A stretch of DNA of 64,000 bases, taken from the sequence record PV357172.2; one strand, written 5' to 3'. Made by a program: the position numbers and the translations under genes. Below the pieces are notes generated by a model, which saw nothing but the letters and a program-made list of their open reading frames with translations, was not told where the DNA came from and did no database searches. This document shows, in pieces, positions 1-64,000 of this stretch. The stretch's first letter is position 1. Every line of letters begins with the position of its first letter. Source of the stretch: a phage.

Positions 1-119
1 GTATGGCTGAACGTCAATCAGGTATCCAGAAAATCTTTGATCTGTTAAATCGTGCTAATCCTAAAATTGATAACAGTAAAGATACTGTTCTGCGTACCTT
101 ACTGGCAATGGGTCTGTAA
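1..119 (+). CDS. 3' end of an upstream gene (partial)
   Basis: Open frame entering the window and ending at TAA 117-119; function unknown. Confidence 0.3.
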   Translation, partial: MAERQSGIQKIFDLLNRANPKIDNSKDTVLRTLLAMGL

Positions 120-171
120 TAGACCAACTTTAAACAAATTCAAATCTTAAACTTCATATAAGGAAGAAACA

Positions 172-810
172 ATGACTACTCGTATTTCTAAAACTCGCGA
201 TCTGGCAACTATCAAATCTCTGGAAGCTAAAATCCGTAAAGCTACTGAACAACAGCTTCTGATCGCTGTTGGTGAAGGTAAGGATAAAAATAAGGTTGTA
301 GTTGGCGCTGCAATCGAAGTAGACGATCTGTCTGCTCGTATTAAGGCAGATTTCCAATCTCTCCTAGATATGATGTCCCAGCGTGATCGTATCAAAGCTG
401 CTCTGATTAAGAGCAATGCGGAAACAGTAGTTGAGATTGGTTCTCGTAAAATGACTGTTGCAGAAGCAATTGAAGCTAAGCGTTCTATGGAGCTTAAAGC
501 TCAGTTGCTGGCTAATATGCGTAAGCAGTTCCATGCCGCTACGGTTAAGTTTAATACGCAGAAAGCACAGTTTGATGCTAAATATGAGCGTTTGCAGGAT
601 AGCATGGCTACCCGCGATAAGAAAACTTCCGAAGATGAAGTTAAAATGCAGCTCAACCTGCTGGAACTCAAGAATACTCCATTCTTGATTGATCCGCTGG
701 AGCTGGAGAAGCTGATCAAGCAGCACGACGAAGAATATCAGGACTTTGCAACTAATGTTGACTTTGTTCTGTCTGAGTCTAATGCCTCTACTTTCATTGA
801 AGTAGAGTAA
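172..810 (+). CDS. hypothetical protein (212 aa, helical)
   Basis: Track ORF with GGAAG SD-like motif upstream; no recognisable domain. Confidence 0.55.
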   Translation: MTTRISKTRDLATIKSLEAKIRKATEQQLLIAVGEGKDKNKVVVGAAIEVDDLSARIKADFQSLLDMMSQRDRIKAALIKSNAETVVEIGSRKMTVAEAIEAKRSMELKAQLLANMRKQFHAATVKFNTQKAQFDAKYERLQDSMATRDKKTSEDEVKMQLNLLELKNTPFLIDPLELEKLIKQHDEEYQDFATNVDFVLSESNASTFIEVE

Positions 811-1193
811 TAATTTAAAAGCTAGTAAATCGGTAGACGAAAGCCCAAGCATCTTACCTCGCAGCAGCGGTTGAAATACGAGGTTAAATAAGACCGCTGA
901 CCATACTATAAAGTATAATCTATTGGAGATTATGTTTATTACATCAGACATTTAATCTGACACGTAAAAACAAAGAGTCGTTGATATTACCGACACAACT
1001 TCAAAGATCAACATTTAAGTATGAAAGCTGAAAAGTTTAAAGAACTCAAACTTCTAAACTTCTAAAGCTAAAAGATGCAAAGTATTCGTTGATGATTCAA
1101 ACCCTAGATCAAAGGTACATGGCTCATAAGATATGGCCTGTGGCGCCTCTAGGCTGTTTATCGGTTTACTAGTTTCACAATTTAAAAATGTAT

Positions 1194-1222
1194 TTGCTAA
1201 TCTACTAAATTATATGTATAAT
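1194..1222 (+). promoter_or_regulatory. sigma70-like early promoter (TTGCTA, 17-bp spacer, TATAAT)
   Basis: -35 TTGCTA 1194-1199 and -10 TATAAT 1217-1222, upstream A-tract; first member of a repeated promoter family. Confidence 0.6.
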
Positions 1223-1252
1223 ATATTTTTAAATTGATGAAACGAGGCTATT

Positions 1253-2074
1253 ATGGGTAAATTACAAAAACAAATACTACCACATATAGATTATATTCGA
1301 GAAATTATAGAGTATAATCCTTATACTGGTAAATTATTTTATAAGCCTAATAAATACAAGAATAAAACTTGGCACACCCTATATGCTGGGAGAGAAATAT
1401 GTAGTAAGAACTCTGATGGGTATATCAGAGTTAGTTTGCTCTTAGATAATAAACCCACAATTATTTATGGACACCGAATAGCGTGGTTGCTCCATTATGG
1501 TGAAGAGCCTCCTTATATGATCGACCATATAAATACCATACCGTGGGATAACAGAATTGTTAATCTAAGAGAGACAAATTTTAAGTTAAATAGGATTAAT
1601 ACTAATAAAACCGTAGGTGTAGAACTCCTCCCCGAGGGTTTTGTGTATAGCATTACATTAGGTGGAAAGTTTTTCGTATCTCCTGGCTTCACCACTTTCG
1701 AACAAGCTAAAGGGGAAAGAGAAAAACTAGTAAATGGTTTATGTAATGCAGAAATTGGGAAGCAGACCAATATTCTAATAGACGATGTTAGAGATCTACC
1801 TGAAATGTCCATTATTTGTCGTACAGTTATAGGTGCGCTGGAACTATCAGATATGTTTAGTTTTACTGGTTCCTACCTATTTATGGACTCAGATCTAGGA
1901 GACCCAGAAGTACAAGGAAAAGACTTATTAGATTATATACTCTTTTTAGGTCAAAGACCTTTGAAAGTAGTTCTAGTAACATCCAACCCTGTTGACGCAG
2001 AGTACATGAGAGGTACTCTTACGTCTTATGGTTATCGAGAAAATCCCAATAGGTTAGAATATGACCTATTTTAA
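1253..2074 (+). CDS. HNH homing endonuclease
   Basis: Motif GHRIAWLLHYGE...IDHIN...DNRIVNLRETN typical of the HNH family; sits beside the tRNA cluster. Confidence 0.8.
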   Translation: MGKLQKQILPHIDYIREIIEYNPYTGKLFYKPNKYKNKTWHTLYAGREICSKNSDGYIRVSLLLDNKPTIIYGHRIAWLLHYGEEPPYMIDHINTIPWDNRIVNLRETNFKLNRINTNKTVGVELLPEGFVYSITLGGKFFVSPGFTTFEQAKGEREKLVNGLCNAEIGKQTNILIDDVRDLPEMSIICRTVIGALELSDMFSFTGSYLFMDSDLGDPEVQGKDLLDYILFLGQRPLKVVLVTSNPVDAEYMRGTLTSYGYRENPNRLEYDLF

Positions 2075-2086
2075 GGAGTAAAAAGA

Positions 2087-2536
2087 ATGAAGGCAGCTTT
2101 GCTTTTAGTAGCTGCCCTTACCTTCAGCTTTAGTAGTCAGGCATCGCACGATGCAAAAGAAATAGATTGCATTGCTAAAAATATCTATTTTGAAAGTCGT
2201 GGTGAGGGCATAAATGGAATGATGGCGATTGCACATGTTACTAAAAACCGTGTAAACTCCGGTAAATTCCCAGATTCCTACTGTAAAGTAGTATATCAGT
2301 CTACCCAGTTCTCTTGGGTATCTAAGAGACCAAAAGTTGATAAAACGGATGAGGCTTGGCAAACCGCTAAGAATTTAGCTAGAGTGATATACTACGTTGA
2401 TTTACCACAAGATCCAACACATGGAGCACTATACTTCCATAGTGGTAAAGATAAACCTTACTGGACAAAGAAGTTTAAGAAAACAACGAAGATTCAAGGC
2501 CATACGTTCTACAAGCCTGCGGTCACTAAAACTTAA
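2087..2536 (+). CDS. SleB-like cell wall hydrolase with signal peptide
   Basis: N-terminal signal peptide; pattern NIYFESRGE...AIAHVTKNR...QFSW resembles the SleB / Hydrolase_2 family. Confidence 0.6.
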   Translation: MKAALLLVAALTFSFSSQASHDAKEIDCIAKNIYFESRGEGINGMMAIAHVTKNRVNSGKFPDSYCKVVYQSTQFSWVSKRPKVDKTDEAWQTAKNLARVIYYVDLPQDPTHGALYFHSGKDKPYWTKKFKKTTKIQGHTFYKPAVTKT

Positions 2537-2544
2537 AAATTTAT

Positions 2545-2573
2545 TTGCTTAAATACTTAAACTTCTGTATAAT
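2545..2573 (+). promoter_or_regulatory. sigma70-like early promoter
   Basis: TTGCTT 2545-2550, TATAAT 2568-2573, 17-bp spacer. Confidence 0.6.
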
Positions 2574-2604
2574 ACTTTCATAAATTAATGAGAGGAAGCG
2601 AAAT

Positions 2605-2775
2605 ATGAAGAACTTGATCGTCATTGGTGTTAACACTCGCGGTATTCGTACTACGAAAACTATTAAAACTTCTAACGTTGCTGAAATCACTACGAACCCT
2701 AAAAAGTTTGATTTCGCCAAAGTCTCAGCAGTTATGACGGAGCAATCTTTTAACCAAGCGTTAGGACTGAAATAA
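2605..2775 (+). CDS. small hypothetical protein (56 aa)
   Basis: ATG 2605 after promoter and GAGAGGAAG SD; stop overlaps next start (TAATG); below the track length cutoff. Confidence 0.4.
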   Translation: MKNLIVIGVNTRGIRTTKTIKTSNVAEITTNPKKFDFAKVSAVMTEQSFNQALGLK

Positions 2776-3218
2776 TGGAAGAGAATATTTTAGATGTTTT
2801 GCGTAGAGCTTTGCAGGATTCTAAGTTTAATGGTTCTGATAAAGAAGTCGCTAAAAGCTATCAGACCATAATCGGGGATCTTCAGCGTATTGATAAAGAT
2901 TTCATCACTTCTGAACAATTTGTGTCTTATCTCAAAGCTCAACTAAAAAGCATTAACCAGATGAAAGCTAAACTTCATGGTCAAGATCTTGATAGTTATA
3001 GCTTGCAGTCCGCTCAGTATGAATACATTCTAAATAAGTGGTTGCAGGAGTATCTGCCTCCTCAGTTATCTGATACTGAGATTCGTAAATACTTTGCAGA
3101 ATTAGTTAAGCTAAACCCTGGAATTACAAAAGGTATGCTGATGAAAGCGATTAAGGAAGAATTTCCTGGGCGTTATGATGGTGGTACTGCTGCTCAGATT
3201 GCTGGCGAATTTAATTAA
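2775..3218 (+). CDS. GatB/YqeY-domain protein
   Basis: C-terminal pattern EYLPPQLS...G...GMLMKAI......DGG matches YqeY/GatB-like domain proteins. Confidence 0.6.
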   Translation: MEENILDVLRRALQDSKFNGSDKEVAKSYQTIIGDLQRIDKDFITSEQFVSYLKAQLKSINQMKAKLHGQDLDSYSLQSAQYEYILNKWLQEYLPPQLSDTEIRKYFAELVKLNPGITKGMLMKAIKEEFPGRYDGGTAAQIAGEFN

Positions 3219-3226
3219 AAATTTAC

Positions 3227-3255
3227 TTGCTAAATGCTTATAAATTCTGTATAAT
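3227..3255 (+). promoter_or_regulatory. sigma70-like early promoter
   Basis: TTGCTA 3227-3232, TATAAT 3250-3255. Confidence 0.6.
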
Positions 3256-3262
3256 ATATTCA

Positions 3263-4050
3263 TAAATTAGGGAACAGCGAGCCGATTACGCTGAGTGCAG
3301 AATCCCAACCGGAGCGCATTGAATAGAGTCGGTGGGTTAGTTGTAAAACTAGTACACAGGGGGCGGCAATCCCGGTTAGTGGCTAGAACGTGTAAAATGA
3401 GGCGTCTGAAACCTCTCCCCTAAACTCTTCTCTAATTTATAAATAGTGGGGTGTGGAAATCACTTATGTAGTAACACTGCCGTCCTAGTATAATTGGTAT
3501 TATCAAGCCGTAACTGGTGGAAGATGTAGGTTCGAATCCTACGGTCGGTAAGAACTGGATAACTGATGCTTTTAACGTAAAAGCTTCCGAGGTTAGTTGC
3601 GCACTGCCTAAACCACGCGGTAGTTGGTTCCAGACTAACCAACCAGTCTGCTGAATAGTTTTATTACGATTTAACTATGCCCAGGCTAAAGAAGAACTTT
3701 AGAAGGTATTCTAGGATAGTGAAGTTCTTTCTCCATATCGGAGTAGTTTTTCAAGCTATCCACAAAGTGGGAAATGCTGACATGAGAGATGTCACTAATG
3801 GTGCACAATAGCACAGGTAATTCGCGATAACCCCTGTTGAGTAGCAGCAAAAGGCGGGAAGTCATGACCCCAAGCCTAACCGAGTCCTCAATATACCGCA
3901 GGACATAACCACTAAGTCCCCCTGACTTAAACTGGAAAATAATAGACGTTACTGTATTTTGTCTTGAAATACTTAATGAGTGAGACTTATGACTCTCCCG
4001 GTATCGTCTGTATTTTTAAGAGTTTTTACGAGAGTTCTTAAAAATACTTA
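3263..4050 (+). ncRNA. promoter-driven untranslated region upstream of tRNA-Arg; candidate structured RNA(s)
   Basis: About 790 nt between a consensus promoter and tRNA-Arg with no plausible ORF; contains one tRNA-like T-arm. Confidence 0.3.
3479..3550 (+). tRNA. tRNA-like element (T-arm and acceptor stem only)
   Basis: GTAGG-TTCGAAT-CCTAC T-arm with 6/7 acceptor pairing; D and anticodon arms weak. Confidence 0.25.
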
Positions 4051-4052
4051 AA

Positions 4053-4124
4053 CGGGGTGTAGTCTAAGGGAGAGGCAGGAGTCTTCTAAATTCCTTTATG
4101 CAGGTTCGAATCCTGTCACCTCGG
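4053..4124 (+). tRNA. tRNA-Arg (anticodon TCT)
   Basis: Acceptor CGGGGTG/CACCTCG, anticodon loop CTTCTAA, T-arm GCAGG-TTCGAAT-CCTGT, encoded CCA. Confidence 0.8.
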
Positions 4125-4161
4125 CCAATTTTATTAACTGTAGCTAAAACAAAGGAAATAT

Positions 4162-5109
4162 ATGTTTAATACTAAAAATATGAAAGAACTGACTTCTGAG
4201 CAGAAAGTAATTCGTACTATTAAACGTTGGGGTATTGGTGCTGTAGTTGGTTTAGCAGGTTTAATCCTAGCTTTTAATTCATATACTGTTGTTCAAGACG
4301 GTACTGTTAAAACCCAGACTTTCCTGGGTAAAGTTGACCCTAGCCCAGTATTACCCGGCTTTCATATTGTAAATCCTTTTGCTTCTTTCGATACTTTTAG
4401 TACTAAAGATATTGCCCTAAAATTAGATAAACTTCAGGTTCCTAGCCAGGATAAGTTTAAATCCACTGTTGACCTGACTGTTATGTTGCAGTTTGATGGT
4501 TCTAAGGCACCAATTAACCGTATTAACGCAGGTACTCAGGATCAGGCGTTAGACAAGTATGTAACTGAAAAATTACTGTCTACTATTCGTGAGTTTGGTA
4601 AGTCTGTACCTAAAGCACAAGATTTGTTTGATGCTAAAATTCAGGCTCAATTGCAAACTGCAATTCAACAGGAAGTTGAAGAGTATGCACGCCCATATGG
4701 TTACACAGTTAAGCAGGTATTCCTTCAGGATATTACTTTGCCACCGGTAATCATGGAACAGGTACAGAATACCAAAGTTCGTGAAGAGCAAGTTAATGCT
4801 GCGAAAGCTGAACTGGCCCGCGTTGAACAAGAAGCGCAGCAAAAGGTTAAACAAGCAGAAGCAGACCGTGAAGCTCGCAACAACCAAGCTATTGCTAATG
4901 AACGTGACGCAGATGCTAAACTGTACGCAGCTAAGAAAGAAGCTGAAGCTAACGCCGCATTGCAACGTACCATTACTCCTGAGATGATTCGCTGGAAGCA
5001 ACTGGAAGTTGAAATGCTTCGTGCTGAAAAATACCAAGGTGGTGTACCGCAAACAGTAGTGGGAACTGGTTACGATGGCCAGATGATCATGGATATGCGT
5101 AATAAGTAA
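4162..5109 (+). CDS. SPFH/band-7 (prohibitin-like) membrane protein
   Basis: N-terminal TM segment then long Ala/Glu/Gln-rich coiled coil; overall SPFH-like architecture. Confidence 0.55.
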   Translation: MFNTKNMKELTSEQKVIRTIKRWGIGAVVGLAGLILAFNSYTVVQDGTVKTQTFLGKVDPSPVLPGFHIVNPFASFDTFSTKDIALKLDKLQVPSQDKFKSTVDLTVMLQFDGSKAPINRINAGTQDQALDKYVTEKLLSTIREFGKSVPKAQDLFDAKIQAQLQTAIQQEVEEYARPYGYTVKQVFLQDITLPPVIMEQVQNTKVREEQVNAAKAELARVEQEAQQKVKQAEADREARNNQAIANERDADAKLYAAKKEAEANAALQRTITPEMIRWKQLEVEMLRAEKYQGGVPQTVVGTGYDGQMIMDMRNK

Positions 5110-5133
5110 TATCCGCATGTAATCTCTGAAGTA

Positions 5134-5168
5134 AGCCCTGTGTTCCCTGGAGAGCGCAGGGCTTTTCT
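5134..5168 (+). terminator. rho-independent terminator
   Basis: GCCCTG...CAGGGC hairpin followed by TTTT. Confidence 0.6.
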
Positions 5169-5314
5169 GTATTTAAGGCAAAAGAAAAAGCCCATAAGTT
5201 ATTCAACTAAGGTCTTTAGTATTTAATTCTTTAGAATCATATAATATTATTGCAGCAACAACGTGCTAACCTTAAGTGCCCTGCAATTTTCCTCTAAAAA
5301 GTTAAAAAATTCGA

Positions 5315-5343
5315 TTGCTTGAATGCTAAATTCTCTGTATAAT
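5315..5343 (+). promoter_or_regulatory. sigma70-like early promoter
   Basis: TTGCTT 5315-5320, TATAAT 5338-5343. Confidence 0.6.
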
Positions 5344-5373
5344 ATATTTATAAATTTGAGAGAGGAATCAAAT

Positions 5374-6429
5374 ATGATTAAGACTGGTCTAGTAATTGGT
5401 AAGTTCGCACCATTAACGCGTGGTCATATTAACCTAATAAACACAGCAGCAACTATGTGTGAACGAGTTATTGTTGTAGTTAGTCATGATAATCGTTGGC
5501 TGGATAAGCAGAACACACGTGATCAGGAAGTATTACAGTTAAAGAATCGACTTCGTTGGTTAGAACAAACTTACGCGGATATTGAGCACATTTCGGTAGA
5601 GTACATTATTGAAGATGATATTCCTGAATATCCGAATGGTTGGCCGGAATATGCTAGAATCCTTAATGAAAATTACGGACATTTGCCTGAGATCACCGTT
5701 TTCTCTAGCGAACTAGACTATGATGCAGAATATAAGAAATATCTGCCGAAGTTTGGTCATTATATTGTAGATTCTGATCGGACTCGTGTTCCAATCTCAG
5801 CTACAATGATTCGTAATGATCTTATGAAGTATTGGGAGTTTCTTCCTAGCTTAGTTCGTAAAGATTACGTGCGTAAGGTTGTAATCATTGGGACTGAAAG
5901 CTCGGGAAAGACTACTTTAACAAAATACCTTGCGAAGCTATACAACACTTCGTGGGTAGAAGAATATGGCCGAACGTATTGTGAAGTTGATCTAGTTGGT
6001 AACGAAAATCTACTTACCAGTGAAGATTACAGTAAAATTGCGTTCAGACACAAAGAGCTAGAGTTTGAAGCAGAACGTACTGCAAATAAGATCATGTTTG
6101 TGGATACAAATGCTTTTATTACTGAGTTCTACCACAGACTTTATGAACATAGTAAGAACCCTGTGGTTACAGCAATTGCAAAAGTAGAACATTACGATTT
6201 AGTAATTGTTCTAGCGCCTACTGTCAAGTGGGTAGATGATGATTTACGTATTAACTCCGATCGTTCAATTACTTCTGAACTGTTCGAGCAGATGAAGAAA
6301 GAATTTCCAAATCAGTTCCCTGAAGGGCGTACTGTTTACATCGACTCTCCGGACTACAAAGTTCGTATGGACGAAGCAGTAAACGCAGTAGACTGGCTGA
6401 TTCATCACTTTAACGTTGGAGAGTTTTAA
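5374..6429 (+). CDS. nadR: NadR-like NMN adenylyltransferase / ribosylnicotinamide kinase
   Basis: N-terminal nucleotidyltransferase motif (GKFAPLTRGHINLI) plus C-terminal Walker A (GTESSGKTT); ATG 5374 after SD AGAGGAA. Confidence 0.7.
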   Translation: MIKTGLVIGKFAPLTRGHINLINTAATMCERVIVVVSHDNRWLDKQNTRDQEVLQLKNRLRWLEQTYADIEHISVEYIIEDDIPEYPNGWPEYARILNENYGHLPEITVFSSELDYDAEYKKYLPKFGHYIVDSDRTRVPISATMIRNDLMKYWEFLPSLVRKDYVRKVVIIGTESSGKTTLTKYLAKLYNTSWVEEYGRTYCEVDLVGNENLLTSEDYSKIAFRHKELEFEAERTANKIMFVDTNAFITEFYHRLYEHSKNPVVTAIAKVEHYDLVIVLAPTVKWVDDDLRINSDRSITSELFEQMKKEFPNQFPEGRTVYIDSPDYKVRMDEAVNAVDWLIHHFNVGEF

Positions 6430-6430
6430 T

Positions 6431-7108
6431 ATGACTAACTATCTCGTAAATGACTTTAAAAACTGGAAACCTCTGGAATATCTGTGGCTGCTCATAGCGG
6501 TTGTCTTCATTAGTTTAGCAAACTATAATGGTACAGCTCTAGATTGGGCTACTGCAATAACCAATGTGGTTTGTGTTATTCTGGTTGCAAAAGGACGTGT
6601 TTCCAACTATATTTGGGGCTTAGTGGGTGTTCTTACATATGGTATTACAGCTTTAAACGCAGATCTTTATGGTAACGCTGCACTAAACCTGCTATACTAC
6701 GTTCCTATGCAGTTTTATGGAATGTACTTATGGCATAAAAATAAACCAAGTAATCTGCCAGACGTTCCAACTAAGGTTCTGACTAAAGCTCAGGCTTTAT
6801 TAACTCTTGGGATTCTAGCAGTAGCTACTCTAGGCTATGGCAGCTTCCTCGCTACCACAGCAGATCCGTTCCCAATGCTCGATGCATTTACTGCGGTTGG
6901 TAGTGTAATTGCTATGTGGCTTATGGTCAAGCAGTATGCTGAACAATGGCTAATCTGGATTGCCATTAATATTGGTACTGTATACATTTGGTTTGTAACT
7001 GCTCAGTCTACAGGTGCTTCTTATGCAATCCTAGCAATGTGGCTGGTATTCTTTGGTAACTCTGTACTTGGAGCCTATAAAGGGTACTTTGTACGCGTTA
7101 ACAAATAA
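6431..7108 (+). CDS. pnuC: PnuC-like nicotinamide riboside transporter
   Basis: About 225-aa polytopic membrane protein immediately after the NadR-like gene, Trp-rich helices as in PnuC. Confidence 0.6.
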   Translation: MTNYLVNDFKNWKPLEYLWLLIAVVFISLANYNGTALDWATAITNVVCVILVAKGRVSNYIWGLVGVLTYGITALNADLYGNAALNLLYYVPMQFYGMYLWHKNKPSNLPDVPTKVLTKAQALLTLGILAVATLGYGSFLATTADPFPMLDAFTAVGSVIAMWLMVKQYAEQWLIWIAINIGTVYIWFVTAQSTGASYAILAMWLVFFGNSVLGAYKGYFVRVNK

Positions 7109-7115
7109 AATAGTT

Positions 7116-7138
7116 ATAGCCCTCAAAGCGAGGGCTAT
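7116..7138 (+). terminator. terminator-like hairpin
   Basis: ATAGCCCTC-AAAGC-GAGGGCTAT hairpin after the PnuC-like gene. Confidence 0.45.
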
Positions 7139-7155
7139 TATCCAGAAAATTTCAC

Positions 7156-7184
7156 TTGCTAAATGCCGAGATTTTCTGTATAAT
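7156..7184 (+). promoter_or_regulatory. sigma70-like early promoter
   Basis: TTGCTA 7156-7161, TATAAT 7179-7184. Confidence 0.6.
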
Positions 7185-7198
7185 ATATTTATAAATTC

Positions 7199-7290
7199 GG
7201 AAGATTAACCCTAATTGGTAAGGGAGCATCTTGCTAAGTTGCCAGTAGCTGTGGAAACACGGTGTATCGGTTCAAGTCCGATATCTTCCT
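7199..7290 (+). tRNA. tRNA-Ser (GCT), long variable arm
   Basis: Perfect acceptor GGAAGAT/ATCTTCC, anticodon loop TTGCTAA, T-loop TTCAAGT, encoded CCA. Confidence 0.75.
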
Positions 7291-7298
7291 CCAAATTT

Positions 7299-7373
7299 GG
7301 TTCTCAAGCTCATTTGGTATGAGCCGTCGCCTCATAAGCGAAAGGTAGGTAGGTTCGAATCCTCCGGGAGCCA
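7299..7373 (+). tRNA. tRNA-Met/fMet/Ile2 (CAT)
   Basis: D-stem GCTC/GAGC, anticodon loop CTCATAA, T-loop TTCGAAT, encoded CCA. Confidence 0.7.
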
Positions 7374-7393
7374 CCAGATAACTAGGAGACTTT

Positions 7394-7582
7394 ATGTCAC
7401 GCTTTCACGAAATTAAGCAAGAACTGGAAGAACTCGCCTGTCCTGAATGCTTTGGGACAGGTGAATGGAATGATGCTGAACCCGGGGATACGCGGTTTAA
7501 CACTTACGTTTGCACTCACTGTGAAGGTACTGGTGTAAACCCTCTTTACACTATTTCTCTTTTTGTAGGGGTTGCTAAATAA
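7394..7582 (+). CDS. small zinc-ribbon protein (CPEC...CTHCEG)
   Basis: 62-aa ORF with two CxxC pairs and AGGAG SD. Confidence 0.5.
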   Translation: MSRFHEIKQELEELACPECFGTGEWNDAEPGDTRFNTYVCTHCEGTGVNPLYTISLFVGVAK

Positions 7583-7588
7583 TGCACT

Positions 7589-7936
7589 TTGAAGATGATG
7601 AAAAAAGAAGCGTTCTACACTGTCCCAGCAATTAATCTGCTCGGTACTGTACTATTTCAGATTAAGTTCTACCTGCGAGACGACTACACTGAAGTGGTAA
7701 ACGCTATTGTACCTGAGTTCTTCGTAAATAATTTCCAAAAGGACTTTAAGTTCTTTATTGATGATGTTTACGATGGTGTGGTTGATCCGGCAGTAGCTCC
7801 AGCTATATACAATGTATTTAATTCTCTGCCAGATCTAGATTTTGATCTAGGACTTATTGAGTCTGGTGAGATTATCTGGGCACTTAATGTTCCAGTGACT
7901 GGATTCCCTGGTTGGCTGCAAGGTTACGAACTCTAA
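7589..7936 (+). CDS. hypothetical protein (115 aa)
   Basis: Track ORF; alternative start codon; no domain recognised. Confidence 0.45.
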   Translation: MKMMKKEAFYTVPAINLLGTVLFQIKFYLRDDYTEVVNAIVPEFFVNNFQKDFKFFIDDVYDGVVDPAVAPAIYNVFNSLPDLDFDLGLIESGEIIWALNVPVTGFPGWLQGYEL

Positions 7937-7944
7937 CAAAATTT

Positions 7945-8027
7945 GGATCTGTGGTGGAATTGGCAATACACACCATGCTTAAAACGTGGCGCTTAAATGA
8001 TTGAGGGTTCGAGCCCCTCCAGATCCA
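7945..8027 (+). tRNA. tRNA-Leu (TAA), long variable arm
   Basis: Acceptor GGATCTG/CAGATCC, anticodon loop CTTAAAA, T-arm GAGGG-TTCGAGC-CCCTC, encoded CCA. Confidence 0.7.
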
Positions 8028-8182
8028 CCAAATTAAGGAAGTAAAAATGAAATCTATTAAGAAAGCACTGCGTAAATTTATGTATTGTCGTTTTCATAGC
8101 ATCAAGGCTTCAACTAATGGTACTACTTACGATCGCTATGATCCTAAGTTTGGCTTACATTCTAAATAACTGGAGAAAACAA

Positions 8183-8389
8183 ATGGCTAATCCTGAAATT
8201 ACGGCACAACGCTTTATGCTGAAAGGAATTATTGCTGAAGCAGGCATGACAGAAGAAGTTGCAGATTTTCAAAAGCAATTCCTCAATATTCTCACTCAAG
8301 CCAAAGAGCTAGGAGAGAAAGAACATGGCGCGGCTATTATGGCAATCACATTGGTTGGGCTTGATCTGGCTGAAGAATCAGGAGTTTAA
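8183..8389 (+). CDS. hypothetical protein
   Basis: ATG 8183 preceded by GGAG; in frame with track ORF 8117-8389. Confidence 0.45.
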   Translation: MANPEITAQRFMLKGIIAEAGMTEEVADFQKQFLNILTQAKELGEKEHGAAIMAITLVGLDLAEESGV

Positions 8390-8419
8390 CTCCTCCAAGC
8401 AGAAATTTTAAAAATGTAC

Positions 8420-8449
8420 TTGCTTTTTACTTAAGATTTCTGCTATAAT
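8420..8449 (+). promoter_or_regulatory. sigma70-like early promoter
   Basis: TTGCTT 8420-8425, TATAAT 8444-8449. Confidence 0.55.
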
Positions 8450-8478
8450 AGTTATATAAGTTGATGAGAGGAATCAGA

Positions 8479-8754
8479 ATGTTAAAACGTTTTGCAGCAA
8501 CTGGTATTGAAAGCTCAGTATGTAAATCCTGGGGTGGTTGGGAAGGTGAGATCGAGTGGCTTTATTTCTACAATGTAGAACTTCTTCCAGAGATCAAAGC
8601 TCAATGTATTGAGGCTGGTATGGCTCCTGATGCTACGGCTGATGTTGAAATCAGCATGAATAAGCTAGAGGGTCGAGTAGTCACTGTTACTGATGAAGGT
8701 GAAGAGGTATTCGAACTTCCATTCACTTTGAAAGTCACTCCTTCATTTGATTAA
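8479..8754 (+). CDS. hypothetical protein
   Basis: ATG 8479 after conserved GATGAGAGG leader; in frame with track ORF. Confidence 0.5.
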   Translation: MLKRFAATGIESSVCKSWGGWEGEIEWLYFYNVELLPEIKAQCIEAGMAPDATADVEISMNKLEGRVVTVTDEGEEVFELPFTLKVTPSFD

Positions 8755-8785
8755 CTGATACAGCACTGAGCAAGTTCTTTAAAAT

Positions 8786-8819
8786 TTGACTTGCTCAGTA
8801 CCTTAAAACTTGGTATAAT
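8786..8819 (+). promoter_or_regulatory. sigma70-like early promoter
   Basis: TTGACT/TTGCTC 8786-8796, TATAAT 8814-8819. Confidence 0.55.
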
Positions 8820-8889
8820 AGTTATCTAATTTGGAAACATATTTAAAAGTATTCAAATACTAGTTTAAACACTTTTAAATGTACATCGT

Positions 8890-8963
8890 TGGCAGAATGG
8901 CTATTGTAGCGGTCTGTAAATCCGTGCCCTTCGGGATTGGTGGTTCGAATCTTACACGGCCCG
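8890..8963 (+). tRNA. tRNA-like element with Tyr-type anticodon loop (CTGTAAA); possible pseudogene
   Basis: GGTTCGAATC T-loop and CCA end are present but acceptor and T-stems do not pair canonically. Confidence 0.2.
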
Positions 8964-9068
8964 CCAAATTCTGTGTAGAGTTAAGTAAACCGGTAGCCAA
9001 CCAGCTATCATTGCTGACATCGAATTCAGCCACAGATACCATTTTCATTAATAACTGAGGAAATAGAT

Positions 9069-9254
9069 ATGACAACTCGTGCAATTGCTCGACTAGAAGC
9101 TGATCGTGATAATCTGATTAATAATATTAAGGTTCGTGGTAATATTATTAAGGCTCTGAAAGCTGAACTTCTTGAAGAACTTCAAGGTCAAGTAGAGCGT
9201 CGTGAAGCTCTAAAAGAGGTTGAGGAAGCTATCGAAAAACTCAAAGCTGAGTAA
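9069..9254 (+). CDS. small coiled-coil protein (61 aa)
   Basis: Track ORF with GAGGAAATAG SD-like sequence. Confidence 0.45.
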   Translation: MTTRAIARLEADRDNLINNIKVRGNIIKALKAELLEELQGQVERREALKEVEEAIEKLKAE

Positions 9255-9257
9255 ATT

Positions 9258-9839
9258 ATGCACGGAATATCCTTACCAATTCCAGGGTTTGAGGAGTACT
9301 TAGTAAGTTTGGATGGGTTAGTATTTAGTATCAAATCAAACAAAATACTAACCCCAATAACCAGTAATTACGGATACTTATCTATACGTCTCCATAAAAA
9401 TGGTCAACAGAGAAATACCGGTGTACATAGGATTTTAGCATGTGCATTTAAGAAATTACCAAGTCTAGACTCTGAACTAGAAGTTGACCATATTAACACA
9501 GACATTACTTATTGGGGTCTTAATAACTTACAAGTGCTCACAAAAGAGCAGCATCTAGAAAAGACTTTAAAAGATAAAGGATTTAGTAAACTAAACCATG
9601 ATAATTGTTGTAAGGATTGTGGTAAAGCTATTTCTTTAAAAGCTGAAAAATGTCAGGAGTGCTCTTCACATAAACCAAAAGATATCTCTATAACTAAAGA
9701 AATAATCGAGGTTACAGTAAGAGAGCTAGGCTGGTCAGGTGCAGGGAGAAAGTTAAGTTATTCAGATAATGGGTTGCGTAAAAGATACACTTCTTTAGGA
9801 GGCAATCCTAAAGAACTTAAAAAGTTAAAGGTACTATAG
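9258..9839 (+). CDS. HNH homing endonuclease
   Basis: LEVDHINTD...NNLQVLTKEQH HNH motif plus C-terminal Cys-rich region; stop codon overlaps the start of tRNA-Asp. Confidence 0.8.
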   Translation: MHGISLPIPGFEEYLVSLDGLVFSIKSNKILTPITSNYGYLSIRLHKNGQQRNTGVHRILACAFKKLPSLDSELEVDHINTDITYWGLNNLQVLTKEQHLEKTLKDKGFSKLNHDNCCKDCGKAISLKAEKCQECSSHKPKDISITKEIIEVTVRELGWSGAGRKLSYSDNGLRKRYTSLGGNPKELKKLKVL

Positions 9840-9901
9840 TCTAACGGTTAGGATACTCCCCTGTCACGGGAGAGGTAGGGTTTCGATTACCCTTAGTACC
9901 G
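9830..9901 (+). tRNA. tRNA-Asp (GTC)
   Basis: Perfect acceptor GGTACTA/TAGTACC, anticodon stem CTCCC/GGGAG, loop CTGTCAC, T-arm AGGGT-TTCGATT-ACCCT, CCA. Confidence 0.85.
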
Positions 9902-9910
9902 CCAAATTAT

Positions 9911-9984
9911 ACATCCATAGCTCAATTGGTTAGAGCTACCGCCTCTTAAGCGGTAGGTTCTAGGTTCAAGTCCTAGTGGGTGTA
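9911..9984 (+). tRNA. tRNA-Lys (CTT)
   Basis: D-stem GCTC/GAGC, anticodon stem ACCGC/GCGGT, loop CTCTTAA, T-arm CTAGG-TTCAAGT-CCTAG, CCA. Confidence 0.85.
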
Positions 9985-10114
9985 CCAAACATCAGAGCAG
10001 CGTGATGTACTGCAAAGACCCAAAGTCCGGGGTGGACTTCTTGATTCAAAGGAGCAGGCACTAATTATCATTCTAGCGTGGTGGAGAGGGGACACCAGCT
10101 TGCCGAGGGTAGAA

Positions 10115-10191
10115 GCTCGTTCGATTCGAGTGAAAGAATGGTTCTCGTAAATCCGCACAAGTGATAGCAGGTTCAAGTCCTGCCTAGATTG
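10115..10191 (+). other. two tRNA-like T-arm elements without canonical acceptor stems
   Basis: GCTCG-TTCGATT-CGAGT and GCAGG-TTCAAGT-CCTGC; no complementary 5' acceptor found. Confidence 0.2.
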
Positions 10192-10200
10192 ACTTATTAT

Positions 10201-10271
10201 GCGTTCGTAGTTAAAAGGTATAATTTTTGGTTGCCAACCAGAAGTTGAGGGTTCGATTCCCTCCGACCGCA
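10201..10271 (+). tRNA. tRNA-Gly (GCC)
   Basis: Anticodon loop TTGCCAA, T-arm GAGGG-TTCGATT-CCCTC, acceptor 6/7 paired, CCA. Confidence 0.75.
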
Positions 10272-10527
10272 CCAAATTTAGGTTTCTGCTTCCTAGAGAA
10301 CGGACTCCTAGATAAACAAGGCGATGAGTTTCCGGCCGGTTCTAGTCGCTGAAAATCCTCCCGACCAGGTAGGTGTAAGTAAATGAAAGTTTACTTATTG
10401 AGTAGGTTCCGATAGACCGGCGGGTCTATTCTGGCATTTAAGAGAGGTCTCGCAAACTTCTTTGTCAGCCGTGGGGTTGGTAGCCTCCAGGTGGCCTACA
10501 CAATAAGTAAATTTATTAAAAATTCAT

Positions 10528-10556
10528 TTGCTATTCTGCTTAATTCTCTGTATAAT
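10528..10556 (+). promoter_or_regulatory. sigma70-like early promoter
   Basis: TTGCTA 10528-10533, TATAAT 10551-10556. Confidence 0.6.
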
Positions 10557-10587
10557 ATATTTTATAAAGTGAGTTAACAAAAATTAA

Positions 10588-10660
10588 CAGTGCGTAGCGC
10601 AGTTGGTAGCGTGGGAGCCTTGGGTGCTTCGGGTCGCAGGTTCGAGTCCTGCCGCACTGA
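10588..10660 (+). tRNA. tRNA-Pro (TGG)
   Basis: Perfect acceptor CAGTGCG/CGCACTG, anticodon loop CTTGGGT, T-arm GCAGG-TTCGAGT-CCTGC, CCA. Confidence 0.85.
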
Positions 10661-10669
10661 CCAAACAAT

Positions 10670-10744
10670 TGCGGGTTAGATCTCTGGTAGAGATCGCTAG
10701 TCTCATAAGCTAGAAAGAGGTAGGTTCGATTCCTGCACCCGCTT
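10670..10744 (+). tRNA. tRNA with CAT anticodon (Met/fMet/Ile2)
   Basis: Anticodon stem CTAGT/GCTAG, loop CTCATAA, T-loop TTCGATT, 1:72 U-U mismatch, CCA. Confidence 0.75.
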
Positions 10745-10921
10745 CCATTTTAATAGAGGATTTCGAAATGAAAGTATTTCGATTAGTAGTAAGTGACAAA
10801 CGGTTAGGTAAGAATACATCAAAATCCTTACTTGCTCATTATGGTAAAAATTGGGATGAAGTAATGGCAGAGTTTAATACTAATCACCCTTACTTGAAAG
10901 TTCACTCTATTAAGGAAGTTT

Positions 10922-11395
10922 ATGCTTATTAACAGGGTGCTTCAAGCTCTAGATCTTCCAGAGCTCTTTACTATTACCGACCCCTTAATACATCGGTATA
11001 TGGAAAAGTATAATGAAATCTCTGGTAAAAAAGGGAAACTAAAATCCTCAGAATTTAAGTTCTGTTATAGAATGGCAGCATTAAACCTCTTAAAGTACAA
11101 GAGGGAGCATAAAATCCCTATAACAGAAGGATTTGTCTATGTAATAGGTAGTCCAGCATGGCCTGGACTATATAAGATAGGTATGACAGTAGATGTGAAT
11201 GAAAGACTGTCTAGTTATCAAACATATTCGCCTTATCGTGATTACAAGTTATACCATTTCAGATTCTCCTCGGACAAGAGAAGAACTGAAAAAGCATTAC
11301 ATAACCTTCTGAAGGACTACAAAGTATCAGGAGAATGGTTTGAAGTACCTCTGTTAGACGCCTTCAAACTATTAGTAGAAAATTTGGATTGCTAA
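10922..11395 (+). CDS. GIY-YIG-like (T5orf172-domain) homing endonuclease
   Basis: GFVYVIGS...YKIGMT...ERLSSY...EWFEV matches the T5orf172 pattern; stop overlaps tRNA-Lys start. Confidence 0.65.
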   Translation: MLINRVLQALDLPELFTITDPLIHRYMEKYNEISGKKGKLKSSEFKFCYRMAALNLLKYKREHKIPITEGFVYVIGSPAWPGLYKIGMTVDVNERLSSYQTYSPYRDYKLYHFRFSSDKRRTEKALHNLLKDYKVSGEWFEVPLLDAFKLLVENLDC

Positions 11396-11460
11396 CTCAA
11401 CTGGATAAGAGTACCGGACCTTTAATCCGTCAGTTCTGGGTTCGAATCCCAGGCAATCCA
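11386..11460 (+). tRNA. tRNA-Lys (TTT)
   Basis: Perfect acceptor GGATTGC/GCAATCC, D-stem ACTC/GAGT, loop CCTTTAA (unusual C33), T-arm CTGGG-TTCGAAT-CCCAG, CCA. Confidence 0.75.
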
Positions 11461-11481
11461 CCAATTTCAAGAAAAACTCAG

Positions 11482-11511
11482 TTGCTTGATGCTTAATTTC
11501 TTGTTATAATA
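11482..11511 (+). promoter_or_regulatory. sigma70-like early promoter
   Basis: TTGCTT 11482-11487, TATAAT 11506-11511. Confidence 0.55.
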
Positions 11512-11748
11512 TTTATATAAATTGATGAGGAGAAATCCTCATCATAGTTCACTAAGGTATTAGCTCGACCTAGGACTGGCTGCCAAAAAGCACGATCCCT
11601 ACGATTTGGGAGAAGTTCTAGATTAGTCCACTAGATTCAGCGGCAACTGAATAGTGTATCGGTTTTGCGAGATGACGCGGTTCCTTCCGCTCGAAGCGAA
11701 GGTGCTGTAGTTACGCCGAGCTAATAGCCTTAGTAAACTAAGGAATTT

Positions 11749-11819
11749 GGGGATATAGTTTAATGGTAGAACATCTGCTTTGCACGCAGAAGACGAGGGT
11801 TCAACTCCCTCTTTCTCCA
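11749..11819 (+). tRNA. tRNA-Ala (TGC)
   Basis: Anticodon stem TCTGC/GCAGA, loop TTTGCAC, T-arm GAGGG-TTCAACT-CCCTC, CCA. Confidence 0.75.
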
Positions 11820-11827
11820 CCAAATTT

Positions 11828-11909
11828 GGGGCTATGCTGGAACTGGTAGACAATACGGCCTTAGATTCCGTAGCTTAAATGCGTGGGAGTTCGAGTCTCC
11901 CTAGCCCCA
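11828..11909 (+). tRNA. tRNA-Leu (TAG), long variable arm
   Basis: Perfect acceptor GGGGCTA/TAGCCCC, anticodon TAG in the loop, T-arm GGGAG-TTCGAGT-CTCCC, CCA. Confidence 0.65.
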
Positions 11910-11928
11910 CCAACTTATAGGGTAATGT

Positions 11929-12513
11929 ATGCAGTTTGTACCAATAAAAGATGCACCAGGGTATTTAGTAAATGAAACAGGGGATGTGTTATCTACATTT
12001 ACTAATAAAATCTTATCAAGATATATAGTTGATGGGTACCCTGCTGTAAAATTACAGATAAATGGTAAGCAAACTTCGGTACTTATACACCGAATTATTT
12101 CTCATGTATTTGGGGACTTATATAATCTATTTGACCCTGAATTAGAAGTAGATCACAAGGATAGAGATAGGCTGAATCTATCTAAAGATAATCTTCAAGT
12201 TTTATCAAAAATAGAACATCAGAAGAAAACTAATAAAGATAATGGATGGTCTGATAGTAGAGTACCTTGCCCCTTATGTGGAAATCTAATGCTTCAGAGA
12301 TCAGTAACATGTACAAATTGTAAGCCAAAACCTACAGGAAAGTTAATAAAACCAGAATTGTCCTTAGAAGACATAACTGAAAAGGTTTTATTAATGGGGT
12401 GGGTTAAGGCAGCTAAAGATCTAGAAGTATCAGAGTCCACTTTACGTAGACGATATACTAAACTAACCGGATTAAGCCCGAAAGTATTAACAGAACAACG
12501 GAAAAGCAAATAG
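11929..12513 (+). CDS. HNH homing endonuclease
   Basis: HRIISHVFG...LEVDHKDRDRLNLSKDNLQVL HNH motif plus CxxC pairs; 3' end overlaps tRNA-Ser. Confidence 0.8.
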   Translation: MQFVPIKDAPGYLVNETGDVLSTFTNKILSRYIVDGYPAVKLQINGKQTSVLIHRIISHVFGDLYNLFDPELEVDHKDRDRLNLSKDNLQVLSKIEHQKKTNKDNGWSDSRVPCPLCGNLMLQRSVTCTNCKPKPTGKLIKPELSLEDITEKVLLMGWVKAAKDLEVSESTLRRRYTKLTGLSPKVLTEQRKSK

Positions 12514-12590
12514 ACTGGTGACTAAACCCGATTGGAAATCGGTTGAGTGGTAGCAATACCGCCTTATGGGTTCAACTCCCATCTTTTCCG
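12500..12590 (+). tRNA. tRNA-Ser (GGA), long variable arm
   Basis: Perfect acceptor GGAAAAG/CTTTTCC, anticodon loop TTGGAAA, T-arm ATGGG-TTCAACT-CCCAT, CCA. Confidence 0.7.
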
Positions 12591-12605
12591 CCAAACAATT
12601 TATAT

Positions 12606-12697
12606 GGTAGGTCAATCCAATGGCTGGCGCTGGACTCCGACTTGAAATCGGTTGATCGTAGTGATACGGTGTAAGGGTTCGATCCCCTTACCTACCT
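12606..12697 (+). tRNA. tRNA-Ser (TGA), long variable arm
   Basis: Perfect acceptor GGTAGGT/ACCTACC, anticodon loop CTTGAAA, T-arm AAGGG-TTCGATC-CCCTT, CCA. Confidence 0.7.
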
Positions 12698-12712
12698 CCA
12701 AATCTTGAAGTA

Positions 12713-12837
12713 TGCCGGAATCGGTAGACGGGGCTGCCTAAAAGGTTTATAGGGAACATCCACTCCCTGCAACATACCTCATAAAGCGGCTGAGATAAAT
12801 GGTCTATCTCGTGAAGGTTCAAGTCCTTCTGCTTCTT
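12713..12837 (+). other. tRNA-like element (type-II D-arm and a T-arm, no canonical acceptor stem)
   Basis: GGAATCGGTAGACGG D-arm-like segment and GAAGG-TTCAAGT-CCTTC T-arm separated by about 80 nt. Confidence 0.2.
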
Positions 12838-13066
12838 GATACATCTATGGCTCAAAGTGTAACGGTGCTATTTGATGCTCTTGGTAAGACTTCCCCGACA
12901 TGCGTTCGGGAGTAAGCTGCTAAGACTAGAGTAGAAGAGTTTCTGAGAGCCGCCACAATTGAAAATTCGTACTCGTCTTGAGCTGCGTGCAATAGGAGAT
13001 AACTTGATTAGTATTCTAGAACATGCTAATTGAGGATGGTTTCGCTAACCCTGCGAGTTTTCAATT

Positions 13067-13140
13067 GTGGCTATATCATAATTGGTTAATGATCCTGATT
13101 GTGAATCAGGCCTATGTGGATTCGAATTCCACTAGCCACC
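13067..13140 (+). tRNA. tRNA-His (GTG)
   Basis: Perfect acceptor GTGGCTA/TAGCCAC, anticodon stem CCTGA/TCAGG, loop TTGTGAA, T-arm GTGGA-TTCGAAT-TCCAC, CCA. Confidence 0.8.
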
Positions 13141-13168
13141 CCAAATTAACTTAAATAGGAAATAAAAT

Positions 13169-13369
13169 ATGGCTGATTTCTGCAAGCAATGCTCCCTTGA
13201 TATGTGGGGCAGAGATACTGGTGACTTATCTGGTCTGATTACAGAAGCCGAAGTCAAAGAAGGTTATAGTGCAGTTGTGATTTGTGAAGGCTGCGGTGTT
13301 ATCCGTGTAGACCACACCGGTAAGCGTTTGGAAGAACCAGTTCCAATTGCGCAAGTTCCTGTAGAATAA
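13169..13369 (+). CDS. small zinc-ribbon protein (66 aa)
   Basis: CKQC ... CEGCG Cys pairs. Confidence 0.5.
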   Translation: MADFCKQCSLDMWGRDTGDLSGLITEAEVKEGYSAVVICEGCGVIRVDHTGKRLEEPVPIAQVPVE

Positions 13370-13377
13370 AAAATTAT

Positions 13378-13450
13378 TGGAGTGTAGCTCAACTGGCAGA
13401 GCGACGGTTTCTGACACCGTAGGTTTCTAGTTCGATCCTAGACATTCCAG
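13378..13450 (+). tRNA. tRNA-Gln (CTG)
   Basis: D-stem GCTC/GAGC, anticodon stem ACGGT/ACCGT, loop TTCTGAC, T-arm TCTAG-TTCGATC-CTAGA, CCA. Confidence 0.85.
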
Positions 13451-13459
13451 CCAAACAAT

Positions 13460-13534
13460 TGGGGATTAGCTTAGCTTGGCCTAAAGCTTCGGCCTTTGAA
13501 GTCGAGATCATTGGTTCAAATCCAATATCCCCTG
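13460..13534 (+). tRNA. tRNA-Gln (TTG)
   Basis: Anticodon stem TCGGC/GTCGA, loop CTTTGAA, T-arm ATTGG-TTCAAAT-CCAAT, 1:72 U-U, CCA. Confidence 0.75.
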
Positions 13535-13545
13535 CCAAACAATAA

Positions 13546-13618
13546 GCGATTAAGCACACGGGTTGTGCCGCAGGCCTTCCAAGCCCCGCTGAGTAGGGTT
13601 CGATTCCCTCTAGCCGCT
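13546..13618 (+). tRNA. tRNA, anticodon uncertain (possibly Trp CCA)
   Basis: Good T-arm (TTCGATT), acceptor with one mismatch and CCA end; anticodon stem pairs poorly. Confidence 0.5.
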
Positions 13619-13638
13619 CCAACTTTAAGGAAACATTT

Positions 13639-13860
13639 ATGCACGTTTTTGAGTTTCGTGATAAAAGTAACAATAAACGAGTTATTGTTATTGGAGAAAC
13701 ATACCTAGCATACGAACAAACTGATGGCTCTGTTATCTTGAATGATGAGAAAGCAAATTTTAGCTTTTATCCAGAAGAACCTTATGAAGAGTTTCGTACT
13801 AAGTTTCTTTTACCAGACTGGCTAGCAGTAGCCGAGCAACGAGAATCCGAAGATGGCTGA
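13639..13860 (+). CDS. hypothetical protein (73 aa)
   Basis: Track ORF with AAGGAAA SD-like sequence. Confidence 0.5.
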   Translation: MHVFEFRDKSNNKRVIVIGETYLAYEQTDGSVILNDEKANFSFYPEEPYEEFRTKFLLPDWLAVAEQRESEDG

Positions 13861-14025
13861 TAACCTAAAATTAAGGGTTGACAAACAAAAGAAATACGTT
13901 GAGGTTGAATTAGGCGAAGAACGCTTAAAGCTAACTTTCGAGTTTCTTCAGCAGTTGGCTATGACAGTCATGACTGATAAGTCTCCTGTTATTGAAAAAG
14001 AAATCCCGTTGAAATAGGAAGCAAC

Positions 14026-14418
14026 ATGGAGTTTACTTGTTTAAATTGCGGAATCACAAAACCTAAAAGTAGGGGTTCCGCAGGTAAGTATTGTGGTGCT
14101 GCTTGTCAGCAGGAGTACCAGACAAAGCAAAAAGTATTAAAGTGGCTGGCAGGTGAAGAACCTGGTTATACTGGTAAAGCTGCACAATTAAAACCTTTTG
14201 TTAGGAAGTGGCTGTGGGATACTCGTGGTACTGCTTGTGAAGTATGTGGTTGGGATGGGAAACATCCAATTGACGGAGCAGTTTTAACTGAGGTAGATCA
14301 TATAGATGGAGATGCAACTAACTGTTCTCCAGAAAATCTAAAGATTCTCTGCCCTAACTGTCACTCTATGACACCTACGCATAGGGCCAGAAATAGAGTT
14401 TCAACAAGACAACGATAG
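14026..14418 (+). CDS. HNH endonuclease (zinc-binding)
   Basis: VDHIDGD...NLKILCPNCH HNH motif plus N-terminal CxxC pairs; stop TAG supplies G1 of tRNA-Thr. Confidence 0.75.
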   Translation: MEFTCLNCGITKPKSRGSAGKYCGAACQQEYQTKQKVLKWLAGEEPGYTGKAAQLKPFVRKWLWDTRGTACEVCGWDGKHPIDGAVLTEVDHIDGDATNCSPENLKILCPNCHSMTPTHRARNRVSTRQR

Positions 14419-14489
14419 CTCTTAAAGCATTGCTGGCGATGCAACGGTCTTGTAAACCGTGGAACCGGGTTCGATTCCTGGTGGGAGCA
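14418..14489 (+). tRNA. tRNA-Thr (TGT)
   Basis: Acceptor GCTCTTA/TGGGAGC, anticodon stem ACGGT/ACCGT, loop CTTGTAA, T-arm CCGGG-TTCGATT-CCTGG, CCA. Confidence 0.8.
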
Positions 14490-14507
14490 CCAAAATTAAA
14501 AAATTCA

Positions 14508-14537
14508 TTTGCCTTCTCTCTTATTTCTTGTTATAAT
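14508..14537 (+). promoter_or_regulatory. sigma70-like early promoter
   Basis: TTTGCC -35-like 14508-14513, TATAAT 14532-14537. Confidence 0.5.
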
Positions 14538-14567
14538 ATTTATATAAATTAATGAGAGGGAAACCAA

Positions 14568-14861
14568 ATGAAACGTTATCTTTCTGTCGTGTTCCAAACT
14601 GGTGGTCAACGCTACACTTATGAATTTCCTGAGTCCTGGAAAATTAAAGAAGGTGATCAAGTTGTTGTATTAACACCTCGTGAAGGCTTCAAAGTAGTAA
14701 CGGTTAAACAAGTATTTCCAAAAGATCACGAACCATCTAAGGCTATTCAGTACAAGATGATTCATGGTCTGGTACGAAAAGTACCTAGAACAGAAGTCGA
14801 AGTAGATAAAACTGGGGAAGCTAAATACCAGTATACCTCTTACTTAGATGAAATGATGTAA
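14568..14861 (+). CDS. hypothetical protein (97 aa)
   Basis: Track ORF after promoter and GAGAGGGAAACC leader. Confidence 0.5.
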   Translation: MKRYLSVVFQTGGQRYTYEFPESWKIKEGDQVVVLTPREGFKVVTVKQVFPKDHEPSKAIQYKMIHGLVRKVPRTEVEVDKTGEAKYQYTSYLDEMM

Positions 14862-14862
14862 T

Positions 14863-14935
14863 GCTCTGATAGTTCAACAGGTTAGAACAGACGACCGATA
14901 ATCGTCAAATCTTGGTTCGATCCCAAGTCGGAGTA
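14863..14935 (+). tRNA. tRNA-Ile (GAT)
   Basis: Anticodon stem GACGA/TCGTC, loop CCGATAA, T-arm CTTGG-TTCGATC-CCAAG, CCA. Confidence 0.8.
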
Positions 14936-14944
14936 CCAAATTAT

Positions 14945-15017
14945 AGTTAGTTGGCAGAGTGGTTATGCACCTCCTTCATACGGAGCGACTACAGTGGTTC
15001 AAATCCACTACTAACTA
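14945..15017 (+). tRNA. tRNA with CAT anticodon (Met/fMet/Ile2)
   Basis: Perfect acceptor AGTTAGT/ACTAACT, loop TTCATAC, T-arm AGTGG-TTCAAAT-CCACT, CCA. Confidence 0.8.
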
Positions 15018-15023
15018 CCAAAC

Positions 15024-15062
15024 AGAGGATCTGGTCATTGTACCAGATCTCTGTGTTTATTA
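15024..15062 (+). terminator. rho-independent terminator closing the tRNA cluster
   Basis: AGAGGATCTGGT...ACCAGATCTCT hairpin followed by a T-rich run. Confidence 0.6.
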
Positions 15063-15203
15063 AACTGAATGGGACTATCAATCCACAAGCCGGACTACGA
15101 GCGATTATCGGGTATTCACTTAATAAACAGCCTGCCCCCCAGTTTTTATCTTGCTTCTGGGTTAACAAAAAGCTGAGCCAAATTCTAATATCAGGGAGAT
15201 CTA

Positions 15204-15572
15204 ATGAAAGCATATCAAAATCTTAAATCCGGCGTAATTAACCTTGTTCATGAAAATCAGATCATTCAGCTATACTCTAAAGACGGTGAACTTAAACAGA
15301 AAGTTCTAGTTGAAGATCTAGAAGGTATCACACCTCACTTTGACCCTGAAGCCTTTCGCATTGTAGATGTGGAAGTGGTTCCCCAAGTCGAGGGTGGTCA
15401 GCACCTAAATGTCAATGTGTTAAGCCGTGATCAGCTTTTAGATGCACAGAAACATCCTGAAAAATATCCTCAGTTGACCATCCGTGTCTCTGGCTATGCT
15501 GTTCGATTTAACGCATTGACGCGTGAACAACAGAACGACGTTATTAGTCGTACATTTACTCAGGCGATATAA
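15204..15572 (+). CDS. grcA: GrcA-like autonomous glycyl-radical cofactor
   Basis: C-terminal [12 protein letters not shown]...[20 protein letters not shown] matches the glycyl-radical motif of E. coli GrcA/YfiD and the pyruvate formate-lyase C-terminus. Confidence 0.8.
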
Positions 15573-15653
15573 TGGGGTTTGGATACGATTTCTCCCAGCT
15601 ACGCAAGGTAGTCGAGCAAACTCCGTTTATCTCCCAAGTTTTAGGAGAAATGT

Positions 15654-15968
15654 GTGGATCGAGCATTAAGACGCCATCACCGGCAACGTGTGAAGAACAA
15701 CCGCAAGAAGTATTGGACAGTCTTTCCACATGAAGAAAGCCCTAAGCGATTAGGTATTATCACTACTACTCCTTGCATCTGTTCTTGCTGGATGTGTGGG
15801 AACCCTCGCAAATATTATAAGAATAGTAAAGCAGGTATGAAAACCTCGGAGATCAGGAAAATGGGAGCAATGATTATGGGCATCTCAAATGATGAATTTG
15901 ATGGCTTTGTAGGATTCGGAGAAGGAACTAGCTCAGGCTGTTTCGAATATGAACTCCCCGATCTGTGA
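15654..15968 (+). CDS. hypothetical Cys-rich protein (104 aa)
   Basis: Track ORF with CICSCWMC cluster. Confidence 0.45.
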   Translation: MDRALRRHHRQRVKNNRKKYWTVFPHEESPKRLGIITTTPCICSCWMCGNPRKYYKNSKAGMKTSEIRKMGAMIMGISNDEFDGFVGFGEGTSSGCFEYELPDL

Positions 15969-15976
15969 TTAACAAC

Positions 15977-16014
15977 AAACCCCAGCTATGGAATAAGTAG
16001 TCTGGGGTTTTTCT
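15977..16014 (+). terminator. rho-independent terminator
   Basis: AACCCCAG...CTGGGGTT hairpin followed by TTTT. Confidence 0.6.
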
Positions 16015-16089
16015 ATATACAGGTAAATAATTTATGTATAATAAAATTCACCCACATTAGGTTAATTCAAAAGACTTAATGGAGGTAAT

Positions 16090-16437
16090 ATGAGCCGTAC
16101 TTATCGTAGACAAACTGGTGATCAGTGGTGGAAGTCTAAAGCTAATTACACCCAGGGGTATACTTTCCTCAAAGCAAGTGGCTACTGGATTCGTGTTATT
16201 TATGCTAAATCCTGGGATGATGTAGAACAGGAAATGAAGGAAGCAACTGTTCGTAATGAGAAAAAGGATGGTTATAACTGGAATTCTATTAGTAAGAATG
16301 TTAAGTGGCATTCTAATAAAATGGTTCGTCAAGGGAATCGTCAAGAACTCCACCGCGTGATGAAAGATCCAGAAAATTATGATTATAATCGCGATCATGA
16401 CATGCGTAAGCGTGGATTATGGTGGTGCTATGACTAA
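16090..16437 (+). CDS. hypothetical protein (115 aa)
   Basis: Track ORF with GGAGG SD. Confidence 0.5.
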   Translation: MSRTYRRQTGDQWWKSKANYTQGYTFLKASGYWIRVIYAKSWDDVEQEMKEATVRNEKKDGYNWNSISKNVKWHSNKMVRQGNRQELHRVMKDPENYDYNRDHDMRKRGLWWCYD

Positions 16438-16454
16438 ATTCTGAAATAATTCAT

Positions 16455-16483
16455 TTGCTAAACCTCTCTTTTCTTGCTATAAT
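16455..16483 (+). promoter_or_regulatory. sigma70-like early promoter
   Basis: TTGCTA 16455-16460, TATAAT 16478-16483. Confidence 0.6.
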
Positions 16484-16513
16484 ATATTTATAAATTGATG
16501 AGAGAGGTTTGAA

Positions 16514-16795
16514 ATGAAAACTCGTCTAGACTGTGCTGTTCATGTTCTTGAACATGATGTTGTGGGAACCTGTATGTCTTACCACGAAGCAGGTCGTTTA
16601 ATTAAAGAACGTGTGGCAGATGTGTGCGGATTGAAGATTACTGCTGAGGAAGCTGATGATCTTTTAGGTCAAGCACTAGAGAAAACCGAAATGTTTCTCT
16701 GCGATTCTTGTTCTTGGTGGTGTGAAGCTCACGAACGTTCTTTCAACGATTATGATGTATGTCGTGATTGTAGTGGGGAGGATGAAGATGAATAA
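16514..16795 (+). CDS. hypothetical Cys-rich protein (93 aa)
   Basis: Track ORF after conserved GATGAGAGAGG leader; several CxxC motifs. Confidence 0.5.
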   Translation: MKTRLDCAVHVLEHDVVGTCMSYHEAGRLIKERVADVCGLKITAEEADDLLGQALEKTEMFLCDSCSWWCEAHERSFNDYDVCRDCSGEDEDE

Positions 16796-17087
16796 GTTTA
16801 TTATTGCACTGATGATCTCCGCAGTTAGTTTCGGTTCTCTGGCATCTACCAAAGTTTCTATGAAAAATGGTAATGTTAAAGTCCAACAGAACGGCATTAT
16901 TACTGAGTATGGTAAAGTTCGTGATGTTAAGGAACGTAACGGCAGAGTAGAAATATATACTAATAAAAACTTCTCTACTCCGGCTGTTACTGTTAGCAAA
17001 CGTGGTGAGATAACTACTCAACGTACTAATAGCTCTAGTTCTTTTACTTGTCGTTATGATTGCGACTTTGAAGGTGAAGATGAATAA
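16788..17087 (+). CDS. small secreted protein (signal peptide)
   Basis: ATG 16788 overlaps the previous stop; N-terminal MNKFIIALMISAVSFGSLA signal-like sequence. Confidence 0.5.
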   Translation: MNKFIIALMISAVSFGSLASTKVSMKNGNVKVQQNGIITEYGKVRDVKERNGRVEIYTNKNFSTPAVTVSKRGEITTQRTNSSSSFTCRYDCDFEGEDE

Positions 17088-17475
17088 TTTAGATCCTAGA
17101 ATTAAATTTGCAATTACAGAAATCCAAGATCAAATTGATGAGGATTTCACTGTTTGGTCAAGGTCTGGTAATGGAGAATATTGCCAGCTTTATAGCATGA
17201 AAATGGGTATCTCAATTGAGCTTAATATCAACTCTGAAGGTAGAGTAGAAGCCCAACCCATGTTCAGTGTTCCAGGCTTCTCTGGGTTTGTTGCGGGTAT
17301 GAAATTATGCCTACCAAATAACCATCTTCATCGAGTTATTTGTCAGCTAGAGACTATTAAGCATTTCTTGCCAGAAGATAATATTAATGACTACTATCAT
17401 GAAGTTGTAGCAGCTCATATGATGAAAGAATGCAAACGTCGGAGAGAAGAGCGTGAAAAAGCTAAACATCAATAG
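17080..17475 (+). CDS. hypothetical protein
   Basis: ATG 17080 with AAGGTGAAG SD; overlaps the previous stop. Confidence 0.45.
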   Translation: MNNLDPRIKFAITEIQDQIDEDFTVWSRSGNGEYCQLYSMKMGISIELNINSEGRVEAQPMFSVPGFSGFVAGMKLCLPNNHLHRVICQLETIKHFLPEDNINDYYHEVVAAHMMKECKRRREEREKAKHQ

Positions 17476-17749
17476 CACAGTGCAGATTCCAGCAACTAAG
17501 GACATCTTAACATTCCTGCGTAGTGAGAATGCACAATTTTGGCATGATCATGTTACAAAGAATGGTAGCACTCCAGATGTAGTTGCCTTTGCTAAAAAAC
17601 GTATCGAGGAGTATAAAGATCCAGAGATTAAAGATGGCATGATTACTATGCAGTTGTGGGTAGCTATGCAAACTTTTGGCCCCACCATGTGTTTAGGAAA
17701 TACTCCATTATTTACAAATATTTTAATTAATGAAAAGGATCTGAAATGA
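17453..17749 (+). CDS. hypothetical protein (98 aa)
   Basis: Track ORF, translationally coupled to neighbours. Confidence 0.45.
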   Translation: MKKLNINSTVQIPATKDILTFLRSENAQFWHDHVTKNGSTPDVVAFAKKRIEEYKDPEIKDGMITMQLWVAMQTFGPTMCLGNTPLFTNILINEKDLK

Positions 17750-18030
17750 TTGTTTCTCCATTTGCTCTTTGGTTCGTCATTGGATCTGTGGTTGCTATTT
17801 ACAGTCTAATAGATGATTTATTCATCTCCAAGAATAAAGATGTAATATTATACGTTATACATAAAACTCGACCGTTAGATCTGCCACCTCTTGATGACAA
17901 AACATTACTCAGATGTGCTAGATCTGTGATATTTATTGTGGATATTCTTCTAGGCCCAACATCTGTGTTTTTCTTTTATAGAAAAACTCGTAATATGAAA
18001 AAATTTAAAGCTGAAATGCAGAATACTTAA
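17746..18030 (+). CDS. small membrane protein
   Basis: Two hydrophobic segments. Confidence 0.45.
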   Translation: MIVSPFALWFVIGSVVAIYSLIDDLFISKNKDVILYVIHKTRPLDLPPLDDKTLLRCARSVIFIVDILLGPTSVFFFYRKTRNMKKFKAEMQNT

Positions 18031-18140
18031 AGAACTCGCGTAGGACCGAGTTGCGTCACCTGCAACTGTTACGGATAAGGGAGTCGTGCCCCTTAGTGCG
18101 GTAAGTGGTGAGGTGGCTGCTAGCCCTAACTGGAGATAAT

Positions 18141-18485
18141 ATGACTATATTACTAATTCTTGTTACAACTTGGTTTTTAATCGGTGCTGGATATGCAATA
18201 GCTATTATTAGACATTTGGATGAACATTCTGCTGAATGGTTTGTTAAATATCTACGCATTGATGATCAAGAACAGAAGTTTAAAGATGAAAAGCAGAAAA
18301 AAGCAGTAAATAATATGACAGCCAAAGAATGCTTGTTCTACATGCGTATTGTAGGGTTCTTTGGACTATTAGTTGCTGGCCCAATTGGTTCTACCATTGC
18401 TCCATATAAAGAAACAGTTGCTGACATCAAGTTGTGGAGAAATGCAGGGGTACTACGCAAAGCTAGAGAAACTAATATTACATAA
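18141..18485 (+). CDS. small membrane protein
   Basis: ATG 18141 after GGAG; hydrophobic helices. Confidence 0.45.
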   Translation: MTILLILVTTWFLIGAGYAIAIIRHLDEHSAEWFVKYLRIDDQEQKFKDEKQKKAVNNMTAKECLFYMRIVGFFGLLVAGPIGSTIAPYKETVADIKLWRNAGVLRKARETNIT

Positions 18486-18579
18486 GATTGACACTAAGTC
18501 AGCTTACTAGCAAAAGCAAATAATGACAAAGCCCAGCCTGCACTTTTGCGACTGGGCTATTTTTATAATAAAATTTTAG

Positions 18580-18608
18580 TTGCTTAGATGCCCAAACTTT
18601 TGTATAAT
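18580..18608 (+). promoter_or_regulatory. sigma70-like early promoter
   Basis: TTGCTT 18580-18585, TATAAT 18603-18608, preceded by a terminator hairpin. Confidence 0.6.
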
Positions 18609-18639
18609 ATGTTTATAGATTGAGGCAAGAGGATTAAAT

Positions 18640-19338
18640 ATGAGGATTATTTCTAAGTTCGCCGATGTGTATGATTTGCAGAACAGTTTGTTCGACCCAG
18701 ATCGTGTGTGGGAACGTAAAACTGAGGAGTTGCTGGTTAAAGTAACCGATGATGCAGAAAAGAATATTGTGCATACTCGCCAGGTATTTCGTGATGGTTC
18801 GCTATCTTTCCGTGGTGATTTCGAATACTTCGTAAACCCCCTATTTGTTGCAGGTGAAGTTTACTGGTTACATGAGCTGTACTGCTGGCATCCAGCATTT
18901 AGCTTCAAAACGTTCGACCTCGACACTATGTTCGATAAAATGGAAGAGATGGGATTGCATGCTCGCTCTTACTTAATGGATAAGAGTCGTGGAGATGTTC
19001 GTGAAACAATGCGTGATCTGCTCGCTGAAGCAAAACCTAAAGCAGAACGTATCTTATCCGAACTGCGTGTACCGATTGCATATGTGAAAGGTATTAAAAA
19101 GAACGATAACGATGATGTTCGTAACTTCGTAATTCAGACTAACATTCGTTTCCATCAGTCCGGTATTCCGTGGCAGGAAATTGAAAGTAACTTATACCGT
19201 TTACACCAAGTTCTCGAACAGTATATCTTCGGTGTACTAGGAACTGGTGAGCCTGATATGATTAAAGTATCAGATAAAGACAGGTTAGCAGCGCATGGAT
19301 TTGATACAAAAACTTCTTTCAGGAATATGGCACGGTAA
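18640..19338 (+). CDS. hypothetical protein (232 aa)
   Basis: Track ORF with GAGG SD. Confidence 0.55.
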   Translation: MRIISKFADVYDLQNSLFDPDRVWERKTEELLVKVTDDAEKNIVHTRQVFRDGSLSFRGDFEYFVNPLFVAGEVYWLHELYCWHPAFSFKTFDLDTMFDKMEEMGLHARSYLMDKSRGDVRETMRDLLAEAKPKAERILSELRVPIAYVKGIKKNDNDDVRNFVIQTNIRFHQSGIPWQEIESNLYRLHQVLEQYIFGVLGTGEPDMIKVSDKDRLAAHGFDTKTSFRNMAR

Positions 19339-19744
19339 GTGGTATATCCTGGGAGCAGGTCTAGCGATAGGCATCGGGTTCGGTGCTTATCACTTAGTAG
19401 ATAAAGTGGAGACTTTAGCAGGAGATCTTGCGGTAGCTACTAAAAAGATTTCTTCTCTAGAGACTTCCCTCAATAAGGTGAAAGCTGAAAGCGAACTTCG
19501 TGAGACTAGAATGAATCAGTATTTCACAATGAATAATATTTTGCAAGCAGATCTAGACAAAAAGATTAAGCAGTTAGACAAAGCTCTTAGTCGCCAAGAT
19601 ATTATAGCTGCAAAGCCTGGATTGGTAACATTAATTGCTAAAAAGCAGAGTAAAGAGTTCGAGGAAAGATTAGCGTGTTTAACTGGAAACTTGGAATACT
19701 GCTCGCAGCCGCAATCACAATCACAGGCTGTGCAGAAGAAATAA
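19295..19744 (+). CDS. membrane-anchored coiled-coil protein; i-spanin candidate
   Basis: N-terminal TM helix (WYILGAGLAIGIGFGAY) followed by a long coiled coil. Confidence 0.4.
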   Translation: MDLIQKLLSGIWHGKWYILGAGLAIGIGFGAYHLVDKVETLAGDLAVATKKISSLETSLNKVKAESELRETRMNQYFTMNNILQADLDKKIKQLDKALSRQDIIAAKPGLVTLIAKKQSKEFEERLACLTGNLEYCSQPQSQSQAVQKK

Positions 19745-20028
19745 AACCAGAGCCATCTCATGAGTTAAAGCAAGCTCATGTAGACTGGCCTAAAGGACTT
19801 CAGCCTTGTAGCTTTGATTTCAAATTCGAAAAGAAATTAGCTACAAATGGCGAAGATGGCGTAGTAGTTGTTGTACCATATAAAGATTGGAATGCAAAAG
19901 CAAAATGTGAGGAAGCAGTTTACTCTTACATTTCACGACTGACTGGTATGGTCTGCTTCTATCGTCAAGATTTACAAGAAAAACGTTGCTTAGTTTACTA
20001 TCCACCCATTACAAATAGGAAAGATTAA
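19675..20028 (+). CDS. lipoprotein; o-spanin candidate
   Basis: Signal peptide with lipobox ITGC; gene overlaps the 3' end of the preceding gene in another frame. Confidence 0.4.
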   Translation: MFNWKLGILLAAAITITGCAEEIKPEPSHELKQAHVDWPKGLQPCSFDFKFEKKLATNGEDGVVVVVPYKDWNAKAKCEEAVYSYISRLTGMVCFYRQDLQEKRCLVYYPPITNRKD

Positions 20029-20699
20029 TGTCAGTATTAGTCGGTTTACATGGTGAAGCTGGTTCGGGAAAAGATACCGTTGCAAAATTAATTATCGATT
20101 GGTGTAATGACACGTATCCAACGTGTTTACCCCGTCGTTACAGTTTTGCTAAGCCCGTTTATGAACTTGCATCCGTAATCCTCGGTGTAACTCCAGAGTT
20201 TCTAGGAGAGCGCAGGGGAAAAGAGATTGATCAATGGTTTACGGTCACACAATCTCAATTGGAGCGAGCCAGAGATGTGTGGTTTAAGTACGGTATCGAT
20301 AAGTTTGAAGACTTCTCGTACGTTTGGCCTATTTTTGAGGAAAAATATCTTAATCCCCAACAACTTATCTCAGAGAGTAAAGAAGACGGACTTTATAGTT
20401 TATTTATTTCTCCGAGAAAAATGTTACAGCTCGTAGGAACAGAGCTAGGAAGGCAGCTGGTGCATGAACGCATTTGGCTCATAATTCTGGAGCAATCCAT
20501 CGCTAAAGACGACCCAGACGTCGCCGTAATAACAGATGTTAGATTCCCCAATGAAGGAAAGCTACTCAGAGAAACAAACCATTTAGATATGGATTCTTTG
20601 ATAGTAAATGTAGTACCGCTGAGCAGAAGTTTACTATTAAATCAGATCATCCATCTGAAAGTGGTATTCCTGCAAATATATTACTCACGAATTAGTTAA
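20028..20699 (+). CDS. P-loop kinase, dNMP kinase-like
   Basis: Walker A GLHGEAGSGKDT at the N-terminus. Confidence 0.5.
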   Translation: MSVLVGLHGEAGSGKDTVAKLIIDWCNDTYPTCLPRRYSFAKPVYELASVILGVTPEFLGERRGKEIDQWFTVTQSQLERARDVWFKYGIDKFEDFSYVWPIFEEKYLNPQQLISESKEDGLYSLFISPRKMLQLVGTELGRQLVHERIWLIILEQSIAKDDPDVAVITDVRFPNEGKLLRETNHLDMDSLIVNVVPLSRSLLLNQIIHLKVVFLQIYYSRIS

Positions 20700-20790
20700 T
20701 AAATTCGATGGTATCAATAACCTTAAACTAGAAGTTTATAACTTCTGTGACTTAGAGCTAGAACCACTAGTTGGATAATCAAGGATCGCT

Positions 20791-21390
20791 ATGACTAATA
20801 AAAAAGAAGAAAAGACTAACCTGTTTCACTCCATTCGCCAATCTAACGAGTATACCTTTTTCTTTGATGAAGAGTTAGGCCCGCCGGATGAATACCGTGA
20901 TTTATCAATGGTACTTATGCAGGCACATGAGGACGACGAAATTAATCTGATGATTAATGGCCCGGGTGGTTATGTTGATACTGCTGCACAGTTATCTAAC
21001 TTAATTGCTAATTGCCGTGGAACAGTTATAGGACACCTGATTGGTCCTAGTGCTTCTGCTTACTGCACAATTTTCCTATCCTGTCATGGATGGGTAGTAC
21101 ATCCACATGCTACGCTAATGGGACACACGTTCTCTGGCGGATTCTGTGAGAAGGGTCAAGAAATCAAGAAAGCCTATGAATCTTACAACAAGTTCGTAGA
21201 AGATATGATGCTAGATGTCTACTATCCGTTCTTCTCAATAGACGAAATCGACGAGATGGTAAAAGACAACAAAAATATCTATCTAGATAGCAAAGAAATC
21301 CATAAGCGTATTGAAATCTTGGCAAAATATCGATCTGAGCAATATAATAAAGCCCAGTTACCTCAATCAGAGGAGCATAACGAAGAGTAA
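20791..21390 (+). CDS. ClpP-like serine protease
   Basis: INGPGG...AAQ...GHLIGPSASAY resembles the ClpP active-site region. Confidence 0.5.
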   Translation: MTNKKEEKTNLFHSIRQSNEYTFFFDEELGPPDEYRDLSMVLMQAHEDDEINLMINGPGGYVDTAAQLSNLIANCRGTVIGHLIGPSASAYCTIFLSCHGWVVHPHATLMGHTFSGGFCEKGQEIKKAYESYNKFVEDMMLDVYYPFFSIDEIDEMVKDNKNIYLDSKEIHKRIEILAKYRSEQYNKAQLPQSEEHNEE

Positions 21391-21400
21391 GTAATTTTAA

Positions 21401-21431
21401 GCCAGGGTTTAACGACCCTGGCTTTTCTTTT
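21401..21431 (+). terminator. rho-independent terminator
   Basis: GCCAGGGTTTAACGACCCTGGC hairpin followed by a T-run. Confidence 0.65.
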
Positions 21432-21546
21432 ATCTAAAATTCTTCTTGACAACGACAAAATTTTATGCTCCAGAAGTGATCTTTAAAAACACATTGTAAT
21501 TTTCCTCCAAAATTAGTATAATGGTACTGGTTAGAGGAGGTTACAA

Positions 21547-22203
21547 TTGGAAAAGTTCTTACAATTATTAACGGTACTGCTCCAAGAAGCGAAAGATCCA
21601 GCATCGCTTCTTAAACGTCTGCTAACTATCTTAGTTGCTGTCATTATTTTCTTATTTGTTAGTAATACTAGCGAGGTGATGTCATTCTTAAAGACTTTCT
21701 CCACGTCTGCGGTTCTACAGGATGTTCAAACTCAAAGGATAGATAACTTTCCTAATGTAGCTAGAGAAAAGAGCATGGTACTTTTTTCTCAAACGGGTGC
21801 GGATGCTGTTTTTGTCGTCAAGTATAAACCAGATGCTATTAATGATTATTCTAACATTATTGCATGGGAAAGCAATGCGCAATTAGATAGGGCTGACTTG
21901 GCCGATAAAGCGGTAAATAAAACGTCTGAGCTATATAGACGTCACTTGGAGGGCTTTAACTACGCATCGGATTTAAGTGTAAAAGTAAATAAATACATGG
22001 GGTTAAATATACCTGCGTTTAAGAACGTTACTTTTAATTACATATACACTTGTCCGTATTTCAATCTAAACAATATCTATGCTGGATATATTGGTATTGC
22101 TTGGAAAGATAACCCTGTAGATGCAGCCGATTCTGAGAAATTTAAGGAATATTTAACAAAGCTCTGTTCACCACAACAGAGATCTTTAGGTAGATCAATA
22201 TGA
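21547..22203 (+). CDS. holin (218 aa)
   Basis: TTG start 7 nt after GGAGG; N-terminal TM helix; immediately upstream of and overlapping the endolysin gene. Confidence 0.55.
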   Translation: MEKFLQLLTVLLQEAKDPASLLKRLLTILVAVIIFLFVSNTSEVMSFLKTFSTSAVLQDVQTQRIDNFPNVAREKSMVLFSQTGADAVFVVKYKPDAINDYSNIIAWESNAQLDRADLADKAVNKTSELYRRHLEGFNYASDLSVKVNKYMGLNIPAFKNVTFNYIYTCPYFNLNNIYAGYIGIAWKDNPVDAADSEKFKEYLTKLCSPQQRSLGRSI

Positions 22204-22613
22204 GTTTTAAATTTGGTAAAAATAGCGAAAAACAATTAGCTACCGTTAAGCCAGAGCTACAAAAAGTAGCTCGTAGAGCTTTAGAATTATCTCCATATGA
22301 TTTCACGATCGTACAAGGTATTCGTACAGTAGCACAAAGTGCCCAGAATATTGCTAATGGTACTTCATTTTTAAAAGATCCTAGTAAAAGTAAGCATATT
22401 ACTGGGGATGCCCTTGATTTTGCTCCATACATTAATGGCAAAATTGATTGGAATGACTTAGAAGCATTTTGGGCAGTTAAAAAGGCTTTTGAACAGGCCG
22501 GTAAAGAACTAGGCGTTAAACTTCGTTTTGGTGCTGATTGGAATGCTTCGGGAGATTATCACGATGAAATAAAACGTGGTACCTATGATGGCGGTCATGT
22601 CGAACTAGTTTAA
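22200..22613 (+). CDS. lys: endolysin, L-alanyl-D-glutamate peptidase (M15-type)
   Basis: 137 aa; sequence (MSFKFGKNSEKQ...DGGHVELV) matches the T5 endolysin as I recall it. Confidence 0.85.
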   Translation: MSFKFGKNSEKQLATVKPELQKVARRALELSPYDFTIVQGIRTVAQSAQNIANGTSFLKDPSKSKHITGDALDFAPYINGKIDWNDLEAFWAVKKAFEQAGKELGVKLRFGADWNASGDYHDEIKRGTYDGGHVELV

Positions 22614-22624
22614 TTAATAACTGA

Positions 22625-22647
22625 GGCGGGAATACTCCCGCCTTTTT
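22625..22647 (+). terminator. rho-independent terminator
   Basis: GGCGGGAATACTCCCGCC hairpin followed by TTTTT. Confidence 0.65.
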
Positions 22648-22690
22648 AGGCAAAGGGGGCTTTAATAATTTTTAAAGATAGGAGAAAGCC

Positions 22691-23107
22691 ATGTTTGCAG
22701 AACTATTCACTATGATGCTGCTAGGTATCTGGAAAATAAGTCTAGTAGTATTCGTTTTAATGATAGTCTTTACTATCCTTGCATTAACTACCCGAAATAG
22801 CTTATTAATAAAGGTTATTCACGGACTAGAGTATATAATTATGGGTTCATTCGGCGTTTGTAAATGCAATTGCCATAGAGATACGAAATATTGTTGGTTA
22901 TGGATGGAACTAGAGAATCCTATATCCATAGCTTTGGCTGTTTCATTCGGTATGATTCTTATGGCCCTTACTCTAGCATTAATACCTTTGATGTTAGCTG
23001 GGGGAGTTACAGCGTATTTCACCCTTTTCTCCCCGATACTTATGTACTCAATTTACCCAATAACTATGTATCTAGTTAGGAAAAGATTTATACATGCAGT
23101 AGATTAA
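22691..23107 (+). CDS. polytopic membrane protein (138 aa)
   Basis: Four hydrophobic segments; downstream of the lysis genes. Confidence 0.5.
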   Translation: MFAELFTMMLLGIWKISLVVFVLMIVFTILALTTRNSLLIKVIHGLEYIIMGSFGVCKCNCHRDTKYCWLWMELENPISIALAVSFGMILMALTLALIPLMLAGGVTAYFTLFSPILMYSIYPITMYLVRKRFIHAVD

Positions 23108-23120
23108 GATAAAAAAGTAG

Positions 23121-23149
23121 TTGACTTTTAGCCCTAGTTATTATATAAT
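23121..23149 (+). promoter_or_regulatory. sigma70-like early promoter
   Basis: TTGACT 23121-23126, TATAAT 23144-23149, 17-bp spacer. Confidence 0.6.
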
Positions 23150-23182
23150 ATATACATAAATTAGTTAAGAGAGGTATATATT

Positions 23183-23614
23183 ATGTCTGATCGTTTCTAT
23201 ACTCAAATGGCGGAACATTTTCGTATACCACATTACGAGCTAAACATTGCACTCCGTGATCATGACTCTCCTGAGTACAAAAAGCTCGAAAAGAAAGCGG
23301 AAAAATCTATTGATACAAAGGTAGGTGCATCTATGTCTAAGGGCAAAAAGTTAACTCGTCTTGATCTTAATAAAATTTTAACTGAACTTTTGGGTACTGA
23401 TATTGAAGGTGCTAAATTACCGCTTCTTGTACTAGAGACTATGATTAAAAAGGTCAAAAATAAAGAGTATAAAAAGGTAGAAGTCCCAGAAGGCAGATTG
23501 AAAGCTCCTTATCAGGAGGCATTAACCGAGTGTTTGGGTGTAAATCTTGATCTAAGCACCGCAACCGTAAAAACTATGAGAAACTTCTTAGAGGCCATTA
23601 ATAACTATGAGTAA
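23183..23614 (+). CDS. hypothetical protein (143 aa)
   Basis: Track ORF with GAGAGG SD. Confidence 0.5.
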   Translation: MSDRFYTQMAEHFRIPHYELNIALRDHDSPEYKKLEKKAEKSIDTKVGASMSKGKKLTRLDLNKILTELLGTDIEGAKLPLLVLETMIKKVKNKEYKKVEVPEGRLKAPYQEALTECLGVNLDLSTATVKTMRNFLEAINNYE

Positions 23615-23897
23615 ATTAGTATATCTATTAAAAGGTTCCACCTGTAACCCGTGTAAACTTTTCGAGCCAGTATTTGATAAAGTAGTCAATGAATATAATT
23701 TGGAAGTCCATAAAGAGACTGATAATACAGAATTAATGCAGAAATTTGGCGTACGCCAAGTTCCTGTAGTAGTTCTGGCGGATCGCTTACCTAATGGTCG
23801 AGTAGAAGCTAATCATATTTTGATTGGACGTCAGCTTCGTAAAGAAACTATGCACGAAGCTATTAAAAATTTCCTGGATGATAATCCAGAGGATTAA
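23607..23897 (+). CDS. thioredoxin/glutaredoxin-like protein (CxxC)
   Basis: CNPC redox-type motif near the N-terminus; 96 aa. Confidence 0.5.
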   Translation: MSKLVYLLKGSTCNPCKLFEPVFDKVVNEYNLEVHKETDNTELMQKFGVRQVPVVVLADRLPNGRVEANHILIGRQLRKETMHEAIKNFLDDNPED

Positions 23898-23902
23898 TAA
23901 AC

Positions 23903-23936
23903 CAAGCCTGATCTTAGCGGATCAGGCTTTTATTTT
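23903..23936 (+). terminator. rho-independent terminator
   Basis: AAGCCTGATC...GATCAGGCTT hairpin followed by a T-run. Confidence 0.65.
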
Positions 23937-23938
23937 AC

Positions 23939-23967
23939 TTGCTTTCAGCTAAAAATTTTGGTATAAT
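23939..23967 (+). promoter_or_regulatory. sigma70-like early promoter
   Basis: TTGCTT 23939-23944, TATAAT 23962-23967. Confidence 0.55.
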
Positions 23968-23994
23968 ACTTATATAAATTGATAGGAGGATTAA

Positions 23995-24240
23995 ATGTTA
24001 GCGGAACAAGCAAAACGTTTAGCTAGGATAAATAGAGCCGCGTCCCTCAAGAGCCGAAAGAAAACGTATAGATGGGTTAAGCGGAGGATAGTATCTTCTG
24101 TCGAGATTGGAGGTTCTTTTGTACAGCTTAATCGTGACGAAATTAGTTATGAAGCTATAAAAGCCCTCAATAAAGAGGGTTATACTCTCAAACTATCAAA
24201 TAATTATGGTACAACTATTTTAAATGTTATTTGGGAATAA
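23995..24240 (+). CDS. hypothetical protein (81 aa)
   Basis: Track ORF with GGAGG SD. Confidence 0.45.
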   Translation: MLAEQAKRLARINRAASLKSRKKTYRWVKRRIVSSVEIGGSFVQLNRDEISYEAIKALNKEGYTLKLSNNYGTTILNVIWE

Positions 24241-24242
24241 TT

Positions 24243-25106
24243 ATGAAAAAAGAATTTAATGTGCATAAAACACTAGTAGTACCTGATGATGTTAACTTAT
24301 TCTTTGTTGGTGATATTCATGGATGCAACGATTTACTAGAAGATGCACTACAATTAGCTGGCTATAACGGCAAGAAAGATTGCGTTGTATGCGTGGGAGA
24401 TTTAATTGATCGAGGCACGCAGAACCTACAAGTTTTAGCCAAATTCCTGTATAATCCACGCTTTATCAGTGTACGTGGTAATCATGACCAATTTATGATT
24501 GTGGGAGATTGGGCTAACTGGATGTATAACGGTGGTATGTGGGCCATGAATGAACTAGATGCAGATACCATTAAAAATATTGCTGAAGACATGGCTGAAA
24601 AAATGCCAGTATTTCTGACTGTATTGCATCGTGGTAAAAAGTATGGTGTTGTTCATGGTGGTGTACCTTTTACGTACAAAGAATGCGGTAACGAAGTAGA
24701 AACCCCAGTATGGGATAGCCTTATTGCACAAGTAGAAGCAGCTAAGGAAGACCCACATGACCATCCTGGATACCATGTTGAGCCATACTTATGGGATCGA
24801 GATGTAATCCAAGAAATAGGTTTTCACTTAGCTAAAAATGGTGAAGAACACTCACATTTCCAGCGTTATGCAGGGTTTAAAGAGAAATACATGGTAGAAG
24901 TACCTCCGGTTAATGGAGTAGACTTTGTATTTCATGGGCATACCGGAGTACCTTACCCGATTTTATACCAGAACCGTGTTTACCTAGATACTGGCGGTGT
25001 TTTCAACGGGCAGTTGACGGTTGCGCAGGTTAACGATGAAACTGGCAAAATCACCACATTTACCACAGACAAAAATGATAGCTGCGGTGTACAGAGGATC
25101 CTTTAA
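24243..25106 (+). CDS. serine/threonine protein phosphatase (calcineurin-like)
   Basis: GDIHGC, GDLIDRG and GNHD metallophosphatase motifs in the canonical order. Confidence 0.7.
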   Translation: MKKEFNVHKTLVVPDDVNLFFVGDIHGCNDLLEDALQLAGYNGKKDCVVCVGDLIDRGTQNLQVLAKFLYNPRFISVRGNHDQFMIVGDWANWMYNGGMWAMNELDADTIKNIAEDMAEKMPVFLTVLHRGKKYGVVHGGVPFTYKECGNEVETPVWDSLIAQVEAAKEDPHDHPGYHVEPYLWDRDVIQEIGFHLAKNGEEHSHFQRYAGFKEKYMVEVPPVNGVDFVFHGHTGVPYPILYQNRVYLDTGGVFNGQLTVAQVNDETGKITTFTTDKNDSCGVQRIL

Positions 25107-25393
25107 TGAATGATAGAATGAAAGAAGTACAAGAAGAATTACGAGCAATGCGTATTGATGCCCTTCGTTGGAGGGCATTAGTTAATGCTTTCGTCAAAGG
25201 AGATACCGGAGTAATATATTCTGGAATAGCAGTCAATTTTTGTTTTAATTCTCCTGCTGAAATAGAGATAGAAACAAGGCTTACTACCTACCTTAATGAG
25301 GTAGACCTTAAGGAAGGAGAGACTCCCGAGGAGTTTAAAACTAGAGTATTAACTACCTGGGTTGATAATTTAATACAAAAAAGGAGTAAGTGA
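25106..25393 (+). CDS. hypothetical protein (95 aa)
   Basis: Track ORF, translationally coupled. Confidence 0.45.
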   Translation: MNDRMKEVQEELRAMRIDALRWRALVNAFVKGDTGVIYSGIAVNFCFNSPAEIEIETRLTTYLNEVDLKEGETPEEFKTRVLTTWVDNLIQKRSK

Positions 25394-25983
25394 TGAAGGT
25401 TAAATTCTGGTCAGACTTGCACTTAGACCACCCTGGAGCACTACGTTTCCGTCCGTGGTTTAAGAACATGAAAGAGCACGATGAGTATATTCTAGATACT
25501 TTGTCCAAGCATATTGGTAAACGAACAAAACTTATTTTGCTAGGAGATATTGCAGTAGGTCGTGAAGGTCTGGCCAAATTAAAGTCGGTTATCCACAATG
25601 TCCCTAATCAACTCATTATGGGTAATCATGATGCGGAGCGTCAAGGACTGAGTATTAGGGACTTAGCGGAAGTTTATGATGATATTCAGGCTCTAGGTAA
25701 ACAGACTGGAGGTGGCAAAAAGTTTTGGCTATCTCACTGCCCTTTGCATCCCAATGAACTTCGTGGCAAACTAAATATTCATGGACACGTACATACTACT
25801 TCTCTACGTGATCCACGTTATATCAATGTTTCATTTGAAATGAGTAAAACTCCAATTCCTCTAGAGGATATTGTGTCTGGTAAGTTTACTAGCTATGATA
25901 AAGTAGTTAATTGTACTACCGGCGAGGTATTACAAATAGGGGAAGACGTAGCTGCTGTATTACGTGGGGATATAAATGTCTGA
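25393..25983 (+). CDS. metallophosphoesterase
   Basis: GDIAVG, MGNHD and HGHVH motifs. Confidence 0.6.
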   Translation: MKVKFWSDLHLDHPGALRFRPWFKNMKEHDEYILDTLSKHIGKRTKLILLGDIAVGREGLAKLKSVIHNVPNQLIMGNHDAERQGLSIRDLAEVYDDIQALGKQTGGGKKFWLSHCPLHPNELRGKLNIHGHVHTTSLRDPRYINVSFEMSKTPIPLEDIVSGKFTSYDKVVNCTTGEVLQIGEDVAAVLRGDINV

Positions 25984-26091
25984 GTATATAGCTGAGGCTA
26001 TTATTAAACGAATCATACAAGCGATAGCAATACTTATAATCATTTGTATTGCTATTGGTACAGGATTAGGCATTTTAATTAAAAGTTTTAT

Positions 26092-26120
26092 TTGCTAAAA
26101 TGCTTAAGTTTCTGTATAAT
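26092..26120 (+). promoter_or_regulatory. sigma70-like early promoter
   Basis: TTGCTA 26092-26097, TATAAT 26115-26120. Confidence 0.6.
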
Positions 26121-26150
26121 TACTTTATAAATTGATGAGAAGGAATCAAA

Positions 26151-26582
26151 ATGAACAAAGTTGATAAAGCTCTAGTTTTCGCAGCAGCAGATAAGTTTGA
26201 ACAAGTTAAGGCAACTTTCCGAACCTTGTTCCAGTCTTACGTTCAGGATAAGTCTAATCCTATCTCTGAACGTTTGATGGTCTGGGAATGTCATGCTTGC
26301 AATGCCCTATTAATTGCGGATTATCGTAGCGATATAGATAAAGATCTGTGCGAAATTCTTATCGCTGAGGAGGCAGAACGTTATCAGTTAATCTCTTTCC
26401 AAGATTTGGCGGAGCATATCATTCCTGATGATCTTTGGGATAAATACTACGGTGATCCTGAGGACGAAGGATTGACTCCAGAAGCCTGTATTGAGCTAAT
26501 CTGCAAAGATCATCCTGAAATTGCAGAGAAATTTGAAAAAGTTTTTGCTTCTGAGTTCTCCGGCGTTGTTAACGATTGGTAA
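26151..26582 (+). CDS. hypothetical protein (143 aa)
   Basis: Track ORF after conserved GATGAGAAGG leader. Confidence 0.5.
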   Translation: MNKVDKALVFAAADKFEQVKATFRTLFQSYVQDKSNPISERLMVWECHACNALLIADYRSDIDKDLCEILIAEEAERYQLISFQDLAEHIIPDDLWDKYYGDPEDEGLTPEACIELICKDHPEIAEKFEKVFASEFSGVVNDW

Positions 26583-26599
26583 GTAATTAAAAAATTCAG

Positions 26600-26628
26600 T
26601 TGCTTTAAGCCTTAAAATTCTGTATAAT
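26600..26628 (+). promoter_or_regulatory. sigma70-like early promoter
   Basis: TTGCTT 26600-26605, TATAAT 26623-26628. Confidence 0.6.
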
Positions 26629-26660
26629 AAGTTCATAAATTAATGAGAGAGGAAATTCTA

Positions 26661-26939
26661 ATGGAAAACATGACTAAAGACTTCGACGCCTCTAACCTTA
26701 CCAAGACTGAAATGGCCAATGTATTAGCAATTCTCCTCGACATGCAAGGATTTGAGGGGCAACTGATGAAAATGTCTATTCCGGCGATGAAGAAGATGTA
26801 TGATTCTCTTAACAAGAACGCTATGGCCTTTAACTTAGCAAAACAAGAGGCACGCTTTGCTAAGGAGCATCAAGCAGTGGCAGAACGCCGAGCAGCTAGC
26901 TTTGAGCGTGAAGTCAAGCAATTAAAGAAAAAATGCTAA
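26661..26939 (+). CDS. hypothetical protein
   Basis: ATG 26661 after AATGAGAGAGG leader. Confidence 0.45.
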   Translation: MENMTKDFDASNLTKTEMANVLAILLDMQGFEGQLMKMSIPAMKKMYDSLNKNAMAFNLAKQEARFAKEHQAVAERRAASFEREVKQLKKKC

Positions 26940-27346
26940 CACAAGAAAGATTAAAAGAGTTATTTGAATACCGCCCGGAAACGGGCGAGTTTATAAGGAA
27001 AGTCAGTAGAGGACGAGGTAAAGCAGGTAGTATTGCTGGTAGTCCTGATAGGGATGGTTATATATTTATTGGGATAAATAGAAAAAGATATGCAGCCCAT
27101 AGGTTAGCCTTTTTGTACATGGAGGGGTATATTCCAAATCTAGTACACCACTTAAATAATATAAGAAAAGATAATAGATGGTGTAATTTAAAAGATTGTA
27201 CGTCCCAAGAAAATAATCGTAGCAAAATCGCTCAATCTAATTCGGGGTACTTAGGAGTTACCTGGAAAAAGATCGACAACAATGGAGAGTCCAGGCCAGA
27301 AGCGCCGAAAGCATTACAGTACACGGAGGCTATTTTAGGTATCTAG
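26933..27346 (+). CDS. HNH homing endonuclease
   Basis: YAAHRLAFLYMEG...HHLNNIRKDNRWCNL HNH motif. Confidence 0.75.
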   Translation: MLTQERLKELFEYRPETGEFIRKVSRGRGKAGSIAGSPDRDGYIFIGINRKRYAAHRLAFLYMEGYIPNLVHHLNNIRKDNRWCNLKDCTSQENNRSKIAQSNSGYLGVTWKKIDNNGESRPEAPKALQYTEAILGI

Positions 27347-27464
27347 ATTTAGAGTTGGCAGTTCAAAGAGCTAATGAACTACGTTTAGAACTACATGGGC
27401 CTAATGCTGTTATAGAAACTTTTGATCATACAAAACCCTTACCTACTTTAGAGGACTTAAATAA

Positions 27465-27746
27465 ATGATTACAGAAATTCTCATTGGATTGCTAGTTCTT
27501 ACTACACTAGTAGCGATTGGCGGAGTTATTGGGATTGTGAATGCACGAAAAAGCATGGAAAATATGCTTATTACTAATGATGGACTACACCACCGTTTGC
27601 TAGAGCAAGAGCAGGATATTGAATTAGCACAAAGACGCTCGGATATTCTTAAGGAAAAATTAAATAATATAGAAGCAATAGTTGGGAATAATAAATTACC
27701 TGCTAAAGTAATGCGTACCCAGATAATCACGGAGATTAAAAAATGA
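27465..27746 (+). CDS. membrane-anchored coiled-coil protein (93 aa)
   Basis: N-terminal TM helix. Confidence 0.45.
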   Translation: MITEILIGLLVLTTLVAIGGVIGIVNARKSMENMLITNDGLHHRLLEQEQDIELAQRRSDILKEKLNNIEAIVGNNKLPAKVMRTQIITEIKK

Positions 27747-27988
27747 TGATGTTTATTCTAGCACTTTACCTAATCGTGGTGGGAGTTCTAGTTACTAAGT
27801 ATCACACATGGACACCAAAGAATATAGCTAAGGTAGCATTATTTGTTATTCCAGTACCACTTATTATCTTTTCTATGTTACTGGTGATGTTAATTGGTAG
27901 AGTAACAAAGACCGATGTTAAGCGCATTGCTGACGAATTGCAACAGTCCTGTGATATGATTGAGGATATTATTAAAGATGAAACTTAA
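27743..27988 (+). CDS. small membrane protein (81 aa)
   Basis: Two TM helices; overlaps the neighbouring gene. Confidence 0.45.
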   Translation: MMMFILALYLIVVGVLVTKYHTWTPKNIAKVALFVIPVPLIIFSMLLVMLIGRVTKTDVKRIADELQQSCDMIEDIIKDET

Positions 27989-28304
27989 TTTCAATGAGTT
28001 AAATACTTTGCATGAGCTGTTACAGTTTGTAAATAATAATATTAGTATTCCAGATGATACACTAGAAGTTCTCATGTTAATCGAGAAAAAGGTAGGGGTT
28101 GAAATTGAGGATTCTTGGAAACCACTTTCTACATTAACACCTCTTAATATGAAAGTGATTGTTAAAAATATTCATACTGGTGAAGAGTATGAAATGACTC
28201 GTAAAGAATTAGCTAACAGCTATTCACCAGAGTCTGTAGTGATGCACCATAGTGATACCCCTACGGTTCTACAGACAGCTAATTACGTATGGCGTCTCCC
28301 ATGA
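27978..28304 (+). CDS. hypothetical protein
   Basis: Internal ATG of track ORF 27960-28304. Confidence 0.4.
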   Translation: MKLNFNELNTLHELLQFVNNNISIPDDTLEVLMLIEKKVGVEIEDSWKPLSTLTPLNMKVIVKNIHTGEEYEMTRKELANSYSPESVVMHHSDTPTVLQTANYVWRLP

Positions 28305-28403
28305 TTGATTTAGTACCAATTACTGCGGGGCTAATAGCACTATTAGTGCTCACAGTTTTCATTATTGTGGAGCAGGCCAAAGTAATAAGGAGACTTAAAA
28401 ACA

Positions 28404-28604
28404 ATGATAAAACGTCTTGTTTATCAGGCACCAAAGATTGTAACTGAGTATTTTGTATTACTGCCTCAGATTGTATTTCTAACAGCGTTATTTAACATAC
28501 TTTTTCGACATCTAGGAATAACGGAAAATATATTCTATACTTCTGGGTTACTTCCTTTTATGTATGAAGGCATTATCATGGCAATTAACGGGGTTCGTAA
28601 ATGA
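28404..28604 (+). CDS. small membrane protein (66 aa)
   Basis: Hydrophobic core; GGAG SD. Confidence 0.4.
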   Translation: MIKRLVYQAPKIVTEYFVLLPQIVFLTALFNILFRHLGITENIFYTSGLLPFMYEGIIMAINGVRK

Positions 28605-29062
28605 CAGCACTACAACAACTACAGAATTACTGGTTTGATAACCAATTTAACGATCTTTTCATCCAGTTGTTTGTCGAAACGAACGGACGCTTCAACTACC
28701 GATTCTTTAATAAGTTTCATGAAACAAAATTCTCACATACGGAAATTAACGCAGCGATCCAAGACCTAACTGGTTCTAAAGTAGTTCAATATCGCGAAGT
28801 AGACTTTACTCCAGATTGTTTTGGATTTGAATTGTTTAAGAAAGCATATAAATTTGGTAAGTTTGAAGATGCTCGTCAATGGGTTCACGATTTTTGGTAT
28901 AACACCGATATTGTTCCTAGTCGCGTGCTGATTCTTAACTGGATTGCTAAGCAACATCCACCTAAAACGCAATCATCCTTCTTACCGACTGACACAGGAA
29001 ACCTCTACCATGACAGAAAAGAAAAATCCATTATTGGAGCAGATGAAGGAGTGGGAGAGTAA
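28601..29062 (+). CDS. hypothetical protein (153 aa)
   Basis: Track ORF. Confidence 0.5.
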   Translation: MTALQQLQNYWFDNQFNDLFIQLFVETNGRFNYRFFNKFHETKFSHTEINAAIQDLTGSKVVQYREVDFTPDCFGFELFKKAYKFGKFEDARQWVHDFWYNTDIVPSRVLILNWIAKQHPPKTQSSFLPTDTGNLYHDRKEKSIIGADEGVGE

Positions 29063-29381
29063 TATTGAAACTGGTCTAATAGACGGTGAAGATATTGTCA
29101 ACTCCATGCTAGAAGTAACAGTAGATAATATTAATCCTATTTTGGCCGGAGAAACCTCAGATCTTATAGGACTCTCTAGCACATTTGATTCTTTGGCTAA
29201 ATTAGCTTTAGACGATGAAGAGATAACCAAAGAAGATCTCGCTACAGCTATGAATATGGCTATTAATGCTTACATCAGTAAACGTACTGATGAACTTGGT
29301 AAACAGATCAATAAGCGTGATGCTACGCTAGGTCTTATGGAAACGGCCACTATGTTAAGAAGTGGTAAACAACTTCATTAA
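29010..29381 (+). CDS. hypothetical acidic protein
   Basis: Internal ATG of track ORF 28944-29381; start uncertain. Confidence 0.4.
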   Translation: MTEKKNPLLEQMKEWESNIETGLIDGEDIVNSMLEVTVDNINPILAGETSDLIGLSSTFDSLAKLALDDEEITKEDLATAMNMAINAYISKRTDELGKQINKRDATLGLMETATMLRSGKQLH

Positions 29382-29437
29382 TTTTAGGAGGCCAGGACTT
29401 ATTTGTTCTGGCCTTTTATGTTTTCAAGGAACTTCAA

Positions 29438-29641
29438 ATGCAAGTATATGTCCTTACCAGAGATATAAATGAGTATAATCAGGATGGTGAGTATTTTGTA
29501 AAAGTATTCGCTGAAAAGCCAAGTAAACAACAGTTATTAGATGCTGGAGTACCGGAAGACCAAGCTAAGTGTTTACTACAAGATAAAGAGTTTACTGGAG
29601 ATGCTTACGAATGCTTCTACCTTAACTGTGAGACTATTTAA
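29438..29641 (+). CDS. hypothetical protein (67 aa)
   Basis: Track ORF after a terminator-like hairpin. Confidence 0.45.
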   Translation: MQVYVLTRDINEYNQDGEYFVKVFAEKPSKQQLLDAGVPEDQAKCLLQDKEFTGDAYECFYLNCETI

Positions 29642-29642
29642 T

Positions 29643-30089
29643 ATGAGAGAGAAAGTAAATGAATTATTAATCGAGGAAGCTAACAACTTTCCAATAAATA
29701 GGTTCATTAAATCGGATGGTTCTATTAATAGAACTAAGATTAAGCAGCTACATCCCGACTTTCAACAAGAAGCGCTAAACCTTATATTTATCAAGAAAGC
29801 TGTTGCAGCTCATGGGGCTTTCTTCGGGTATGAGCGTGTAAATTATAAGACAATGCAACAGCAAGTCGAGATCTATTGTCCAGACCATGATGGCTATTAC
29901 TGGCAAACTGCTAGATCTCATTTAGAAGGGCATGGTTGTCGACTGTGTGCACACAAGGTTGTGCAGCGTGTCACGGATTATGGAACTTATACCGTACCAG
30001 CATGTTACCATAAATTTGTAATTGACGATAATCACATAGTTTGGTATAATAAGTTTTCAAAGCTAAGAATGGAGATAAGTAGTGAGTAG
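29643..30089 (+). CDS. hypothetical protein with C-terminal Cys/His cluster
   Basis: ATG 29643 overlaps the previous stop; CPDHDG...HGCRLCAHK motif. Confidence 0.45.
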   Translation: MREKVNELLIEEANNFPINRFIKSDGSINRTKIKQLHPDFQQEALNLIFIKKAVAAHGAFFGYERVNYKTMQQQVEIYCPDHDGYYWQTARSHLEGHGCRLCAHKVVQRVTDYGTYTVPACYHKFVIDDNHIVWYNKFSKLRMEISSE

Positions 30090-30372
30090 CTATATTATAT
30101 GGTCAAATCCATTAGCAGCACTTAGTAACAAACTATTTAAAACAACGTGGGGGTATAATGAAATAGACTTAGGTAGTCGCCCAATACCAAACAAACACCC
30201 CTTAGTTCCAGAGCTGTATAGGGTAGTAATAAATGACACAGAGTATTTGGTTGATAAATTTGACAGAAAACGTTTACTAGAGGGTATCTACGATAATTCT
30301 ATATCGATAAATGAATTAGTAGAACATGCCCAAATATACGATAAGAGCTGGATGTTAATATGGAGATCATAG
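30082..30372 (+). CDS. hypothetical protein (96 aa)
   Basis: Track ORF. Confidence 0.45.
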   Translation: MSSYIIWSNPLAALSNKLFKTTWGYNEIDLGSRPIPNKHPLVPELYRVVINDTEYLVDKFDRKRLLEGIYDNSISINELVEHAQIYDKSWMLIWRS

Positions 30373-30593
30373 TAATTATTTTAGCAGTTATGTTATTTAT
30401 TGTAACATTAGTATCGTTTGCTATTATGCGCAGAGCTAAAGAACTAGCGGAAGATCTAACAAAATTACGCGGTGAGTTAGCTGCTCTTAAATTACAGCGT
30501 GAGGCTTTAAAGTTGTTTGTGGTTCAGGGTAGCGTAGAACATACAACGGAAGACTTCATCACGTATCTCAAACGTTACATGGGAATTAAATAA
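30360..30593 (+). CDS. membrane-anchored coiled-coil protein (77 aa)
   Basis: N-terminal TM helix. Confidence 0.45.
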   Translation: MEIIVIILAVMLFIVTLVSFAIMRRAKELAEDLTKLRGELAALKLQREALKLFVVQGSVEHTTEDFITYLKRYMGIK

Positions 30594-30778
30594 TGGAAAC
30601 TCTTTTTCTTTTAATGCTAGTAGGTTCCTTGCTAGTTATATTAGCACTTCTACTGATCTGCAATATTCTTAATAATAAGAATCTAGAGCTAAAGTGTGAA
30701 AACCAAATCCTTAATCGTGAACTTAAACAATATAACATAGCAGCGCACAAGCTACTAGACAAATTGGAGAATAAGTAA
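30593..30778 (+). CDS. membrane-anchored coiled-coil protein (61 aa)
   Basis: N-terminal TM helix; same architecture as the upstream ORF. Confidence 0.45.
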   Translation: METLFLLMLVGSLLVILALLLICNILNNKNLELKCENQILNRELKQYNIAAHKLLDKLENK

Positions 30779-31383
30779 TGACTTTATATGCACAACAACC
30801 TGTTCAAGTAGTACCAGACCATGAATTAAATACATGGGATTATGATTTTAAAGACTTAACTGCCACTGTACAGTTCAAATCTATGAAATTAACCTTTGCG
30901 CACACTGATATTAAAGCCTGTAAAGATCTTGAGCATAAATTAAAAGAAGCTCGTAAGATCTTTGGCAAGGCTCGGATTCCAGCTGATAACCTTATTAACG
31001 CATTAATAGATGCTGGTTATAAACTCGTAAAGACTGAGGTGAACCGCCCTAGTACTCCTGTGACTGTTGGAGGTTCCTGGACCAAAAGTGGTATCGCATT
31101 TAATCCTAAAATAACGTCGGATTTGCACAATGTTCCATGTGGTGGCGTTATAGAAAATAATTCCTCATATCGAGTTGGTGAAGATTACGGCCCTTCTGTA
31201 CAGTTGCAACATACTCAAGAAGCTTTTGAATCTGATATGCGAAGCGTAGCACCTGTGGATACTGAAGGTTTTAGAAGTCCCAGCTATGTTACTCACTTTA
31301 ATAATCTTAGGCCTGGGAGTATAAATGATACTATCCTTGAGGCGTTGGGAGCTGCTCTTAACGAAGATAAGAGAGGTAGTTAA
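30778..31383 (+). CDS. hypothetical protein (201 aa)
   Basis: Track ORF. Confidence 0.5.
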   Translation: MTLYAQQPVQVVPDHELNTWDYDFKDLTATVQFKSMKLTFAHTDIKACKDLEHKLKEARKIFGKARIPADNLINALIDAGYKLVKTEVNRPSTPVTVGGSWTKSGIAFNPKITSDLHNVPCGGVIENNSSYRVGEDYGPSVQLQHTQEAFESDMRSVAPVDTEGFRSPSYVTHFNNLRPGSINDTILEALGAALNEDKRGS

Positions 31384-31460
31384 TCCTCTAATACATGAGC
31401 CTCTACAGAGGCTCTAAAATAAAAAGAAGGTCGTCCAGACCTTAAAAACGGGAGATAATA

Positions 31461-32345
31461 ATGTATAACTTTAAAGATAAACTAAGACAAAATGCTGGTA
31501 AAACAAAACCTAAAGAGAACAATAATGTTCCTAATGCCAAAGTATTACCATTTCCAGAACTATCCCAAGAAGAAAAAGATAAGTTAGCATTTATGTTTGA
31601 TGCACTTATAGGGCTAAATGGACGTTTATATTCCTCTCTCAATATTAATGAGAAACGTTTAGTAGAGATGTTTTGTAAACGTTACCAAGTTACTTCAAAG
31701 GGCAATTCTTATAAAGAAGGTGAGAAAGCATTTACAGTCTTAAAGATTAGCGCATATGCACATCGTTTCTTAGTTTATGGGTTGCAAATGGAATACTTTA
31801 CTATCCCATCATTTAGCTCTTTCCATATCTTTGAAGATGAACGAATGAATATTGATGATCTCTACGGGGATACATACAAATACTCAGGAAGTCCATTCCA
31901 CGATGCATTAAGGAGTTACCCATCTAACTATTTACCCATTAGAGCATCTCAAGGTAAAGCTAGCATCTTTGCTGTATACTCAGGATCTAAAGCATCGGAT
32001 CTAGAAACTTATATATTTAAAGAGCGTAAATCTGTGCTTCCAGATGAAGCATTGTATAACAATCCATTGCTTCCAGAAAAAGAACCAGAAAAAATTGATG
32101 TAACCCCACCAATACCGTCTGACTCTCAGTATTTAATTTATGAGAAACAAGTTAAGTTATCCCTAGAAATTGGATTAGTTACACCGCTTGCTGCAGCATT
32201 CATAAATAGATATCTAGAAATTCCTGATGAGTTCCACACACGTTATAATACGAATATTCAGATAACGGATGAACTAATTGCGTTAGCAAAAGATACACCT
32301 ACAGATACTGAGGCGTATCAAAAAGCATACCAAGAGTTACTATAA
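31461..32345 (+). CDS. hypothetical protein (294 aa)
   Basis: Track ORF with GGGAG SD; followed by a hairpin at about 32355-32385. Confidence 0.55.
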   Translation: MYNFKDKLRQNAGKTKPKENNNVPNAKVLPFPELSQEEKDKLAFMFDALIGLNGRLYSSLNINEKRLVEMFCKRYQVTSKGNSYKEGEKAFTVLKISAYAHRFLVYGLQMEYFTIPSFSSFHIFEDERMNIDDLYGDTYKYSGSPFHDALRSYPSNYLPIRASQGKASIFAVYSGSKASDLETYIFKERKSVLPDEALYNNPLLPEKEPEKIDVTPPIPSDSQYLIYEKQVKLSLEIGLVTPLAAAFINRYLEIPDEFHTRYNTNIQITDELIALAKDTPTDTEAYQKAYQELL

Positions 32346-32792
32346 TACTCTGCATGTCTCGGTGCACAATACCTGTACCGAGACTCAAATACAAACTCTC
32401 GTTGACAGATAGCTAAATGTATGTTATCATAACTCTATGAGTTAATAGAATTAACCATTTAGAGTTGCCACACAGAAGGTGTGGTGGTTCAGTAATTTAA
32501 AATTACTAACTTGTAGCGGAGGATACGGAGCGACAGGACAAGTTAATAAGTAATTTAATATAAATTACTAGAAACATCACGAGACCTTCTGGCGGGGGGC
32601 AAAGCTCTATATGAGAACCCTGGGGGATCTTATATTTAAAATAAAAGTAAAACTTTTGACCACATAATTTACATTCAAGATGATACACCTGTTGCCGCTC
32701 ATCTGCTAGGATGGCACAACACTTTCTTCTAGACTCCTAAGTTTCTAGGAAATTGATAAGCACAAATTCTAGAGATCACACAAAAATATTCA

Positions 32793-33529
32793 TCGGATTT
32801 GCACATATTCTAGGGCAGTTTTCACTGTTCCTAGAAACTCCAGCAATAGGCGGTTAATACAGGGCGGTTATAGGGAGGGCGGTTATTTCTAGGAGACATT
32901 TTTTGAAAACACATTTCCAGAAATTACTGTCGGATTTGCACATTGTGTTTCTAGAAATTTATGGTCGGATTTGCACAAACGCCTAAGTTTTTAGGAACTC
33001 TTACTCTCCTGAAAATAGCAGCATTATTTCGGGCCGAAGGCCCATGATTGCCTGAGTTTTTAGAGCCACAAGAATTTTCACTTGTCAAGCTATTTTGCCC
33101 CATTTTGCTAATAAAATTTTACTTTTTCTGCACCTATCTCAAATTTCCCCAAATTATCTCAACTCTTCCCCAAAATCCCCGCAAATCAGGTGCTCCGCAC
33201 CAATCCTGCGCCTACTTCCTTCTAGTCCCAAAATTTCTCTCACTCTCTCATCCTCTCCTCAAACCTATACAATCACACACCCTCTCATCGAAGTCATAAA
33301 AATCTTGTCGGATTCGCACATCTCAACACATGTCGGATTTGCACATACTCTAGCTAATCCCACAGGATTCGAACGCAGTTCGTGATTGCTGGAGTTTTTG
33401 GGAAAATTCATTGTCGGATTTGCACACTATAAAAATTTTTCGGGTCGGATTTGCACACTACCAAAAATTGTCGGATTCGCACATACACGCCCACGCGTAA
33501 TCCATGGGGGCAAATGTCGGTTTTGCACA
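32793..33529. repeat. dispersed array of 10 copies of GTCGGATTTGCACA in non-coding DNA
   Basis: Copies near 32793, 32928, 32964, 33307, 33332, 33413, 33444, 33470, 33516 (two as GTCGGATTCGCACA, one GTCGGTTTTGCACA); irregular spacing. Confidence 0.8.
33100..33300 (+). repeat. about 200-nt pyrimidine-rich (C/T) tract with strand asymmetry
   Basis: Plus strand almost lacks G across this interval. Confidence 0.7.
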
Positions 33530-33559
33530 AAAGCGCAGGGCAATTGCCCTGCTCGCCTG

Positions 33560-33735
33560 AATGCGAATAAAAATAAGAATCATTCTCATTTAAAAAGTGG
33601 AATGCGAATGAGAATCATTATCATTTAGAAAACGGAATGAGAACTATTCAAGAAGTGAAATGATTCTCATTTAAAAAGTGGAGTGATTATCGATTAGCTA
33701 GTGAAATGCGAATGATAATGATTCGCATTTAAAAA
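33560..33735. repeat. tandem about 35-bp repeats with Fur-box-like palindromes
   Basis: Four to five units such as AATGCGAATGAGAATCATTATCATTTAGAAAACGG; GAGAATCATTATC matches 12 of 13 positions of the Fur consensus. Confidence 0.6.
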
Positions 33736-33762
33736 CGGAAGTGAGAAACACTGCTATTTAAG

Positions 33763-33872
33763 TTATCCACAGACTTATTAACAGCACGATTTGACTTGAC
33801 AGAATCCTAGCCATTTTGAGGCGTTATCCACAGACTTATCCCCAGGTTATTCTACTGTATAAATATACAGTA
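33763..33872. repeat. left arm of inverted repeat carrying DnaA boxes
   Basis: TTATCCACAGACTTAT twice (33763, 33824) followed by CTGTATAAATATACAG palindrome. Confidence 0.7.
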
Positions 33873-33987
33873 TTCCTATGCAGTGAATAATTCTAATATA
33901 GGCTTAAAACGTCCTGAGTGGTGGTACTAAAACAAAGGGGTATTTATCTGAAGGACTGAAAAACTGGGATCTGCTCCCCGCTTGTTA

Positions 33988-34182
33988 TCAGTCCGGTAAT
34001 TGATGCGTGATCTTCTCCTCCTCCCCGTAGGAATCCACCAAATGCTGATAATACCCATCGTTATCATAAATCACTTTATCATAATCGCCACGCTCGACCG
34101 CTTGCCGATTTTCCAGCGTATCAGGCACAAAGAAAGTATCAACGGTAACAGTAGTTTTAGTTACAACAATTTTATCACTCAT
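33988..34182 (-). CDS. hypothetical protein (64 aa)
   Basis: Minus-strand ORF in the IR-flanked cassette; Fur-like motif in its upstream region (34196-34216). Confidence 0.45.
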   Translation of the reverse strand: MSDKIVVTKTTVTVDTFFVPDTLENRQAVERGDYDKVIYDNDGYYQHLVDSYGEEEKITHQLPD

Positions 34183-34308
34183 AACGCCATCGCCCCTAGA
34201 ATGAGAATGATTATTATTACCATTACAAGCCCGTTACTAAATCGTAAACGCTGGGAATGTTTACCAGCGGTATTATTAGATTTATGGGATTGCGTTTTAC
34301 GCCACCAG

Positions 34309-34509
34309 CTATTCACGGTAGACACGCCAGCCGTCTAGCTTCCATTCTTCCCCCTTGCGAATATTGAAAAACCAATCATTAAAATTGTAACCATCTTCTG
34401 ACATGATCACGCCGTTTTCTTTCATGTACAAAAATTCATTGCTAGTAAAATATTGATTACTAACTTTAAAACCTTGTTTCATTTTTTCTAGTGCTTCATC
34501 TTTAGTCAT
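34309..34509 (-). CDS. small protein with DUF2829-like pattern (possible Tad2-like sponge)
   Basis: EALEKMKQGFKV...DW...EEW...GW pattern resembles DUF2829 proteins as I recall them; AGGTGG SD. Confidence 0.4.
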   Translation of the reverse strand: MTKDEALEKMKQGFKVSNQYFTSNEFLYMKENGVIMSEDGYNFNDWFFNIRKGEEWKLDGWRVYRE

Positions 34510-34850
34510 TGCGCCACCTTTCGAAACGCTGTTTCAATACTATCCGCAGTGGATTGAATATACGCGCCTTTCATTATCAGGCGCTCGGTACATACCTTGC
34601 GGAAAATATTAATAAAATCATCTTCGTTTTCTGCAATTAATGCTTCACCCATAACCTGAACGTCACAAGATGCAAAGGTCAAAAATTGAAACGCTAGTTC
34701 ACGGGCAACGACCGCATTAATTTTATAGTGCGCCTTGCCCTCATAAATATTAATAACGCCCTTATATTCAGGGGAAAGCTGATTTAAATAGTTTGCTAAT
34801 AATGCCGGACGGCAATTAGCAACAAAACGATTGCCCTCATAAATTACCAT
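34506..34850 (-). CDS. hypothetical protein (114 aa)
   Basis: ATG at 34850 with GGAG SD. Confidence 0.5.
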   Translation of the reverse strand: MVIYEGNRFVANCRPALLANYLNQLSPEYKGVINIYEGKAHYKINAVVARELAFQFLTFASCDVQVMGEALIAENEDDFINIFRKVCTERLIMKGAYIQSTADSIETAFRKVAQ

Positions 34851-34851
34851 T

Positions 34852-35064
34852 TTATAACACTCCACGAAAGGCCGCGTAAAAGGTGGCAAAATGTTTAACC
34901 GTCTCAGCGATCACGTTGCCCCGTTTATCGAATTTCTTTTCTGTAACACGAAAGGCGTTTTTGTTGCGTGCTACATATTCGATTTTACAATCTGGACGCT
35001 CGAACGTGTTAACGTCCACCAGCTTAAAGCCTTTCGAACGTGTAAGGGAAACGTTACGGATCAT
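34852..35064 (-). CDS. hypothetical basic protein (70 aa)
   Basis: AGGAG SD; translationally coupled. Confidence 0.5.
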   Translation of the reverse strand: MIRNVSLTRSKGFKLVDVNTFERPDCKIEYVARNKNAFRVTEKKFDKRGNVIAETVKHFATFYAAFRGVL

Positions 35065-35066
35065 TT

Positions 35067-35255
35067 TTATTCTCCTTTACTAGTCATGCAGCCCAGCAGA
35101 TAAGAAAAAACGGCGATACCCGCGCCAATAATAACCATTGGTTTTGTATTTACTAAACCACAATAGGAATCCTGAATACCATAAGCGGTGGCGAAAAGAG
35201 TCAGAATAGCGCCCAAGATACCTGCTAGAATAGCTCGAAAAATAACCATTTTCAT
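35067..35255 (-). CDS. small membrane protein (63 aa)
   Basis: ATG 35255 after TTTCTAGGAGAATGAAA; two hydrophobic helices. Confidence 0.45.
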   Translation of the reverse strand: MKMVIFRAILAGILGAILTLFATAYGIQDSYCGLVNTKPMVIIGAGIAVFSYLLGCMTSKGE

Positions 35256-35296
35256 TCTCCTAGAAATTAGAGGCGAAAGTAACGCCCAGTTATTGG

Positions 35297-35524
35297 TTAC
35301 ATTAAAACGATTTTGGCGGCTTGTTTTTTGGTGCAATGTTCCGCTTTCAATTCATCCAGCAAAAATCCAGCTGTTTGCTGATCAATCTTGTCATTATTGT
35401 AAAGCTCCTGAATGGTAACATAAGTTTTAGCAATCCCAAATTCAGAAACCATAACGCTTACAATAGCGGGAACGGATACCCATTCCATACCATTAAAAAT
35501 TGCAGAAGATGATGAATGTACCAT
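35297..35524 (-). CDS. hypothetical protein (75 aa)
   Basis: AGGAGG SD after TTTCTAGG motif; first gene of the minus-strand cassette. Confidence 0.5.
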   Translation of the reverse strand: MVHSSSSAIFNGMEWVSVPAIVSVMVSEFGIAKTYVTIQELYNNDKIDQQTAGFLLDELKAEHCTKKQAAKIVLM

Positions 35525-35646
35525 TTTAACGCCTCCTAGAAATCAGGGAAAATTTTCAATCCACCGTTTTGGTGTAAAGGCATTATAACAAAAAAGGCCA
35601 CCATAAAAGGCGACCTTTACAAAACTTTACATTAGGTTAATTATTA

Positions 35647-35760
35647 CTCGCTTTCGGTGCTAACGGTAAAAGTAGAAATATCAATACCTTTCACCATTTC
35701 CAGCATTGCCGCCACCTGGCCGCCGCGTTGGGTCTTTACTTTAATATTACCCCACAGCGT
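35647..35760 (-). pseudogene. 38-codon gene remnant (3' end only)
   Basis: Open frame between stops encoding ...TLWGNIKVKTQRGGQVAAMLEMVKGIDISTFTVSTESE with no start or RBS; a hairpin and T-run follow on the minus strand. Confidence 0.3.
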
Positions 35761-35825
35761 TTAGCTCGTTAGAAAGCGATTTAGGCCGCTTATTTTGGGC
35801 ATCATTATAGTATGCTTCCCATTTA

Positions 35826-35935
35826 CCCTGTATATTTATACAGTGGAATAACCTGTGGATAAGTCTGTGTAAAAGTGCTGTAAAGCCTTCCTATTGTGTC
35901 AATCAAATTTACAAAATGTATAAACCTGTGGATAA
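35826..35935. repeat. right arm of inverted repeat carrying DnaA boxes
   Basis: Reverse complement of the left arm: CTGTATATTTATACAG palindrome and TGTGGATAA twice (35854, 35927). Confidence 0.7.
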
Positions 35936-36126
35936 CTTAAATGATAGTGGTTCTCACTAACTAATTTATACAGTTATTATATAACAAAATATAGTTAGTT
36001 GGCTAATAGGATTTTAAAGTGATTATGAGTCTGCTAAGTAAACCTGAAAAACTCATTAGGTAGTCTGCTAATGATTTTGATATAATATAATAGAGATTAA
36101 ACTAATAACATAAGGAAACAATAACA

Positions 36127-36645
36127 ATGGGTCTATTTAAAGATATAGATTATTCGCTTGCTAATGATAACTTTTATTATGATGAAACATCCCCATCATT
36201 TCTAAGATGGAAAGTACAGAAAGGTAATAGTAAGGTGGGGGATATTGCAGGGCATTATAGTAACACAGGTTACTATCGAGTAAAGTTAGCAGGCGAACAA
36301 TACGCAGTGCATAGAATAATATGGGTATTATTTAATGGTGAGATTGATAGCAATCTAACAATCGATCATAATGATCGTAACCGTGCTAATAATAACATTA
36401 ATAATCTTCGCTTAGTAGATCATAAGCAGAATACGAATAACAAGAAAGATTATAAGCGTGCTAATAAGTTGCCTAAGCATATCTATTATAATGGTTCTAG
36501 AGTTGATAATAACGGAAGAAACTATTTGCGCGCTATAGTTAAAGATCCTACTAGTAACAAAAGTGTTAGTAAATCAGGTTATGATTTACAAGAGTTATTA
36601 TTATGGGTAGAAACTAAAAAAGCTGAATTTGGGATTGTCAATTAA
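36127..36645 (+). CDS. HNH homing endonuclease
   Basis: HRIIWVLFNGEIDSNLTIDHNDRN...NNLRLVDHKQN HNH motif. Confidence 0.8.
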   Translation: MGLFKDIDYSLANDNFYYDETSPSFLRWKVQKGNSKVGDIAGHYSNTGYYRVKLAGEQYAVHRIIWVLFNGEIDSNLTIDHNDRNRANNNINNLRLVDHKQNTNNKKDYKRANKLPKHIYYNGSRVDNNGRNYLRAIVKDPTSNKSVSKSGYDLQELLLWVETKKAEFGIVN

Positions 36646-37033
36646 TTTATTTTATAAATTAACGCAATGCCACTTGATTTTAAAAAGTCAATACCTTTTC
36701 CAACTATTTTTCAATTTTGCTTTTGTTAAATATTTGTTAAATCGAAAATGGGCCGCCTAAAACGCCCTAGAAAGCGGTAAAATTTTCAGGTATGCCATTG
36801 CATTGCCTACCCTCGTTTATCGCTACCACGAGCTTTCTAGATTTTGTCAATATCCCCAAAGCAAATATAAATGAAAAAATTACTTGCCTATCTGCTTGGT
36901 TTTATGGTATTCACGCGCCCGTTCCTTTTAATTTAGGTGAGCGCCGCACGCCGTCCGGTGAAACTGTATTAGCCATATTGCTAATAATTTTGGTATAATA
37001 TAATAACCAAATGAAACTAATAGGAGAATATTA

Positions 37034-37375
37034 ATGATTGAGCTAACAAAAGATATTGATTTAGAAACTGTGCTAGATAATCTTTACTATGATGAAACTA
37101 GTCCCAGTTGCCTACGGTGGAAAGTATCCCGCCCCGGTTGCGCCCTTCATGGGGTAGCAGGTACTAAAAGAAAGGATGGTTACTGGTCTGTACAGCTCAA
37201 TAAAGAGCGTTACCTAGCGCATCGTATCGTGTGGTTATTATTTAATTATAAAATAGATAGCAAACTAGTAATTGATCATATTGATCGTAACCCTAGTAAT
37301 AATTTTATTGATAACTTACGGTTAGTAACTCAAGCCGAAAACAACCAAAATAAGGGAGGCTATAGAAAGGCGTAA
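37034..37375 (+). CDS. HNH homing endonuclease (short paralog)
   Basis: HRIVWLLFNYKIDSKLVIDHIDRN...DNLRLVTQAEN; upstream leader similar to that of 36127. Confidence 0.75.
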   Translation: MIELTKDIDLETVLDNLYYDETSPSCLRWKVSRPGCALHGVAGTKRKDGYWSVQLNKERYLAHRIVWLLFNYKIDSKLVIDHIDRNPSNNFIDNLRLVTQAENNQNKGGYRKA

Positions 37376-37616
37376 AACTTACGTTTCTTTACAAAAATAA
37401 GGTTGCGCCCTTTTCGGGAATCTCCTATTATTTATCACGTAGGGCGGCAATGACGAACTACACGGCGGGAAGTTTACCGCCGCGCTCTTTAAAAATTGGG
37501 TACATCTTAAAGCCTATCGGCGGTAAACTTATTCATTATAAGGAATCGACGATATGAAACAAACTTTATTGATCACTGGCAAGCCTAGCAAGGCACTAGA
37601 TAGCAAAACAAAAAAT

Positions 37617-37650
37617 TTGTTGACAGTAGCGCAAAATTCTGTAAAATGGC
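37617..37650 (+). promoter_or_regulatory. near-consensus sigma70 promoter (TTGACA, about 17 bp, TAAAAT)
   Basis: Lies inside track ORF 37554-37757, which I regard as non-coding; a second TTGACA-type promoter sits at about 37745-37775. Confidence 0.5.
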
Positions 37651-37986
37651 GATTCAAGCAATATTTGCAAGGTCGCCAGCAAGGTTTAGAAATGATCTGG
37701 CGAAACATTATGATTGACCTGAAGGAAAATCATAAAAAATCTCAAAAAATTGTTTGACAGCCTAGCCGATAGGTTTTAAGATGTACCCAGTTCGAAAAGA
37801 GCGATAACTTGATAAAATTTGACGGTCGGCACTTACCATAATGTGCCCCGCCCCCTAACGGGATATAGCGGCCTACGTGGAGTTCTTTAAATTGATTATA
37901 TTGGCGAGCGGATTGTTACTTATTACCTGCTGTTACTTTCTAGCAGGTAATGCGGAACAATCCCCAAATAACTAGGAGTTTATATT

Positions 37987-38238
37987 ATGAAAAACGTTAT
38001 TACCGCGCCTAAAATTGGTCAATCCGTTTTCATCCCTTTCGTTACTAAAACGGATGAATTAACCGGAAAAGCCGAGCGCATCAAAGGCGCAGCGCTTATG
38101 CCATTTGATACAATCGACGCGGTATACGCTGAAACGGAACGAAGTAACAACGGAAAAACTATTTACAGCGTTCGGGTTAAATCCGGCGACGTTGTAAAGG
38201 TTGTTCAACGCAACGAAAAATGGGAAGCTGTATTGTAA
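37987..38238 (+). CDS. hypothetical pre-early-region protein (83 aa)
   Basis: AGGAG SD; followed by hairpin ATCCCCC...GGGGGAT. Confidence 0.5.
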   Translation: MKNVITAPKIGQSVFIPFVTKTDELTGKAERIKGAALMPFDTIDAVYAETERSNNGKTIYSVRVKSGDVVKVVQRNEKWEAVL

Positions 38239-38336
38239 TTTAGTGTTAACTTTATATCCCCCAGTAGTTCGGGGGATATAACGATTAACATTATGTTAAT
38301 CTAATCCCTTAAATTAAACTAATAGGAGTTTTTACC

Positions 38337-38744
38337 ATGACTAACGCAAAAACCGCAAAATTCGCATGGAATGAAGAAAACACTCAGAAAGCTGTTACCA
38401 TGTACCAGCAGTTAATCAACGAAAACGGTTTAGATTTTGCAAATAGCGACGGCCTGAAAGAGATTGCAAAAGCAGTAGGCGCGGCTTCTCCTGTGTCTGT
38501 TCGCTCAAAATTGACCAGTGCAAAAGCCTATCAAAAAAGCGATAAGCCGCGTAAAGTTGGCGGCGGTAGTTCAATCCGTAAAGCGCATTATGTGCGAGTA
38601 ATTGCAAAACACGCTATCGATTCCGGCATTATCAAAGACGCCGATGATCTGGCAAGCCTTGAAAGTGCTAAACTGGAAACGCTGGACGCAGTAGCGCAAC
38701 TGTTAGGCGTTGCCGATGAAGTAAAACAGGCCGCAGGTGAATAA
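38337..38744 (+). CDS. hypothetical pre-early-region protein (135 aa)
   Basis: AGGAG SD; followed by hairpin GCCCCCT...AGGGGGC. Confidence 0.5.
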   Translation: MTNAKTAKFAWNEENTQKAVTMYQQLINENGLDFANSDGLKEIAKAVGAASPVSVRSKLTSAKAYQKSDKPRKVGGGSSIRKAHYVRVIAKHAIDSGIIKDADDLASLESAKLETLDAVAQLLGVADEVKQAAGE

Positions 38745-38832
38745 TTATATACCTTGCCCCCTTTAGTGAGGGGGCAATAATATAACTGTTTAGCGATAGT
38801 TGTTATCTTCCCTTAAATCAGGAGTTTTAAAA

Positions 38833-39030
38833 ATGATTTTCTTTCCTACTGAGTCATTAATTTTAGGCTTGTTTATTATGGCGGCCTCGTTATTGTTCGC
38901 TTATTTTCAAAATGATTTAGATTCATATTATTTTAAACGTAAATCTAAATTAGCAAAACGTTTAGGTCTGCTTTGTTTTATCGCTGCCGTTGCTTGTGGT
39001 GTTAGTTCTAGCCTAGTGCCTTTAAATTAA
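38833..39030 (+). CDS. small membrane protein
   Basis: ATG 38833 after AGGAG; hydrophobic. Confidence 0.45.
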   Translation: MIFFPTESLILGLFIMAASLLFAYFQNDLDSYYFKRKSKLAKRLGLLCFIAAVACGVSSSLVPLN

Positions 39031-39120
39031 TGTTGCAAATTATAACGCCTATTGTTCGAGGCGTTATATTTGGCAATATTGCCGTTATTAACCTAATCCC
39101 TTTAATGGAGCTTTATTACT

Positions 39121-40791
39121 ATGATTATTTCCGCAGAAAAACAAACCGTTATCCTGAAAATGGCCGCTGACTTTAATTTCTATGGTAAACGTCTGCGCGC
39201 TACTAAACTGGAGGTCTGCGACGATATATCAAAAGCAGTCTACGATACAACGAAACATTCCACCGCCATTTGTGATTGGCTGGAAGCAAACAAACCAGCG
39301 AAACCAAAAGCGGCAAAAGTAGCAAAAGCCATTAAAAACGATGAGCGCCCCGAAGCGGCGGGGATTGTTTCTAGCACGGTTGAACAGTGGGAAGTAAAAC
39401 AGGGTAAACGCTTTATTATTACGTCGATTCAGAATAATACTTTCCCGCATAAAAACTTTTTAGCCTCGCTTGAACAATTTGCTAAATATATCGGCGCTGA
39501 TTTGCTTGTTTCTAAGTATATTTATAATAAAAACGGTTTTCAAAATGGCGAGGGCGCGGATGGAATAAAGTATGATTCCGCGTTCGATAAATATATTTGC
39601 AGCAAAAACGTGTTTTTACATAACCGCCGTTTTGCTTTCATGGCTGAAATTAATGTTTTGCCAACCGCAGATTATCCGCTTTCTGGATTCGCAGAAACTG
39701 CTACCGCGCTCAATATTGAAGGGCTGGCAATTGGTCACGCTAAAATTACCGCCGAAAGCGTGCCAGCTTTAAAAGGTGAAGTAGTGCGCCGTATGTATTC
39801 AACCGGAACGGCAACGCTCAAAAACTACATTCAGCAGAAAGCAGGACAAAAGGCCGAGGCGCTGCATAACTTCGGTGCGCTTATTGTTGAGTTCGATGAT
39901 GATGGGGAATTTTTTGTTCGCCAGCTTGAAACAATGGACGAAAGCGGGGTGTTTTATGATCTGAATGTTTGCGCTACTCCTGCCGGATGCTATGAAACAT
40001 CGGGGCATGTTTTAGGCTTGCAGTATGGCGATATTCACGCCGAAAAATTAGATGAGGAGTGCGCCGCCGCATCTTGGGGGCATGGTGATACCTATGGGCT
40101 AGTAGATATTCTTAAACCAAAATATCAGTTTGTGCATGACGTGCATGATTTTACATCGCGCAATCATCATAACCGCGCATCCGGTGTATTCCTAGCGAAA
40201 CAGTATGCCGCCGGACGTGATAAAGTTCTGGATGATCTTATCGATACCGGTCGCGTGCTGGAATCAATGGAACGTGATTTTAGTCAAACAATCATTGTTG
40301 AATCGAATCACGATTTGGCGCTATCCCGTTGGCTTGATGATCGTAATGCTAACATTAAGGACGATCCCGCCAACGCCGAACTATATCACCGCCTGAATGC
40401 TGCGATTTACGGAGCTATTGCAGAAAAAGACGACACCTTCAACGTGCTAGATTATGCGCTGCGCAAGGTTGCAGGTTGTGAATTTAACGCCATTTTCCTA
40501 ACGACTGACCAATCTTTCAAGATTGCAGGTATTGAATGCGGCGTACACGGTCACAATGGCATTAACGGGAGCCGTGGCAATCCGAAACAATTTAAGAAAT
40601 TGGGCAAATTAAACACCGGACACACTCATACCGCCAGCATTTACGGCGGCGTTTATACCGCTGGCGTGGCTGGTAGTCTGGATATGGGTTACAACGTTGG
40701 CGCGTCAAGCTGGACACAAACGCATTTAATTACCTATGCAAACGGTCAACGCACTTTGATTGACTTTAAAAACGGTAAATTCTTTGCGTAA
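39121..40791 (+). CDS. A1: A1-like pre-early protein, Mre11/SbcD-type metallophosphatase nuclease (556 aa)
   Basis: Metallophosphatase motifs GDIHA, ESNHD, GHNG and GHTHT; length equals T5 A1 as I recall it. Confidence 0.65.
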   Translation: MIISAEKQTVILKMAADFNFYGKRLRATKLEVCDDISKAVYDTTKHSTAICDWLEANKPAKPKAAKVAKAIKNDERPEAAGIVSSTVEQWEVKQGKRFIITSIQNNTFPHKNFLASLEQFAKYIGADLLVSKYIYNKNGFQNGEGADGIKYDSAFDKYICSKNVFLHNRRFAFMAEINVLPTADYPLSGFAETATALNIEGLAIGHAKITAESVPALKGEVVRRMYSTGTATLKNYIQQKAGQKAEALHNFGALIVEFDDDGEFFVRQLETMDESGVFYDLNVCATPAGCYETSGHVLGLQYGDIHAEKLDEECAAASWGHGDTYGLVDILKPKYQFVHDVHDFTSRNHHNRASGVFLAKQYAAGRDKVLDDLIDTGRVLESMERDFSQTIIVESNHDLALSRWLDDRNANIKDDPANAELYHRLNAAIYGAIAEKDDTFNVLDYALRKVAGCEFNAIFLTTDQSFKIAGIECGVHGHNGINGSRGNPKQFKKLGKLNTGHTHTASIYGGVYTAGVAGSLDMGYNVGASSWTQTHLITYANGQRTLIDFKNGKFFA

Positions 40792-40847
40792 TTAAATTAT
40801 TCCCCTAGCGGCTTGAAATATAGCCGCTATTATAGGAGCTAAATTAA

Positions 40848-41105
40848 ATGAAAGTTACATTACCCAAAACATTGGACGAAAAAGTATTTATTTCACCGGA
40901 TGAAATGGAATCTGATAAAGTTTACAGCTTCGGGCCTATCCTAGCCGCCAAAACTAATACGGATGGTATTATTTCCGTCGATTCCCGTGATAACGATATT
41001 GTTCCTTTTGATGATGATGGCGCTTTTTATGAGTGGCTAAGCGATAATAATTTACCCGTAAACGGTGAATTAACGCCATACCAGATGCAGATTATTATCA
41101 AATAA
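40848..41105 (+). CDS. hypothetical protein (85 aa)
   Basis: Track ORF with AGGAG SD. Confidence 0.5.
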   Translation: MKVTLPKTLDEKVFISPDEMESDKVYSFGPILAAKTNTDGIISVDSRDNDIVPFDDDGAFYEWLSDNNLPVNGELTPYQMQIIIK

Positions 41106-41143
41106 ATTAAATCCATTATTAAACTAATTGGAGTTTTATAAAT

Positions 41144-41536
41144 ATGAAAAAGCAAAATATTCCCTTCGATCGCGCTCAGTCCTCAATTGTTCTGGTTTAT
41201 TCCAACGGCGAACGTTACCACGTCGAGGCTGGACACGTTATTGATGACCTATTAGATTTCAATGACGCTTTGCAGGTTACTACCTTTGCATATACGCAGG
41301 GCAAACTAACCAGCCATATTAAAGCAAAAGGCGTTTATGTTGACACGGTGAAACAAGAAACGATTATCATCGACGCCGTAAAATCCGGCCTAGCCTTTGC
41401 AGTTGTCGCGCCTTGCCTCGCTTGCCTTGATGATCAATTGATTAGTGCAAAGGTCTACACATGTGCGGGGATTCGTTCTAGCGTATCCGGTGAGGATGTT
41501 AGTTTTATCGCTGATGCGTTGGCTTATGGTCTTTAA
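41144..41536 (+). CDS. A2 candidate (130 aa)
   Basis: Size and position next to the A1-like gene only. Confidence 0.35.
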   Translation: MKKQNIPFDRAQSSIVLVYSNGERYHVEAGHVIDDLLDFNDALQVTTFAYTQGKLTSHIKAKGVYVDTVKQETIIIDAVKSGLAFAVVAPCLACLDDQLISAKVYTCAGIRSSVSGEDVSFIADALAYGL

Positions 41537-41616
41537 TAGTTGATTTATTATTGCCCGCTTATAAATAGCGGGTAATGCTGAATTAATCTAATCCCTTAAA
41601 TGGAGAACGTAACAAA

Positions 41617-42351
41617 ATGAATCAAGTTAAAACGAATATTACCCGTAATTTCCCGCATATTTCCCGCGTCATGATTTGGGATCTTGATGGCACTATCGTT
41701 AATTCATTCCATCGTGTCGCGCCTTGCTTTGATAGCGACGGGAATTTAAATTTAAATAAGTATAAAAATGAGGCTTGCAAACATGATTTAATAATGCAAG
41801 ATACTTTATTGCCTTTGGTGGAATATATGCGCCAATGCATGAATGACGCAAATACTTTAAACATTATTTGCACCGCTCGACTGATGAGCAAATCAGACTA
41901 TTATTATTTGCGTAAACAAGGATTGCGCGGGCGTGGTGATAGTAATATCCGTGTATTTTCCCGCGATACACTGCATAAATATTTTGAGGCTGATAAGGTT
42001 AGCGAAATATACCACAGCAAAGACGCAGTTTATAAATCGTATTATTTTGAGCTATTCAAACAACTATATCCGAACGCTGATTTTACAATGATTGATGATC
42101 ATAAAGGTGTATTATCAGCGGCAGCGTCATACGGATTTAAAACGCTGGACGCGCAAGCCGTTAATGATATTCTATCAATCGGCGTGGCATTGATAGGCGG
42201 AACCTTTATTGATGAATCTCTCGATGATGATAATGATTATCAGTTCCTAGCGGACCGATTGAAATTATGTTGGGAAAGTATGACCGAGGAAGAACGCGCA
42301 GAATATAGTTGCAGCCCGCAACAATATATTGAGAAATTAAAAGTTGCGTAA
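41617..42351 (+). CDS. dmp: HAD-superfamily phosphatase, Dmp-like 5'-deoxyribonucleotidase (244 aa)
   Basis: HAD motif I DLDGT and motif IV IDDH; same length as T5 Dmp as I recall it. Confidence 0.6.
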   Translation: MNQVKTNITRNFPHISRVMIWDLDGTIVNSFHRVAPCFDSDGNLNLNKYKNEACKHDLIMQDTLLPLVEYMRQCMNDANTLNIICTARLMSKSDYYYLRKQGLRGRGDSNIRVFSRDTLHKYFEADKVSEIYHSKDAVYKSYYFELFKQLYPNADFTMIDDHKGVLSAAASYGFKTLDAQAVNDILSIGVALIGGTFIDESLDDDNDYQFLADRLKLCWESMTEEERAEYSCSPQQYIEKLKVA

Positions 42352-42513
42352 TAATTAAAGTTGAAATAGTCACGGTGTGTAATGATAACATGCCGTGACT
42401 ATTAGCTTGCTAAGTACCGGGCGGTAATGAGACTCATTCTCATCTGGGGGGCCACTGCACCCACCCACGCGTACGTAATCCAAAGAATTTGGCAAAAGTC
42501 ATTTTAGTGCTAA

Positions 42514-43053
42514 TTAACTGTTTAATTGGGCAACGTCTGGTATACTTCCTTTGAACATCTCCTGTATTGCAAAGTCACCATGAAATGTCCTTCTTAGTAA
42601 ATTTGCATAATTTACGGCATCTTCTAATCCGCTATAGGGAAAGTACTTAGTAGTACCCCTTATCAGCCCCTGTTTATCATGTAATCTTACCATCCACTTC
42701 TGAAGTTCTTTATGCCATGTAACATTTAGATAGCCTGATGATGCTCTTGAGATTCTGCCATTATGATTATTCTCTGTAATTGAAGCCTCTCTTAAATTTG
42801 ACCATCTATTATTTAGTTTATTCCTATCTATGTGGTCTACACATTCCTCTGGCCATCTATTCTCCATAATAACAAAAGCTACTTGATGTGCATAAGCTTT
42901 AAACCCTCGATACTTAAGCTGCCTATATCCCCTATTTAAAGTACCTGCTTCTTTACCCTTACGATTGCCTCTTTTCCAGGTAAAAACTCCGGTTTCGGGA
43001 TCATAAGCAAATACTTCTTGTATTTCCTGTATGTTTAAATTATTCTTCATCAC
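42514..43053 (-). CDS. HNH homing endonuclease
   Basis: HQVAFVIMENRWPEECVDHIDRNKLNNRWSNLRE HNH motif. Confidence 0.75.
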   Translation of the reverse strand: MMKNNLNIQEIQEVFAYDPETGVFTWKRGNRKGKEAGTLNRGYRQLKYRGFKAYAHQVAFVIMENRWPEECVDHIDRNKLNNRWSNLREASITENNHNGRISRASSGYLNVTWHKELQKWMVRLHDKQGLIRGTTKYFPYSGLEDAVNYANLLRRTFHGDFAIQEMFKGSIPDVAQLNS

Positions 43054-43285
43054 TCACCTTTGCCCGAAATCTCTTCCGCGACGCCCGAGATCCATCCGAC
43101 CACTCCCGCTCAAACTCCGCACGTTTCTCGTCAAACTTCCGCTCCCTTTCCGCAATCTTCCGCTCCCTTTCCGCAATCTCCCGCGATACTTCCGCAGTAT
43201 ACTTACGATGCTTGTTAATAGCCGCAGTCATTCCGAAAACTCCCGCAAGTACCCCGATAATAAAAGCAATTATAATACTAAACAT
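43040..43285 (-). CDS. small membrane protein with charged repeat tail (81 aa)
   Basis: N-terminal TM helix then IAERERK repeated, encoded by a 21-bp tandem DNA repeat (about 43140-43185). Confidence 0.5.
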   Translation of the reverse strand: MFSIIIAFIIGVLAGVFGMTAAINKHRKYTAEVSREIAERERKIAERERKFDEKRAEFEREWSDGSRASRKRFRAKVSDEE

Positions 43286-43472
43286 CTAATTCCCTCTCAA
43301 TTTGCAGAATACGGGTACTATCACAACGTTGGAGTTCTACTAATTTTTCTAGAGCAAATTGTTGTTGTTTTACCTGAGCTTCTAGAGTTTTTAGGCGAAC
43401 ATACGCGTTATAAGAAACAATGAAAGTTGCCCAGACTAGTATTACTATTAGTGTAGCTACTACTTCCATCAT
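43278..43472 (-). CDS. TM plus coiled-coil small protein (64 aa), paralog family
   Basis: ATGATG start overlaps the upstream stop. Confidence 0.5.
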   Translation of the reverse strand: MMEVVATLIVILVWATFIVSYNAYVRLKTLEAQVKQQQFALEKLVELQRCDSTRILQIERELDV

Positions 43473-43576
43473 TTACGTTTCTCCGTTAGTAAAGTTTCAA
43501 TTCTAGCTAAGTGATTATCTAAAATACATTGCCCAATAATCATAATTCCCAGTAATGAAATAATTACCCATTCCAT
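43469..43576 (-). CDS. TM plus coiled-coil mini-protein (35 aa), paralog
   Basis: MEWVII...ARIETLLTEKRK, same N- and C-terminal signatures as the 61-aa neighbour; below track cutoff. Confidence 0.4.
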   Translation of the reverse strand: MEWVIISLLGIMIIGQCILDNHLARIETLLTEKRK

Positions 43577-43761
43577 TATTTACGCTCCTCTAATAAAGTT
43601 TCAATTCTAGATAACCTATTACTCAACTGCATTAATTTAACCTCTACTTGGGTTACAGAGGTATCTATTACACGTAAGCCTACAAAGAGAAGTATCAGTA
43701 GGATGAATATGCCAATAATTACCCATTCCATTAAATCCACCCCGCCATAGCTGCTAACCAA
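43576..43761 (-). CDS. TM plus coiled-coil small protein (61 aa), paralog
   Basis: ...MEWVIIGIFILLILL...RIETLLEERK. Confidence 0.5.
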   Translation of the reverse strand: MVSSYGGVDLMEWVIIGIFILLILLFVGLRVIDTSVTQVEVKLMQLSNRLSRIETLLEERK

Positions 43762-43922
43762 AAACCTACGAAGATTAGGAATAATACAAAACCAAATCCG
43801 TAAATATTAATCCACGCTTCGTACACTTCTCCGCGTCTGTTCTTTCTTTTGTTTGACATATCTTTCCTGCTCCTATAAATATAGTATTTGGAATATTTTA
43901 TAATTTGCGCATAGCCAACCAT
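43731..43922 (-). CDS. small protein with C-terminal TM helix (63 aa)
   Basis: Basic N-terminus, hydrophobic C-terminus; first gene of the minus-strand array. Confidence 0.45.
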   Translation of the reverse strand: MVGYAQIIKYSKYYIYRSRKDMSNKRKNRRGEVYEAWINIYGFGFVLFLIFVGFWLAAMAGWI

Positions 43923-44035
43923 GCTCGTGATTTCCTAGAAGGGCTTTTCACTTTCTTGCATAGTGTTTTCTGCTAGTACACCATCCAAGAAATAAAAAAT
44001 TTAGTTTACTTGGATGTCTTTTTGCTTTATACTAA

Positions 44036-44302
44036 TTACAAGTAATTAGATTGCTCTAGTTTAAATTTACAATCACCATATTTAAGGTCAAACTGACTGA
44101 GATCCCACCATCCAAACTTAGTACGGAGCTGTACTACTGGAAAGCGATCTCCCTTAATACGAACTTTTTGAACCTTGAGACCGTAATGTTCTTCTCCCTC
44201 ACCACCAAAAGATTTTACAAATCCAGTACAAAATGGTTTGGGAGCAGGTGCACAACCAGATAACATAACTGCGGCAACTAGTGTAATCACAAACTTTTTC
44301 AT
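44036..44302 (-). CDS. llp: Llp-like lipoprotein (receptor-blocking candidate)
   Basis: Signal peptide with lipobox LSGC; divergent from the RBP gene as llp is from oad in T5. Confidence 0.6.
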   Translation of the reverse strand: MKKFVITLVAAVMLSGCAPAPKPFCTGFVKSFGGEGEEHYGLKVQKVRIKGDRFPVVQLRTKFGWWDLSQFDLKYGDCKFKLEQSNYL

Positions 44303-44387
44303 ATTTATCTCTCCATTTCTAATTTATGAATATATTATAGCAAAATAGAGAGATGAAAGCAAATACATTTTTATAATAGGAGATTAT

Positions 44388-46145
44388 ATGGGTTTTTTCG
44401 CTGGAAAATATAGCGATGGTAAGACCGTACTATCTTTAAATACTGAATCTGGTGGTGACATTAATCGTCACTATAGTCCAAATACCAATAGTATTTTTCA
44501 TAGTGATATGCCATTTGTCCTAGTTGATGGTACTTATGAGTCTGGGTTAGGTGATGCCGGTAATGGGTTTTTTGTATGTCAGATGCCCTCTGACATAATA
44601 AATATTAAATCCAATGACCCCGGTAGAGTTATATTAACTGCTATTGAGATTAATGGTACTCACAGAGCTTTTCTTAATGGTACTCAGAGTAAGGTGGGTC
44701 AAACTATAGTTGCCACTCAAGCAGATCCTTTTAGATCTTTTGCTAGTGTTTCCCAGACTAGTGGATTTGCATTTGGTAATAGCCTGGCATCTGGTACATA
44801 TAACTATAATCCATCTATAGGGCATGAAGAATCTATTTCTAGGAATGGTACAGGGGGTACTACCTTACATAGTACGTATCATGGTATAGTTAGGCCGGGT
44901 GCAGGAGCTCCAGTAGGTATTACTGTTGCAGAAGCTTTTGCACAGTTAGGATTCCCTACTAATAGTAGTACAGTACCTATAGATGGTAATAACCAATATT
45001 ACTGGGACCCAGGATGGATGTCTCCTTTAGGATCAGCACACAGAGGGCACGATTGGTTTTATGTTTGTAACTCTAACATACGTGGGTATGGTGGGGTAAG
45101 ACAAGGTCTTCCTGGTAATGTAAATACTATGTATCATGATGGAGGTAACAGATTTGTTTGTAGGGGGTCTACAACTAATTTAGCTAACCAATCTGGTAAC
45201 GCTACAATATTACAGGATTGGTATAACATAACCCCTACTAAAGTTATTTGGTATGTTCTGAATTTAAGATACTCAAATGGTGGTATGAGTATCTCTGGTA
45301 ATCCTTTTACTGGTTCAGATATTCTTATATCTCCTTCTAATTTCATAATTAAAGGGGTTAGTCTTCCCAATACTGGATACAAGTTTATTAACCAGAACGC
45401 TTTTGGTAACTTAGGTTATAGACCAGATATGGAGTATATAGGAAATAACGCAGCGTATACCGGGGTTTTTGGGGATACCACGGCAAGGTGTGAACTTGTA
45501 GGATCTAGTAATGGGGGTTTGTGGTCTCCTGTAGATTATGGAGGGGCTAAATCTCAAATTAGTATTTATAAATTCGGAGCTGGTAAGCAATGGTATGTAA
45601 ACTCTAGGGATAATACTATCGGTAATGAACACGGGGTTGTTTGGGGACCATCAGCAGTTCCATTACGACTTTTTGGTGGAAATGTAGGTAGCTCTTACAT
45701 GGGGGATGATATTACTCCCAGCTACCCGGGAACAGGGGATAGATACGTTGGTTTATCAACTATTGGGCTAGGTATACCGGGTGGCAATGCTACAGTAATT
45801 CTTACCACTGAAGTTATATCAGGTAACCTTAACTGTGCAGGTGTTCCTGCTAATACATGGAATAACGGTGTGTTTCAAGTGCAAGGAAGAAGAGCATATA
45901 GCTATAGTAATGGAGATGCAATATTCCACCAGATTTTAACATTACCAGTAGGGTATTTAGTACCTTTTCATACTACATCTGCTTTTAGATACACACCTAA
46001 CAATGCCCTAAGTAGAAATAGTTTTATATACACTGCTAAAAATCTGGGGAATGGAAATGTAGAGTTAGGGGTAGTTATGCACGTAAGTTTAGGTAGTGCA
46101 GTTTTCCTACCGAGATTAAGAGTAACAGTTCAACGCCTTACCTAA
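44388..46145 (+). CDS. receptor-binding protein, pb5-like (585 aa)
   Basis: N-terminus [17 protein letters not shown]...SGGDINRH...IFHSDM resembles T5 pb5 as I recall it; position upstream of terminase. Confidence 0.6.
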
Positions 46146-46155
46146 AGGAGGAAAT

Positions 46156-46638
46156 ATGGCAAATGATGTATTAGTACCAGATCTTATGTCCCCTGAAGGG
46201 ATGGATGTAATTGAAGCATATTTACAGTGTGGGAGTGATGTGCCTTCTGCCGCACGTAGTCTTGGAATGTCCGAAATTGCTTTTAGAGATATTATGAATC
46301 GTAGTGAAGTTAAGAACTACTTAAATGATATTTTTATGGAGAGTGGTTTCCGTAACAGAGATCGTTTATTTGGTGTTCTGGATGAAGTTATCAAGCGTAA
46401 ACTAGAGGAACTAGAAGAAACTGGCATGGGTTCTGACCAAGATATTATGGATATTCTCTGGAAAGCACATAAAATGAAAATGGAAGAAATGAAAATGATG
46501 GTAGAACTGGAGAAAGTTAAGGCAGCAGCCCGTACTCCAGCTAACCAGACCAACATCCAGAATAATATTATTGCTGGAGCTGGGGATCAAAACTACATGG
46601 ACTTAATTACTTCCCTAGCTACTGGAGGTAAGAAGTAA
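46156..46638 (+). CDS. terminase small subunit (160 aa)
   Basis: Directly upstream of and overlapping the large terminase gene. Confidence 0.55.
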
Positions 46639-47954
46639 TGGAAGTATCAAGACCTTACGTTAATACAGTAGATGTTATTGATTTCGGAATAGATAAACGT
46701 TTCTTTCGTCTACCTGTTTCGGGAATACTAGCACAAGAAGGTATTACACCTAATGGTCCTCAAATAGCGATTATTAATGCTCTAGAGGATCCTAGACATC
46801 GTTTTGTAACGGCGTGTGTATCACGCCGTGTAGGTAAATCCTTCATCGCATATACTCTTGGGTTCCTAAAATTGCTGGAACCTAATGTGAAGGTGTTAGT
46901 AGTTGCTCCTAACTATTCACTGGCCAACATCGGATGGTCTCAGATTCGTGGTCTTATTAAAAAATATGGCCTACAAACTGAACGTGAGAACGCTAAAGAT
47001 AAGGAAATTGAGTTAGCTAATGGTTCTCTGTTTAAACTAGCTTCCGCTGCTCAGGCTGACTCCGCAGTTGGACGTTCATATGATTTTATCATCTTTGACG
47101 AGGCGGCAATTTCCGATGTGGGTGGTGATGCCTTCAGGGTTCAGCTGCGTCCTACCCTAGATAAACCTAATTCTAAGGCTCTATTTATTTCCACCCCTCG
47201 TGGAGGTAACTGGTTTAAAGAGTTTTACGCCTACGGATTTGATGATACGTTGCCTAACTGGGTATCTATTCATGGTACATATCGTGATAACCCTCGTGCT
47301 GACCTGAATGATATAGAAGAAGCACGTCGTACGGTTAGTAAAAACTACTTCCGCCAGGAATATGAAGCTGACTTCTCTGTATTTGAAGGTCAGATTTTTG
47401 ATACTTTCAATGCTATTGACCATGTTAAAGACCTTAAGGGTATGCGTCATTTCTTTAAAGATGATGAAGCATTCGAAACGTTGCTTGGTATCGACGTTGG
47501 TTATCGTGATCCTACAGCAGTTCTTACTATTAAGTATCATTACGATACGGATACTTACTATGTATTAGAAGAGTACCAGCAGGCGGAGAAAACTACAGCT
47601 CAGCATGCTGCTTACATTCAGCACTGTATAGATCGTTATAAAGTTGATCGTATTTTTGTTGACTCCGCGGCAGCTCAGTTCCGTCAAGACTTAGCTTATG
47701 AGCATGAAATTGCATCAGCTCCAGCTAAAAAATCTGTCCTAGATGGCCTAGCATGCCTGCAAGCACTGTTCCAACAGGGTAAGATTATTGTAGATGCCTC
47801 ATGCTCCTCCTTAATTCATGCACTGCAGAACTATAAGTGGGATTTCCAAGAAGGTGAAGAAAAATTATCCCGTGAAAAACCACGTCATGATGCTAACTCT
47901 CACCTTTGTGATGCGCTGCGCTACGGAATTTACTCTATTTCCCGTGGTAAATAA
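46638..47954 (+). CDS. terminase large subunit (438 aa)
   Basis: Walker A-like VSRRVGKS and Walker B FIIFDEAA, with a C-terminal nuclease-type domain. Confidence 0.8.
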   Translation: MEVSRPYVNTVDVIDFGIDKRFFRLPVSGILAQEGITPNGPQIAIINALEDPRHRFVTACVSRRVGKSFIAYTLGFLKLLEPNVKVLVVAPNYSLANIGWSQIRGLIKKYGLQTERENAKDKEIELANGSLFKLASAAQADSAVGRSYDFIIFDEAAISDVGGDAFRVQLRPTLDKPNSKALFISTPRGGNWFKEFYAYGFDDTLPNWVSIHGTYRDNPRADLNDIEEARRTVSKNYFRQEYEADFSVFEGQIFDTFNAIDHVKDLKGMRHFFKDDEAFETLLGIDVGYRDPTAVLTIKYHYDTDTYYVLEEYQQAEKTTAQHAAYIQHCIDRYKVDRIFVDSAAAQFRQDLAYEHEIASAPAKKSVLDGLACLQALFQQGKIIVDASCSSLIHALQNYKWDFQEGEEKLSREKPRHDANSHLCDALRYGIYSISRGK

Positions 47955-48125
47955 ATAAGTATAGGATGGGATACTACTCAGTTGGTATCCCATTCCTGCA
48001 TTTTAAAATCCCCTTTACAAATTCGATATGATTATGTATACTATATTCATTGATCGGGAGAACTTCTCCCATAATAGAACGTAAACAAGAAAAATTAATG
48101 CTCTACATGAGGTGTAGGAGATTCT

Positions 48126-48764
48126 ATGGGTCGACAAAAGCTAACAATAAAAGATATAAATACTAGATTAGCTGATCGTGGAATCCAAATTGTCGGTGAA
48201 TATGTAAACCAGCGTACAAAAACAGTATTTAGATGCCAGAGAGCACACGTTTGGGAAGCAACACCACATTCTGTACTTCATATGAGGAGAGGTTGTCCAC
48301 ACTGCTCCAATAATACAATATCGTTAGATGAAGTTAGTAACAGAATATCTAATATAGGGTATACTCTGTTAAGCAGCTATACTAATGCTAAAACAAAACT
48401 ACATCTACGTTGCAATAATGGGCATGACTGTTTCATTACCCTAGATGGATTGACTCAAGGTAAAAGATGTCCTTATTGTTCTCTTAAATGGGAAAATGGC
48501 GGATTCCTCTATATCATGTCCTCCTGCAGAGGTACTAAAGTAGGCATAAGCTTATACCCTGAGAAGCGGCTGAACGAGGTTAAAAGAGAATCTGGATTTT
48601 CTGACATATACTTGTTCACCGTGTATTATCTGCCGGATAGAGAGACTGCTTTAGATTTAGAGAAGGAAGTTCACAGAAAATATTATAATAAAAACTGTGG
48701 GTTTTCTAATTTTACAGGAAGTACGGAATTTTTTAATGTTGCTCCTGAAGATGCTTTCAAATAG
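48126..48764 (+). CDS. T5orf172/GIY-YIG-like homing endonuclease with zinc-ribbon N-terminus
   Basis: CPHC and CPYC pairs then GGFLYIMSS...KVGIS...KRLNEV...TEFFNV. Confidence 0.6.
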   Translation: MGRQKLTIKDINTRLADRGIQIVGEYVNQRTKTVFRCQRAHVWEATPHSVLHMRRGCPHCSNNTISLDEVSNRISNIGYTLLSSYTNAKTKLHLRCNNGHDCFITLDGLTQGKRCPYCSLKWENGGFLYIMSSCRGTKVGISLYPEKRLNEVKRESGFSDIYLFTVYYLPDRETALDLEKEVHRKYYNKNCGFSNFTGSTEFFNVAPEDAFK

Positions 48765-48990
48765 GGAAGCATTCTACAAGAAATATGAGCATGAGTTAGT
48801 TAGGGACGTGGTAACATTGTGCCAGCACCATCACCAATTATTACATAAGGTTTACACAAAAGAACCTCCTTTATTTTCTGCTAATAAGCAAAAAGTGTGG
48901 GTTCAAAAGCAGAAAGACAAATTACAGAATCCTCAAGAAAAGACACAAGTCAAGACTGAAACAAAATCAGGATTCGCAAGGTTCTTATAA
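48697..48990 (+). CDS. hypothetical small ORF; possible frame-shifted C-terminal remnant of the endonuclease
   Basis: Overlaps the endonuclease 3' end in another frame; contains LCQHHHQLLH. Confidence 0.3.
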   Translation: MGFLILQEVRNFLMLLLKMLSNREAFYKKYEHELVRDVVTLCQHHHQLLHKVYTKEPPLFSANKQKVWVQKQKDKLQNPQEKTQVKTETKSGFARFL

Positions 48991-50090
48991 TGGGTTTTAA
49001 AAGCTGGATTACTGAAAAGCTAAATCCGGGTCAACGTATTATAAGAGACATGGAACCAGTTAGTCATCGCACTAACCGTAAGCCTTTTACCACTGGACAA
49101 GCCTACAGTAAAATTGAGATTCTCAATAGAACTGCTAATATGGTTATAGATAGTGCGGCGGAGTGTTCTTATACTACTCTCTTAAATGTACGACCTAATC
49201 CATTCATGGATATAAGCACATTCCGTAGACTTGTAGTCACTGACCTACTTTTTGAAGGTTGTGCATACATCTATTGGGATGGCACATCGCTTTACCATGT
49301 CCCTGCTGCACTGATGCAAGTAGAGGCAGATGCCAATAAGTTTATCAAAAAATTTATATTTAATAACCAGATAGACTATCGCGTAGATGAGATTATCTTT
49401 ATAAAAGATAACAGTTACGTGTGTGGCACAAATTCTCAAATTTCTGGACAATCTCGCGTTGCTACTGTTATTGACTCTCTTGAGAAGCGTTCTAAGATGC
49501 TTAACTTTAAAGAGAAATTCCTCGATAACGGAACTGTGATTGGTCTTATTCTTGAGACGGATGAAATCCTGAACAAGAAATTGCGTGAGCGTAAACAAGA
49601 AGAATTACAACTAGATTATAATCCTAGTACTGGTCAGTCCTCTGTCCTGATAGACTTTAAGGAAGACATCGAAGGATTTAATAAATCCATCTGTCTAGCC
49701 TTTGGTGTTCCGCAAGTGCTACTTGATGGCGGTAATAATGCGAACATTCGACCAAACATCGAATTGTTCTACTATATGACTATCATTCCTATGCTGAACA
49801 AGCTGACTAGTTCTCTTACTTTCTTTTTTGGTTATAAGATTACTCCTAATACTAAGGAAGTAGCTGCATTAACACCAGATAAAGAAGCTGAGGCTAAACA
49901 TTTAACCTCATTGGTTAATAATGGTATTATGACTGGTAACGAGGCTCGTTTAGAGCTGAACCTTGAACCTTTAGATGATGAGCAGATGAATAAGATTCGT
50001 ATTCCTGCTAACGTTGCTGGTTCTGCAACAGGTGTATCTGGTCAAGAAGGTGGTAGACCTCAAGGTTCCACCGAGGGAGATAAAGAATGA
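48990..50090 (+). CDS. portal protein (366 aa)
   Basis: Position between terminase and prohead protease. Confidence 0.65.
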   Translation: MGFKSWITEKLNPGQRIIRDMEPVSHRTNRKPFTTGQAYSKIEILNRTANMVIDSAAECSYTTLLNVRPNPFMDISTFRRLVVTDLLFEGCAYIYWDGTSLYHVPAALMQVEADANKFIKKFIFNNQIDYRVDEIIFIKDNSYVCGTNSQISGQSRVATVIDSLEKRSKMLNFKEKFLDNGTVIGLILETDEILNKKLRERKQEELQLDYNPSTGQSSVLIDFKEDIEGFNKSICLAFGVPQVLLDGGNNANIRPNIELFYYMTIIPMLNKLTSSLTFFFGYKITPNTKEVAALTPDKEAEAKHLTSLVNNGIMTGNEARLELNLEPLDDEQMNKIRIPANVAGSATGVSGQEGGRPQGSTEGDKE

Positions 50091-50581
50091 TTGATTATAA
50101 TGGTCTAAAGACCATTTTTGGTGAAAAACTGCCAGAATCTCATATCTTCTTTGCTACGGTTGCTGCGCATAAATATGTTCCTAGCTATGCTTTTCTGCGT
50201 AGAGAACTAGGGCTTTCATCTGCGCATACTAACCGTAAAGTATGGAAGAAATTTGTAGAGGCTTATGGTGAAGCAGTTCCTCCGGCCCCACCGGCCCCAC
50301 CATTAACTCTTTCTAAAGATTTAACTGCTAGCATGTCAGTTGAAGAGGGAGCAGCATTAACACTTTCTGTTACTGCAACTGGTGGTACTGGTCCATATAC
50401 TTATGCATGGACTAAAGATGGTTCTCCTATTCCGGATGCTTCAGGAGCTACCTATACTAAACCTACAGCAGCAGCTGAGGATGCCGGCTCTTATAAAGTA
50501 ACTGTAACAGATAGTAAGCAAGTAAGTAAGGATTCTACTGCATGTGCTGTGACAGTTAATCCTACTGTTCCTGGAGGCTAA
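50087..50581 (+). CDS. capsid decoration protein with C-terminal Ig-like domain (164 aa)
   Basis: PPAPPAPP linker then Ig-like beta-rich domain; same length as T5 pb10 as I recall it. Confidence 0.55.
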   Translation: MIDYNGLKTIFGEKLPESHIFFATVAAHKYVPSYAFLRRELGLSSAHTNRKVWKKFVEAYGEAVPPAPPAPPLTLSKDLTASMSVEEGAALTLSVTATGGTGPYTYAWTKDGSPIPDASGATYTKPTAAAEDAGSYKVTVTDSKQVSKDSTACAVTVNPTVPGG

Positions 50582-50584
50582 TAA

Positions 50585-51217
50585 ATGACACAAGCTGCTA
50601 TTGACTATAACAAGTTAAAATCAGCACCCGTTCATTTAGATGCTTATATTAAATCTATTGATAGCGAATCCAAAGAGGGCGTTGTAAAAATCCGTGGATT
50701 CGCTAATACAATTAGTAAAGATCGCGCTGGTGATGTAATTCCTGCTTCTGCGTGGAAAACATCTAATGCACTTGCTAACTATATGAAAAACCCGATTATT
50801 CTTTTCGGACACGATCATCGTCGTCCAATCGGCAAGTGTATTGATCTTAACCCTACTGAAATGGGTCTCGAAATCGAATGCGAGATCTATGAAAGTTCTG
50901 ACCCGGCTATCTTTTCTCTAATTAAAAACGGTGTACTGAAAACTTTTAGTATCGGATTCCGCTGCCTAGATGCAGAGTGGGATGAAGCTACTGATATATT
51001 TATTATTAAAGATTTAGAACTATACGAAGTTTCGGTAGTTTCTGTACCTTGTAATCAGGACTCAACGTTCAATCTCGCTAAGAGTATGAATGGTCATGAT
51101 TATACTGAATGGCGTAAATCTTTTACTGCAATAAGTTCTAAAGCTGTCCCAGCTCAAGAACGTAATCTTTCTGAACTAGAAAAACTTGCGATAGCTTTAG
51201 GCTACGTTAAAGAATAA
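50585..51217 (+). CDS. prohead protease (210 aa)
   Basis: Immediately upstream of the capsid gene; length matches T5 pb11 as I recall it. Confidence 0.6.
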   Translation: MTQAAIDYNKLKSAPVHLDAYIKSIDSESKEGVVKIRGFANTISKDRAGDVIPASAWKTSNALANYMKNPIILFGHDHRRPIGKCIDLNPTEMGLEIECEIYESSDPAIFSLIKNGVLKTFSIGFRCLDAEWDEATDIFIIKDLELYEVSVVSVPCNQDSTFNLAKSMNGHDYTEWRKSFTAISSKAVPAQERNLSELEKLAIALGYVKE

Positions 51218-51234
51218 CGGAGAATTATTTAAAA

Positions 51235-52468
51235 ATGACTATTGATATTAATAAGCTGAAAGAAGAACTTGGTCTGGGTGATCTGGCTAAATCTCTGGAA
51301 GGTCTGACCGCTGCTCAGAAAGCTCAGGAAGCTGAACGTATGCGTAAAGAGCAGGAAGAAAAAGAACTGGCTCGTATGAATGACTTGGTTTCTAAAGCAG
51401 TTGGCGAAGATCGTCAGAAACTGGAACAAGCTCTGGAACTGGTTAAGTCCCTGGATGAAAAATCTAAGAAGAGCGCAGAACTGTTTGCACAGACTGTAGA
51501 AAAGCAGCAGGAAACTATTGTTGGTCTCCAGGACGAAATCAAATCTCTGCTGGCAGCTCGTGAAGGGCGTTCCTTCGTCGGTGATAGTGTGGCTAAAGCA
51601 CTGTACGGTACTCAAGAAAACTTTGAAGACGAAGTGGAGAAACTGGTTCTTCTGTCCTACGTGATGGAAAAAGGTGTATTTGATACCGAACATGGTCAGA
51701 GACACTTGAAAGCTGTAAACCAGTCTTCTTCTGTAGAAGTTTCTAGTGAAAGCTATGAAACTATTTTCTCCCAGCGTATCATCCGTGACTGAGGTTAAAG
51801 GTGCTCTGACTGAAATCCACTTCAGTACTTACAAACTGGCTGCTAAGTCCTTCATTACTGATGAAACTGAAGAAGATGCAATCTTCTCCCTGCTGCCGCT
51901 GCTGCGTAAACGTCTGATTGAAGCACACGCTGTTTCTATCGAAGAAGCGTTTATGACTGGTGATGGTACTGGTAAACCTAAAGGTCTATTGACTCTTGCT
52001 AGCGAAGATGGTGCTAAAGTTACTACTGAAGCTAAAGCTGATGGTTCTGTTCTGGTAACTGCTAAGACTATCTCTAAACTGCGTCGTAAACTGGGCCGTC
52101 ATGGTTTGAAACTGTCCAAACTGGTACTGATTGTATCTATGGATGCTTACTACGATCTGCTGGAAGATGAAGAATGGCAGGATGTTGCTCAAGTTGGTAA
52201 TGATGCTGTTAAACTGCAGGGTCAGGTTGGTCGTATTTATGGTCTGCCGGTTGTAGTTTCTGAATACTTCCCAGCTAAAGCGGTTGATAAAGAGTTCGCA
52301 GTTATTGTTTATAAAGATAACTTCGTAATGCCACGTCAGCGTGCTGTTACTGTTGAACGTGAGCGTCAAGCTGGTAAACAGCGTGATGCATACTACGTTA
52401 CTCAGCGTGTTAACCTGCAACGTTACTTTAGTAATGGCGTTGTATCTGGTGCTTACGCTGCATCTTAA
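51235..52468 (+). CDS. major capsid protein precursor, reading frame interrupted by an apparent +1 frameshift
   Basis: Frame 1 (51235-51792) encodes a coiled-coil scaffold-like domain; frame 2 (from 51737) encodes the HK97-fold body with GDGTGKPKGLL; the frames overlap only at 51737-51789. Confidence 0.7.
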
Positions 52469-52489
52469 TACAGGCTTTTCAGCCGATAA

Positions 52490-52512
52490 GGAGAGCTTCG
52501 GCTCTCCTTTTT
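52490..52512 (+). terminator. rho-independent terminator
   Basis: GGAGAGCTTCGGCTCTCC hairpin followed by TTTTTT. Confidence 0.7.
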
Positions 52513-52527
52513 TATTGGGAAAAATAA

Positions 52528-53040
52528 ATGCAAATAATCACAGCTGAAGACTATAGATTATATGGCGGGTTAAAACGACCTGAACTAGAATCTGGAGTAG
52601 AGATGATGATTACTGCTGCCAATGCGCTGATTACTAGCCTTTTAGGTATGGATGATGCTGATGCGGTAGACCAGTTAATCAATACAAAACCTACTCGTAA
52701 AAAATACTTTTTAAGTTCTCCCTCGGCTACTTCAGTAACCAAAATGACTATTAACGACAAGGAGATAGATCCTGAACAGTATAAGTTGTATTCTGATGGG
52801 GTTATACTTCTTAAATTTAACCCTCCAGAAGGTTATATGGACGTAGAATATACACAAGGTGGATTTAATCCAATTCCTGAAGATCTCAAACTTGCAGCAT
52901 GTATGTTAGTAGATCATTGGCACAAACAGGATTATCGCCAAGCTAAAACAATTGGCGGAGAAACAGTTACTTTTAATAATACTAAGTCTGGTATTCCAGA
53001 GCATATTCGTACTATTATTGAAGTTTACAGGAGAGTATAA
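52528..53040 (+). CDS. head completion / head-tail adaptor candidate (170 aa)
   Basis: Position after the capsid gene. Confidence 0.45.
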   Translation: MQIITAEDYRLYGGLKRPELESGVEMMITAANALITSLLGMDDADAVDQLINTKPTRKKYFLSSPSATSVTKMTINDKEIDPEQYKLYSDGVILLKFNPPEGYMDVEYTQGGFNPIPEDLKLAACMLVDHWHKQDYRQAKTIGGETVTFNNTKSGIPEHIRTIIEVYRRV

Positions 53041-53807
53041 TGTCTCTTTCTGATTTAGCTACACAAATTATTAAGGAGCAGCTAGATAATGTTGGGCGTT
53101 CCGAGAACAATAAGAATACTGTTGTATATTCTGTTGAAACAGGACTGAAAGATCCTACTAGAGATGGTACTGTTGCTCAGGTATCTTTTAAATTCTCAAA
53201 ACCTGTATCCCAAGACCTCCTTAATGTTAGGACCGCTTCTATTCTAAAAGCAGTTTCTTCTAGCTTAGATCTAACAGGAGACTTAGGTGCTTTAGAAAGT
53301 CTTATTCAAGCAACCGCCGGTAAAAAATCCTCTGTAGGTAAAAAACGTTCTACTGGTAGAGTTCAAGTAAACTTTGGGGATCCTAGAGATGTAGAAGATG
53401 GATATTCTGGTGCAGTAACAGGTGCTTCTGGTCGTTTTGTATCTAATAGCAATATGAAGGTTATTCTGGAGTTGGTTGCTAAAGAATACTTAATAAAGGA
53501 TATGAAAAAAGCAGGAGCTCCACTTAAATTTAGAACAGGTCGTTTTGCAAATTCTCTGAAAATTAAGGATGTTATGCTTAGAGATGCAGAGACTAGTAAA
53601 GGTGCTCCTGAACTAAACGTGACATATAAGTATATGGTACGTCCATATTCTGTATTTAATCCAGCAGTATCTACATATCGAAGATTATCTCTACGACCTT
53701 ACCCAGGCGCTAGAAACCCCCAAAAACTTATTGGTGAGGCTATAGCAAAAGCTGCAAGAGACCTGATTCACTCTAGATATAAAATCAAGGTTAATCAAGG
53801 AACCTAA
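53040..53807 (+). CDS. head-tail connector / structural protein candidate (255 aa)
   Basis: Position; translationally coupled. Confidence 0.45.
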   Translation: MSLSDLATQIIKEQLDNVGRSENNKNTVVYSVETGLKDPTRDGTVAQVSFKFSKPVSQDLLNVRTASILKAVSSSLDLTGDLGALESLIQATAGKKSSVGKKRSTGRVQVNFGDPRDVEDGYSGAVTGASGRFVSNSNMKVILELVAKEYLIKDMKKAGAPLKFRTGRFANSLKIKDVMLRDAETSKGAPELNVTYKYMVRPYSVFNPAVSTYRRLSLRPYPGARNPQKLIGEAIAKAARDLIHSRYKIKVNQGT

Positions 53808-53810
53808 TAA

Positions 53811-54296
53811 ATGGATCATAGAACAAGTATTGCACAAGCTCTGGTTGACCGTATATCTAAACAGTTGGACGGTTCTCAACCCGACGAATATTTTAATAAC
53901 CTATATGGAAACGTTTCTCGTCAAACTTATAAATTTGAGGAAATACGAGAGTTTCCTTATGTGGCAGTTCATATCGGAACTGAAACTGGGCAGTATCTTC
54001 CTTCGGGCCAACAGTGGATGTTTTTAGAACTTCCAATCCTGGTGTACGATAAAGAGAAAACAGACATTCAAGAGCAACTTGAAAAACTCGTAGCGGATAT
54101 AAAAACCGTTATTGACACAGGTGGAAATTTAGAATATACTGTTAGTAAACCTAATGGATCGACCTTCCCATGTGAGGCAACTGATATGATCATTACATCA
54201 GTTAGTACAGATGAGGGTCTACTGGCCCCATATGGTTTAGCAGAAATAAATGTAACAGTGAGGTATCAGCCTCCACGTAGGTCACTTCGCAGATAA
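53811..54296 (+). CDS. tail completion / tail terminator candidate (161 aa)
   Basis: Immediately upstream of the tail tube gene. Confidence 0.45.
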   Translation: MDHRTSIAQALVDRISKQLDGSQPDEYFNNLYGNVSRQTYKFEEIREFPYVAVHIGTETGQYLPSGQQWMFLELPILVYDKEKTDIQEQLEKLVADIKTVIDTGGNLEYTVSKPNGSTFPCEATDMIITSVSTDEGLLAPYGLAEINVTVRYQPPRRSLRR

Positions 54297-54322
54297 GTTA
54301 CAGATTAGGAGAAAATAATTAA

Positions 54323-55720
54323 ATGTCTTTACAACTATTACGTAATACTCGAATCTTCGTGTCTACGGTTAAGACTGGTCATAATAAGACCAACACGCAA
54401 GAGATTCTAGTTCAGGATGATATTTCTTGGGGTCAGGACAGTAACTCAACAGATATTACTGTTAATGAAGCTGGTCCGCGTCCAACTCGTGGTTCTAAAC
54501 GTTTTAACGACTCTTTAAACGCGGCTGAGTGGAGTTTCTCTACTTATATCCTGCCATATAAAGATAAAACTACTAACAAACAGATTGTCCCTGACTATAT
54601 GTTATGGCATGCTCTTTCTAGTGGTAAAGCTCTTAACCTAGAAGGTGCTACAGGAGCACATAATAACGAAACCAATTTTATGGTTAACTTTAAAGATAAC
54701 GCGTACCACGAACTGGCAATGCTGCATATCTACATCCTGACTGACAAAGCATGGAGTTACATCGACTCTTGCCAGATCAACCAGGCAGAAGTTAACGTTG
54801 ATATTGAGGATATTGGTCGTGTAACTTGGTCAGGTAATGGTAACCAGCTTATTCCTTTGGATGAGCAACCATTTGACCCTGATACTGTAGGTATTGATGA
54901 TGAAACTTATATGACTATTCAGAGTTCTTATATCAAGAACAAGTTGACTATCCTGAAAATTAAGGATATGGATTCTGATAAGGCATATGATATCCCTATT
55001 ACTGGGGGTACTTTCACCATTAATAACAATATTACGTACCTAACCCCGAATATTATGTCTCGTGTTAATATTCCAATTGGTTCTTTTACTGGTGCTTTTG
55101 AATTAACGGGTTCATTAACTGCTTATCTGAATGATAAATCTCTTGGTTCTATGGAGCTGTACAAAGATCTTATCAAGACTCTGAAGGTAGTTAACCGCTT
55201 CGAAATTGCTCTAGTACTTGGTGGTGAATACGATGAAGAACGTCCTGCTGCTATTCTGGTAGCTAAACAAGCACACGTTAATATTCCTACTATTGAAACT
55301 GATGATGTACTTGGTACTTCAGTAGAGTTTAAAGCTATTCCATCTGATCTGGATGCTGGTGATGAAGGTTACTTAGGCTTCTCTAGTAAATATACCAAAA
55401 CAACTATTAATAACTTGATTGTTAATGGTGATGGTGCTACTAATGCTGTAACCGCAATTACTGTTAAATCTGCTGGTGATGCTACTACAGTAAACAACTC
55501 GGCTACTCTTCAAATGAGTGTTGAAGTTACTCCTCCTTCCGCAAAGAATAAGGAAGTTACTTGGGCTATCACCGCCGGTGATGCAGCCACAATTGATCCA
55601 GAATCTGGCCTATTAACTGCGGACACCACTAAAACTGGTGAAGTAACTGTAGAAGCTACTGCTAAAGATGGTTCTGGAGTTAAAGGTACTAAACAGATTA
55701 CTGTAGCAGCAGGTGGCTAA
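54323..55720 (+). CDS. tail tube protein pb6-like with C-terminal Ig-like (Big_2-type) domain (465 aa)
   Basis: Length close to T5 pb6 as I recall it; C-terminal 110 aa show an Ig-like pattern (TVKSAGDATTV...TWAITAGDAATID). Confidence 0.7.
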   Translation: MSLQLLRNTRIFVSTVKTGHNKTNTQEILVQDDISWGQDSNSTDITVNEAGPRPTRGSKRFNDSLNAAEWSFSTYILPYKDKTTNKQIVPDYMLWHALSSGKALNLEGATGAHNNETNFMVNFKDNAYHELAMLHIYILTDKAWSYIDSCQINQAEVNVDIEDIGRVTWSGNGNQLIPLDEQPFDPDTVGIDDETYMTIQSSYIKNKLTILKIKDMDSDKAYDIPITGGTFTINNNITYLTPNIMSRVNIPIGSFTGAFELTGSLTAYLNDKSLGSMELYKDLIKTLKVVNRFEIALVLGGEYDEERPAAILVAKQAHVNIPTIETDDVLGTSVEFKAIPSDLDAGDEGYLGFSSKYTKTTINNLIVNGDGATNAVTAITVKSAGDATTVNNSATLQMSVEVTPPSAKNKEVTWAITAGDAATIDPESGLLTADTTKTGEVTVEATAKDGSGVKGTKQITVAAGG

Positions 55721-55724
55721 TTAA

Positions 55725-56624
55725 ATGTACTACTCTCTAATGAGAGAGTCAAAAGTTATAGTTGAGTATGATGGTAGGGCATTTCATTTTGATGCCCTAT
55801 CAAACTATGATATACAGACTTCCTACGAGGAATTCAAGACTCTTCGTAGGACTGTTCATCGTAGAACTAACTATGCAGACTCTATTATAAATGCTCAAAC
55901 CCCCTCTTCTATCTCTCTAGCAGTAAATTTCAGTAATACTCTTACTGAGGCTAACTTCTTTGAATGGTTAGGTTTTGATAGAAAAGGTAATACTTTCTTA
56001 CTCCCGCTATATAGTAGTAATATTGAACCTATTATGTTCAATATCTATATAGTAAATAAAGATAATAACTGTGTATATTTTGAAAACTGTTATGTATCTA
56101 CAGTAGATTTTTCTTTAGATAAGAACATACCAATTCTTAATGTTGGTATTGAGTCTGGGAAATTCTCAGAAGTATCTACGTATAGAGAAGCAGCTTCTAT
56201 TATACAGGGTGAAGTAATGTCTTACAGCCCAGTAATAGCTTCTACTAATGGCAGCATCTTACCCGGTCTTATTTCTGCCTCTTTATCTTTCCAGCAGCAG
56301 TGCTCCTGGAGAGAGGATAAGAGTGTTTTTGATATAAATAAAATTTATAATAATAAAAGAGCCTATGTAACTGAAATGAATGCTTCGGCAACCATTTCTC
56401 TGTACTACTTAAAACGTTTTGCAGGAGATATGGTTTATAATATAGAACCGGAGACAGATGTACCTTTAATGATAAGAAATAATAATATTTCTATAGATTT
56501 TCCTTCAGCACGTATTACAAAACGCCTAGAGTTCTCAGATGTGTATAGAGTTGAGTGGGATATTATACCTATTGCTTCTTCAGACCCAGTGAGAATAGAT
56601 TTCTTTGGAGAAATTAAAAAATGA
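55725..56624 (+). CDS. tail structural protein (collar p140-like candidate, 299 aa)
   Basis: Position between the tube gene and the chaperones. Confidence 0.4.
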   Translation: MYYSLMRESKVIVEYDGRAFHFDALSNYDIQTSYEEFKTLRRTVHRRTNYADSIINAQTPSSISLAVNFSNTLTEANFFEWLGFDRKGNTFLLPLYSSNIEPIMFNIYIVNKDNNCVYFENCYVSTVDFSLDKNIPILNVGIESGKFSEVSTYREAASIIQGEVMSYSPVIASTNGSILPGLISASLSFQQQCSWREDKSVFDINKIYNNKRAYVTEMNASATISLYYLKRFAGDMVYNIEPETDVPLMIRNNNISIDFPSARITKRLEFSDVYRVEWDIIPIASSDPVRIDFFGEIKK

Positions 56625-57025
56625 TTAATTTAAAAGATATTACTCTTGATACTCGTACTATTACTCTTTCCTACCCAGGTATGCCGAACTTTAAACTAGA
56701 ACTTAACTATATGTCTCGTGCTACCTCTAAACGTGTTATTTCTTCTGCTAAACGCGATGAATGGGTTAATGGTACTTTGGTTCAGGTACAGGATGATGAT
56801 AAGTTCATTGAAGCCTTTGTTGACGCAGCTATTAAAGGTTGGACTGGTTTGACTGTAGGTGACGTTGAAAAACTGATGCTGATTGAAACAGACGCTGATC
56901 CTGCTACTGAAGTTCCATTTAGTCGTGATAATGCTGTAATGCTTATGCAGAACTCTGCTGCGTTTGATTCTTGGATCAACCAGACAGTGTTCCATTTAGA
57001 CACTTTTCGTAGCTCAAAAGCGTAA
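56621..57025 (+). CDS. tail assembly chaperone candidate (134 aa)
   Basis: Position upstream of the tape measure gene. Confidence 0.5.
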   Translation: MINLKDITLDTRTITLSYPGMPNFKLELNYMSRATSKRVISSAKRDEWVNGTLVQVQDDDKFIEAFVDAAIKGWTGLTVGDVEKLMLIETDADPATEVPFSRDNAVMLMQNSAAFDSWINQTVFHLDTFRSSKA

Positions 57026-57035
57026 AGAATTACTA

Positions 57036-57455
57036 GATGCTGTTGCTGACTTTGCTGATAAATGTATTAAAAGCTCAGCATCTAAAATGACTAAACAACA
57101 ATATTTAATACTTTGTGAATCAATGGGTATAGAACCTGATCCTAAGGCTATGCCTGTTGAACTTGAAGACTTTCCACCTATTGTAGCTATTAGTATGAAT
57201 ATTTATAATAGTCTAGTTGACTGTTTCATACCTGGCGACTTTCCTATATTTATAGGTAAAGACAAGGCTGCTTTAGGTGTTTTATTCGATATTTATGGGA
57301 TTACTGATCCCATAGAAAAAGAATTTGTTCTACACATTATCAATATATTTGATTCTAAAGCTGTAGACGCTGCACGTAAACGTGCTGAGAAGCATAAGCC
57401 GCAAAACGGTAGAATACCTAACGTTAAGCCACATGCTAAATCTCGAGCACGGTAA
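57036..57455 (+). CDS. second tail assembly chaperone candidate
   Basis: Frame is open from ATG 57036 (track start 57087); directly upstream of the tape measure gene. Confidence 0.45.
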   Translation, partial: DAVADFADKCIKSSASKMTKQQYLILCESMGIEPDPKAMPVELEDFPPIVAISMNIYNSLVDCFIPGDFPIFIGKDKAALGVLFDIYGITDPIEKEFVLHIINIFDSKAVDAARKRAEKHKPQNGRIPNVKPHAKSRAR

Positions 57456-57490
57456 AAGTTTCCTCCAATGGGCGTTCCACGATGAGGCTT

Positions 57491-57521
57491 GGCTCTGGGT
57501 GATTTGCCCAGAGCCTTTTTT
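57491..57521 (+). terminator. rho-independent terminator
   Basis: GGCTCTGGG...CCCAGAGCC hairpin followed by TTTTTT. Confidence 0.7.
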
Positions 57522-57538
57522 ATTGGGAAAAATAAAAT

Positions 57539-60500
57539 ATGACTGATAAGCTAATACGAGAATTACTAATAGACGTTAAACAGAAGGGGGCAACCCGTAC
57601 TGCAAAGTCTATTGAAAACGTATCTGATGCATTAGAGAACGCTGCTGCTGCTTCTGAACTAACAAATGAACAGTTAGGTAAAATGCCCAAAACTCTATAC
57701 TCCATTGAGAGGGCAGCAGATAGAGCAGCGAAAAGTCTTACTAAAATGCAAGCTAGCAGAGGTATGCTTAGTATTACTAAATCTATTAATGATATAGGAG
57801 CTAAGTTAGATGATCTCGCTATTACAATGATTGAAGTAGCAGATAAATTAGAAATCGGATTTGATGGAGTTTCTAGATCTGTTAAAACAATGGGCAATGA
57901 TGTTGCAGCTGCAACAGAGAAAGTTCAAGATAGGCTGTATGATACTAATAGAGCCTTAGGTGGTACAGCTAGAGGTTTTAATGATACTACTGGTGCCGCT
58001 GGTAGAGCTTCTAGAGCTATCGGTAATACCTCTGGCTCAGCACGCGGTGCAACTCGTGATTTCGCGGCAATGGCTAAGATAGGGGGTGGTTTACCTATCC
58101 TGTATGCTGCAATTGCATCTAATATATTTGTTCTTCAGTCCGCTTTTGAGGGCCTAAAAGTAGGTGATCAATTAAACAGACTGGAACATTTTGGCACTAT
58201 CGTTGGGACTATAACGGGTACACCAGTACAGACGTTAGCTCTGGCACTACAAAACGCTACTAACGGTGCTGTATCCTTTGAAGAAGCTATGAGACAAGCG
58301 TCTTCTGCTTCAGCTTATGGATTTGATAGTAAACAATTAGAACAGTTCGGACTAGTAGCCCGTCGTGCTGCTGCTGTTCTTGGTGTTGACATGACCGACG
58401 CACTTAACCGTGTAATTAAAGGCGTATCTAAGCAAGAAATAGAACTTCTAGACGAACTTGGTGTTACTATTCGCCTTAACGATGCGTATGCAAATTATGT
58501 TAAACAGCTAAATGCTACCAGTACAGGCATTAAATATACTGTAGATAGCCTGACTACCTACCAGAGACAACAAGCATATGCAAATGAAGTTATAGCAGAA
58601 TCTACTAGACGTTTCGGATACCTAGATGATGCTCTTAAGTCAACTTCTTGGGAGCTATTTGCTGCTAATGCTAACTCTGCCCTAAGAAGCCTACAACAAA
58701 GCGCAGCAACATACTTAACCCCTGTTGTAGACACCATCAATGCTTTCTTATATCAAACTAAATCTTCTCAGATGAGGATTTCCGCAATGGCACGCAGTGC
58801 CTCTGCTAAAACCACTCCTACTGAAAATGTTACGGCTCTCATAGAAAACGCTGTAGGTGCACAAGAAGATCTAGATACTTACCTTAAAGAAAGTGATGCT
58901 CGTGTTAAGAAAGCTCAAGAGATTAAACAGCAGTTAGATGATCTCAAGGCAAAACAAGCTGTTACTGCTCCAGTAGCTAACGCACTTACTGCTGTGGGCA
59001 TTGGAGGCGATGAAAGTAATAAATTAGTAGTACAACTTACTAATGAACTGGCTCGTCAAAACCAAGAAATAGCAGAACGCGCTAAAACCGAAAAAGTTCT
59101 CAAACAAGCAGTGGAAGATACTGGGCAAGCCTTACTGCGTAATAGTAATCTAGCTAAGCAATTAGGAGCCAATATGCAGTATGCTGCCACTGCTATTCCT
59201 GGAGAGACCGGGGTATTTAAGATTGATCCTAATAATCTTAAAGCGGCTGCAGAGGTACAGAAGAACTATGACCAGCTAAAGAAAAGCTCTAGTGATACTG
59301 CAAATAATATAAAAATGGCAGCTACTAACATTACCACTGCCAAAAAAGCATCAGGTGACTTAGTTAGCATTATAAAAGCAGTAGGAGATACTGCTAAGGT
59401 AACAGGGCAAAATACAGATACTCTAGTTAAAAATCTGAATCTAGGCTTTGAAAATCTAGATCAAATGAAGGCTGCGCAGAAAGGTCTATCAGAATATGTA
59501 ACTGCTATGGATAAGAATGAGCAGAATGCACTGGAAGTAGCTAAACGTAAAGACGAGGTTTATAACCAGACTAAAGACAAAGCTAAAGCGGAGGCAGCAG
59601 CTAGAGAGGTGCTACTACGTCAGCAACAGGAACAGCTCACAGCAGCAAAAGCACTACTGGCTGTTAATCCAAACGATCCAGAGGCTCTAAAGCAGGTAGC
59701 TAAGATAGAAACAGAGATTCTTAATACTAAAGCTCAGGGATTTGAGAACGCTAAGAAAACTAAAGATCTGACAGATAAAATTCTTGGTGTAGATCGTGAG
59801 ATAGCTCTCCTGAATGACCGCACTATGACGAGTACTCAGTATCGTCTAGCACAATTAAGGCTAGAGCTACAATTAGAGCAGGAAAAAACGGAATTATATT
59901 CTAAACAAGCGGATGGCCAAGCTAAAGCAGAACAGTCTAGACGTGCCCAAGCACAAATAAGTAGAGAACTGTGGGAAGCAGAGAAACAAGCTACTGCCTC
60001 GCATGTGTCAGCTCTCATGGATGCCTTAGAAGTTAACCAAACTCAGAGAAATGTCACTGGTCAATCCCAGATTCTTACTGAAAGGTTATCCATTCTGCAA
60101 CAACAGCTGGAGTTGTCTAAAGGTAATACTGAAGAAGAAATTAAATATCGTAATGAGATTTATAAAACTTCAGCAGCCTTAGAACAGCTTAAAAAGCAAA
60201 GAGAGAGTCAGATGCAGCAACAGGTAGGATCTTCATTAGGTGCTGTGTACACTCCTACAACTGGTCTATCTGGGGCAGATAAAGATTTTGCTGATATGCA
60301 GAATAAGATGGCTTCTTATGACCAGGCTATTTCTAAGCTGTCTGAGTTAAATTCCGAAGCAACAGCTGTAGGTCAAAGCCTTGGTAATTTAACTAATGCT
60401 ATGATTCATTTCTCACGGGGATCTCTAGATACTACGTCTATGATTGCGGCAGGTATGCAAGCTGTATCTTCCGTAATTCAGTATAGTACTAGCCAGCAGG

Positions 60501-61198
60501 TAAGTGCTATTGATGCAGCTATTGCAGCAGAGCAAAAACGTGATGGTAAATCCGAGGAGTCTAAAGCTAAACTCAAGAAACTGGAAGCGGAAAAGGTTAA
60601 GATCCAGCAGGATGCAGCTAAGAAGCAAATCATTATTCAGACGGCAGTAGCAGTAATGCAAGCGGCAACAGCTGTACCATACCCGTTCTCTATTCCTTTG
60701 ATGGTGGCGGCAGGTTTGGCAGGTGCGTTGTCTCTTGCTCAAGCATCTTCTGCATCGAGTATGTCAAGTATTGCTGATTCTGGAGCGGATACAACAAGTT
60801 ATTTAACCTTAGGAGAGCGTCAAAAGAATATAGATGTGTCCATGTCTGCTAATGCAGGTGAACTATCTTATATCCGAGGCGATAAAGGAATAGGCGGTGC
60901 TAACTCTTTCGTTCCTCGTGCTGAGGGTGGTAATATGTACCCAGGGGTTAGTTACCAAATGGGTGAACATGGTACAGAAGTAGTTACCCCTATGGTTCCT
61001 ATGAAAGCTACACCTAATGATGAGCTAAAAACCTCATCTAACTCAACTTCAGGAAGACCTATCATCTTGAATATTAGTGCTATGGATGCTGCAAGTTTCA
61101 GAGAGTTTGCTTCTAGTAATAGTAGTGCTCTAAGAGACGCAGTAGAATTAGCTCTGAATGAGAACGGTGCTAGTCTGAAAACATTAGGAAATTCTTAA
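57539..61198 (+). CDS. tail tape measure protein pb2-like (1219 aa)
   Basis: Very long helical ORF with a hydrophobic segment and C-terminal metallopeptidase-like region; length equals T5 pb2 as I recall it. Confidence 0.8.
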   Translation: MTDKLIRELLIDVKQKGATRTAKSIENVSDALENAAAASELTNEQLGKMPKTLYSIERAADRAAKSLTKMQASRGMLSITKSINDIGAKLDDLAITMIEVADKLEIGFDGVSRSVKTMGNDVAAATEKVQDRLYDTNRALGGTARGFNDTTGAAGRASRAIGNTSGSARGATRDFAAMAKIGGGLPILYAAIASNIFVLQSAFEGLKVGDQLNRLEHFGTIVGTITGTPVQTLALALQNATNGAVSFEEAMRQASSASAYGFDSKQLEQFGLVARRAAAVLGVDMTDALNRVIKGVSKQEIELLDELGVTIRLNDAYANYVKQLNATSTGIKYTVDSLTTYQRQQAYANEVIAESTRRFGYLDDALKSTSWELFAANANSALRSLQQSAATYLTPVVDTINAFLYQTKSSQMRISAMARSASAKTTPTENVTALIENAVGAQEDLDTYLKESDARVKKAQEIKQQLDDLKAKQAVTAPVANALTAVGIGGDESNKLVVQLTNELARQNQEIAERAKTEKVLKQAVEDTGQALLRNSNLAKQLGANMQYAATAIPGETGVFKIDPNNLKAAAEVQKNYDQLKKSSSDTANNIKMAATNITTAKKASGDLVSIIKAVGDTAKVTGQNTDTLVKNLNLGFENLDQMKAAQKGLSEYVTAMDKNEQNALEVAKRKDEVYNQTKDKAKAEAAAREVLLRQQQEQLTAAKALLAVNPNDPEALKQVAKIETEILNTKAQGFENAKKTKDLTDKILGVDREIALLNDRTMTSTQYRLAQLRLELQLEQEKTELYSKQADGQAKAEQSRRAQAQISRELWEAEKQATASHVSALMDALEVNQTQRNVTGQSQILTERLSILQQQLELSKGNTEEEIKYRNEIYKTSAALEQLKKQRESQMQQQVGSSLGAVYTPTTGLSGADKDFADMQNKMASYDQAISKLSELNSEATAVGQSLGNLTNAMIHFSRGSLDTTSMIAAGMQAVSSVIQYSTSQQVSAIDAAIAAEQKRDGKSEESKAKLKKLEAEKVKIQQDAAKKQIIIQTAVAVMQAATAVPYPFSIPLMVAAGLAGALSLAQASSASSMSSIADSGADTTSYLTLGERQKNIDVSMSANAGELSYIRGDKGIGGANSFVPRAEGGNMYPGVSYQMGEHGTEVVTPMVPMKATPNDELKTSSNSTSGRPIILNISAMDAASFREFASSNSSALRDAVELALNENGASLKTLGNS

Positions 61199-61205
61199 AA
61201 CTGGA

Positions 61206-61232
61206 GGAGGACTTTGAGTCCTCCTTTTCTTT
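61206..61232 (+). terminator. rho-independent terminator
   Basis: GGAGGAC-TTTGA-GTCCTCC hairpin followed by a T-run. Confidence 0.7.
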
Positions 61233-61307
61233 ATGGAAAAATAAAAATTTCTTGATAAAATTTTCTAATACTATTATAATATTGTTATTAAAGAGGAGAA
61301 ATTAACT

Positions 61308-61922
61308 ATGAGATTACCAGACCCATACACGAATCCAGAACTTTCAGGCTTAGGATTCGAAAGTGTTAACCTGATTGATAATGACCCAGTAATTCGTGAT
61401 GAGTTACCAAATGGTAAAGTTAACGAAGTTAAGGTATCTGCTCAATACTGGGGTATAAATATTTCTTATCCAGAATTATTTCCAGATGAATATAGTGTTC
61501 TAGATGCTTTTATTCTAGAATACAAAAGGACTGGTGGTTATATAGATGTTATATTACCCCAATACGAAGCTTTTAGAGTTAGAGGTAATACTAGTCTAGT
61601 AAATATACCTGCTGGACAGAAGGGTTCTAATATAACTATGGATACAAAAGGGCTTCTTACAGGTACTCCAAAACCGGGGGATCTATTTAAGCTGTCTAGC
61701 CACCCAAAAGTATATAAAATAACATCATTTAACAAATCAGGTAATACATGGTCTATAAACTTATACCCTGATTTATTTATAACTACTACTGGAGCGGAGA
61801 AGCCAGTATTCAATGGAATACTATTTAGAACAAAACTCATGAATGGTGATGCTTTTGGATCTACACTAAATAATAACGGAACATACTCCAACATCTCATT
61901 AAATTTACGGGAAAGTCTATGA
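61308..61922 (+). CDS. distal tail protein pb9-like (204 aa)
   Basis: Position after the tape measure gene; same length as T5 pb9 as I recall it. Confidence 0.65.
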   Translation: MRLPDPYTNPELSGLGFESVNLIDNDPVIRDELPNGKVNEVKVSAQYWGINISYPELFPDEYSVLDAFILEYKRTGGYIDVILPQYEAFRVRGNTSLVNIPAGQKGSNITMDTKGLLTGTPKPGDLFKLSSHPKVYKITSFNKSGNTWSINLYPDLFITTTGAEKPVFNGILFRTKLMNGDAFGSTLNNNGTYSNISLNLRESL

Positions 61923-64000
61923 AAAAAATATTAGATAGTGCTAGAAACTACTTAAAAAATAATAGCAGAATAAAAACTGCTAGTCTAATTTCTCTAGAAT
62001 TACCCGGCTCTACTGGTACTAGTACTGCTTTTATTTACTTAACTGACTATTTTAGAGATGTACTATATAATGGTATTTTGTACCAGGCCGGTAAAGTTAA
62101 GTCTATTAGCACACATAAACAAAATAGAGATTTATCTATTGGCAGCCTATCTTTTACTATTACAGGTACAGCGCAGGATGAAGTACTGAAATTAGTGCAG
62201 AATGGTGTGTCTTTTTTAGATAGATTAGTATCAATTCACCAAGCAATTATTACAGAAGATGGTTCTATTTTACCTGTAGACCCAGACACAAATGGGCCTT
62301 TATTATACTTTAGAGGTAGAATTACTGGTGGAGGTATTAAGGATAATATTAGCACTTCGGGAGTTGGAACCTCCACAATTACTTGGAATTGTTCTAACCA
62401 ATTCTATGATTTTGATAGGGTTAATGGTAGATTTACTGATGATGCTTCTCATAGAGGGCTTGAAGTTGTAGCAGGGCAATTAGTTCCATCTAACGGGGCT
62501 AAAAGACTTGAGTATCAAGAAGATTATGGGTTCTTTCATGCCAATAAAAGTATCTCTATTCTAGCAAAATATCAGGTACAGGAAGAAAGATACAAGCTAA
62601 AGTCTAAGAAAAAGCTATTTGGCCTATCTAGAAGTTATAGTCTTAAAAAGTATTATGAGACTGTTACTAAAGAAGTAGATATAGATTTTAACCTTGCTGC
62701 TAAGTATCTACCAGTAGTTTATGGTGTACAGAAAATACCGGGAATACCTATTTTTGCGGATACGGAATTACACAATCCTAATATAGTTTACGTAGTATAT
62801 GCTTTTGCTGAAGGAGAGATAGACGGTTTTCTTGACTTTTCCTTTGGGGATAACCCTATGATTTGTATGGACTCTAATGATAGCTCTGCTAGAACCTGTT
62901 TCGGTGTTAAAAAAGTAGCCGGAGACACCATGCAAAGAATAGCATCAGGAACACCTTCTAGTAGTCCTTCCGTGCATGGGCAGGAGTATAAGTATAATGA
63001 TGGGAATGGTGACATAAGAATTTGGACGTATCATGGAAAACCTGACCAAACGGCTTCTGAAGTACTAGTAGATATAGCTAAAGAACGTGGGTTCTACCTT
63101 CAGAATATGAATGGCAATGGACCGGAGTACTGGGATGCTAGGTATAAACTACTAGATACTGCATACGCAGTGGTGCGCTTCACTATTAATGAAAATAGGA
63201 CTGAGATTCCTGAAGTTAGTGCTGAAATTCAAGGTAAAAAAGTAAAAGTCTATCATTCTGATGGTAGAGTAACTGCTAATAGTACTAGTTTAAATGGTAT
63301 TTGGCAAACACTTGATTACTTAACCTCTGATAGATATGGCGCTAATATTACCATTGATCAGTTCCCCCTTCAGCAATTAATACAGGAAGCAGATATTTTA
63401 GATATTATAGATGAATCCTATCAGGTATCTTGGCAGCCATATTGGAGATACGTTGGGTGGACTGATCCACTAGCAGAAAATAGACAAATAGTACAAATGA
63501 ATACTATTCTGGATACATCTGAATCAGTATTTAAAAATGTGCAAGGTTTGTTAGAGTCCTATGGTGGGGCTATTAACAATTTATCTGGCCAGTATAGGGT
63601 TACTGTAGAAAAATACTCTAATACTCCATTAGAGATTAATTTTCTAGACACTTACGGTGATTTGGAGCTATCTGATACTACCGGTAGAAATAAATTCAAC
63701 TCAGTTCAAGCATCTATTGTGGATCCCGCCCTTAGCTGGAAAACTAATTCCATTACCTTCTATAATTCCAAGTATAAGGAACAGGACAAAAACCTGGATA
63801 AAAAACTACAATTATCTTTTGCAAATATAACTAACTACTATACTGCTAGAAGTTTTGCAGACAGAGAACTTAAGAAATCTAGGTATTCTAGAACCCTCTC
63901 ATTCTCTTTACCATATCAATTCATTGGTATTGAGCCTAACGATGCTATTGCATTTACATACGACCGTTACGGATGGGATAAGAAGTACTTTTTAGTAGAT
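61919..64000 (+). CDS. baseplate hub protein pb3-like (5' part, runs off the window)
   Basis: ATG 61919 overlaps the upstream stop; frame appears open to the window end on manual reading. Confidence 0.6.
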   Translation, partial: MKKILDSARNYLKNNSRIKTASLISLELPGSTGTSTAFIYLTDYFRDVLYNGILYQAGKVKSISTHKQNRDLSIGSLSFTITGTAQDEVLKLVQNGVSFLDRLVSIHQAIITEDGSILPVDPDTNGPLLYFRGRITGGGIKDNISTSGVGTSTITWNCSNQFYDFDRVNGRFTDDASHRGLEVVAGQLVPSNGAKRLEYQEDYGFFHANKSISILAKYQVQEERYKLKSKKKLFGLSRSYSLKKYYETVTKEVDIDFNLAAKYLPVVYGVQKIPGIPIFADTELHNPNIVYVVYAFAEGEIDGFLDFSFGDNPMICMDSNDSSARTCFGVKKVAGDTMQRIASGTPSSSPSVHGQEYKYNDGNGDIRIWTYHGKPDQTASEVLVDIAKERGFYLQNMNGNGPEYWDARYKLLDTAYAVVRFTINENRTEIPEVSAEIQGKKVKVYHSDGRVTANSTSLNGIWQTLDYLTSDRYGANITIDQFPLQQLIQEADILDIIDESYQVSWQPYWRYVGWTDPLAENRQIVQMNTILDTSESVFKNVQGLLESYGGAINNLSGQYRVTVEKYSNTPLEINFLDTYGDLELSDTTGRNKFNSVQASIVDPALSWKTNSITFYNSKYKEQDKNLDKKLQLSFANITNYYTARSFADRELKKSRYSRTLSFSLPYQFIGIEPNDAIAFTYDRYGWDKKYFLVD

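What the first reader, a model, noticed from the sequence alone, without database searches (positions are those of the whole stretch)
37485..37800. Near-consensus TTGACA promoters bracketed by a 38-bp inverted repeat
GCTCTTTAAAAATTGGGTACATCTTAAAGCCTATCGGC (37485-37522) is mirrored by its imperfect reverse complement at 37760-37800. Between them lies TTGACA-17-TAAAAT (37617-37650), and a second TTGACA-type promoter overlaps the right arm. Track ORF 37554-37757 has no RBS and is probably not coding. This looks like a strong pre-early promoter module with a flanking hairpin, possibly an attenuator or processing site.
Basis: seen in the sequence. Interest (0 to 1): 0.45.

Follow-up and report, generated by a model that had tools for sequence, protein, structure and literature searches.

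The report
T5 pre-early promoters, hdi, bracketing repeat
This is the well-known strong pre-early promoter pair of a T5-like phage sitting in and just after a real gene (the cell-division inhibitor hdi), and the flanking inverted repeat is a named but unexplained T5 repeat whose two arms change together across phage genera, which suggests they pair in the messenger RNA.

Summary
The window is a T5-like phage (Demerecviridae) in reverse orientation to the T5 reference. A 39-nt inverted repeat (37483-37521 / 37765-37803, 34/39 complementary) brackets two near-consensus sigma-70 promoters. These match T5 P_H22 (TTGACA-16-TAAAAT, 37620-37647) and P_D/E20 (TTGACA-17-TAAGAT, 37754-37782), both characterised experimentally in T5. 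It is hdi (T5.008), a proven FtsZ inhibitor, with an AAGGA ribosome-binding site and a coding substitution pattern. The repeat is almost certainly the IRA/IRA' pair of T5 'Repeat Region 1', which has no assigned function.

New here: the bracket is conserved as an architecture in five Demerecviridae lineages while its sequence is replaced in both arms together. The right arm always forms the spacer, -10 and start region of a promoter abutting the last bracketed stop codon. One-sided changes mostly give G:U on the sense strand. The most likely role is a long-range RNA helix on transcripts from upstream that closes off the toxic small-gene cassette, probably as an RNase III processing or stability element. 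This is inferred, not shown. The features are already known; interest is moderate.

The parts
37403..37431 (+). Putative third promoter 'P3' (TTGCGC-17-TATTAT, preceded by CTTTACAAAAATAAGG). It would transcribe the leader, the left arm and hdi. Inferred, not experimentally known.
   Evidence: Hexamers are conserved while the spacer is free: diversity is 0.035 (-35), 0.272 (spacer) and 0.000 (-10) in 36 sequences. The same TTGNNN-16/17-TATTAT/TAATAT, with unrelated spacers, occurs in Klebsiella phage Kpn13-P1, DT57C, Sw2, Erwinia phage KEY and Pectobacterium phage My1. The scan missed it because the -35 matches only 3/6.
37437..37482 (+). Structured 5' leader (GUAG..CUAC and CGGCGG..CCGCCG hairpins, or a 5'-terminal CGUAGGGCGG/CCGCCRCG stem).
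   Evidence: Folds. Window 37426-37500 is 97% identical to Klebsiella phage Boggle although the flanks are unalignable (H88).
37450..37557 (+). T5.009-like 35-codon ORF overlapping the left arm; its stop overlaps the hdi ATG (ATGA). Doubtful as a protein gene.
   Evidence: The ATG is lost in Sw2 and a stop follows 13 codons in Kpn13-P1. No PHROG family matches.
37470..37530 (+). Local perfect 13-bp inverted repeat (37470-37482 / 37518-37530) that encloses the left arm in a 35-nt loop. It is an alternative to the long-range helix. Present in Tequintavirus and Epseptimavirus only.
   Evidence: I5. Absent in Kpn13-P1, KEY and My1.
37483..37521 (+). Left arm of the bracket repeat (core 37494-37521). 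Probably IRA/IRA' of T5 Repeat Region 1.
   Evidence: Least variable segment of the region (diversity 0.037). Literature.
37540..37544 (+). Shine-Dalgarno AAGGA of hdi, 9 nt before the ATG.
   Evidence: Shivani annotates an RBS at the same place. The T5 gene is expressed from its natural RBS.
37554..37757 (+). hdi (T5.008 homologue), 67 aa, FtsZ-targeting host division inhibitor.
   Evidence: 82% identity to T5.008. phrog_4718, E 6e-37, full length. Codon-position diversity 0.099/0.073/0.206. PMC10714956.
37609..37647 (+). Promoter P_H22 inside hdi: A-tract, -35 at 37620-37625, -10 at 37642-37647. The start is expected near 37654-37656.
   Evidence: T5 annotation 4799-4873 maps to window 37599-37673. 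Primer extension in T5. Hexamers 0.025, spacer 0.162.
37743..37782 (+). Promoter P_D/E20: A-tract, -35 at 37754-37759 (contains the hdi TGA stop at 37755-37757), -10 at 37777-37782. The start is expected near 37789.
   Evidence: states that P_D/E20 overlaps hdi partially. The -35 and -10 are invariant or nearly so (0.009, 0.000).
37765..37803 (+). Right arm of the bracket repeat (core 37765-37792). It equals the spacer, -10 and discriminator/start of P_D/E20.
   Evidence: The part of the spacer inside the arm has diversity 0.051, against 0.158 for the part outside it and 0.16-0.27 for the other two promoters' spacers.
37910..37963 (+). 22-bp hairpin in the leader of the T5.007 homologue, directly before its RBS.
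   Evidence: I2. 7 of 12 consensus pairs keep pairing through changes on both sides across lineages.
37987..38238 (+). T5.007 homologue, first gene of the operon driven by P_H22 and P_D/E20 (followed by A2 at 38337-38744 and A1 at 39121-40791).

Best explanation
The locus is the T5-type pre-early control region. It holds hdi with its ribosome-binding site, P_H22 embedded in the hdi coding sequence, and P_D/E20, whose -35 hexamer contains the hdi stop codon. The two promoters drive the T5.007-A2-A1 operon. This part is shown by homology plus published experiments. The 39-nt repeat is the conserved T5 IRA/IRA' pair.

Proposed mechanism (inferred): hdi cannot be transcribed from P_H22 or P_D/E20, because both start inside or after it. 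It is made from an upstream promoter: the conserved TTGCGC-17-TATTAT at 37403-37431, and/or the promoters of the HNH genes. On those sense transcripts the left arm (in the 5' leader, ending 32 nt before the ATG) pairs with the right arm (starting 7 nt after the stop). This gives a 28-39 bp helix that closes the whole cassette into a loop.

A helix of that length is a substrate for host RNase III (established knowledge for E. coli). Cleavage would detach the toxic hdi message from the essential downstream operon and leave it with paired ends. Alternatively, the fold-back itself limits translation or decay of the toxin message. Transcripts from P_H22 and P_D/E20 lack the left arm and are unaffected. 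The right arm therefore carries two codes: core promoter in DNA and helix strand in RNA.
For: Identity:
- The window aligns at 89% to T5 4479-5093.
- P-H22 is annotated at the homologous site.
- Supporting literature.

Selection on the repeat:
- In 22 distinct arm pairs from five lineages (Tequintavirus, Epseptimavirus, Klebsiella phages, Erwinia KEY group, Pectobacterium My1), 90% of 616 cells are Watson-Crick in register, against 17-31% when slid.
- 27 of 28 positions show at least 2 pair types.
- Arms of one lineage match 25-27/28, but arms of different lineages match only 3-13/28.
- 0 of 2000 arm-swap shuffles reach the observed value.
- Small concerted events occur: TAAGAT to TAAAAT in both arms of DT57C, +1 nt in both arms of fp01, and A to G in both arms of L218 versus KEY.

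Constant geometry despite different cargo (hdi; another ORF plus hdi; unrelated small ORFs):
- The left arm ends 18-35 nt before the first ATG.
- The right arm starts 6-15 nt after the last stop and lies just after a TTGACA/TTGCAA -35.

RNA rather than DNA:
- Non-Watson-Crick cells are 40 G:U on the sense strand, against 9 A:C.
- In the 17-sequence RNAalifold set, one-sided changes give 21 G:U and 1 A:C. The long-range stem is the consensus structure.
- The minimum-energy fold contains the stem in all five lineages tested, with z-scores of -3.2 to -8.9.

Extra constraint beyond promoter function:
- The arm part of the P_D/E20 spacer is 3-5 times less variable than other spacers.
- The left arm, with no other known role, is as conserved as second codon positions of T5.007.
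Against: - No transcript data were available. Co-transcription of both arms rests on an unverified promoter (P3) or on read-through from the HNH-gene promoters.
- Counted as independent events rather than cells, the G:U bias is only about 10-13 against 5. DT57C, KEY and My1 each carry an A:C-type mismatch, so the bias is suggestive, not significant.
- Concerted change of two arms is also what gene conversion or template switching between repeats produces.
- The perfect 13-bp local hairpin around the left arm could trap it kinetically in Tequintavirus.
- T5 lacking hdi (and hence P_H22) is viable, so the element is not essential.
- No RNase III work on T5 was found.
Confidence: 0.5

Rival explanations
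1. DNA-level operator pair. Each arm binds the same phage or host protein (for instance A2, or the A1-RNA polymerase complex that shuts off pre-early transcription). The two sites loop the DNA, occluding the P_D/E20 core and enclosing P_H22.
For: The right arm sits exactly over the spacer, -10 and start of P_D/E20, a classical repressor position. A1-dependent shut-off of pre-early promoters is known, but its mechanism is not. Lineage-specific sequence in both arms could reflect co-evolution with a binding protein.
Against: Only two copies of the core exist in 64 kb, although shut-off affects all pre-early promoters. A 1-nt insertion in the middle of both arms (fp01) and near-exclusive transition/G:U-type differences between arms are not expected for a protein site. 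Five complete sequence replacements would need five changes of protein specificity.
Confidence: 0.15
2. No function of its own. The left arm is a relic of an inverted duplication of the P_D/E20 core. It is kept similar to the selected promoter copy by gene conversion or replication template switching between the arms.
For: Concerted single-base and indel changes in both arms are the hallmark of conversion. The right arm is under selection as a promoter anyway. CitS1 carries a hybrid pair (Tequintavirus-type left arm, Epseptimavirus-type right arm) and still exists.
Against: The bracket persists across two subfamilies with total sequence turnover and constant geometry around different cargo. 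The promoter spacer inside the arm is itself unusually constrained. The G:U strand bias is not predicted by this explanation. An unselected 39-bp inverted repeat would be expected to decay or be deleted.
Confidence: 0.15
3. Transcription attenuator or terminator. The helix stops polymerases coming from upstream before they run over P_D/E20.
For: The right arm ends where the next transcription unit starts. In other lineages it is followed within 0-15 nt by the moderately U-rich CGCUCUUUAAMAAUUUGG.
Against: The terminator scan finds nothing here. The 'loop' is 217-430 nt, far too long for hairpin formation in the RNA exit channel on the time scale of elongation. In the window the arm is followed by AUAACUUGAUAAAA, which is not a U-run.
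Confidence: 0.07
4. Boundary repeats of a mobile or invertible cassette. Recombination between the arms flips or exchanges the hdi/P_H22 segment.
For: The cargo between the arms differs among phages. HNH homing endonuclease genes lie next door.
Against: All loci with recoverable flanks are colinear and none carries the segment inverted. No recombinase is adjacent. Cassette exchange needs only flanking homology, not inverted homology.
Confidence: 0.03

Closest known systems
Bacteriophage T5 pre-early promoters P_H22 and P_D/E20 (Bujard laboratory promoter set; T5 4690-4873 in NC_005859)
   Same: Same position, same hexamers (T5: TTGACA-16-TAAAAT and TTGACA-17-TAAGAT), same A-tract upstream, and the same relation to hdi.
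   Different: This is another phage (closest is VEc33, 96.7%; T5 89%) with a few spacer substitutions. The RefSeq feature 'P-D/E 20' (4338-4664) does not cover the TTGACA-TAAGAT site. Assignment of that name rests and on my recollection of the published sequence.
T5 'Repeat Region 1' inverted repeats IRA/IRA' (Wang et al. 2005; Davison 2015, 2020)
   Same: This is the only long inverted pair with both arms inside the region homologous to T5 4682-5310. [quoted passage not shown]
   Different: Davison treats the region as untranslated and discusses it only in relation to the injection stop signal. The link to hdi and the promoter core, and the covariation, are not mentioned in the text I could read. 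The exact published IRA coordinates could not be checked.
RNase III processing stalks: long-range helices flanking 16S and 23S rRNA in the precursor, and RNase III sites between T7 early genes
   Same: Sequences on both sides of a functional unit pair over 25-40 bp and loop out the unit. The helix has G:U pairs and a small internal loop (window: 8 bp, a 3-nt mismatch, then 28 bp). It separates neighbouring units of one transcript.
   Different: Cleavage has not been shown. The looped-out unit is an mRNA for a small toxic protein. The 3' strand doubles as a core promoter, which has no counterpart in rRNA or T7.
hok/sok-type fold-back inhibition (5'-3' long-range pairing that keeps a toxin mRNA compact, stable and poorly translated)
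   Same: A toxic small protein gene is enclosed by a long-range 5'-3' helix. An alternative local hairpin in the leader (37470-37530) recalls metastable hok structures.
   Different: No antisense RNA or mok-like reading frame was identified. The 3' arm is not at a transcript end. No sequence relationship exists. This comparison comes from memory and was not tested.

Membership tests
Sigma-70 promoter, orthologue of T5 P_H22 | -35 and -10 hexamers with 16-18 nt spacing | tested here: met
   TTGACA-16-TAAAAT, 11/12.
Sigma-70 promoter, orthologue of T5 P_H22 | Homologous position to the T5 feature, with hexamers conserved more than the spacer | tested here: met
   T5 4799-4873 maps to window 37599-37673. 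Diversity is 0.025/0.162/0.025.
Sigma-70 promoter, orthologue of T5 P_H22 | Transcript 5' end downstream of the -10 early in infection | not testable with these tools
   Shown for T5 itself by primer extension (PMC7472727), not for this phage.
Sigma-70 promoter, orthologue of T5 P_D/E20 | Hexamers and spacing; partial overlap with hdi | tested here: met
   TTGACA-17-TAAGAT. The TGA stop of hdi lies inside the -35. states the partial overlap with hdi. The hexamers are invariant or nearly so.
Protein-coding gene hdi (T5.008) | Sequence homology to the characterised protein over its full length | tested here: met
   55/67 identical, E 1e-40. phrog_4718 covers 1-67 of 67.
Protein-coding gene hdi (T5.008) | Coding pattern of substitution and a ribosome-binding site | tested here: met
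   Third-position diversity is 0.206, against 0.099 and 0.073. AAGGA lies 9 nt upstream.
T5 IRA/IRA' (Repeat Region 1) | Both arms lie within the region homologous to T5 4682-5310; conserved in T5-like phages | tested here: met
   The arms map to T5 about 4669-4707 and 4951-4989. They are present in all Tequintavirus and Epseptimavirus loci examined.
T5 IRA/IRA' (Repeat Region 1) | Identity with the published IRA coordinates of Wang et al. 2005 | not testable with these tools
   The paper is not held.
Long-range RNA helix / RNase III processing stalk | At least 20 bp of continuous or near-continuous helix predicted in the transcript | tested here: met
   28-39 bp in the minimum-energy fold of five lineages and in the RNAalifold consensus.
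Long-range RNA helix / RNase III processing stalk | Compensatory evolution that keeps pairing | tested here: met
   27/28 positions have at least 2 Watson-Crick types; 0/2000 shuffles reach the observed value. Caveat: gene conversion gives the same pattern.
Long-range RNA helix / RNase III processing stalk | Strand-specific tolerance of G:U | tested here: inconclusive
   40 against 9 cells and 21 against 1, but only roughly 10-13 against 5 independent events.
Long-range RNA helix / RNase III processing stalk | Both arms on one transcript; cleavage dependent on rnc | not testable with these tools
   The upstream promoter P3 is inferred only. No T5 RNase III literature was found.
Intrinsic terminator / attenuator | Short-loop G+C-rich hairpin followed by a U-run | tested here: not met
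   No terminator-like site at 37440-37830. The loop is 243 nt and the tail is AUAACUUGAU.
Invertible or mobile cassette | Both orientations, or empty sites, found among relatives; recombinase nearby | tested here: not met
   All relatives are colinear. Only HNH endonuclease genes are nearby.
Known RNA family (Rfam) | Match to a curated covariance model | tested here: not met
   No match at E up to 1 in 35000-41000.

The most novel reading that the evidence does not exclude
The bracket repeat is a dual-coded element conserved throughout Demerecviridae. Its 3' arm is the core of one of the strongest known E. coli promoters. In transcripts from upstream, the same arm is one strand of a long-range helix that closes off a cassette of toxic host-takeover genes. 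The helix acts as an RNase III cut site or a fold-back lock, insulating toxin expression from the essential A2-A1 operon. This would explain a repeat (IRA/IRA') that has been catalogued since 2005 without a function.
Probability: 0.4. Interest if true: 0.55.

Novelty: already known. Interest (0 to 1): 0.35.

Why it matters
The promoters and the gene are textbook T5 features, so the finding as written adds nothing new, and one of its claims (non-coding ORF) is wrong.

What could matter is the repeat. It is one of the conserved but unexplained repeats of the first-step-transfer DNA. The comparative pattern found here has three parts: both arms are replaced together in five lineages, the geometry around variable cargo is constant, and the right arm coincides with a core promoter. 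That pattern turns 'conserved repeat' into a testable hypothesis about how T5-like phages handle the messenger RNA of toxic pre-early genes.

It also bears on practical work. P_H22 and P_D/E20 make this locus unclonable, and hdi deletions also remove P_H22 and shorten the loop enclosed by the helix.

Tried and rejected
- A 14-mer scan of IMG/VR returned mostly chance matches and was abandoned. Protein-anchored locus retrieval was used instead together with GenBank phage records.
- MAFFT could not align the arm cores of distant lineages. Pair counts were therefore made on ungapped cores anchored at the inner ends instead of with the count of structure pairs.
- Rfam gave nothing.
- A minus-strand promoter using the left arm's mirrored -10 was considered and rejected. 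No acceptable -35 exists at 16-18 nt in the window or in KEY (read).
- I first thought the DT57C cargo gene was homologous to the first Klebsiella cargo gene. tblastn does not support this.
- Literature searches for the promoter sequence, for T5 RNase III work and for T5 transcript maps found nothing bearing on the repeat.
- Davison 2015 could not be opened.

Full report
**What the window is.** The region around the finding matches 447-461 phage records, nearly all T5-like Demerecviridae. The closest is Escherichia phage VEc33 at 96.7%; T5 itself is at 89%. The window runs opposite to the T5 reference: tRNA genes lie at 4-15 kb, and A1 (39121-40791), A2 and dmp lie on the + strand. Near the finding, window position x corresponds to T5 position 42472 - x.

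**Checking the observation.**
- The inverted repeat is real. Its arms are 37483-37521 and 37765-37803, 39 nt, 34/39 complementary, 243 nt apart.
- Its ungapped score is 24, against 9.9 +/- 1.2 (maximum 14) in 200 dinucleotide shuffles.
- The first promoter is TTGACA-16-TAAAAT at 37620-37647. The second is TTGACA-17-TAAGAT at 37754-37782. These are the best and among the best sites in 36000-40000.
- The two promoters share an upstream A-tract (D1).
- The -10 and start region of the second promoter lie in the right arm.

**What the pieces are.**
- In the T5 RefSeq record, the homologue of ORF 37554-37757 is T5.008, and promoter 'P-H 22' is annotated inside it.
- T5.008 was renamed Hdi. It kills E. 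coli when expressed from its natural ribosome-binding site, resistance maps to ftsZ, it dissolves Z rings during infection, and it gives T5 a competitive advantage (PMC10714956).
- The window protein is 82% identical to Hdi over all 67 residues and matches phrog_4718 end to end.
- Among 36 distinct relatives, its codon positions have diversities of 0.099, 0.073 and 0.206.
- AAGGA lies 9 nt before the ATG.
- P_H22 transcripts were seen by primer extension as pre-early RNAs (PMC7472727).
- A 2026 preprint states that P_H22 and P_D/E20 are experimentally characterised and overlap hdi fully and partially. It adds that their strength prevents cloning of the locus.
- The second promoter, whose -35 TTGACA contains the hdi stop codon TGA, fits that description of P_D/E20. 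The RefSeq coordinates for 'P-D/E 20' (4338-4664) do not cover it and look misplaced.
[quoted passage not shown] The pair studied here is the only long pair with both arms in that interval, so it is almost certainly IRA/IRA'.

**How hdi is transcribed.** Both known promoters start inside or after hdi, so hdi needs an upstream promoter. Directly upstream lies TTGCGC-17-TATTAT (37403-37431), behind the same kind of A-rich block. In the 36-sequence alignment, the -35 and -10 have diversities of 0.035 and 0.000 while the spacer has 0.272. The hexamers recur with unrelated spacers in Klebsiella phages, DT57C, Sw2, Erwinia phage KEY and Pectobacterium phage My1. T5's strongest promoters also use TTGC-type -35 hexamers (my own knowledge). 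I call this promoter P3; it is inferred, not demonstrated. Its leader (37437-37482) is strongly structured and is 97% identical to a Klebsiella phage whose flanks no longer align. The two HNH genes upstream also carry their own extended -10 promoters. The left arm is therefore very probably transcribed in the sense direction.

**The repeat in relatives.** I collected about 100 loci (59 distinct regions) from GenBank phages, IMG/VR and metagenomes.
- Within Tequintavirus and Epseptimavirus, both arm cores are the least variable segments of the region (0.035-0.037).
- The arms change together. GGGTAC becomes GGGAAC in both arms of Epseptimavirus. The -10 TAAGAT becomes TAAAAT, with the matching change in the left arm, in DT57C. 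One extra base appears at the same place in both arms of fp01.
- Klebsiella phages have a 28-nt pair of quite different sequence (TTGGGATTCTATAAAAAGCGTTATCGGC). Erwinia phage KEY and a metagenomic relative have a 25-nt pair (AATCTGGTRTCYATTATGCGCCGCT), again with an A-to-G change in both arms. My1, from another subfamily, has a 28-nt pair (AACTAGATAGTRACCTGATAGGCTTRCT).
- On ungapped 28-nt cores of 22 distinct arm pairs, 90% of cells are Watson-Crick in register, against 17-31% when slid.
- 27 of 28 positions show two or more pair types.
- Arms of one lineage match 25-27/28, and arms of different lineages match 3-13/28.
- No arm-swap shuffle of 2000 reaches the observed value.

**Geometry.**
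- In every lineage the right arm follows a TTGACA or TTGCAA hexamer and contains a -10-like hexamer (TAAGAT, TAAAAT, TATTAT, CATAAT, TACTAT). It is always the spacer, -10 and start region of a promoter.
- That promoter abuts the stop codon of the last bracketed ORF. The left arm ends 18-35 nt before the first ATG.
- The cargo differs: hdi alone (window, T5), another small ORF plus hdi (chee24, fp01, saus132, smaug, Klebsiella phages), an unrelated ORF alone (DT57C), or other small ORFs (KEY, My1).
- The part of the P_D/E20 spacer that lies in the arm has diversity 0.051. The part outside it has 0.158, and the spacers of P_H22 and P3 have 0.162 and 0.272. The right arm is thus constrained beyond what a promoter needs.

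**RNA or DNA?**
- Sense-strand RNAs from the presumed P3 start to just past the right arm fold with the long-range helix in the minimum-energy structure. This holds in the window, Kpn13-P1, DT57C, KEY and My1, with z-scores of -8.9, -3.9, -6.6, -3.2 and -4.1.
- RNAalifold on 17 Tequintavirus and Epseptimavirus sequences returns the helix as consensus. One-sided changes give G:U in 21 cells and A:C in 1.
- Over all lineages, non-Watson-Crick cells are 40 G:U on the sense strand, 9 A:C and 12 other.
- The old, fixed differences between arms are all of the G:U type. The A:C type occurs in single lineages.
- Counted as events, the ratio is only about 10-13 to 5, so this is suggestive rather than conclusive.
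- A helix of 28-39 bp is a substrate for E. coli RNase III (established knowledge). If it forms, cleavage is the expected outcome.
- The local perfect 13-bp hairpin around the left arm (37470-37530) is an alternative fold limited to Tequintavirus and Epseptimavirus.

**Rivals.**
- An operator pair with DNA looping fits the right arm's position over the promoter core and the unexplained A1-dependent shut-off. It fits poorly with a 1-nt insertion in both arms, the transition-only differences, and the absence of further copies in 64 kb.
- Pure homogenisation by gene conversion explains the concerted changes. It does not explain the persistence of the bracket across subfamilies, the extra constraint on the spacer, or the strand bias.
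- A terminator is not supported.
- An invertible or mobile cassette is not supported, because all relatives are colinear.

**Verdict.** The comparative evidence assembled here is the only new element. It makes the long-range RNA helix the best-supported mechanism, at about even odds. hdi deletion mutants are viable, so any role is modulatory.

Noticed in passing
window 37403-37482: Conserved promoter-like TTGCGC-17-TATTAT with a highly conserved structured leader. Window 37426-37500 is 97% identical to Klebsiella phage Boggle although the surrounding sequence no longer aligns. It is not annotated in T5.
   Followed up: partly
window 37450-37557: The T5.009-like ORF (35 codons, stop overlapping the hdi ATG as ATGA) is probably not a conserved protein. 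Its ATG is missing in Sw2, and a stop follows codon 13 in Kpn13-P1. The nucleotide conservation looks non-coding.
   Followed up: partly
window 37483-37497; L155 1953-1969; L160 3093-3110; L221 about 1396-1413; L222 about 812-829 and 1292-1308: The motif CGCTCTTTAAMAATTTGG recurs just after hairpins or 10-30 nt after promoter -10 elements. It is in direct orientation in Epseptimavirus, Klebsiella phages, KEY and My1, but forms the inverted outer part of the repeat in Tequintavirus. Its function is unknown; possibilities include a sigma-70 pause-like AAAAAT/AACAAT element, an RNase E site, or a weak U-tract.
   Followed up: no
window 37910-37963: A 22-bp hairpin lies immediately upstream of the RBS of the T5.007 homologue. 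It is present with different sequences in all lineages, and 7 of 12 consensus pairs show compensatory changes. It is a conserved leader structure of the A2-A1 operon.
   Followed up: partly
window 37034-37375 and 36127-36645: There are two HNH endonuclease genes. The second (113 aa, truncated relative to phrog_99) is absent from T5 and VEc33 but present in Shivani and SHSML-45. Each gene is preceded by a copy of the same TGn-extended -10 promoter repeat (36055-36092 / 36968-37005).
   Followed up: partly
L001 (NC_005859) 4338-4664: The RefSeq feature 'promoter P-D/E 20' covers the T5.007 leader and gene start. It does not cover the TTGACA-17-TAAGAT site at T5 4690-4718 that overlaps hdi. A 2026 preprint says P_D/E20 partially overlaps hdi, so the annotation coordinates look wrong.
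   Followed up: partly
window 37754-37759: The stop codon of hdi (TGA) is embedded in the -35 hexamer TTGACA of P_D/E20. The same overlap is kept in Klebsiella phage Kpn13-P1 (GTT TGA CAA).
   Followed up: yes
L163 (Citrobacter phage CitS1) 1603-1642 / 1891-1929: This phage carries a hybrid bracket: a Tequintavirus-type left arm with an Epseptimavirus-type right arm, giving 5 extra mismatches. This implies a recombination breakpoint inside the cassette.
   Followed up: no
window 31109-33484 and 33740-33870 / 35828-35958: Injection-stop-signal-type repeats are present: eight copies of GTCGGATTTGCACA, and the long IRC/IRD-type inverted repeats carrying TTATCCACA DnaA boxes. These flank the rightward pre-early genes, as described for T5.
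   Followed up: no
search hits H2, H3 (OR846838, OR848616): Short unannotated GenBank records labelled 'Listeria phage' (and others labelled Campylobacter) are 92% identical to this enterobacterial T5-like region. They are probably mislabelled or contaminated records.
   Followed up: no

What the first reader, a model, noticed from the sequence alone, without database searches (positions are those of the whole stretch)
39121..42351. A1-like metallophosphatase nuclease, A2 candidate and Dmp-like HAD phosphatase
The 556-aa ORF carries the full set of calcineurin/Mre11-type metallophosphatase motifs and matches the length of T5 A1, the protein required for host DNA degradation and second-step DNA transfer. 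A 130-aa ORF and a 244-aa HAD phosphatase follow. Each gene is followed by a GC-rich hairpin. The gene order (A1, 85-aa ORF, 130-aa ORF, Dmp-like) may differ from T5.
Basis: partly seen in the sequence, partly recalled or inferred. Interest (0 to 1): 0.5.

Follow-up and report, generated by a model that had tools for sequence, protein, structure and literature searches.

The report
T5-type pre-early genes A1 to dmp

Summary
The window is a Tequintavirus (T5-like phage), and 39121-42351 is the distal part of its left pre-early (first-step-transfer) operon.

- **A1:** the 556-aa ORF is A1, 96.9% identical to T5 A1 at the same length.
- **Dmp:** the 244-aa ORF is Dmp, 95.9% identical to T5 Dmp.
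- **A2 claim is wrong:** the 130-aa ORF is T5.002 (92% identical) and has no similarity to A2. The real A2 is the 135-aa ORF at 38337-38744, 99.3% identical to T5 A2 and upstream of the reported interval.
- **Gene order claim is wrong:** the order does not differ from T5 (A2, 005, A1, 003-slot, 002, dmp). Only the 003 slot differs in content. An unrelated 85-aa ORF sits there, and this type occurs in more phage records than T5.003 does.
- **Hairpins:** stable hairpins follow A1, the 130-aa ORF and dmp, but not the 85-aa ORF. None has a terminator T-tract.

All of this is already annotated in hundreds of phage genomes and covered in recent T5 literature. Interest is low.

The parts
37620..37647 (+). 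Sigma-70 promoter (TTGACA-16-TAAAAT), positional and sequence homolog of T5 promoter P-H22. It lies inside the hdi/T5.008 homolog and is the likely driver of the operon.
   Evidence: The promoter scan scores it 11/12. It aligns to T5 4799-4873, which is annotated as promoter P-H22. The P-D/E20 region maps to 37808-38130 at 89.6% identity.
37987..38238 (+). T5.007 homolog (83 aa, DUF7177), first small gene of the operon.
   Evidence: 90% identical to T5.007. PF23801 at E 3e-43.
38337..38744 (+). The true A2 gene (135 aa DNA-binding protein required for second-step transfer). It lies outside the finding's coordinates.
   Evidence: 99.3% identical to T5.006/A2 over 135 aa. phrog_1725 'DNA binding protein' at E 1e-51. 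Annotated as A2 in relatives.
38833..39030 (+). T5.005 homolog (65-aa protein with two transmembrane segments). The ATG at 38833 is the likely start, not the TTG at 38800.
   Evidence: 95% identical to T5.005 over 65 aa, from ORF residue 12 onward. A GGAG ribosome-binding site precedes 38833. phrog_4820 'membrane protein'.
39121..40791 (+). A1 (556 aa). The model has an N-terminal helical domain (~1-60), a low-confidence linker (~61-85), a conserved beta-rich middle domain (~86-295) and a C-terminal metallophosphoesterase domain (~296-556).
40806..40829 (+). Hairpin after A1 (8-bp GC-rich stem TAGCGGCT/AGCCGCTA, 8-nt loop, no T-tract).
   Evidence: spacer z = -3.1. It is sequence-conserved in T5, IrisVonRoten and MET_P1, and the only change within it is in the loop.
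40848..41105 (+). 85-aa ORF occupying the gene-003 slot. It is unrelated to T5.003 and its function is unknown.
   Evidence: No BLAST similarity to T5.003. T5 1380-1647 has no DNA match in the window. phrog_8297 at E 1.7e-50. tblastn finds it in 183 phage records at 35-100% identity, against 33 records for T5.003.
41144..41536 (+). T5.002 homolog (130 aa, unknown function, dispensable in T5).
   Evidence: 92% identical to T5.002. No similarity to A2. phrog_4576. The family is confined to T5-like phages. The 002 deletion is viable in T5.
41549..41577 (+). Hairpin after the T5.002 homolog (11-bp stem around GCCCGCT/AGCGGGT, 7-nt loop). It sits inside a longer stem spanning 41537-41590.
   Evidence: -25.8 kcal/mol, z = -5.7, and 0 of 200 shuffles fold as well. 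The stem is conserved and the loop varies in relatives.
41588..41601 (+). CTAATCCCTTAAAT element immediately upstream of the dmp ribosome-binding site. Exact copies also lie at 38301-38314 (before A2) and 39093-39106 (before A1).
   Evidence: three exact copies, all in this operon; the same three places in T5, each with one mismatch; degenerate versions precede the T5.007-like and T5.005-like genes.
41617..42351 (+). dmp, the deoxynucleoside-5'-monophosphatase (244 aa, HAD superfamily). It is the last gene before the genome end.
   Evidence: 95.9% identical to T5 Dmp. HAD motifs I-IV are invariant. AF2 pLDDT 81.8. The top 49 Foldseek PDB hits are HAD phosphatases, including the T4 Pnkp phosphatase domain.
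42358..42408 (+). Long hairpin closing the operon after dmp.
   Evidence: -28.6 kcal/mol, z = -4.9, and 0 of 200 shuffles fold as well. T5 and two relatives carry a different sequence at the same place that also forms a hairpin.

Best explanation
The interval is the promoter-distal part of the left pre-early operon of a T5-like phage. This operon lies in the terminal-repeat DNA that enters the cell first.

Transcription. By homology, transcription starts from the conserved strong promoters upstream: the P-H22 homolog at 37620-37647 and the P-D/E20 region. It then runs through the T5.007 homolog, A2, the T5.005 homolog, A1, the 85-aa ORF, the T5.002 homolog and dmp, toward the physical left end of the genome.

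A1. A1 carries a C-terminal two-metal phosphoesterase domain of the Mre11/SbcD/PolD-DP1 type. It is the factor that destroys the host chromosome within minutes, most likely by acting directly as a metal-dependent DNase. Together with the DNA-binding protein A2, encoded upstream, it is needed for the rest of the phage genome to enter.

Dmp. Dmp is a HAD-type phosphatase that uses an aspartyl-phosphate mechanism. It converts the released dNMPs to deoxynucleosides, which leave the cell.

Small ORFs. The 85-aa and 130-aa ORFs are accessory pre-early genes of unknown function.

Shown here: orthology, motifs, folds, synteny and the hairpins. Taken from T5 literature: the in-vivo roles. Inferred: that A1 itself cuts DNA.
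For: - Orthology: A1, A2, Dmp, T5.002, T5.005 and T5.007 are 90-99% identical to T5 at the protein level, and the gene order is identical to the T5 record.
- DNA relatives: 467 phage records match, and 376 of them cover at least 80% of the query. Annotations include A1, A2, Dmp and DNA transfer protein.
- A1 active-site residues are invariant across 30 homologs that go down to 43% identity. None of the 17 differences from T5 A1 falls on an invariant column.
- Dmp has invariant HAD motifs and a HAD fold.
- Literature: A1 is necessary and sufficient for host DNA degradation in vivo, A1 and A2 are essential, and dmp enhances virulence (bioRxiv 10.64898/2026.04.02.716235). The order dmp, A1, A2 is conserved in all T5-like phages (bioRxiv 10.1101/866236).
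- Promoter P-H22 is conserved.
Against: - No sequence-based library recognises A1 as a metallophosphatase.
- In-vitro nuclease activity of A1 had not been reported as of the 2026 preprint. That preprint explicitly keeps open the possibility that A1 activates a host nuclease.
- How phage DNA escapes A1 is unknown.
- The hairpins lack T-tracts, so their role is untested. They could be terminators, processing sites or stability elements.
Confidence: 0.9

Rival explanations
1. A1 has the metallophosphoesterase fold but is not itself the DNase. It would act as a phosphatase, phosphodiesterase or scaffold that activates or redirects a host nuclease, and its roles in second-step transfer and transcription shut-off would come from protein-protein contacts with A2, RNA polymerase and the membrane.
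For: - The 2026 T5 preprint states this alternative and notes that no in-vitro nuclease activity has yet been shown.
Against: - All metal-ligand motif residues are invariant across the family, unlike the inactive B subunits.
- The best structural matches are true nucleases: PolD DP1 exonuclease, Mre11 and SbcD.
- A1 alone is sufficient for chromosome loss in E. coli.
Confidence: 0.15
2. One reading: the 130-aa ORF downstream of A1 is the A2 gene, and the gene order is rearranged relative to T5.
For: Only the similar size (130 aa against 135 aa).
Against: - The 130-aa ORF is 92% identical to T5.002 and has no similarity to A2 (E 4.7).
- A 99.3% identical A2 lies at 38337-38744.
- The order is the same as in T5 and its relatives.
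Confidence: 0.01
3. The hairpins after A1, the T5.002 homolog and dmp are rho-independent terminators that make each gene its own transcription unit.
For: - The hairpins are stable, GC-rich and non-random, and they sit directly after stop codons.
- They are conserved in relatives.
- The hairpin after dmp keeps its structure although its sequence is replaced.
Against: - None is followed by a T-run, and none is called by the terminator scan.
- Each internal hairpin is followed within 20-40 nt by the next gene's ribosome-binding site, with no strong promoter between them.
- This fits read-through, with the hairpins serving as RNA stability or processing elements. Only the hairpin after dmp sits where an operon end is expected.
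Confidence: 0.25

Closest known systems
Bacteriophage T5 A1 (T5.004, YP_006832; PHROG 1745 'DNA transfer protein')
   Same: - Same length (556 aa) and 96.9% identical.
- Same neighbours and the same position in the pre-early terminal repeat.
- All conserved motif residues are kept.
   Different: There are 17 conservative substitutions: 13 in the middle domain and none at invariant columns. At position 206 the window has the family-consensus H where T5 has A.
Bacteriophage T5 Dmp (T5.001, deoxynucleoside-5'-monophosphatase)
   Same: - 244 aa and 95.9% identical.
- It is the last gene before the left genome end.
- The HAD motifs are intact.
   Different: There are ten substitutions, none at invariant positions. 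The hairpin after the gene has a different sequence from T5's but the same structure.
Mre11/SbcD nucleases and the PolD DP1 proofreading exonuclease (calcineurin-like metallophosphoesterase superfamily)
   Same: - Two-metal phosphoesterase core with motifs DxH, (G)DxxD, (G)NH(D/E), H and GHxH.
   Different: - Only 12-16% identical.
- No Pfam PF00149 hit was found.
- Motif II reads HDxxD rather than GDxxD, and there is an extra invariant NHH at 348-350.
- No Rad50/SbcC partner gene is adjacent.
- It has its own N-terminal helical domain and ~200-residue middle domain.
- It works with the small DNA-binding protein A2.
T4 polynucleotide kinase/phosphatase 3'-phosphatase domain and class B acid phosphatase AphA (HAD superfamily)
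   Same: - The Dmp model superposes on these structures with Foldseek probability 1.00.
- PHROG 415, the family Dmp falls in, is labelled 'polynucleotide kinase'.
   Different: - No kinase domain is present.
- Identity is only 11-19%.
- Per the T5 literature, the substrate is free dNMPs rather than DNA ends.
- Residues ~190-244 form a low-confidence helical C-terminal tail.
T5.002 and T5.003 (pre-early genes of unknown function)
   Same: The 130-aa ORF is T5.002 (92% identical). The 85-aa ORF sits exactly in the T5.003 slot between A1 and 002.
   Different: The 85-aa protein has no detectable similarity to T5.003. It belongs to PHROG 8297 and occurs in more phage records than the T5.003 type, 183 against 33.

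Membership tests
T5 A1 protein family (PHROG 1745) | Full-length sequence homology to T5 A1 | tested here: met
   96.9% identical over 556/556 aa. phrog_1745 at E 2.6e-244, covering residues 8-555.
T5 A1 protein family (PHROG 1745) | Location in the pre-early (first-step-transfer) terminal-repeat region, between A2/005 and dmp | tested here: met
   Colinear with T5 105-12000. Same order as the T5 annotation.
T5 A1 protein family (PHROG 1745) | Required for host DNA degradation and second-step DNA transfer | not testable with these tools
   Known for T5 only from genetics. It needs infection experiments with an A1 mutant of this phage.
Calcineurin-like metallophosphoesterase superfamily (Pfam PF00149 clan) | Significant match to the family's sequence profile | tested here: not met
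   No Metallophos hit at E <= 0.1 in Pfam. None in NCBIfam. PDB phmmer and profile searches find no metallophosphatase.
Calcineurin-like metallophosphoesterase superfamily (Pfam PF00149 clan) | Five metal-ligand and catalytic motifs in order: DxH, GDxxD, GNH[DE], H, GHxH | tested here: met
   D304-x-H306, D340-xx-D343, N396-H397-(D398), H476 (H478) and H501-x-H503 are invariant in 30 homologs. The G of motif II is replaced by an invariant H339.
Calcineurin-like metallophosphoesterase superfamily (Pfam PF00149 clan) | Beta-alpha-beta-alpha-beta sandwich phosphoesterase fold | tested here: met
Mre11/SbcD nuclease family | Partner Rad50/SbcC ATPase gene adjacent, and an Mre11 capping domain | tested here: not met
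   The neighbours are a 65-aa membrane protein and an 85-aa ORF. The best structural match is PolD DP1 rather than Mre11. Resemblance is at superfamily level only.
Mre11/SbcD nuclease family | Mn2+-dependent exo/endonuclease activity | not testable with these tools
   Not yet shown in vitro even for T5 A1.
HAD (haloacid dehalogenase-like) phosphatase superfamily | Motifs I (DxDxT), II (T/S), III (K) and IV (DD) | tested here: met
   D22-L-D24-G-T26, T86, K140 and D160-D161 are invariant in 18 homologs.
HAD (haloacid dehalogenase-like) phosphatase superfamily | Rossmannoid HAD fold | tested here: met
   AF2 pLDDT 81.8, with the core above 90. The top 49 Foldseek PDB hits are HAD enzymes, at probability 0.94-1.00 and E 3e-4 to 1e-2.
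HAD (haloacid dehalogenase-like) phosphatase superfamily | Match to a curated sequence profile | tested here: inconclusive
   The local Pfam and NCBIfam copies give no hit. The profile search of the PDB gives only weak matches to the motif-I region of HAD proteins (E 0.07-0.19). Homologs carry a precomputed PF26880 label whose name I could not check.
T5 Dmp (deoxynucleoside-5'-monophosphatase) | Full-length homology to T5.001, and position as the terminal gene of the left repeat | tested here: met
   95.9% identical over 244/244 aa. The T5 left end aligns about 110 nt downstream of its stop codon.
T5 Dmp (deoxynucleoside-5'-monophosphatase) | Hydrolysis of 5'-dNMPs to deoxynucleosides | not testable with these tools
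   Established for T5 in the literature. An enzyme assay is required here.
   BLASTP of the 130-aa ORF against the window's A2 gives E 4.7. The 130-aa ORF is 92% identical to T5.002. The true A2 is at 38337-38744.

The most novel reading that the evidence does not exclude
Each gene boundary in the pre-early operon may carry a dedicated intercistronic cassette. It consists of a stable hairpin without a T-tract, then a conserved CTAATCCCTT(A/T)AAT box just upstream of the Shine-Dalgarno sequence. Exact copies of the box precede only A2, A1 and dmp, the three genes that matter for infection. The cassette could be an undescribed RNA processing, stability or translation-enhancer device that secures the very fast, high-level expression of these proteins from first-step-transfer DNA. 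Separately, the A1-002 intergenic slot (gene 003) may be a swappable accessory-gene site.
Probability: 0.2. Interest if true: 0.35.

Novelty: already known. Interest (0 to 1): 0.1.

Why it matters
The result matters little beyond correct annotation. The locus confirms that this phage carries the canonical T5 host-takeover module, so T5 findings on A1, A2 and Dmp can be transferred to it directly. The open questions are general T5 questions, and this window adds no new leverage on them. They are whether A1 is itself the DNase, how phage DNA is spared, and what A1 and A2 do at second-step transfer. The useful corrections concern gene assignment: A2 is upstream of the reported interval, the 130-aa ORF is T5.002, and only the 003 slot varies in content.

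Tried and rejected
- Pfam, NCBIfam, PDB phmmer and a 30-sequence profile against the PDB were run for A1. None found a metallophosphatase. The best profile hit, 3-dehydroquinate dehydratase at E 0.0014, matches a short 'SNH..AL..WL' stretch and I judged it spurious.
- The Dmp profile against the PDB gave only weak HAD hits at motif I and a spurious levoglucosan kinase hit.
- An exhaustive HMMER search with the 130-aa protein found only T5-like relatives plus weak multi-stretch hits to two giant repetitive proteins (P0223, P0224). Their Pfam content (Ig-like, fn3, LTD) gave no usable lead, so I treated those hits as compositional.
- An Rfam scan of 36000-44500 at E <= 1 found nothing.
- I considered Dmp as a counter-measure to defence systems that sense dNMPs. 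The Metis system senses m6dAMP and is itself a metallophosphatase plus a HAD phosphatase. The Metis preprint reports protection against T5, so I did not pursue the idea.
- The terminator scan found no canonical intrinsic terminator in the relevant intergenic spacers.
Full report
**What is there.** ORF listing confirms four + strand ORFs at exactly the stated coordinates: 39121-40791 (556 aa), 40848-41105 (85 aa), 41144-41536 (130 aa) and 41617-42351 (244 aa). A megablast of 38700-42600 against GenBank phages finds 467 records. Of these, 376 cover at least 80% of the query, at 80-95% identity. Nearly all are Salmonella or Escherichia T5-like phages, and their annotations include 'A1 protein', 'A2 protein', 'DNA transfer protein' and 'deoxynucleoside-5'-monophosphatase'. 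The window is therefore a Tequintavirus genome segment.

**Gene-by-gene identity with T5.** I took the reference T5 annotation (NC_005859) and ran BLASTP of the window ORFs against the T5 pre-early proteins.
- 556 aa = A1/T5.004, 96.9% identical over the full length.
- 244 aa = Dmp/T5.001, 95.9% identical.
- 130 aa = T5.002, 92% identical.
- 135 aa at 38337-38744 = A2/T5.006, 99.3% identical.
- 38833-39030 = the T5.005 membrane protein, 95% identical.
- 37987-38238 = T5.007, 90% identical.
- The 85-aa ORF has no hit to T5.003, and direct BLASTP finds no alignment.

Read on the transcribed strand, T5's order is 007, A2, 005, A1, 003, 002, dmp. The window has the same slots in the same order, as do IrisVonRoten and MET_P1_179_112. 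The real A2 lies upstream of the reported interval, and the suggested difference in gene order does not exist. A 2020 comparative study states that all T5-like phages carry dmp, A1 and A2 in this order at the left end (10.1101/866236).

**The one real difference from T5.** T5 bases 1380-1647 (gene 003) have no DNA counterpart in window 40850-41096, although both flanks align. The replacement 85-aa ORF belongs to PHROG 8297. tblastn finds it in 183 phage records at 35-100% protein identity, which argues for a real gene. T5.003 is found in only 33 records. This agrees with the report that 003 occurs in fewer than 15% of Demerecviridae (10.64898/2026.04.02.716235).

**Is A1 a metallophosphatase?** Sequence libraries do not say so.
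- Pfam and NCBIfam return nothing relevant.
- phmmer and a 30-sequence profile against all PDB sequences return no phosphoesterase.

In an alignment of 30 homologs (43-90% identical, drawn from at least 785 hits), the invariant columns include G303-D304-x-H306, H339-D340-xx-D343, N348-H349-H350, S395-N396-H397, H476-G477 and H501-x-H503. None of the window's 17 differences from T5 A1 touches an invariant column.

An AlphaFold2 model built on this alignment is confident (pLDDT 86.8, pTM 0.79).
- Full-length Foldseek against the PDB ranks metallophosphatases first, but with non-significant scores (best E 0.066).

This matches the 2026 preprint's statement that A1 resembles nucleases of double-strand-break repair and polymerase proofreading. 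The model also shows three further parts: an N-terminal helical domain (~1-60), a low-confidence linker, and a conserved beta-rich middle domain (~86-295). Some distant homologs carry HTH Pfam domains at the N-terminus.

**Is the 244-aa protein a HAD phosphatase?** In 18 homologs (42-89% identical), D22-L-D24-x-T26, T86, K140 and D160-D161 are invariant. These are the four HAD motifs. The AF2 model has pLDDT 81.8, with the core above 90. Foldseek returns HAD enzymes for the top 49 hits at probability about 1. They include the T4 Pnkp phosphatase domain, AphA and XMP phosphatase. This also explains the PHROG label 'polynucleotide kinase'.

**Hairpins.** I folded each intergenic spacer against dinucleotide-preserving shuffles.
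- After A1: z = -3.1.
- After the 130-aa ORF: z = -5.7.
- After dmp: z = -4.9.
- Also non-random after T5.007, A2 and T5.005.
- After the 85-aa ORF: nothing (z = -0.3).

The claim therefore holds for three of the four genes. None of the hairpins has a T-tract, and the terminator scan calls none of them. The hairpins after A1 and after 002 are conserved in sequence, with changes concentrated in the loops. The hairpin after dmp has a different sequence from T5's but the same hairpin potential at the same place, which suggests selection on the structure. Rfam has no match in the region.

**How it works.** The T5 promoter P-H22 is conserved at 37620-37647 (TTGACA-16-TAAAAT), and the P-D/E20 region maps to 37808-38130. 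The genes are therefore most likely co-transcribed toward the genome end.

From the T5 literature:
- A1 is necessary and sufficient for chromosome degradation in vivo.
- dmp enhances virulence.
- Genes 002, 005 and 007 are dispensable.

It remains an inference that A1 itself cleaves DNA. In-vitro activity had not been reported, and activation of a host nuclease is the stated alternative.

**Verdict.** This is a correct recognition of a textbook module, with one misassigned gene (A2), one unfounded suggestion (gene order) and one over-generalised observation (the hairpins). Nothing here departs from known T5 biology. Novelty: already known. Interest: low.

Noticed in passing
window 38301-38314, 39093-39106, 41588-41601 (degenerate copies near 37959 and 38808): A conserved box, CTAATCCCTT(A/T)AAT, sits between the post-gene hairpin and the Shine-Dalgarno sequence of A2, A1 and dmp. 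The three exact copies in the 64-kb window are all here. T5 has the same box at the same three places, each with one mismatch. Its function is unknown.
   Followed up: partly
window ~42461, and 42371-43064: The physical left end of T5 (base 1) aligns to about window 42461. Homology to the T5 region just before the right terminal repeat resumes at 43065. The window therefore looks like an assembly with the terminal repeat collapsed or circularly permuted, with the repeat spanning roughly 32.3 kb to 42461.
   Followed up: partly
window 42514-43053 (- strand): A 179-aa HNH homing-endonuclease ORF lies just outside the inferred terminal-repeat boundary. MET_P1_179_112 has it (annotated hegJ_3), but T5 and IrisVonRoten do not.
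   Followed up: partly
window 37034-37375: An extra 113-aa HNH-like ORF resembles the N-terminal part of HegG. It lies in a ~430-bp insertion between the hegG homolog (36127-36645) and the hdi/T5.008 homolog (37554-37757), and T5 has no counterpart at that spot.
   Followed up: no
window ~35700-35711: T5 pre-early gene 011 (1011 nt, reported toxic in E. coli) appears to be absent. T5 6345 and 7449 map to adjacent window positions.
   Followed up: no
window 39121-39300 (A1 residues 1-60): The N-terminus of A1 models as a small helical domain. In distant A1 homologs the equivalent region carries HTH Pfam domains (PF13384, PF13936, PF04218, PF02796), which hints at DNA binding.
   Followed up: no
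window 44036-44302 (-) and 44388-46145 (+): The ORFs next to the pre-early block match genes that relatives annotate as superinfection-exclusion protein and receptor-binding tail protein. T5's receptor-binding protein Pb5/oad gene shows no DNA alignment to the window, so the receptor-binding protein is a different type from T5's.
   Followed up: no

What the first reader, a model, noticed from the sequence alone, without database searches (positions are those of the whole stretch)
43040..43922. Array of five overlapping small membrane-protein genes, several clearly paralogous
Five minus-strand ORFs (63, 61, 35, 64 and 81 aa) overlap start-to-stop. Three share an N-terminal MEWVII-type TM helix and a C-terminal coiled coil ending RIETLLEERK or similar; the last carries a 21-bp tandem repeat encoding IAERERK twice. 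The array lies between the HNH/Dmp genes and the receptor-blocking lipoprotein gene, near the predicted DNA terminus. Candidate functions are superinfection exclusion, membrane remodelling for DNA transfer, or anti-defence.
Basis: seen in the sequence. Interest (0 to 1): 0.65.

Follow-up and report, generated by a model that had tools for sequence, protein, structure and literature searches.

The report
T5 small inner-membrane protein gene array
These five tiny overlapping genes are real and conserved, but they are the long-annotated, still uncharacterised single-transmembrane gene cluster T5.159–T5.162 of T5-like phages, here with one extra duplicated gene and a unique 7-codon duplication, so the find is an ordinary member of a known cluster whose function is still open.

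Summary
The window comes from a T5-like phage (Tequintavirus). The flagged array exists on the minus strand and matches T5 genes T5.159, T5.160, T5.161 and T5.162, which the T5 record already annotates as "contains single transmembrane domain". The window has one extra paralogue of T5.160.

- **Gene lengths.** The real lengths are 42, 51, 35, 64 and 81 aa.
- **Coding status.** All five have Shine-Dalgarno sites and stop/start overlaps. All are under purifying selection in the annotated frame (dN/dS 0.12–0.38).
- **Paralogy.** Only two genes (o2 and o3) are clear paralogues. The link to o4 is weak.
- **The 21-bp duplication.** It is real, and I found it in no other phage.
- **Distribution.** o1, o3 and o5 occur in about 425–444 phage records, essentially every close T5 relative. 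o4 occurs in 315 and o2 in 38.
- **Homologues.** No homologue of known function was found. A profile search of 1.84 billion proteins returned only the same family.
- **Architecture.** Each protein is a single-pass inner-membrane helix. In o2–o5 this is followed by a helical tail predicted to be cytoplasmic.
- **Position.** They lie downstream of llp and are the last unique genes to enter the cell.

My best guess is a co-produced inner-membrane complex that gives receptor-independent superinfection exclusion or envelope protection. I put this at about 0.3; it is inferred, not shown. Interest is low to moderate.

The parts
43731..43859 (-). o1 = T5.159 homologue, 42 aa. It has a basic cytoplasmic N-terminus (MSNKRKNRRGEV) and a C-terminal TM helix ending ...GFWLAAMAGWI. 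The 63-aa reading from 43922 is an unsupported extension.
   Evidence: ORF. SD AGGAG and a conserved start. PHROG 8596, E 6e-31. dN/dS 0.12 across 26 unique sequences. Found in 442 phage records.
43576..43731 (-). o2, 51 aa. An extra paralogue of T5.160 that T5 itself lacks. N-terminal TM (MEWVIIGIFILLILLFVGL) followed by a three-heptad helix ending RIETLLEERK.
   Evidence: PHROG 6369, E 1.4e-14. hhalign to o3 95.5%. Flanked by 20-nt perfect direct repeats. dN/dS 0.27. Present in only 38 phage records and 6 protein clusters.
43469..43576 (-). o3 = T5.160 homologue, 35 aa. N-terminal TM plus a 16-aa amphipathic tail (DNHLARIETLLTEKRK).
   Evidence: PHROG 6369, E 1e-24. T5 annotation. dN/dS 0.21. 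Found in 425 phage records.
43278..43472 (-). o4 = T5.161 homologue, 64 aa. N-terminal TM plus a continuous heptad-patterned helix ending RILQIERELDV. An accessory member of the array.
   Evidence: PHROG 5851, E 2.8e-35. dN/dS 0.33–0.38. AF2 model is a single helix, residues 2–63, pLDDT 85. Found in 315 phage records. Absent through a precise ATG-to-ATG indel in several loci and truncated in L005 and MET_P1_100_107.
43040..43285 (-). o5 = T5.162 homologue, 81 aa. N-terminal TM with invariant G11xxxG15xxG18, then a long highly charged helix with the conserved motif EFEREWSDGSR.SR.RF. The C-terminal tail AKVSDEE was created by the HNH insertion.
   Evidence: PHROG 6447, E 1.6e-39. dN/dS 0.23–0.34. 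Invariant columns. AF2 model is a single helix, residues 2–80, pLDDT 82. Found in 444 phage records. The profile search found only its own family.
43132..43173 (-). 21-bp tandem duplication inside o5. It is in frame and adds a second IAERERK. It is private to this phage.
   Evidence: TRF and the repeat finder. Single copy in all 25 other o5 sequences aligned and in the 82 protein clusters. All full-length megablast matches span 230 nt rather than 251 nt. No exact 42-mer in IMG/VR.
43559..43733 (-). Two 20-nt perfect direct repeats (43559–43578 and 43714–43733) covering the stop/start junction TAATGGAATGGGTAATTATT of o2 and o3. They mark the boundaries of the o2 duplication.
   Evidence: the repeat finder family D4, and the 37-nt 81% repeat D1 at the 3' ends.
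43860..44035 (-). llp–o1 intergenic region. It holds a modest conserved hairpin (about 43982..44016) with no U-run after it, and no convincing promoter. It also contains a decayed remnant of an extra ORF.
   Evidence: Alignment of 25 loci. Fold energy −12.4 kcal/mol, z −1.9. The promoter and terminator scan was not above shuffles.
44036..44302 (-). llp, the BF23-type receptor-blocking lipoprotein. It is the upstream neighbour on the same strand.
   Evidence: PHROG 1119, Cor superinfection exclusion, E 2.2e-26. Lipobox LSGC. The BF23 llp primer matches MKKFVIALVA.
42514..43053 (-). HNH homing endonuclease. Its start overlaps the o5 stop. It is inserted between o5 and the terminal repeat and replaced the last ~15 codons of o5.
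   Evidence: PHROG 99, E 7e-52. A blastn breakpoint at window 42511–43064 relative to Kenya-K15. The same AKVSDEE tail occurs in other HNH-bearing phages.

Best explanation
**What it is (confidence about 0.9).** The array is the T5.159–T5.162 cluster of T5-like phages, with one extra copy of the T5.160 gene. It consists of five translationally coupled genes for very small single-pass inner-membrane proteins.
- o1 is tail-anchored, with a basic N-terminus in the cytoplasm.
- o2 to o5 expose only 0–3 residues to the periplasm. Each has one TM helix and carries an alpha-helical, heptad-patterned or highly charged tail on the cytoplasmic side.

**How it most likely works (inferred, confidence about 0.3).** The proteins are made together, on the same strand as llp and probably on one transcript with it, once the whole genome has entered. 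They associate through their TM helices, which carry conserved small-residue motifs, and through their cytoplasmic helices. Together they form an inner-membrane complex that protects the infected cell envelope independently of the receptor. The most likely protective effect is to prevent a second T5-like phage from passing its DNA through the inner membrane. That would complement the outer-membrane receptor block by Llp.

Their position as the last unique genes to enter would ensure that this block cannot act on the phage's own DNA.

**Shown:** the genes are real, conserved, membrane-anchored and coupled; they are transcribed only after second-step transfer; and they are independent of receptor type.

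**Inferred:** the topology, formation of a complex, and the exclusion function.
For: **Identity.** Synteny and homology to T5.159–162, annotated as single-TM proteins. PHROG matches at E 1e-14 to 1e-39.

**Real genes.**
- dN/dS of 0.12–0.38, comparable to llp at 0.32, and lowest in the annotated frame.
- SD sites before every start, and 1-, 1-, 4- and 8-nt stop/start overlaps.
- Indels of whole genes fall exactly at gene boundaries and keep the coupling intact.

**Membrane architecture.**
- Hydrophobic segments and flanking charges: o1 has an N-flank of +5, and o2–o5 have no positive charge before the TM and 2–4 after it.
- Single long helices in AF2 models.
- Invariant G11/G15/G18 in o5 and the invariant GFWLAAMAGW in o1.

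**Expression.** In Bas33 at 20 min: llp 219/127 TPM, o2 162/137, o4 462/408, o5 22/13. Reads are 0, or a single read, when infection is blocked by daunorubicin.

**Independence from the receptor module.**
- T5 (FhuA-type Llp) and BF23-type phages share the same array.
- Homology resumes about 25 nt upstream of the o1 start.

**Last to enter.** DNA enters left end first. T5.162 ends 42 bp before the right terminal repeat.

**Clade-wide retention.** o1 and o5 occur in 442 and 444 records, against 444 records with TerL at 90% identity or more.

**Accessory, fast-changing content typical of host- or competitor-interaction modules.** o4 occurs in 315 records and o2 in 38. o5 shows tail variants and in-frame indels.
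Against: - No experiment or homology links these proteins to exclusion. Pfam, NCBIfam, PADLOC and PDB sequence searches gave nothing above threshold.
- A profile search of 1.84 billion proteins found only the family itself.
- No paper mentions the genes.
- Topology rests only on the positive-inside rule. Complex formation was not modelled.
- Co-transcription with llp is not shown. No promoter or terminator could be assigned. The per-gene RNA-seq counts are very uneven: o1 and o3 are near 1 TPM. This is probably a counting artefact for 108–129-nt overlapping genes, but that is unproven.
- Llp alone is known to exclude superinfection, so a second layer is not required.
- Adjacency to llp may be incidental. 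Similar small TM plus coiled-coil genes of unknown function occur elsewhere in the same genome.
Confidence: 0.3

Rival explanations
1. The five proteins act separately as small modulators of host inner-membrane proteins. Targets could be transporters, proteases such as FtsH, division or envelope-biogenesis factors, or membrane-bound defence sensors. This would be host takeover or anti-defence rather than exclusion.
For: - The architecture resembles bacterial bitopic regulators. Sub-threshold Pfam similarities are LapA_dom (23.5 bits against a cutoff of 28, seen in 17 of 20 family members), ZapG-like, and DivIC/FtsL.
- Variable gene content and orphan status are typical of counter-defence genes.
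- The genome holds other unrelated small TM plus coiled-coil genes, which suggests a general strategy.
Against: - All the similarities are below the curated thresholds and can be explained by TM plus charged-helix composition.
- The deep profile search found no LapA-like relatives.
- PADLOC gave nothing.
- Tight translational coupling and co-retention of o1, o3 and o5 in about 425–444 genomes fit subunits of one unit better than independent effectors.
Confidence: 0.25
2. The proteins maintain or control the inner membrane during the phage's own cycle. They could reseal or repolarise the membrane after the tail-tip channel has delivered the DNA, or tune holin triggering and lysis timing in an antiholin-like way.
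For: - They are small single-pass proteins with oligomerisation-type TM motifs.
- They are expressed only once the genome is fully inside.
- A weak PHROG hit of the Klebsiella-phage positional analogue to an Rz-like spanin, E 0.0034.
Against: - T5-like phages already have a separate lysis cassette with holin, endolysin and both spanins.
- None of the five matches any holin, spanin or lysis PHROG or Pfam family.
- The predicted orientation of o2–o5 puts the coiled coils in the cytoplasm, unlike i-spanins.
- No lipoprotein partner is embedded in or overlaps the array.
Confidence: 0.15
3. The proteins anchor phage DNA or the replication or packaging machinery to the membrane, using the charged tail of o5. 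Their position next to the terminal-repeat boundary would then reflect a cis-linked role.
For: - o5 ends 42–54 bp from the terminal repeat in T5 and Kenya-K15.
- Its tail is highly charged (+19/−15) with a conserved basic end, SR.SR.RF.
Against: - There is no DNA-binding or terminase-related homology.
- The extreme C-terminus is freely replaced by HNH insertion and recombination, giving five different tails.
- Vibrio and Proteus T5-like phages, which have the same genome ends, lack such genes.
Confidence: 0.07
4. The GenBank labels are correct: o4 is a tail assembly protein, o3 a tail fiber protein and o1 a receptor-blocking protein.
For: These names appear in several deposited records and in UniRef.
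Against: - T5 and most other records call them hypothetical or membrane proteins.
- No Pfam, PHROG or NCBIfam tail family matches.
- Proteins of 35–64 aa with one TM helix are not credible fibres or chaperones.
- The names look like labels propagated from neighbouring genes (pb5, llp).
Confidence: 0.03

Closest known systems
Phage T5 genes T5.159, T5.160, T5.161 and T5.162 (NC_005859 / AY543070, 110826–111490)
   Same: Same order, strand, overlaps and position between llp and the right terminal repeat. The sequences are homologous, falling in PHROGs 8596, 6369, 5851 and 6447. The T5 record already notes "contains single transmembrane domain".
   Different: - The window has an extra gene, o2, a longer paralogue of T5.160 that T5 lacks.
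- It has a private 21-bp duplication in o5.
- A downstream HNH insertion rewrote the o5 C-terminus.
- Its upstream llp is BF23-type, not FhuA-type.
Escherichia phage HildyBeyeler (Bas33) genes bas33_0187–0191, and Salmonella phage MET_P1_100_107
   Same: Both carry the same five-gene version including o2. HildyBeyeler also has the HNH gene. DNA identity is 93–98%. Bas33 RNA-seq shows the genes are transcribed.
   Different: Neither has the 21-bp duplication. In MET_P1_100_107 the o4 gene is truncated to 45 aa.
T4 Imm and Sp, P22 SieA: inner-membrane or periplasmic superinfection-exclusion proteins (comparison from general knowledge)
   Same: Small phage-encoded membrane proteins made soon after infection that act on the envelope. 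This is the functional model proposed here.
   Different: There is no sequence similarity: nothing appears in Pfam at E up to 10. The sizes and topology differ, and no exclusion phenotype is known for the T5 proteins.
Llp / Cor receptor-blocking lipoproteins (PHROG 1119)
   Same: Encoded immediately upstream on the same strand, with similar transcript levels.
   Different: Llp is an outer-membrane lipoprotein acting in the periplasm. The o proteins have no lipobox and almost no periplasmic residues, so direct contact with Llp is unlikely. Llp swaps together with the receptor-binding protein, while the array does not.
Bacterial bitopic TM plus cytoplasmic or coiled-coil helix proteins: LapA domain (PF06305), YhcB/ZapG, FtsB/FtsL/DivIC
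   Same: The architecture is one TM helix followed by a charged or heptad helix. LapA_dom gives recurrent sub-threshold hits to o5.
   Different: Scores are below the gathering thresholds. The profile search of 1.84 billion proteins did not connect the families. FtsB/FtsL coiled coils are periplasmic.
Positional analogues in other Demerecviridae: Pectobacterium phage My1 gene My1_149, and Klebsiella phage Roth49 74-aa and 153-aa ORFs
   Same: N-terminal TM plus coiled-coil proteins. My1_149 is the last gene before the My1 right terminal repeat. The Roth49 ORFs lie just after the receptor-binding protein gene, at the end of the record. My1_149 aligns to o4 over 56 columns at 32% identity.
   Different: Statistical support is weak: hhalign 41.7% and 24%. 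There is no similarity for the o5 analogue. Vibrio JSF10 and Proteus RP7 have no such genes at this position.

Membership tests
T5.159–T5.162 cluster of Markadamsvirinae (PHROGs 8596 / 6369 / 5851 / 6447) | Sequence homology of each ORF to the corresponding T5 protein family | tested here: met
   PHROG E-values are 6e-31 (o1), 1.4e-14 (o2), 1e-24 (o3), 2.8e-35 (o4) and 1.6e-39 (o5). Alignments with the T5 proteins.
T5.159–T5.162 cluster of Markadamsvirinae (PHROGs 8596 / 6369 / 5851 / 6447) | Synteny: same strand as llp, downstream of it, immediately before the right terminal repeat, with genes abutting or overlapping | tested here: met
   Annotated regions of HildyBeyeler, Kenya-K15 and T5. 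Gene order in 26 fetched loci. Boundary mapping.
T5.159–T5.162 cluster of Markadamsvirinae (PHROGs 8596 / 6369 / 5851 / 6447) | One transmembrane segment per protein | tested here: met
   Hydropathy windows of 2.4–3.2. Matches the T5 annotation notes.
Superinfection-exclusion proteins (Imm / Sp / Sie / Cor types) | Sequence or profile similarity to a characterised exclusion protein | tested here: not met
   No Pfam, PHROG, NCBIfam or PADLOC family of this kind matched o1–o5. Only the neighbouring llp matches Cor.
Superinfection-exclusion proteins (Imm / Sp / Sie / Cor types) | Expression of the gene(s) blocks infection or DNA entry by a second phage | not testable with these tools
   This needs plating and DNA-entry assays. 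No published test was found.
Phage lysis proteins (holin / antiholin / i-spanin) | Location in the lysis cassette, or homology to a holin or spanin family | tested here: not met
   The T5-type lysis cassette, with holin, endolysin and both spanins, is described as a separate unit. o1–o5 have no lysis PHROG or Pfam hit.
Phage lysis proteins (holin / antiholin / i-spanin) | i-spanin topology: N-in, with a periplasmic coiled coil and a partner outer-membrane lipoprotein | tested here: inconclusive
   Charge distribution predicts N-out/C-in for o2–o5, but no experimental topology exists. The only nearby lipoprotein, Llp, has a known different role.
LapA domain (Pfam PF06305) | Score at or above the Pfam gathering threshold of 28 bits | tested here: not met
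   o5 scores 23.5 bits, E 5.2e-5. 17 of 20 family members match at E ≤ 0.1, and the best of them reaches only E 5.2e-05, i.e. 23.5 bits against the 28-bit cutoff. The profile search found no LapA-like proteins.
Tail assembly / tail fiber proteins (labels in some GenBank records) | Homology to a tail assembly or fibre family, or presence in virions | tested here: not met
   No such family was hit. Virion presence was not tested here.

The most novel reading that the evidence does not exclude
The core proteins o1, o3 and o5, with o4 and o2 as optional subunits, assemble into a phage-made inner-membrane complex. This complex closes the cytoplasmic membrane to T5-type DNA translocation whatever outer-membrane receptor the second phage uses. 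Its timing is set purely by genome geometry. Because these are the last unique genes to enter, the gate can shut only after the phage's own DNA is completely inside.

This would be a new, sequence-orphan class of exclusion system. It would also explain why llp and the array sit at the distal genome end in every close T5 relative.
Probability: 0.2. Interest if true: 0.6.

Novelty: already known. Interest (0 to 1): 0.3.

Why it matters
T5 is a classical model phage, and T5-like phages are widely used in biocontrol cocktails. About 440 sequenced relatives keep this small membrane-protein cluster next to the receptor-blocking gene, yet I found no paper in the searchable literature that assigns it a function.

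If it proved to be a second, receptor-independent layer of superinfection exclusion, or a membrane-level counter-defence, two things would follow. It would affect how T5-like phages can be combined in cocktails. It would also add a new family of very small membrane effectors.

As it stands, the window adds only a minor variant of a catalogued cluster: an extra paralogue, a private 7-aa duplication and an HNH-remodelled tail.

Tried and rejected
**Searches that found nothing useful**
- Pfam, NCBIfam and PADLOC scans of all five proteins gave nothing above threshold.
- A PDB sequence-profile search with the o5 profile gave only coiled-coil noise.
- The profile search with the o5 alignment against 1.84 billion representatives returned five hits, all from the same family.
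- Word-indexed searches with o5, o4 and o2 returned only sequences from T5-like phages.
- Fold search was not attempted, because both AF2 models are single helices.
- Literature searches for T5.159–162, T5p157–162, T5 RNA-seq and Tequintavirus exclusion found no functional study. Readings of the BF23, DT57C, phiR2-01, AKFV33 and Cit2 papers also found none.

**Readings considered and rejected**
- The 130-aa plus-strand ORF at 43031..43423 is not the real gene. The sense frame has the lower dN/dS, and the antisense frames carry stops across o4 in relatives.
- A spanin or holin role.
- Paralogy between o4 and o2/o3 is only weak.
- An o3–o4 fusion origin for the short o3 variant. The DNA instead shows a clean whole-gene indel.

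**Inconclusive**
- Promoter and terminator assignment in the llp–o1 spacer. The scan was not above shuffles and the hairpin z-score is −1.9.
Full report
**1. What is there**

The window belongs to a T5-like phage. The 2-kb region around the finding matches 339 phage records. The most complete match is Escherichia phage HildyBeyeler (Bas33) at 93% over 97% of the query.

Five consecutive minus-strand ORFs lie at 43040..43922. I call them o1 to o5 in the direction of transcription.

- o1 starts at the ATG of MSNKRK (43859, 42 aa). This start is preceded by AGGAG and is conserved in every relative.
- The 21-codon extension up to 43922 has no SD site. It is a decayed remnant of an extra ORF seen intact in only some relatives.
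- o2 starts at the ATG of MEWVII (43731, 51 aa).
- o3, o4 and o5 are 35, 64 and 81 aa.

Every start has an SD-like motif. Neighbouring genes overlap by 1, 1, 4 and 8 nt, and o5 overlaps the start of the downstream HNH gene.

**2. Identity**

The T5 reference record annotates the same four genes between llp (T5.158) and the right terminal repeat:
- T5.159 (42 aa) corresponds to o1.
- T5.160 (35 aa) corresponds to o3.
- T5.161 (64 aa) corresponds to o4.
- T5.162 (81 aa) corresponds to o5.

The PHROG assignments are:

| Gene | PHROG | Function in PHROGs |
|---|---|---|
| o1 | 8596 | unknown |
| o2 and o3 | 6369 | unknown |
| o4 | 5851 | unknown |
| o5 | 6447 | generic "membrane protein" |

T5 lacks o2. 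HildyBeyeler, Kenya-K15 and a few other phages have it.

**3. Are they genes?**

Yes. In the 26 fetched loci the order is constant. Pairwise Nei-Gojobori dN/dS values are:

| Gene | dN/dS |
|---|---|
| o1 | 0.12 |
| o2 | 0.27 |
| o3 | 0.21 |
| o4 | 0.38 |
| o5 | 0.34 |
| llp | 0.32 |

In a six-frame control, the annotated frame has the lowest value for o1, o4 and o5.

A 130-aa ORF on the opposite strand is a by-product of the charged-residue codon usage of o5. It is not supported: the antisense frames have higher dN/dS than the sense frame and carry stops across o4.

RNA-seq for Bas33 at 20 min after infection (PMC13250531, Dataset S1) gives, for the two replicates:

| Gene | TPM, replicate 1 | TPM, replicate 2 |
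|---|---|---|
| llp | 219 | 127 |
| o2 | 162 | 137 |
| o4 | 462 | 408 |
| o5 | 22 | 13 |
| HNH | 525 | 444 |
| o1 | about 1 | about 1 |
| o3 | about 1 | about 1 |

Reads are essentially absent (0 or 1 per replicate) when daunorubicin blocks infection and mainly pre-early products are made. The near-zero values for the 129- and 108-nt genes are probably read-assignment artefacts, but this is not proven.

**4. Paralogy and the repeat**

o2 and o3 are clear paralogues:
- both fall in the same PHROG;
- hhalign gives 95.5%, E 1.4e-8;
- a perfect 20-nt repeat lies at their starts and an 81% 37-nt repeat at their ends.

For TM plus coiled-coil sequences that is not convincing.

The 21-bp tandem duplication in o5 is real, but it is private to this phage.
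- All 25 other o5 sequences aligned and the 82 protein clusters carry a single IAERERK.
- Every full-length megablast match spans 230 nt rather than 251 nt.
- The 42-mer is absent from IMG/VR.

Other in-frame slips occur in the same charged helix elsewhere, including an AEKR duplication and 17–24-residue deletions. That segment therefore tolerates changes in length.

**5. Distribution and plasticity**

tblastn against 50,697 phage records gives:

| Gene | Phage records |
|---|---|
| o5 | 444 |
| o1 | 442 |
| o3 | 425 |
| o4 | 315 |
| o2 | 38 |

All hits are enterobacterial T5-like phages. The number of records whose large terminase is at least 90% identical is also 444. So o1, o3 and o5 form a clade-wide core, and o4 and o2 are accessory.

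- o4 is gained or lost by a clean indel from its ATG to the ATG of o5.
- o4 is truncated in two phages.
- The o5 C-terminal tail exists in at least five versions. In this window and in other HNH-bearing phages, the homing-endonuclease insertion (window 42511–43064) replaced the last ~15 codons with AKVSDEE.

The llp and receptor-binding cassette differs between T5 (FhuA type) and this window (BF23/BtuB type). Homology resumes about 25 nt before the o1 start, so the array is not part of the receptor module.

**6. Protein features**

- **o1** has a basic N-terminus (+5) and a TM helix that runs to the C-terminus. It ends in the invariant GFWLAAMAGW.
- **o2 to o5** have no positive charge before the TM helix and 2–4 after it. 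This predicts N-out/C-in.
- **o2 and o4** have regular 3-4 hydrophobic spacing in their tails, read directly from the sequence.
- **o5** has invariant G11, G15 and G18 in the TM helix. It also has a conserved EFEREWSDGSR.SR.RF motif.
- **AF2 models** of o5 and o4 are single continuous helices, pLDDT 82 and 85.

**7. Search for function**

Nothing above threshold turned up in Pfam, NCBIfam, PADLOC or PDB sequences.

o5 gives a recurrent sub-threshold match to the LapA domain: 23.5 bits against a 28-bit cutoff, in 17 of 20 members. A profile search of 1.84 billion representatives returned only five proteins, all of the same family. I therefore treat the LapA resemblance as architectural only.

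The labels "tail assembly protein", "tail fiber protein" and "receptor blocking protein" found in some records have no support.

T5-like phages have a separate lysis cassette with holin, endolysin and both spanins. No paper in the searchable library mentions these genes.

**8. Interpretation**

These points are established:
- The proteins are real, conserved, co-produced and inner-membrane anchored.
- They are encoded just downstream of llp.
- They are independent of receptor type.
- They are transcribed only after second-step transfer.
- They are the last unique genes to enter a cell, because entry starts from the left end.

From this I infer, at about 0.3, a hetero-oligomeric inner-membrane complex that provides receptor-independent exclusion or envelope protection, complementing Llp.

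The rivals are:
- independent modulators of host membrane proteins, or anti-defence (0.25);
- membrane resealing or lysis-timing control (0.15);
- a DNA or packaging anchor (0.07);
- a tail-related role (0.03).

One weak lead remains. A published llp clone that ended exactly at the o1 start gave only a 100-fold reduction in plating efficiency, against more than 10^6-fold in an earlier study. The authors could not explain the difference. Expression levels differed between the studies, so this is not evidence.

**9. Verdict**

However, the cluster has been annotated since the T5 genome was published, and the window's peculiarities are minor. The biological question of what this universally retained cluster does is open and easy to test experimentally. 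Nothing found here points to a specific new mechanism. Novelty: already known. Interest: 0.3.

Noticed in passing
window 42511-43064 (HNH gene 42514..43053): A homing-endonuclease gene is inserted between o5 and the terminal-repeat boundary (about 42449). It replaced the last ~15 codons of o5, giving the tail AKVSDEE. The same junction occurs in NR01, GEC_vB_N3, JLBYU43 and others. In locus L020 a similar HNH gene sits instead between llp and o1.
   Followed up: partly
window 43860-43922; loci L029 2323-2637, L022, L003: There is a remnant of an additional acidic ORF between llp and o1. It is intact, about 104 aa, in L029. It is fragmented in L022, in T5 and in this window, where it creates the spurious 63-aa reading of o1.
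   Followed up: partly
window 27465..27746, 27743..27988, 28289..28447, 30360..30593, 30593..30778 (all + strand): A second set of small ORFs lies in the early region. Four have an N-terminal TM helix followed by a coiled coil, and 27743..27988 has two TM helices. Four have PHROG assignments (4984, 4804, 6021, 5799), all of unknown function; 28289..28447 matches none. Two of them overlap stop-to-start. The o4 profile hits three of them weakly (28289..28447, 30360..30593, 30593..30778; E 0.002–0.15 among 596 ORFs).
   Followed up: partly
L032 1401-1712 (Pectobacterium phage My1, My1_149); L033 2733-2957 and 2961-3422 (Klebsiella phage Roth49): More distant Demerecviridae also encode N-terminal TM plus coiled-coil proteins at this end of the genome: in My1 as the last gene before the right terminal repeat, in Roth49 just after the receptor-binding protein gene. 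My1_149 aligns to o4 at 32% identity over 56 columns (hhalign 41.7%). Vibrio JSF10 and Proteus RP7 have no such genes there.
   Followed up: partly
GenBank records of relatives (e.g. OSYSP, SP15, GEC_vB_N3, SP01, MET_P1_100_107): Homologues of o4, o3 and o1 are labelled "tail assembly protein", "tail fiber protein" and "receptor blocking protein" in several records and in UniRef. No supporting homology exists. These look like propagated annotation errors.
   Followed up: yes
protein clusters P0061, P0068, P0082; locus L030 3046-3213: The charged helix and part of the TM segment of o5 show other in-frame changes in relatives. These include an AEKR duplication, 17–24-residue deletions and 55–57-aa short forms. 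The region seems prone to slippage and may be partly dispensable.
   Followed up: no
PMC4728585 (methods and section 3.2.1): The published DT57C llp clone ends exactly at the o1 start codon, so it excludes the array. It gave only a ~100-fold reduction in plating efficiency, against more than 10^6-fold reported earlier for BF23 llp. The authors could not explain the gap. Whether the earlier clone carried downstream genes could not be checked.
   Followed up: no
PMC13250531 Dataset S1 (Bas33 RNA-seq): Within what should be one operon, o1 and o3 have about 1 TPM while their neighbours have 13–460 TPM. This is probably an artefact of read assignment for very short overlapping genes, and for the o2/o3 repeat, but it is unverified.
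   Followed up: no
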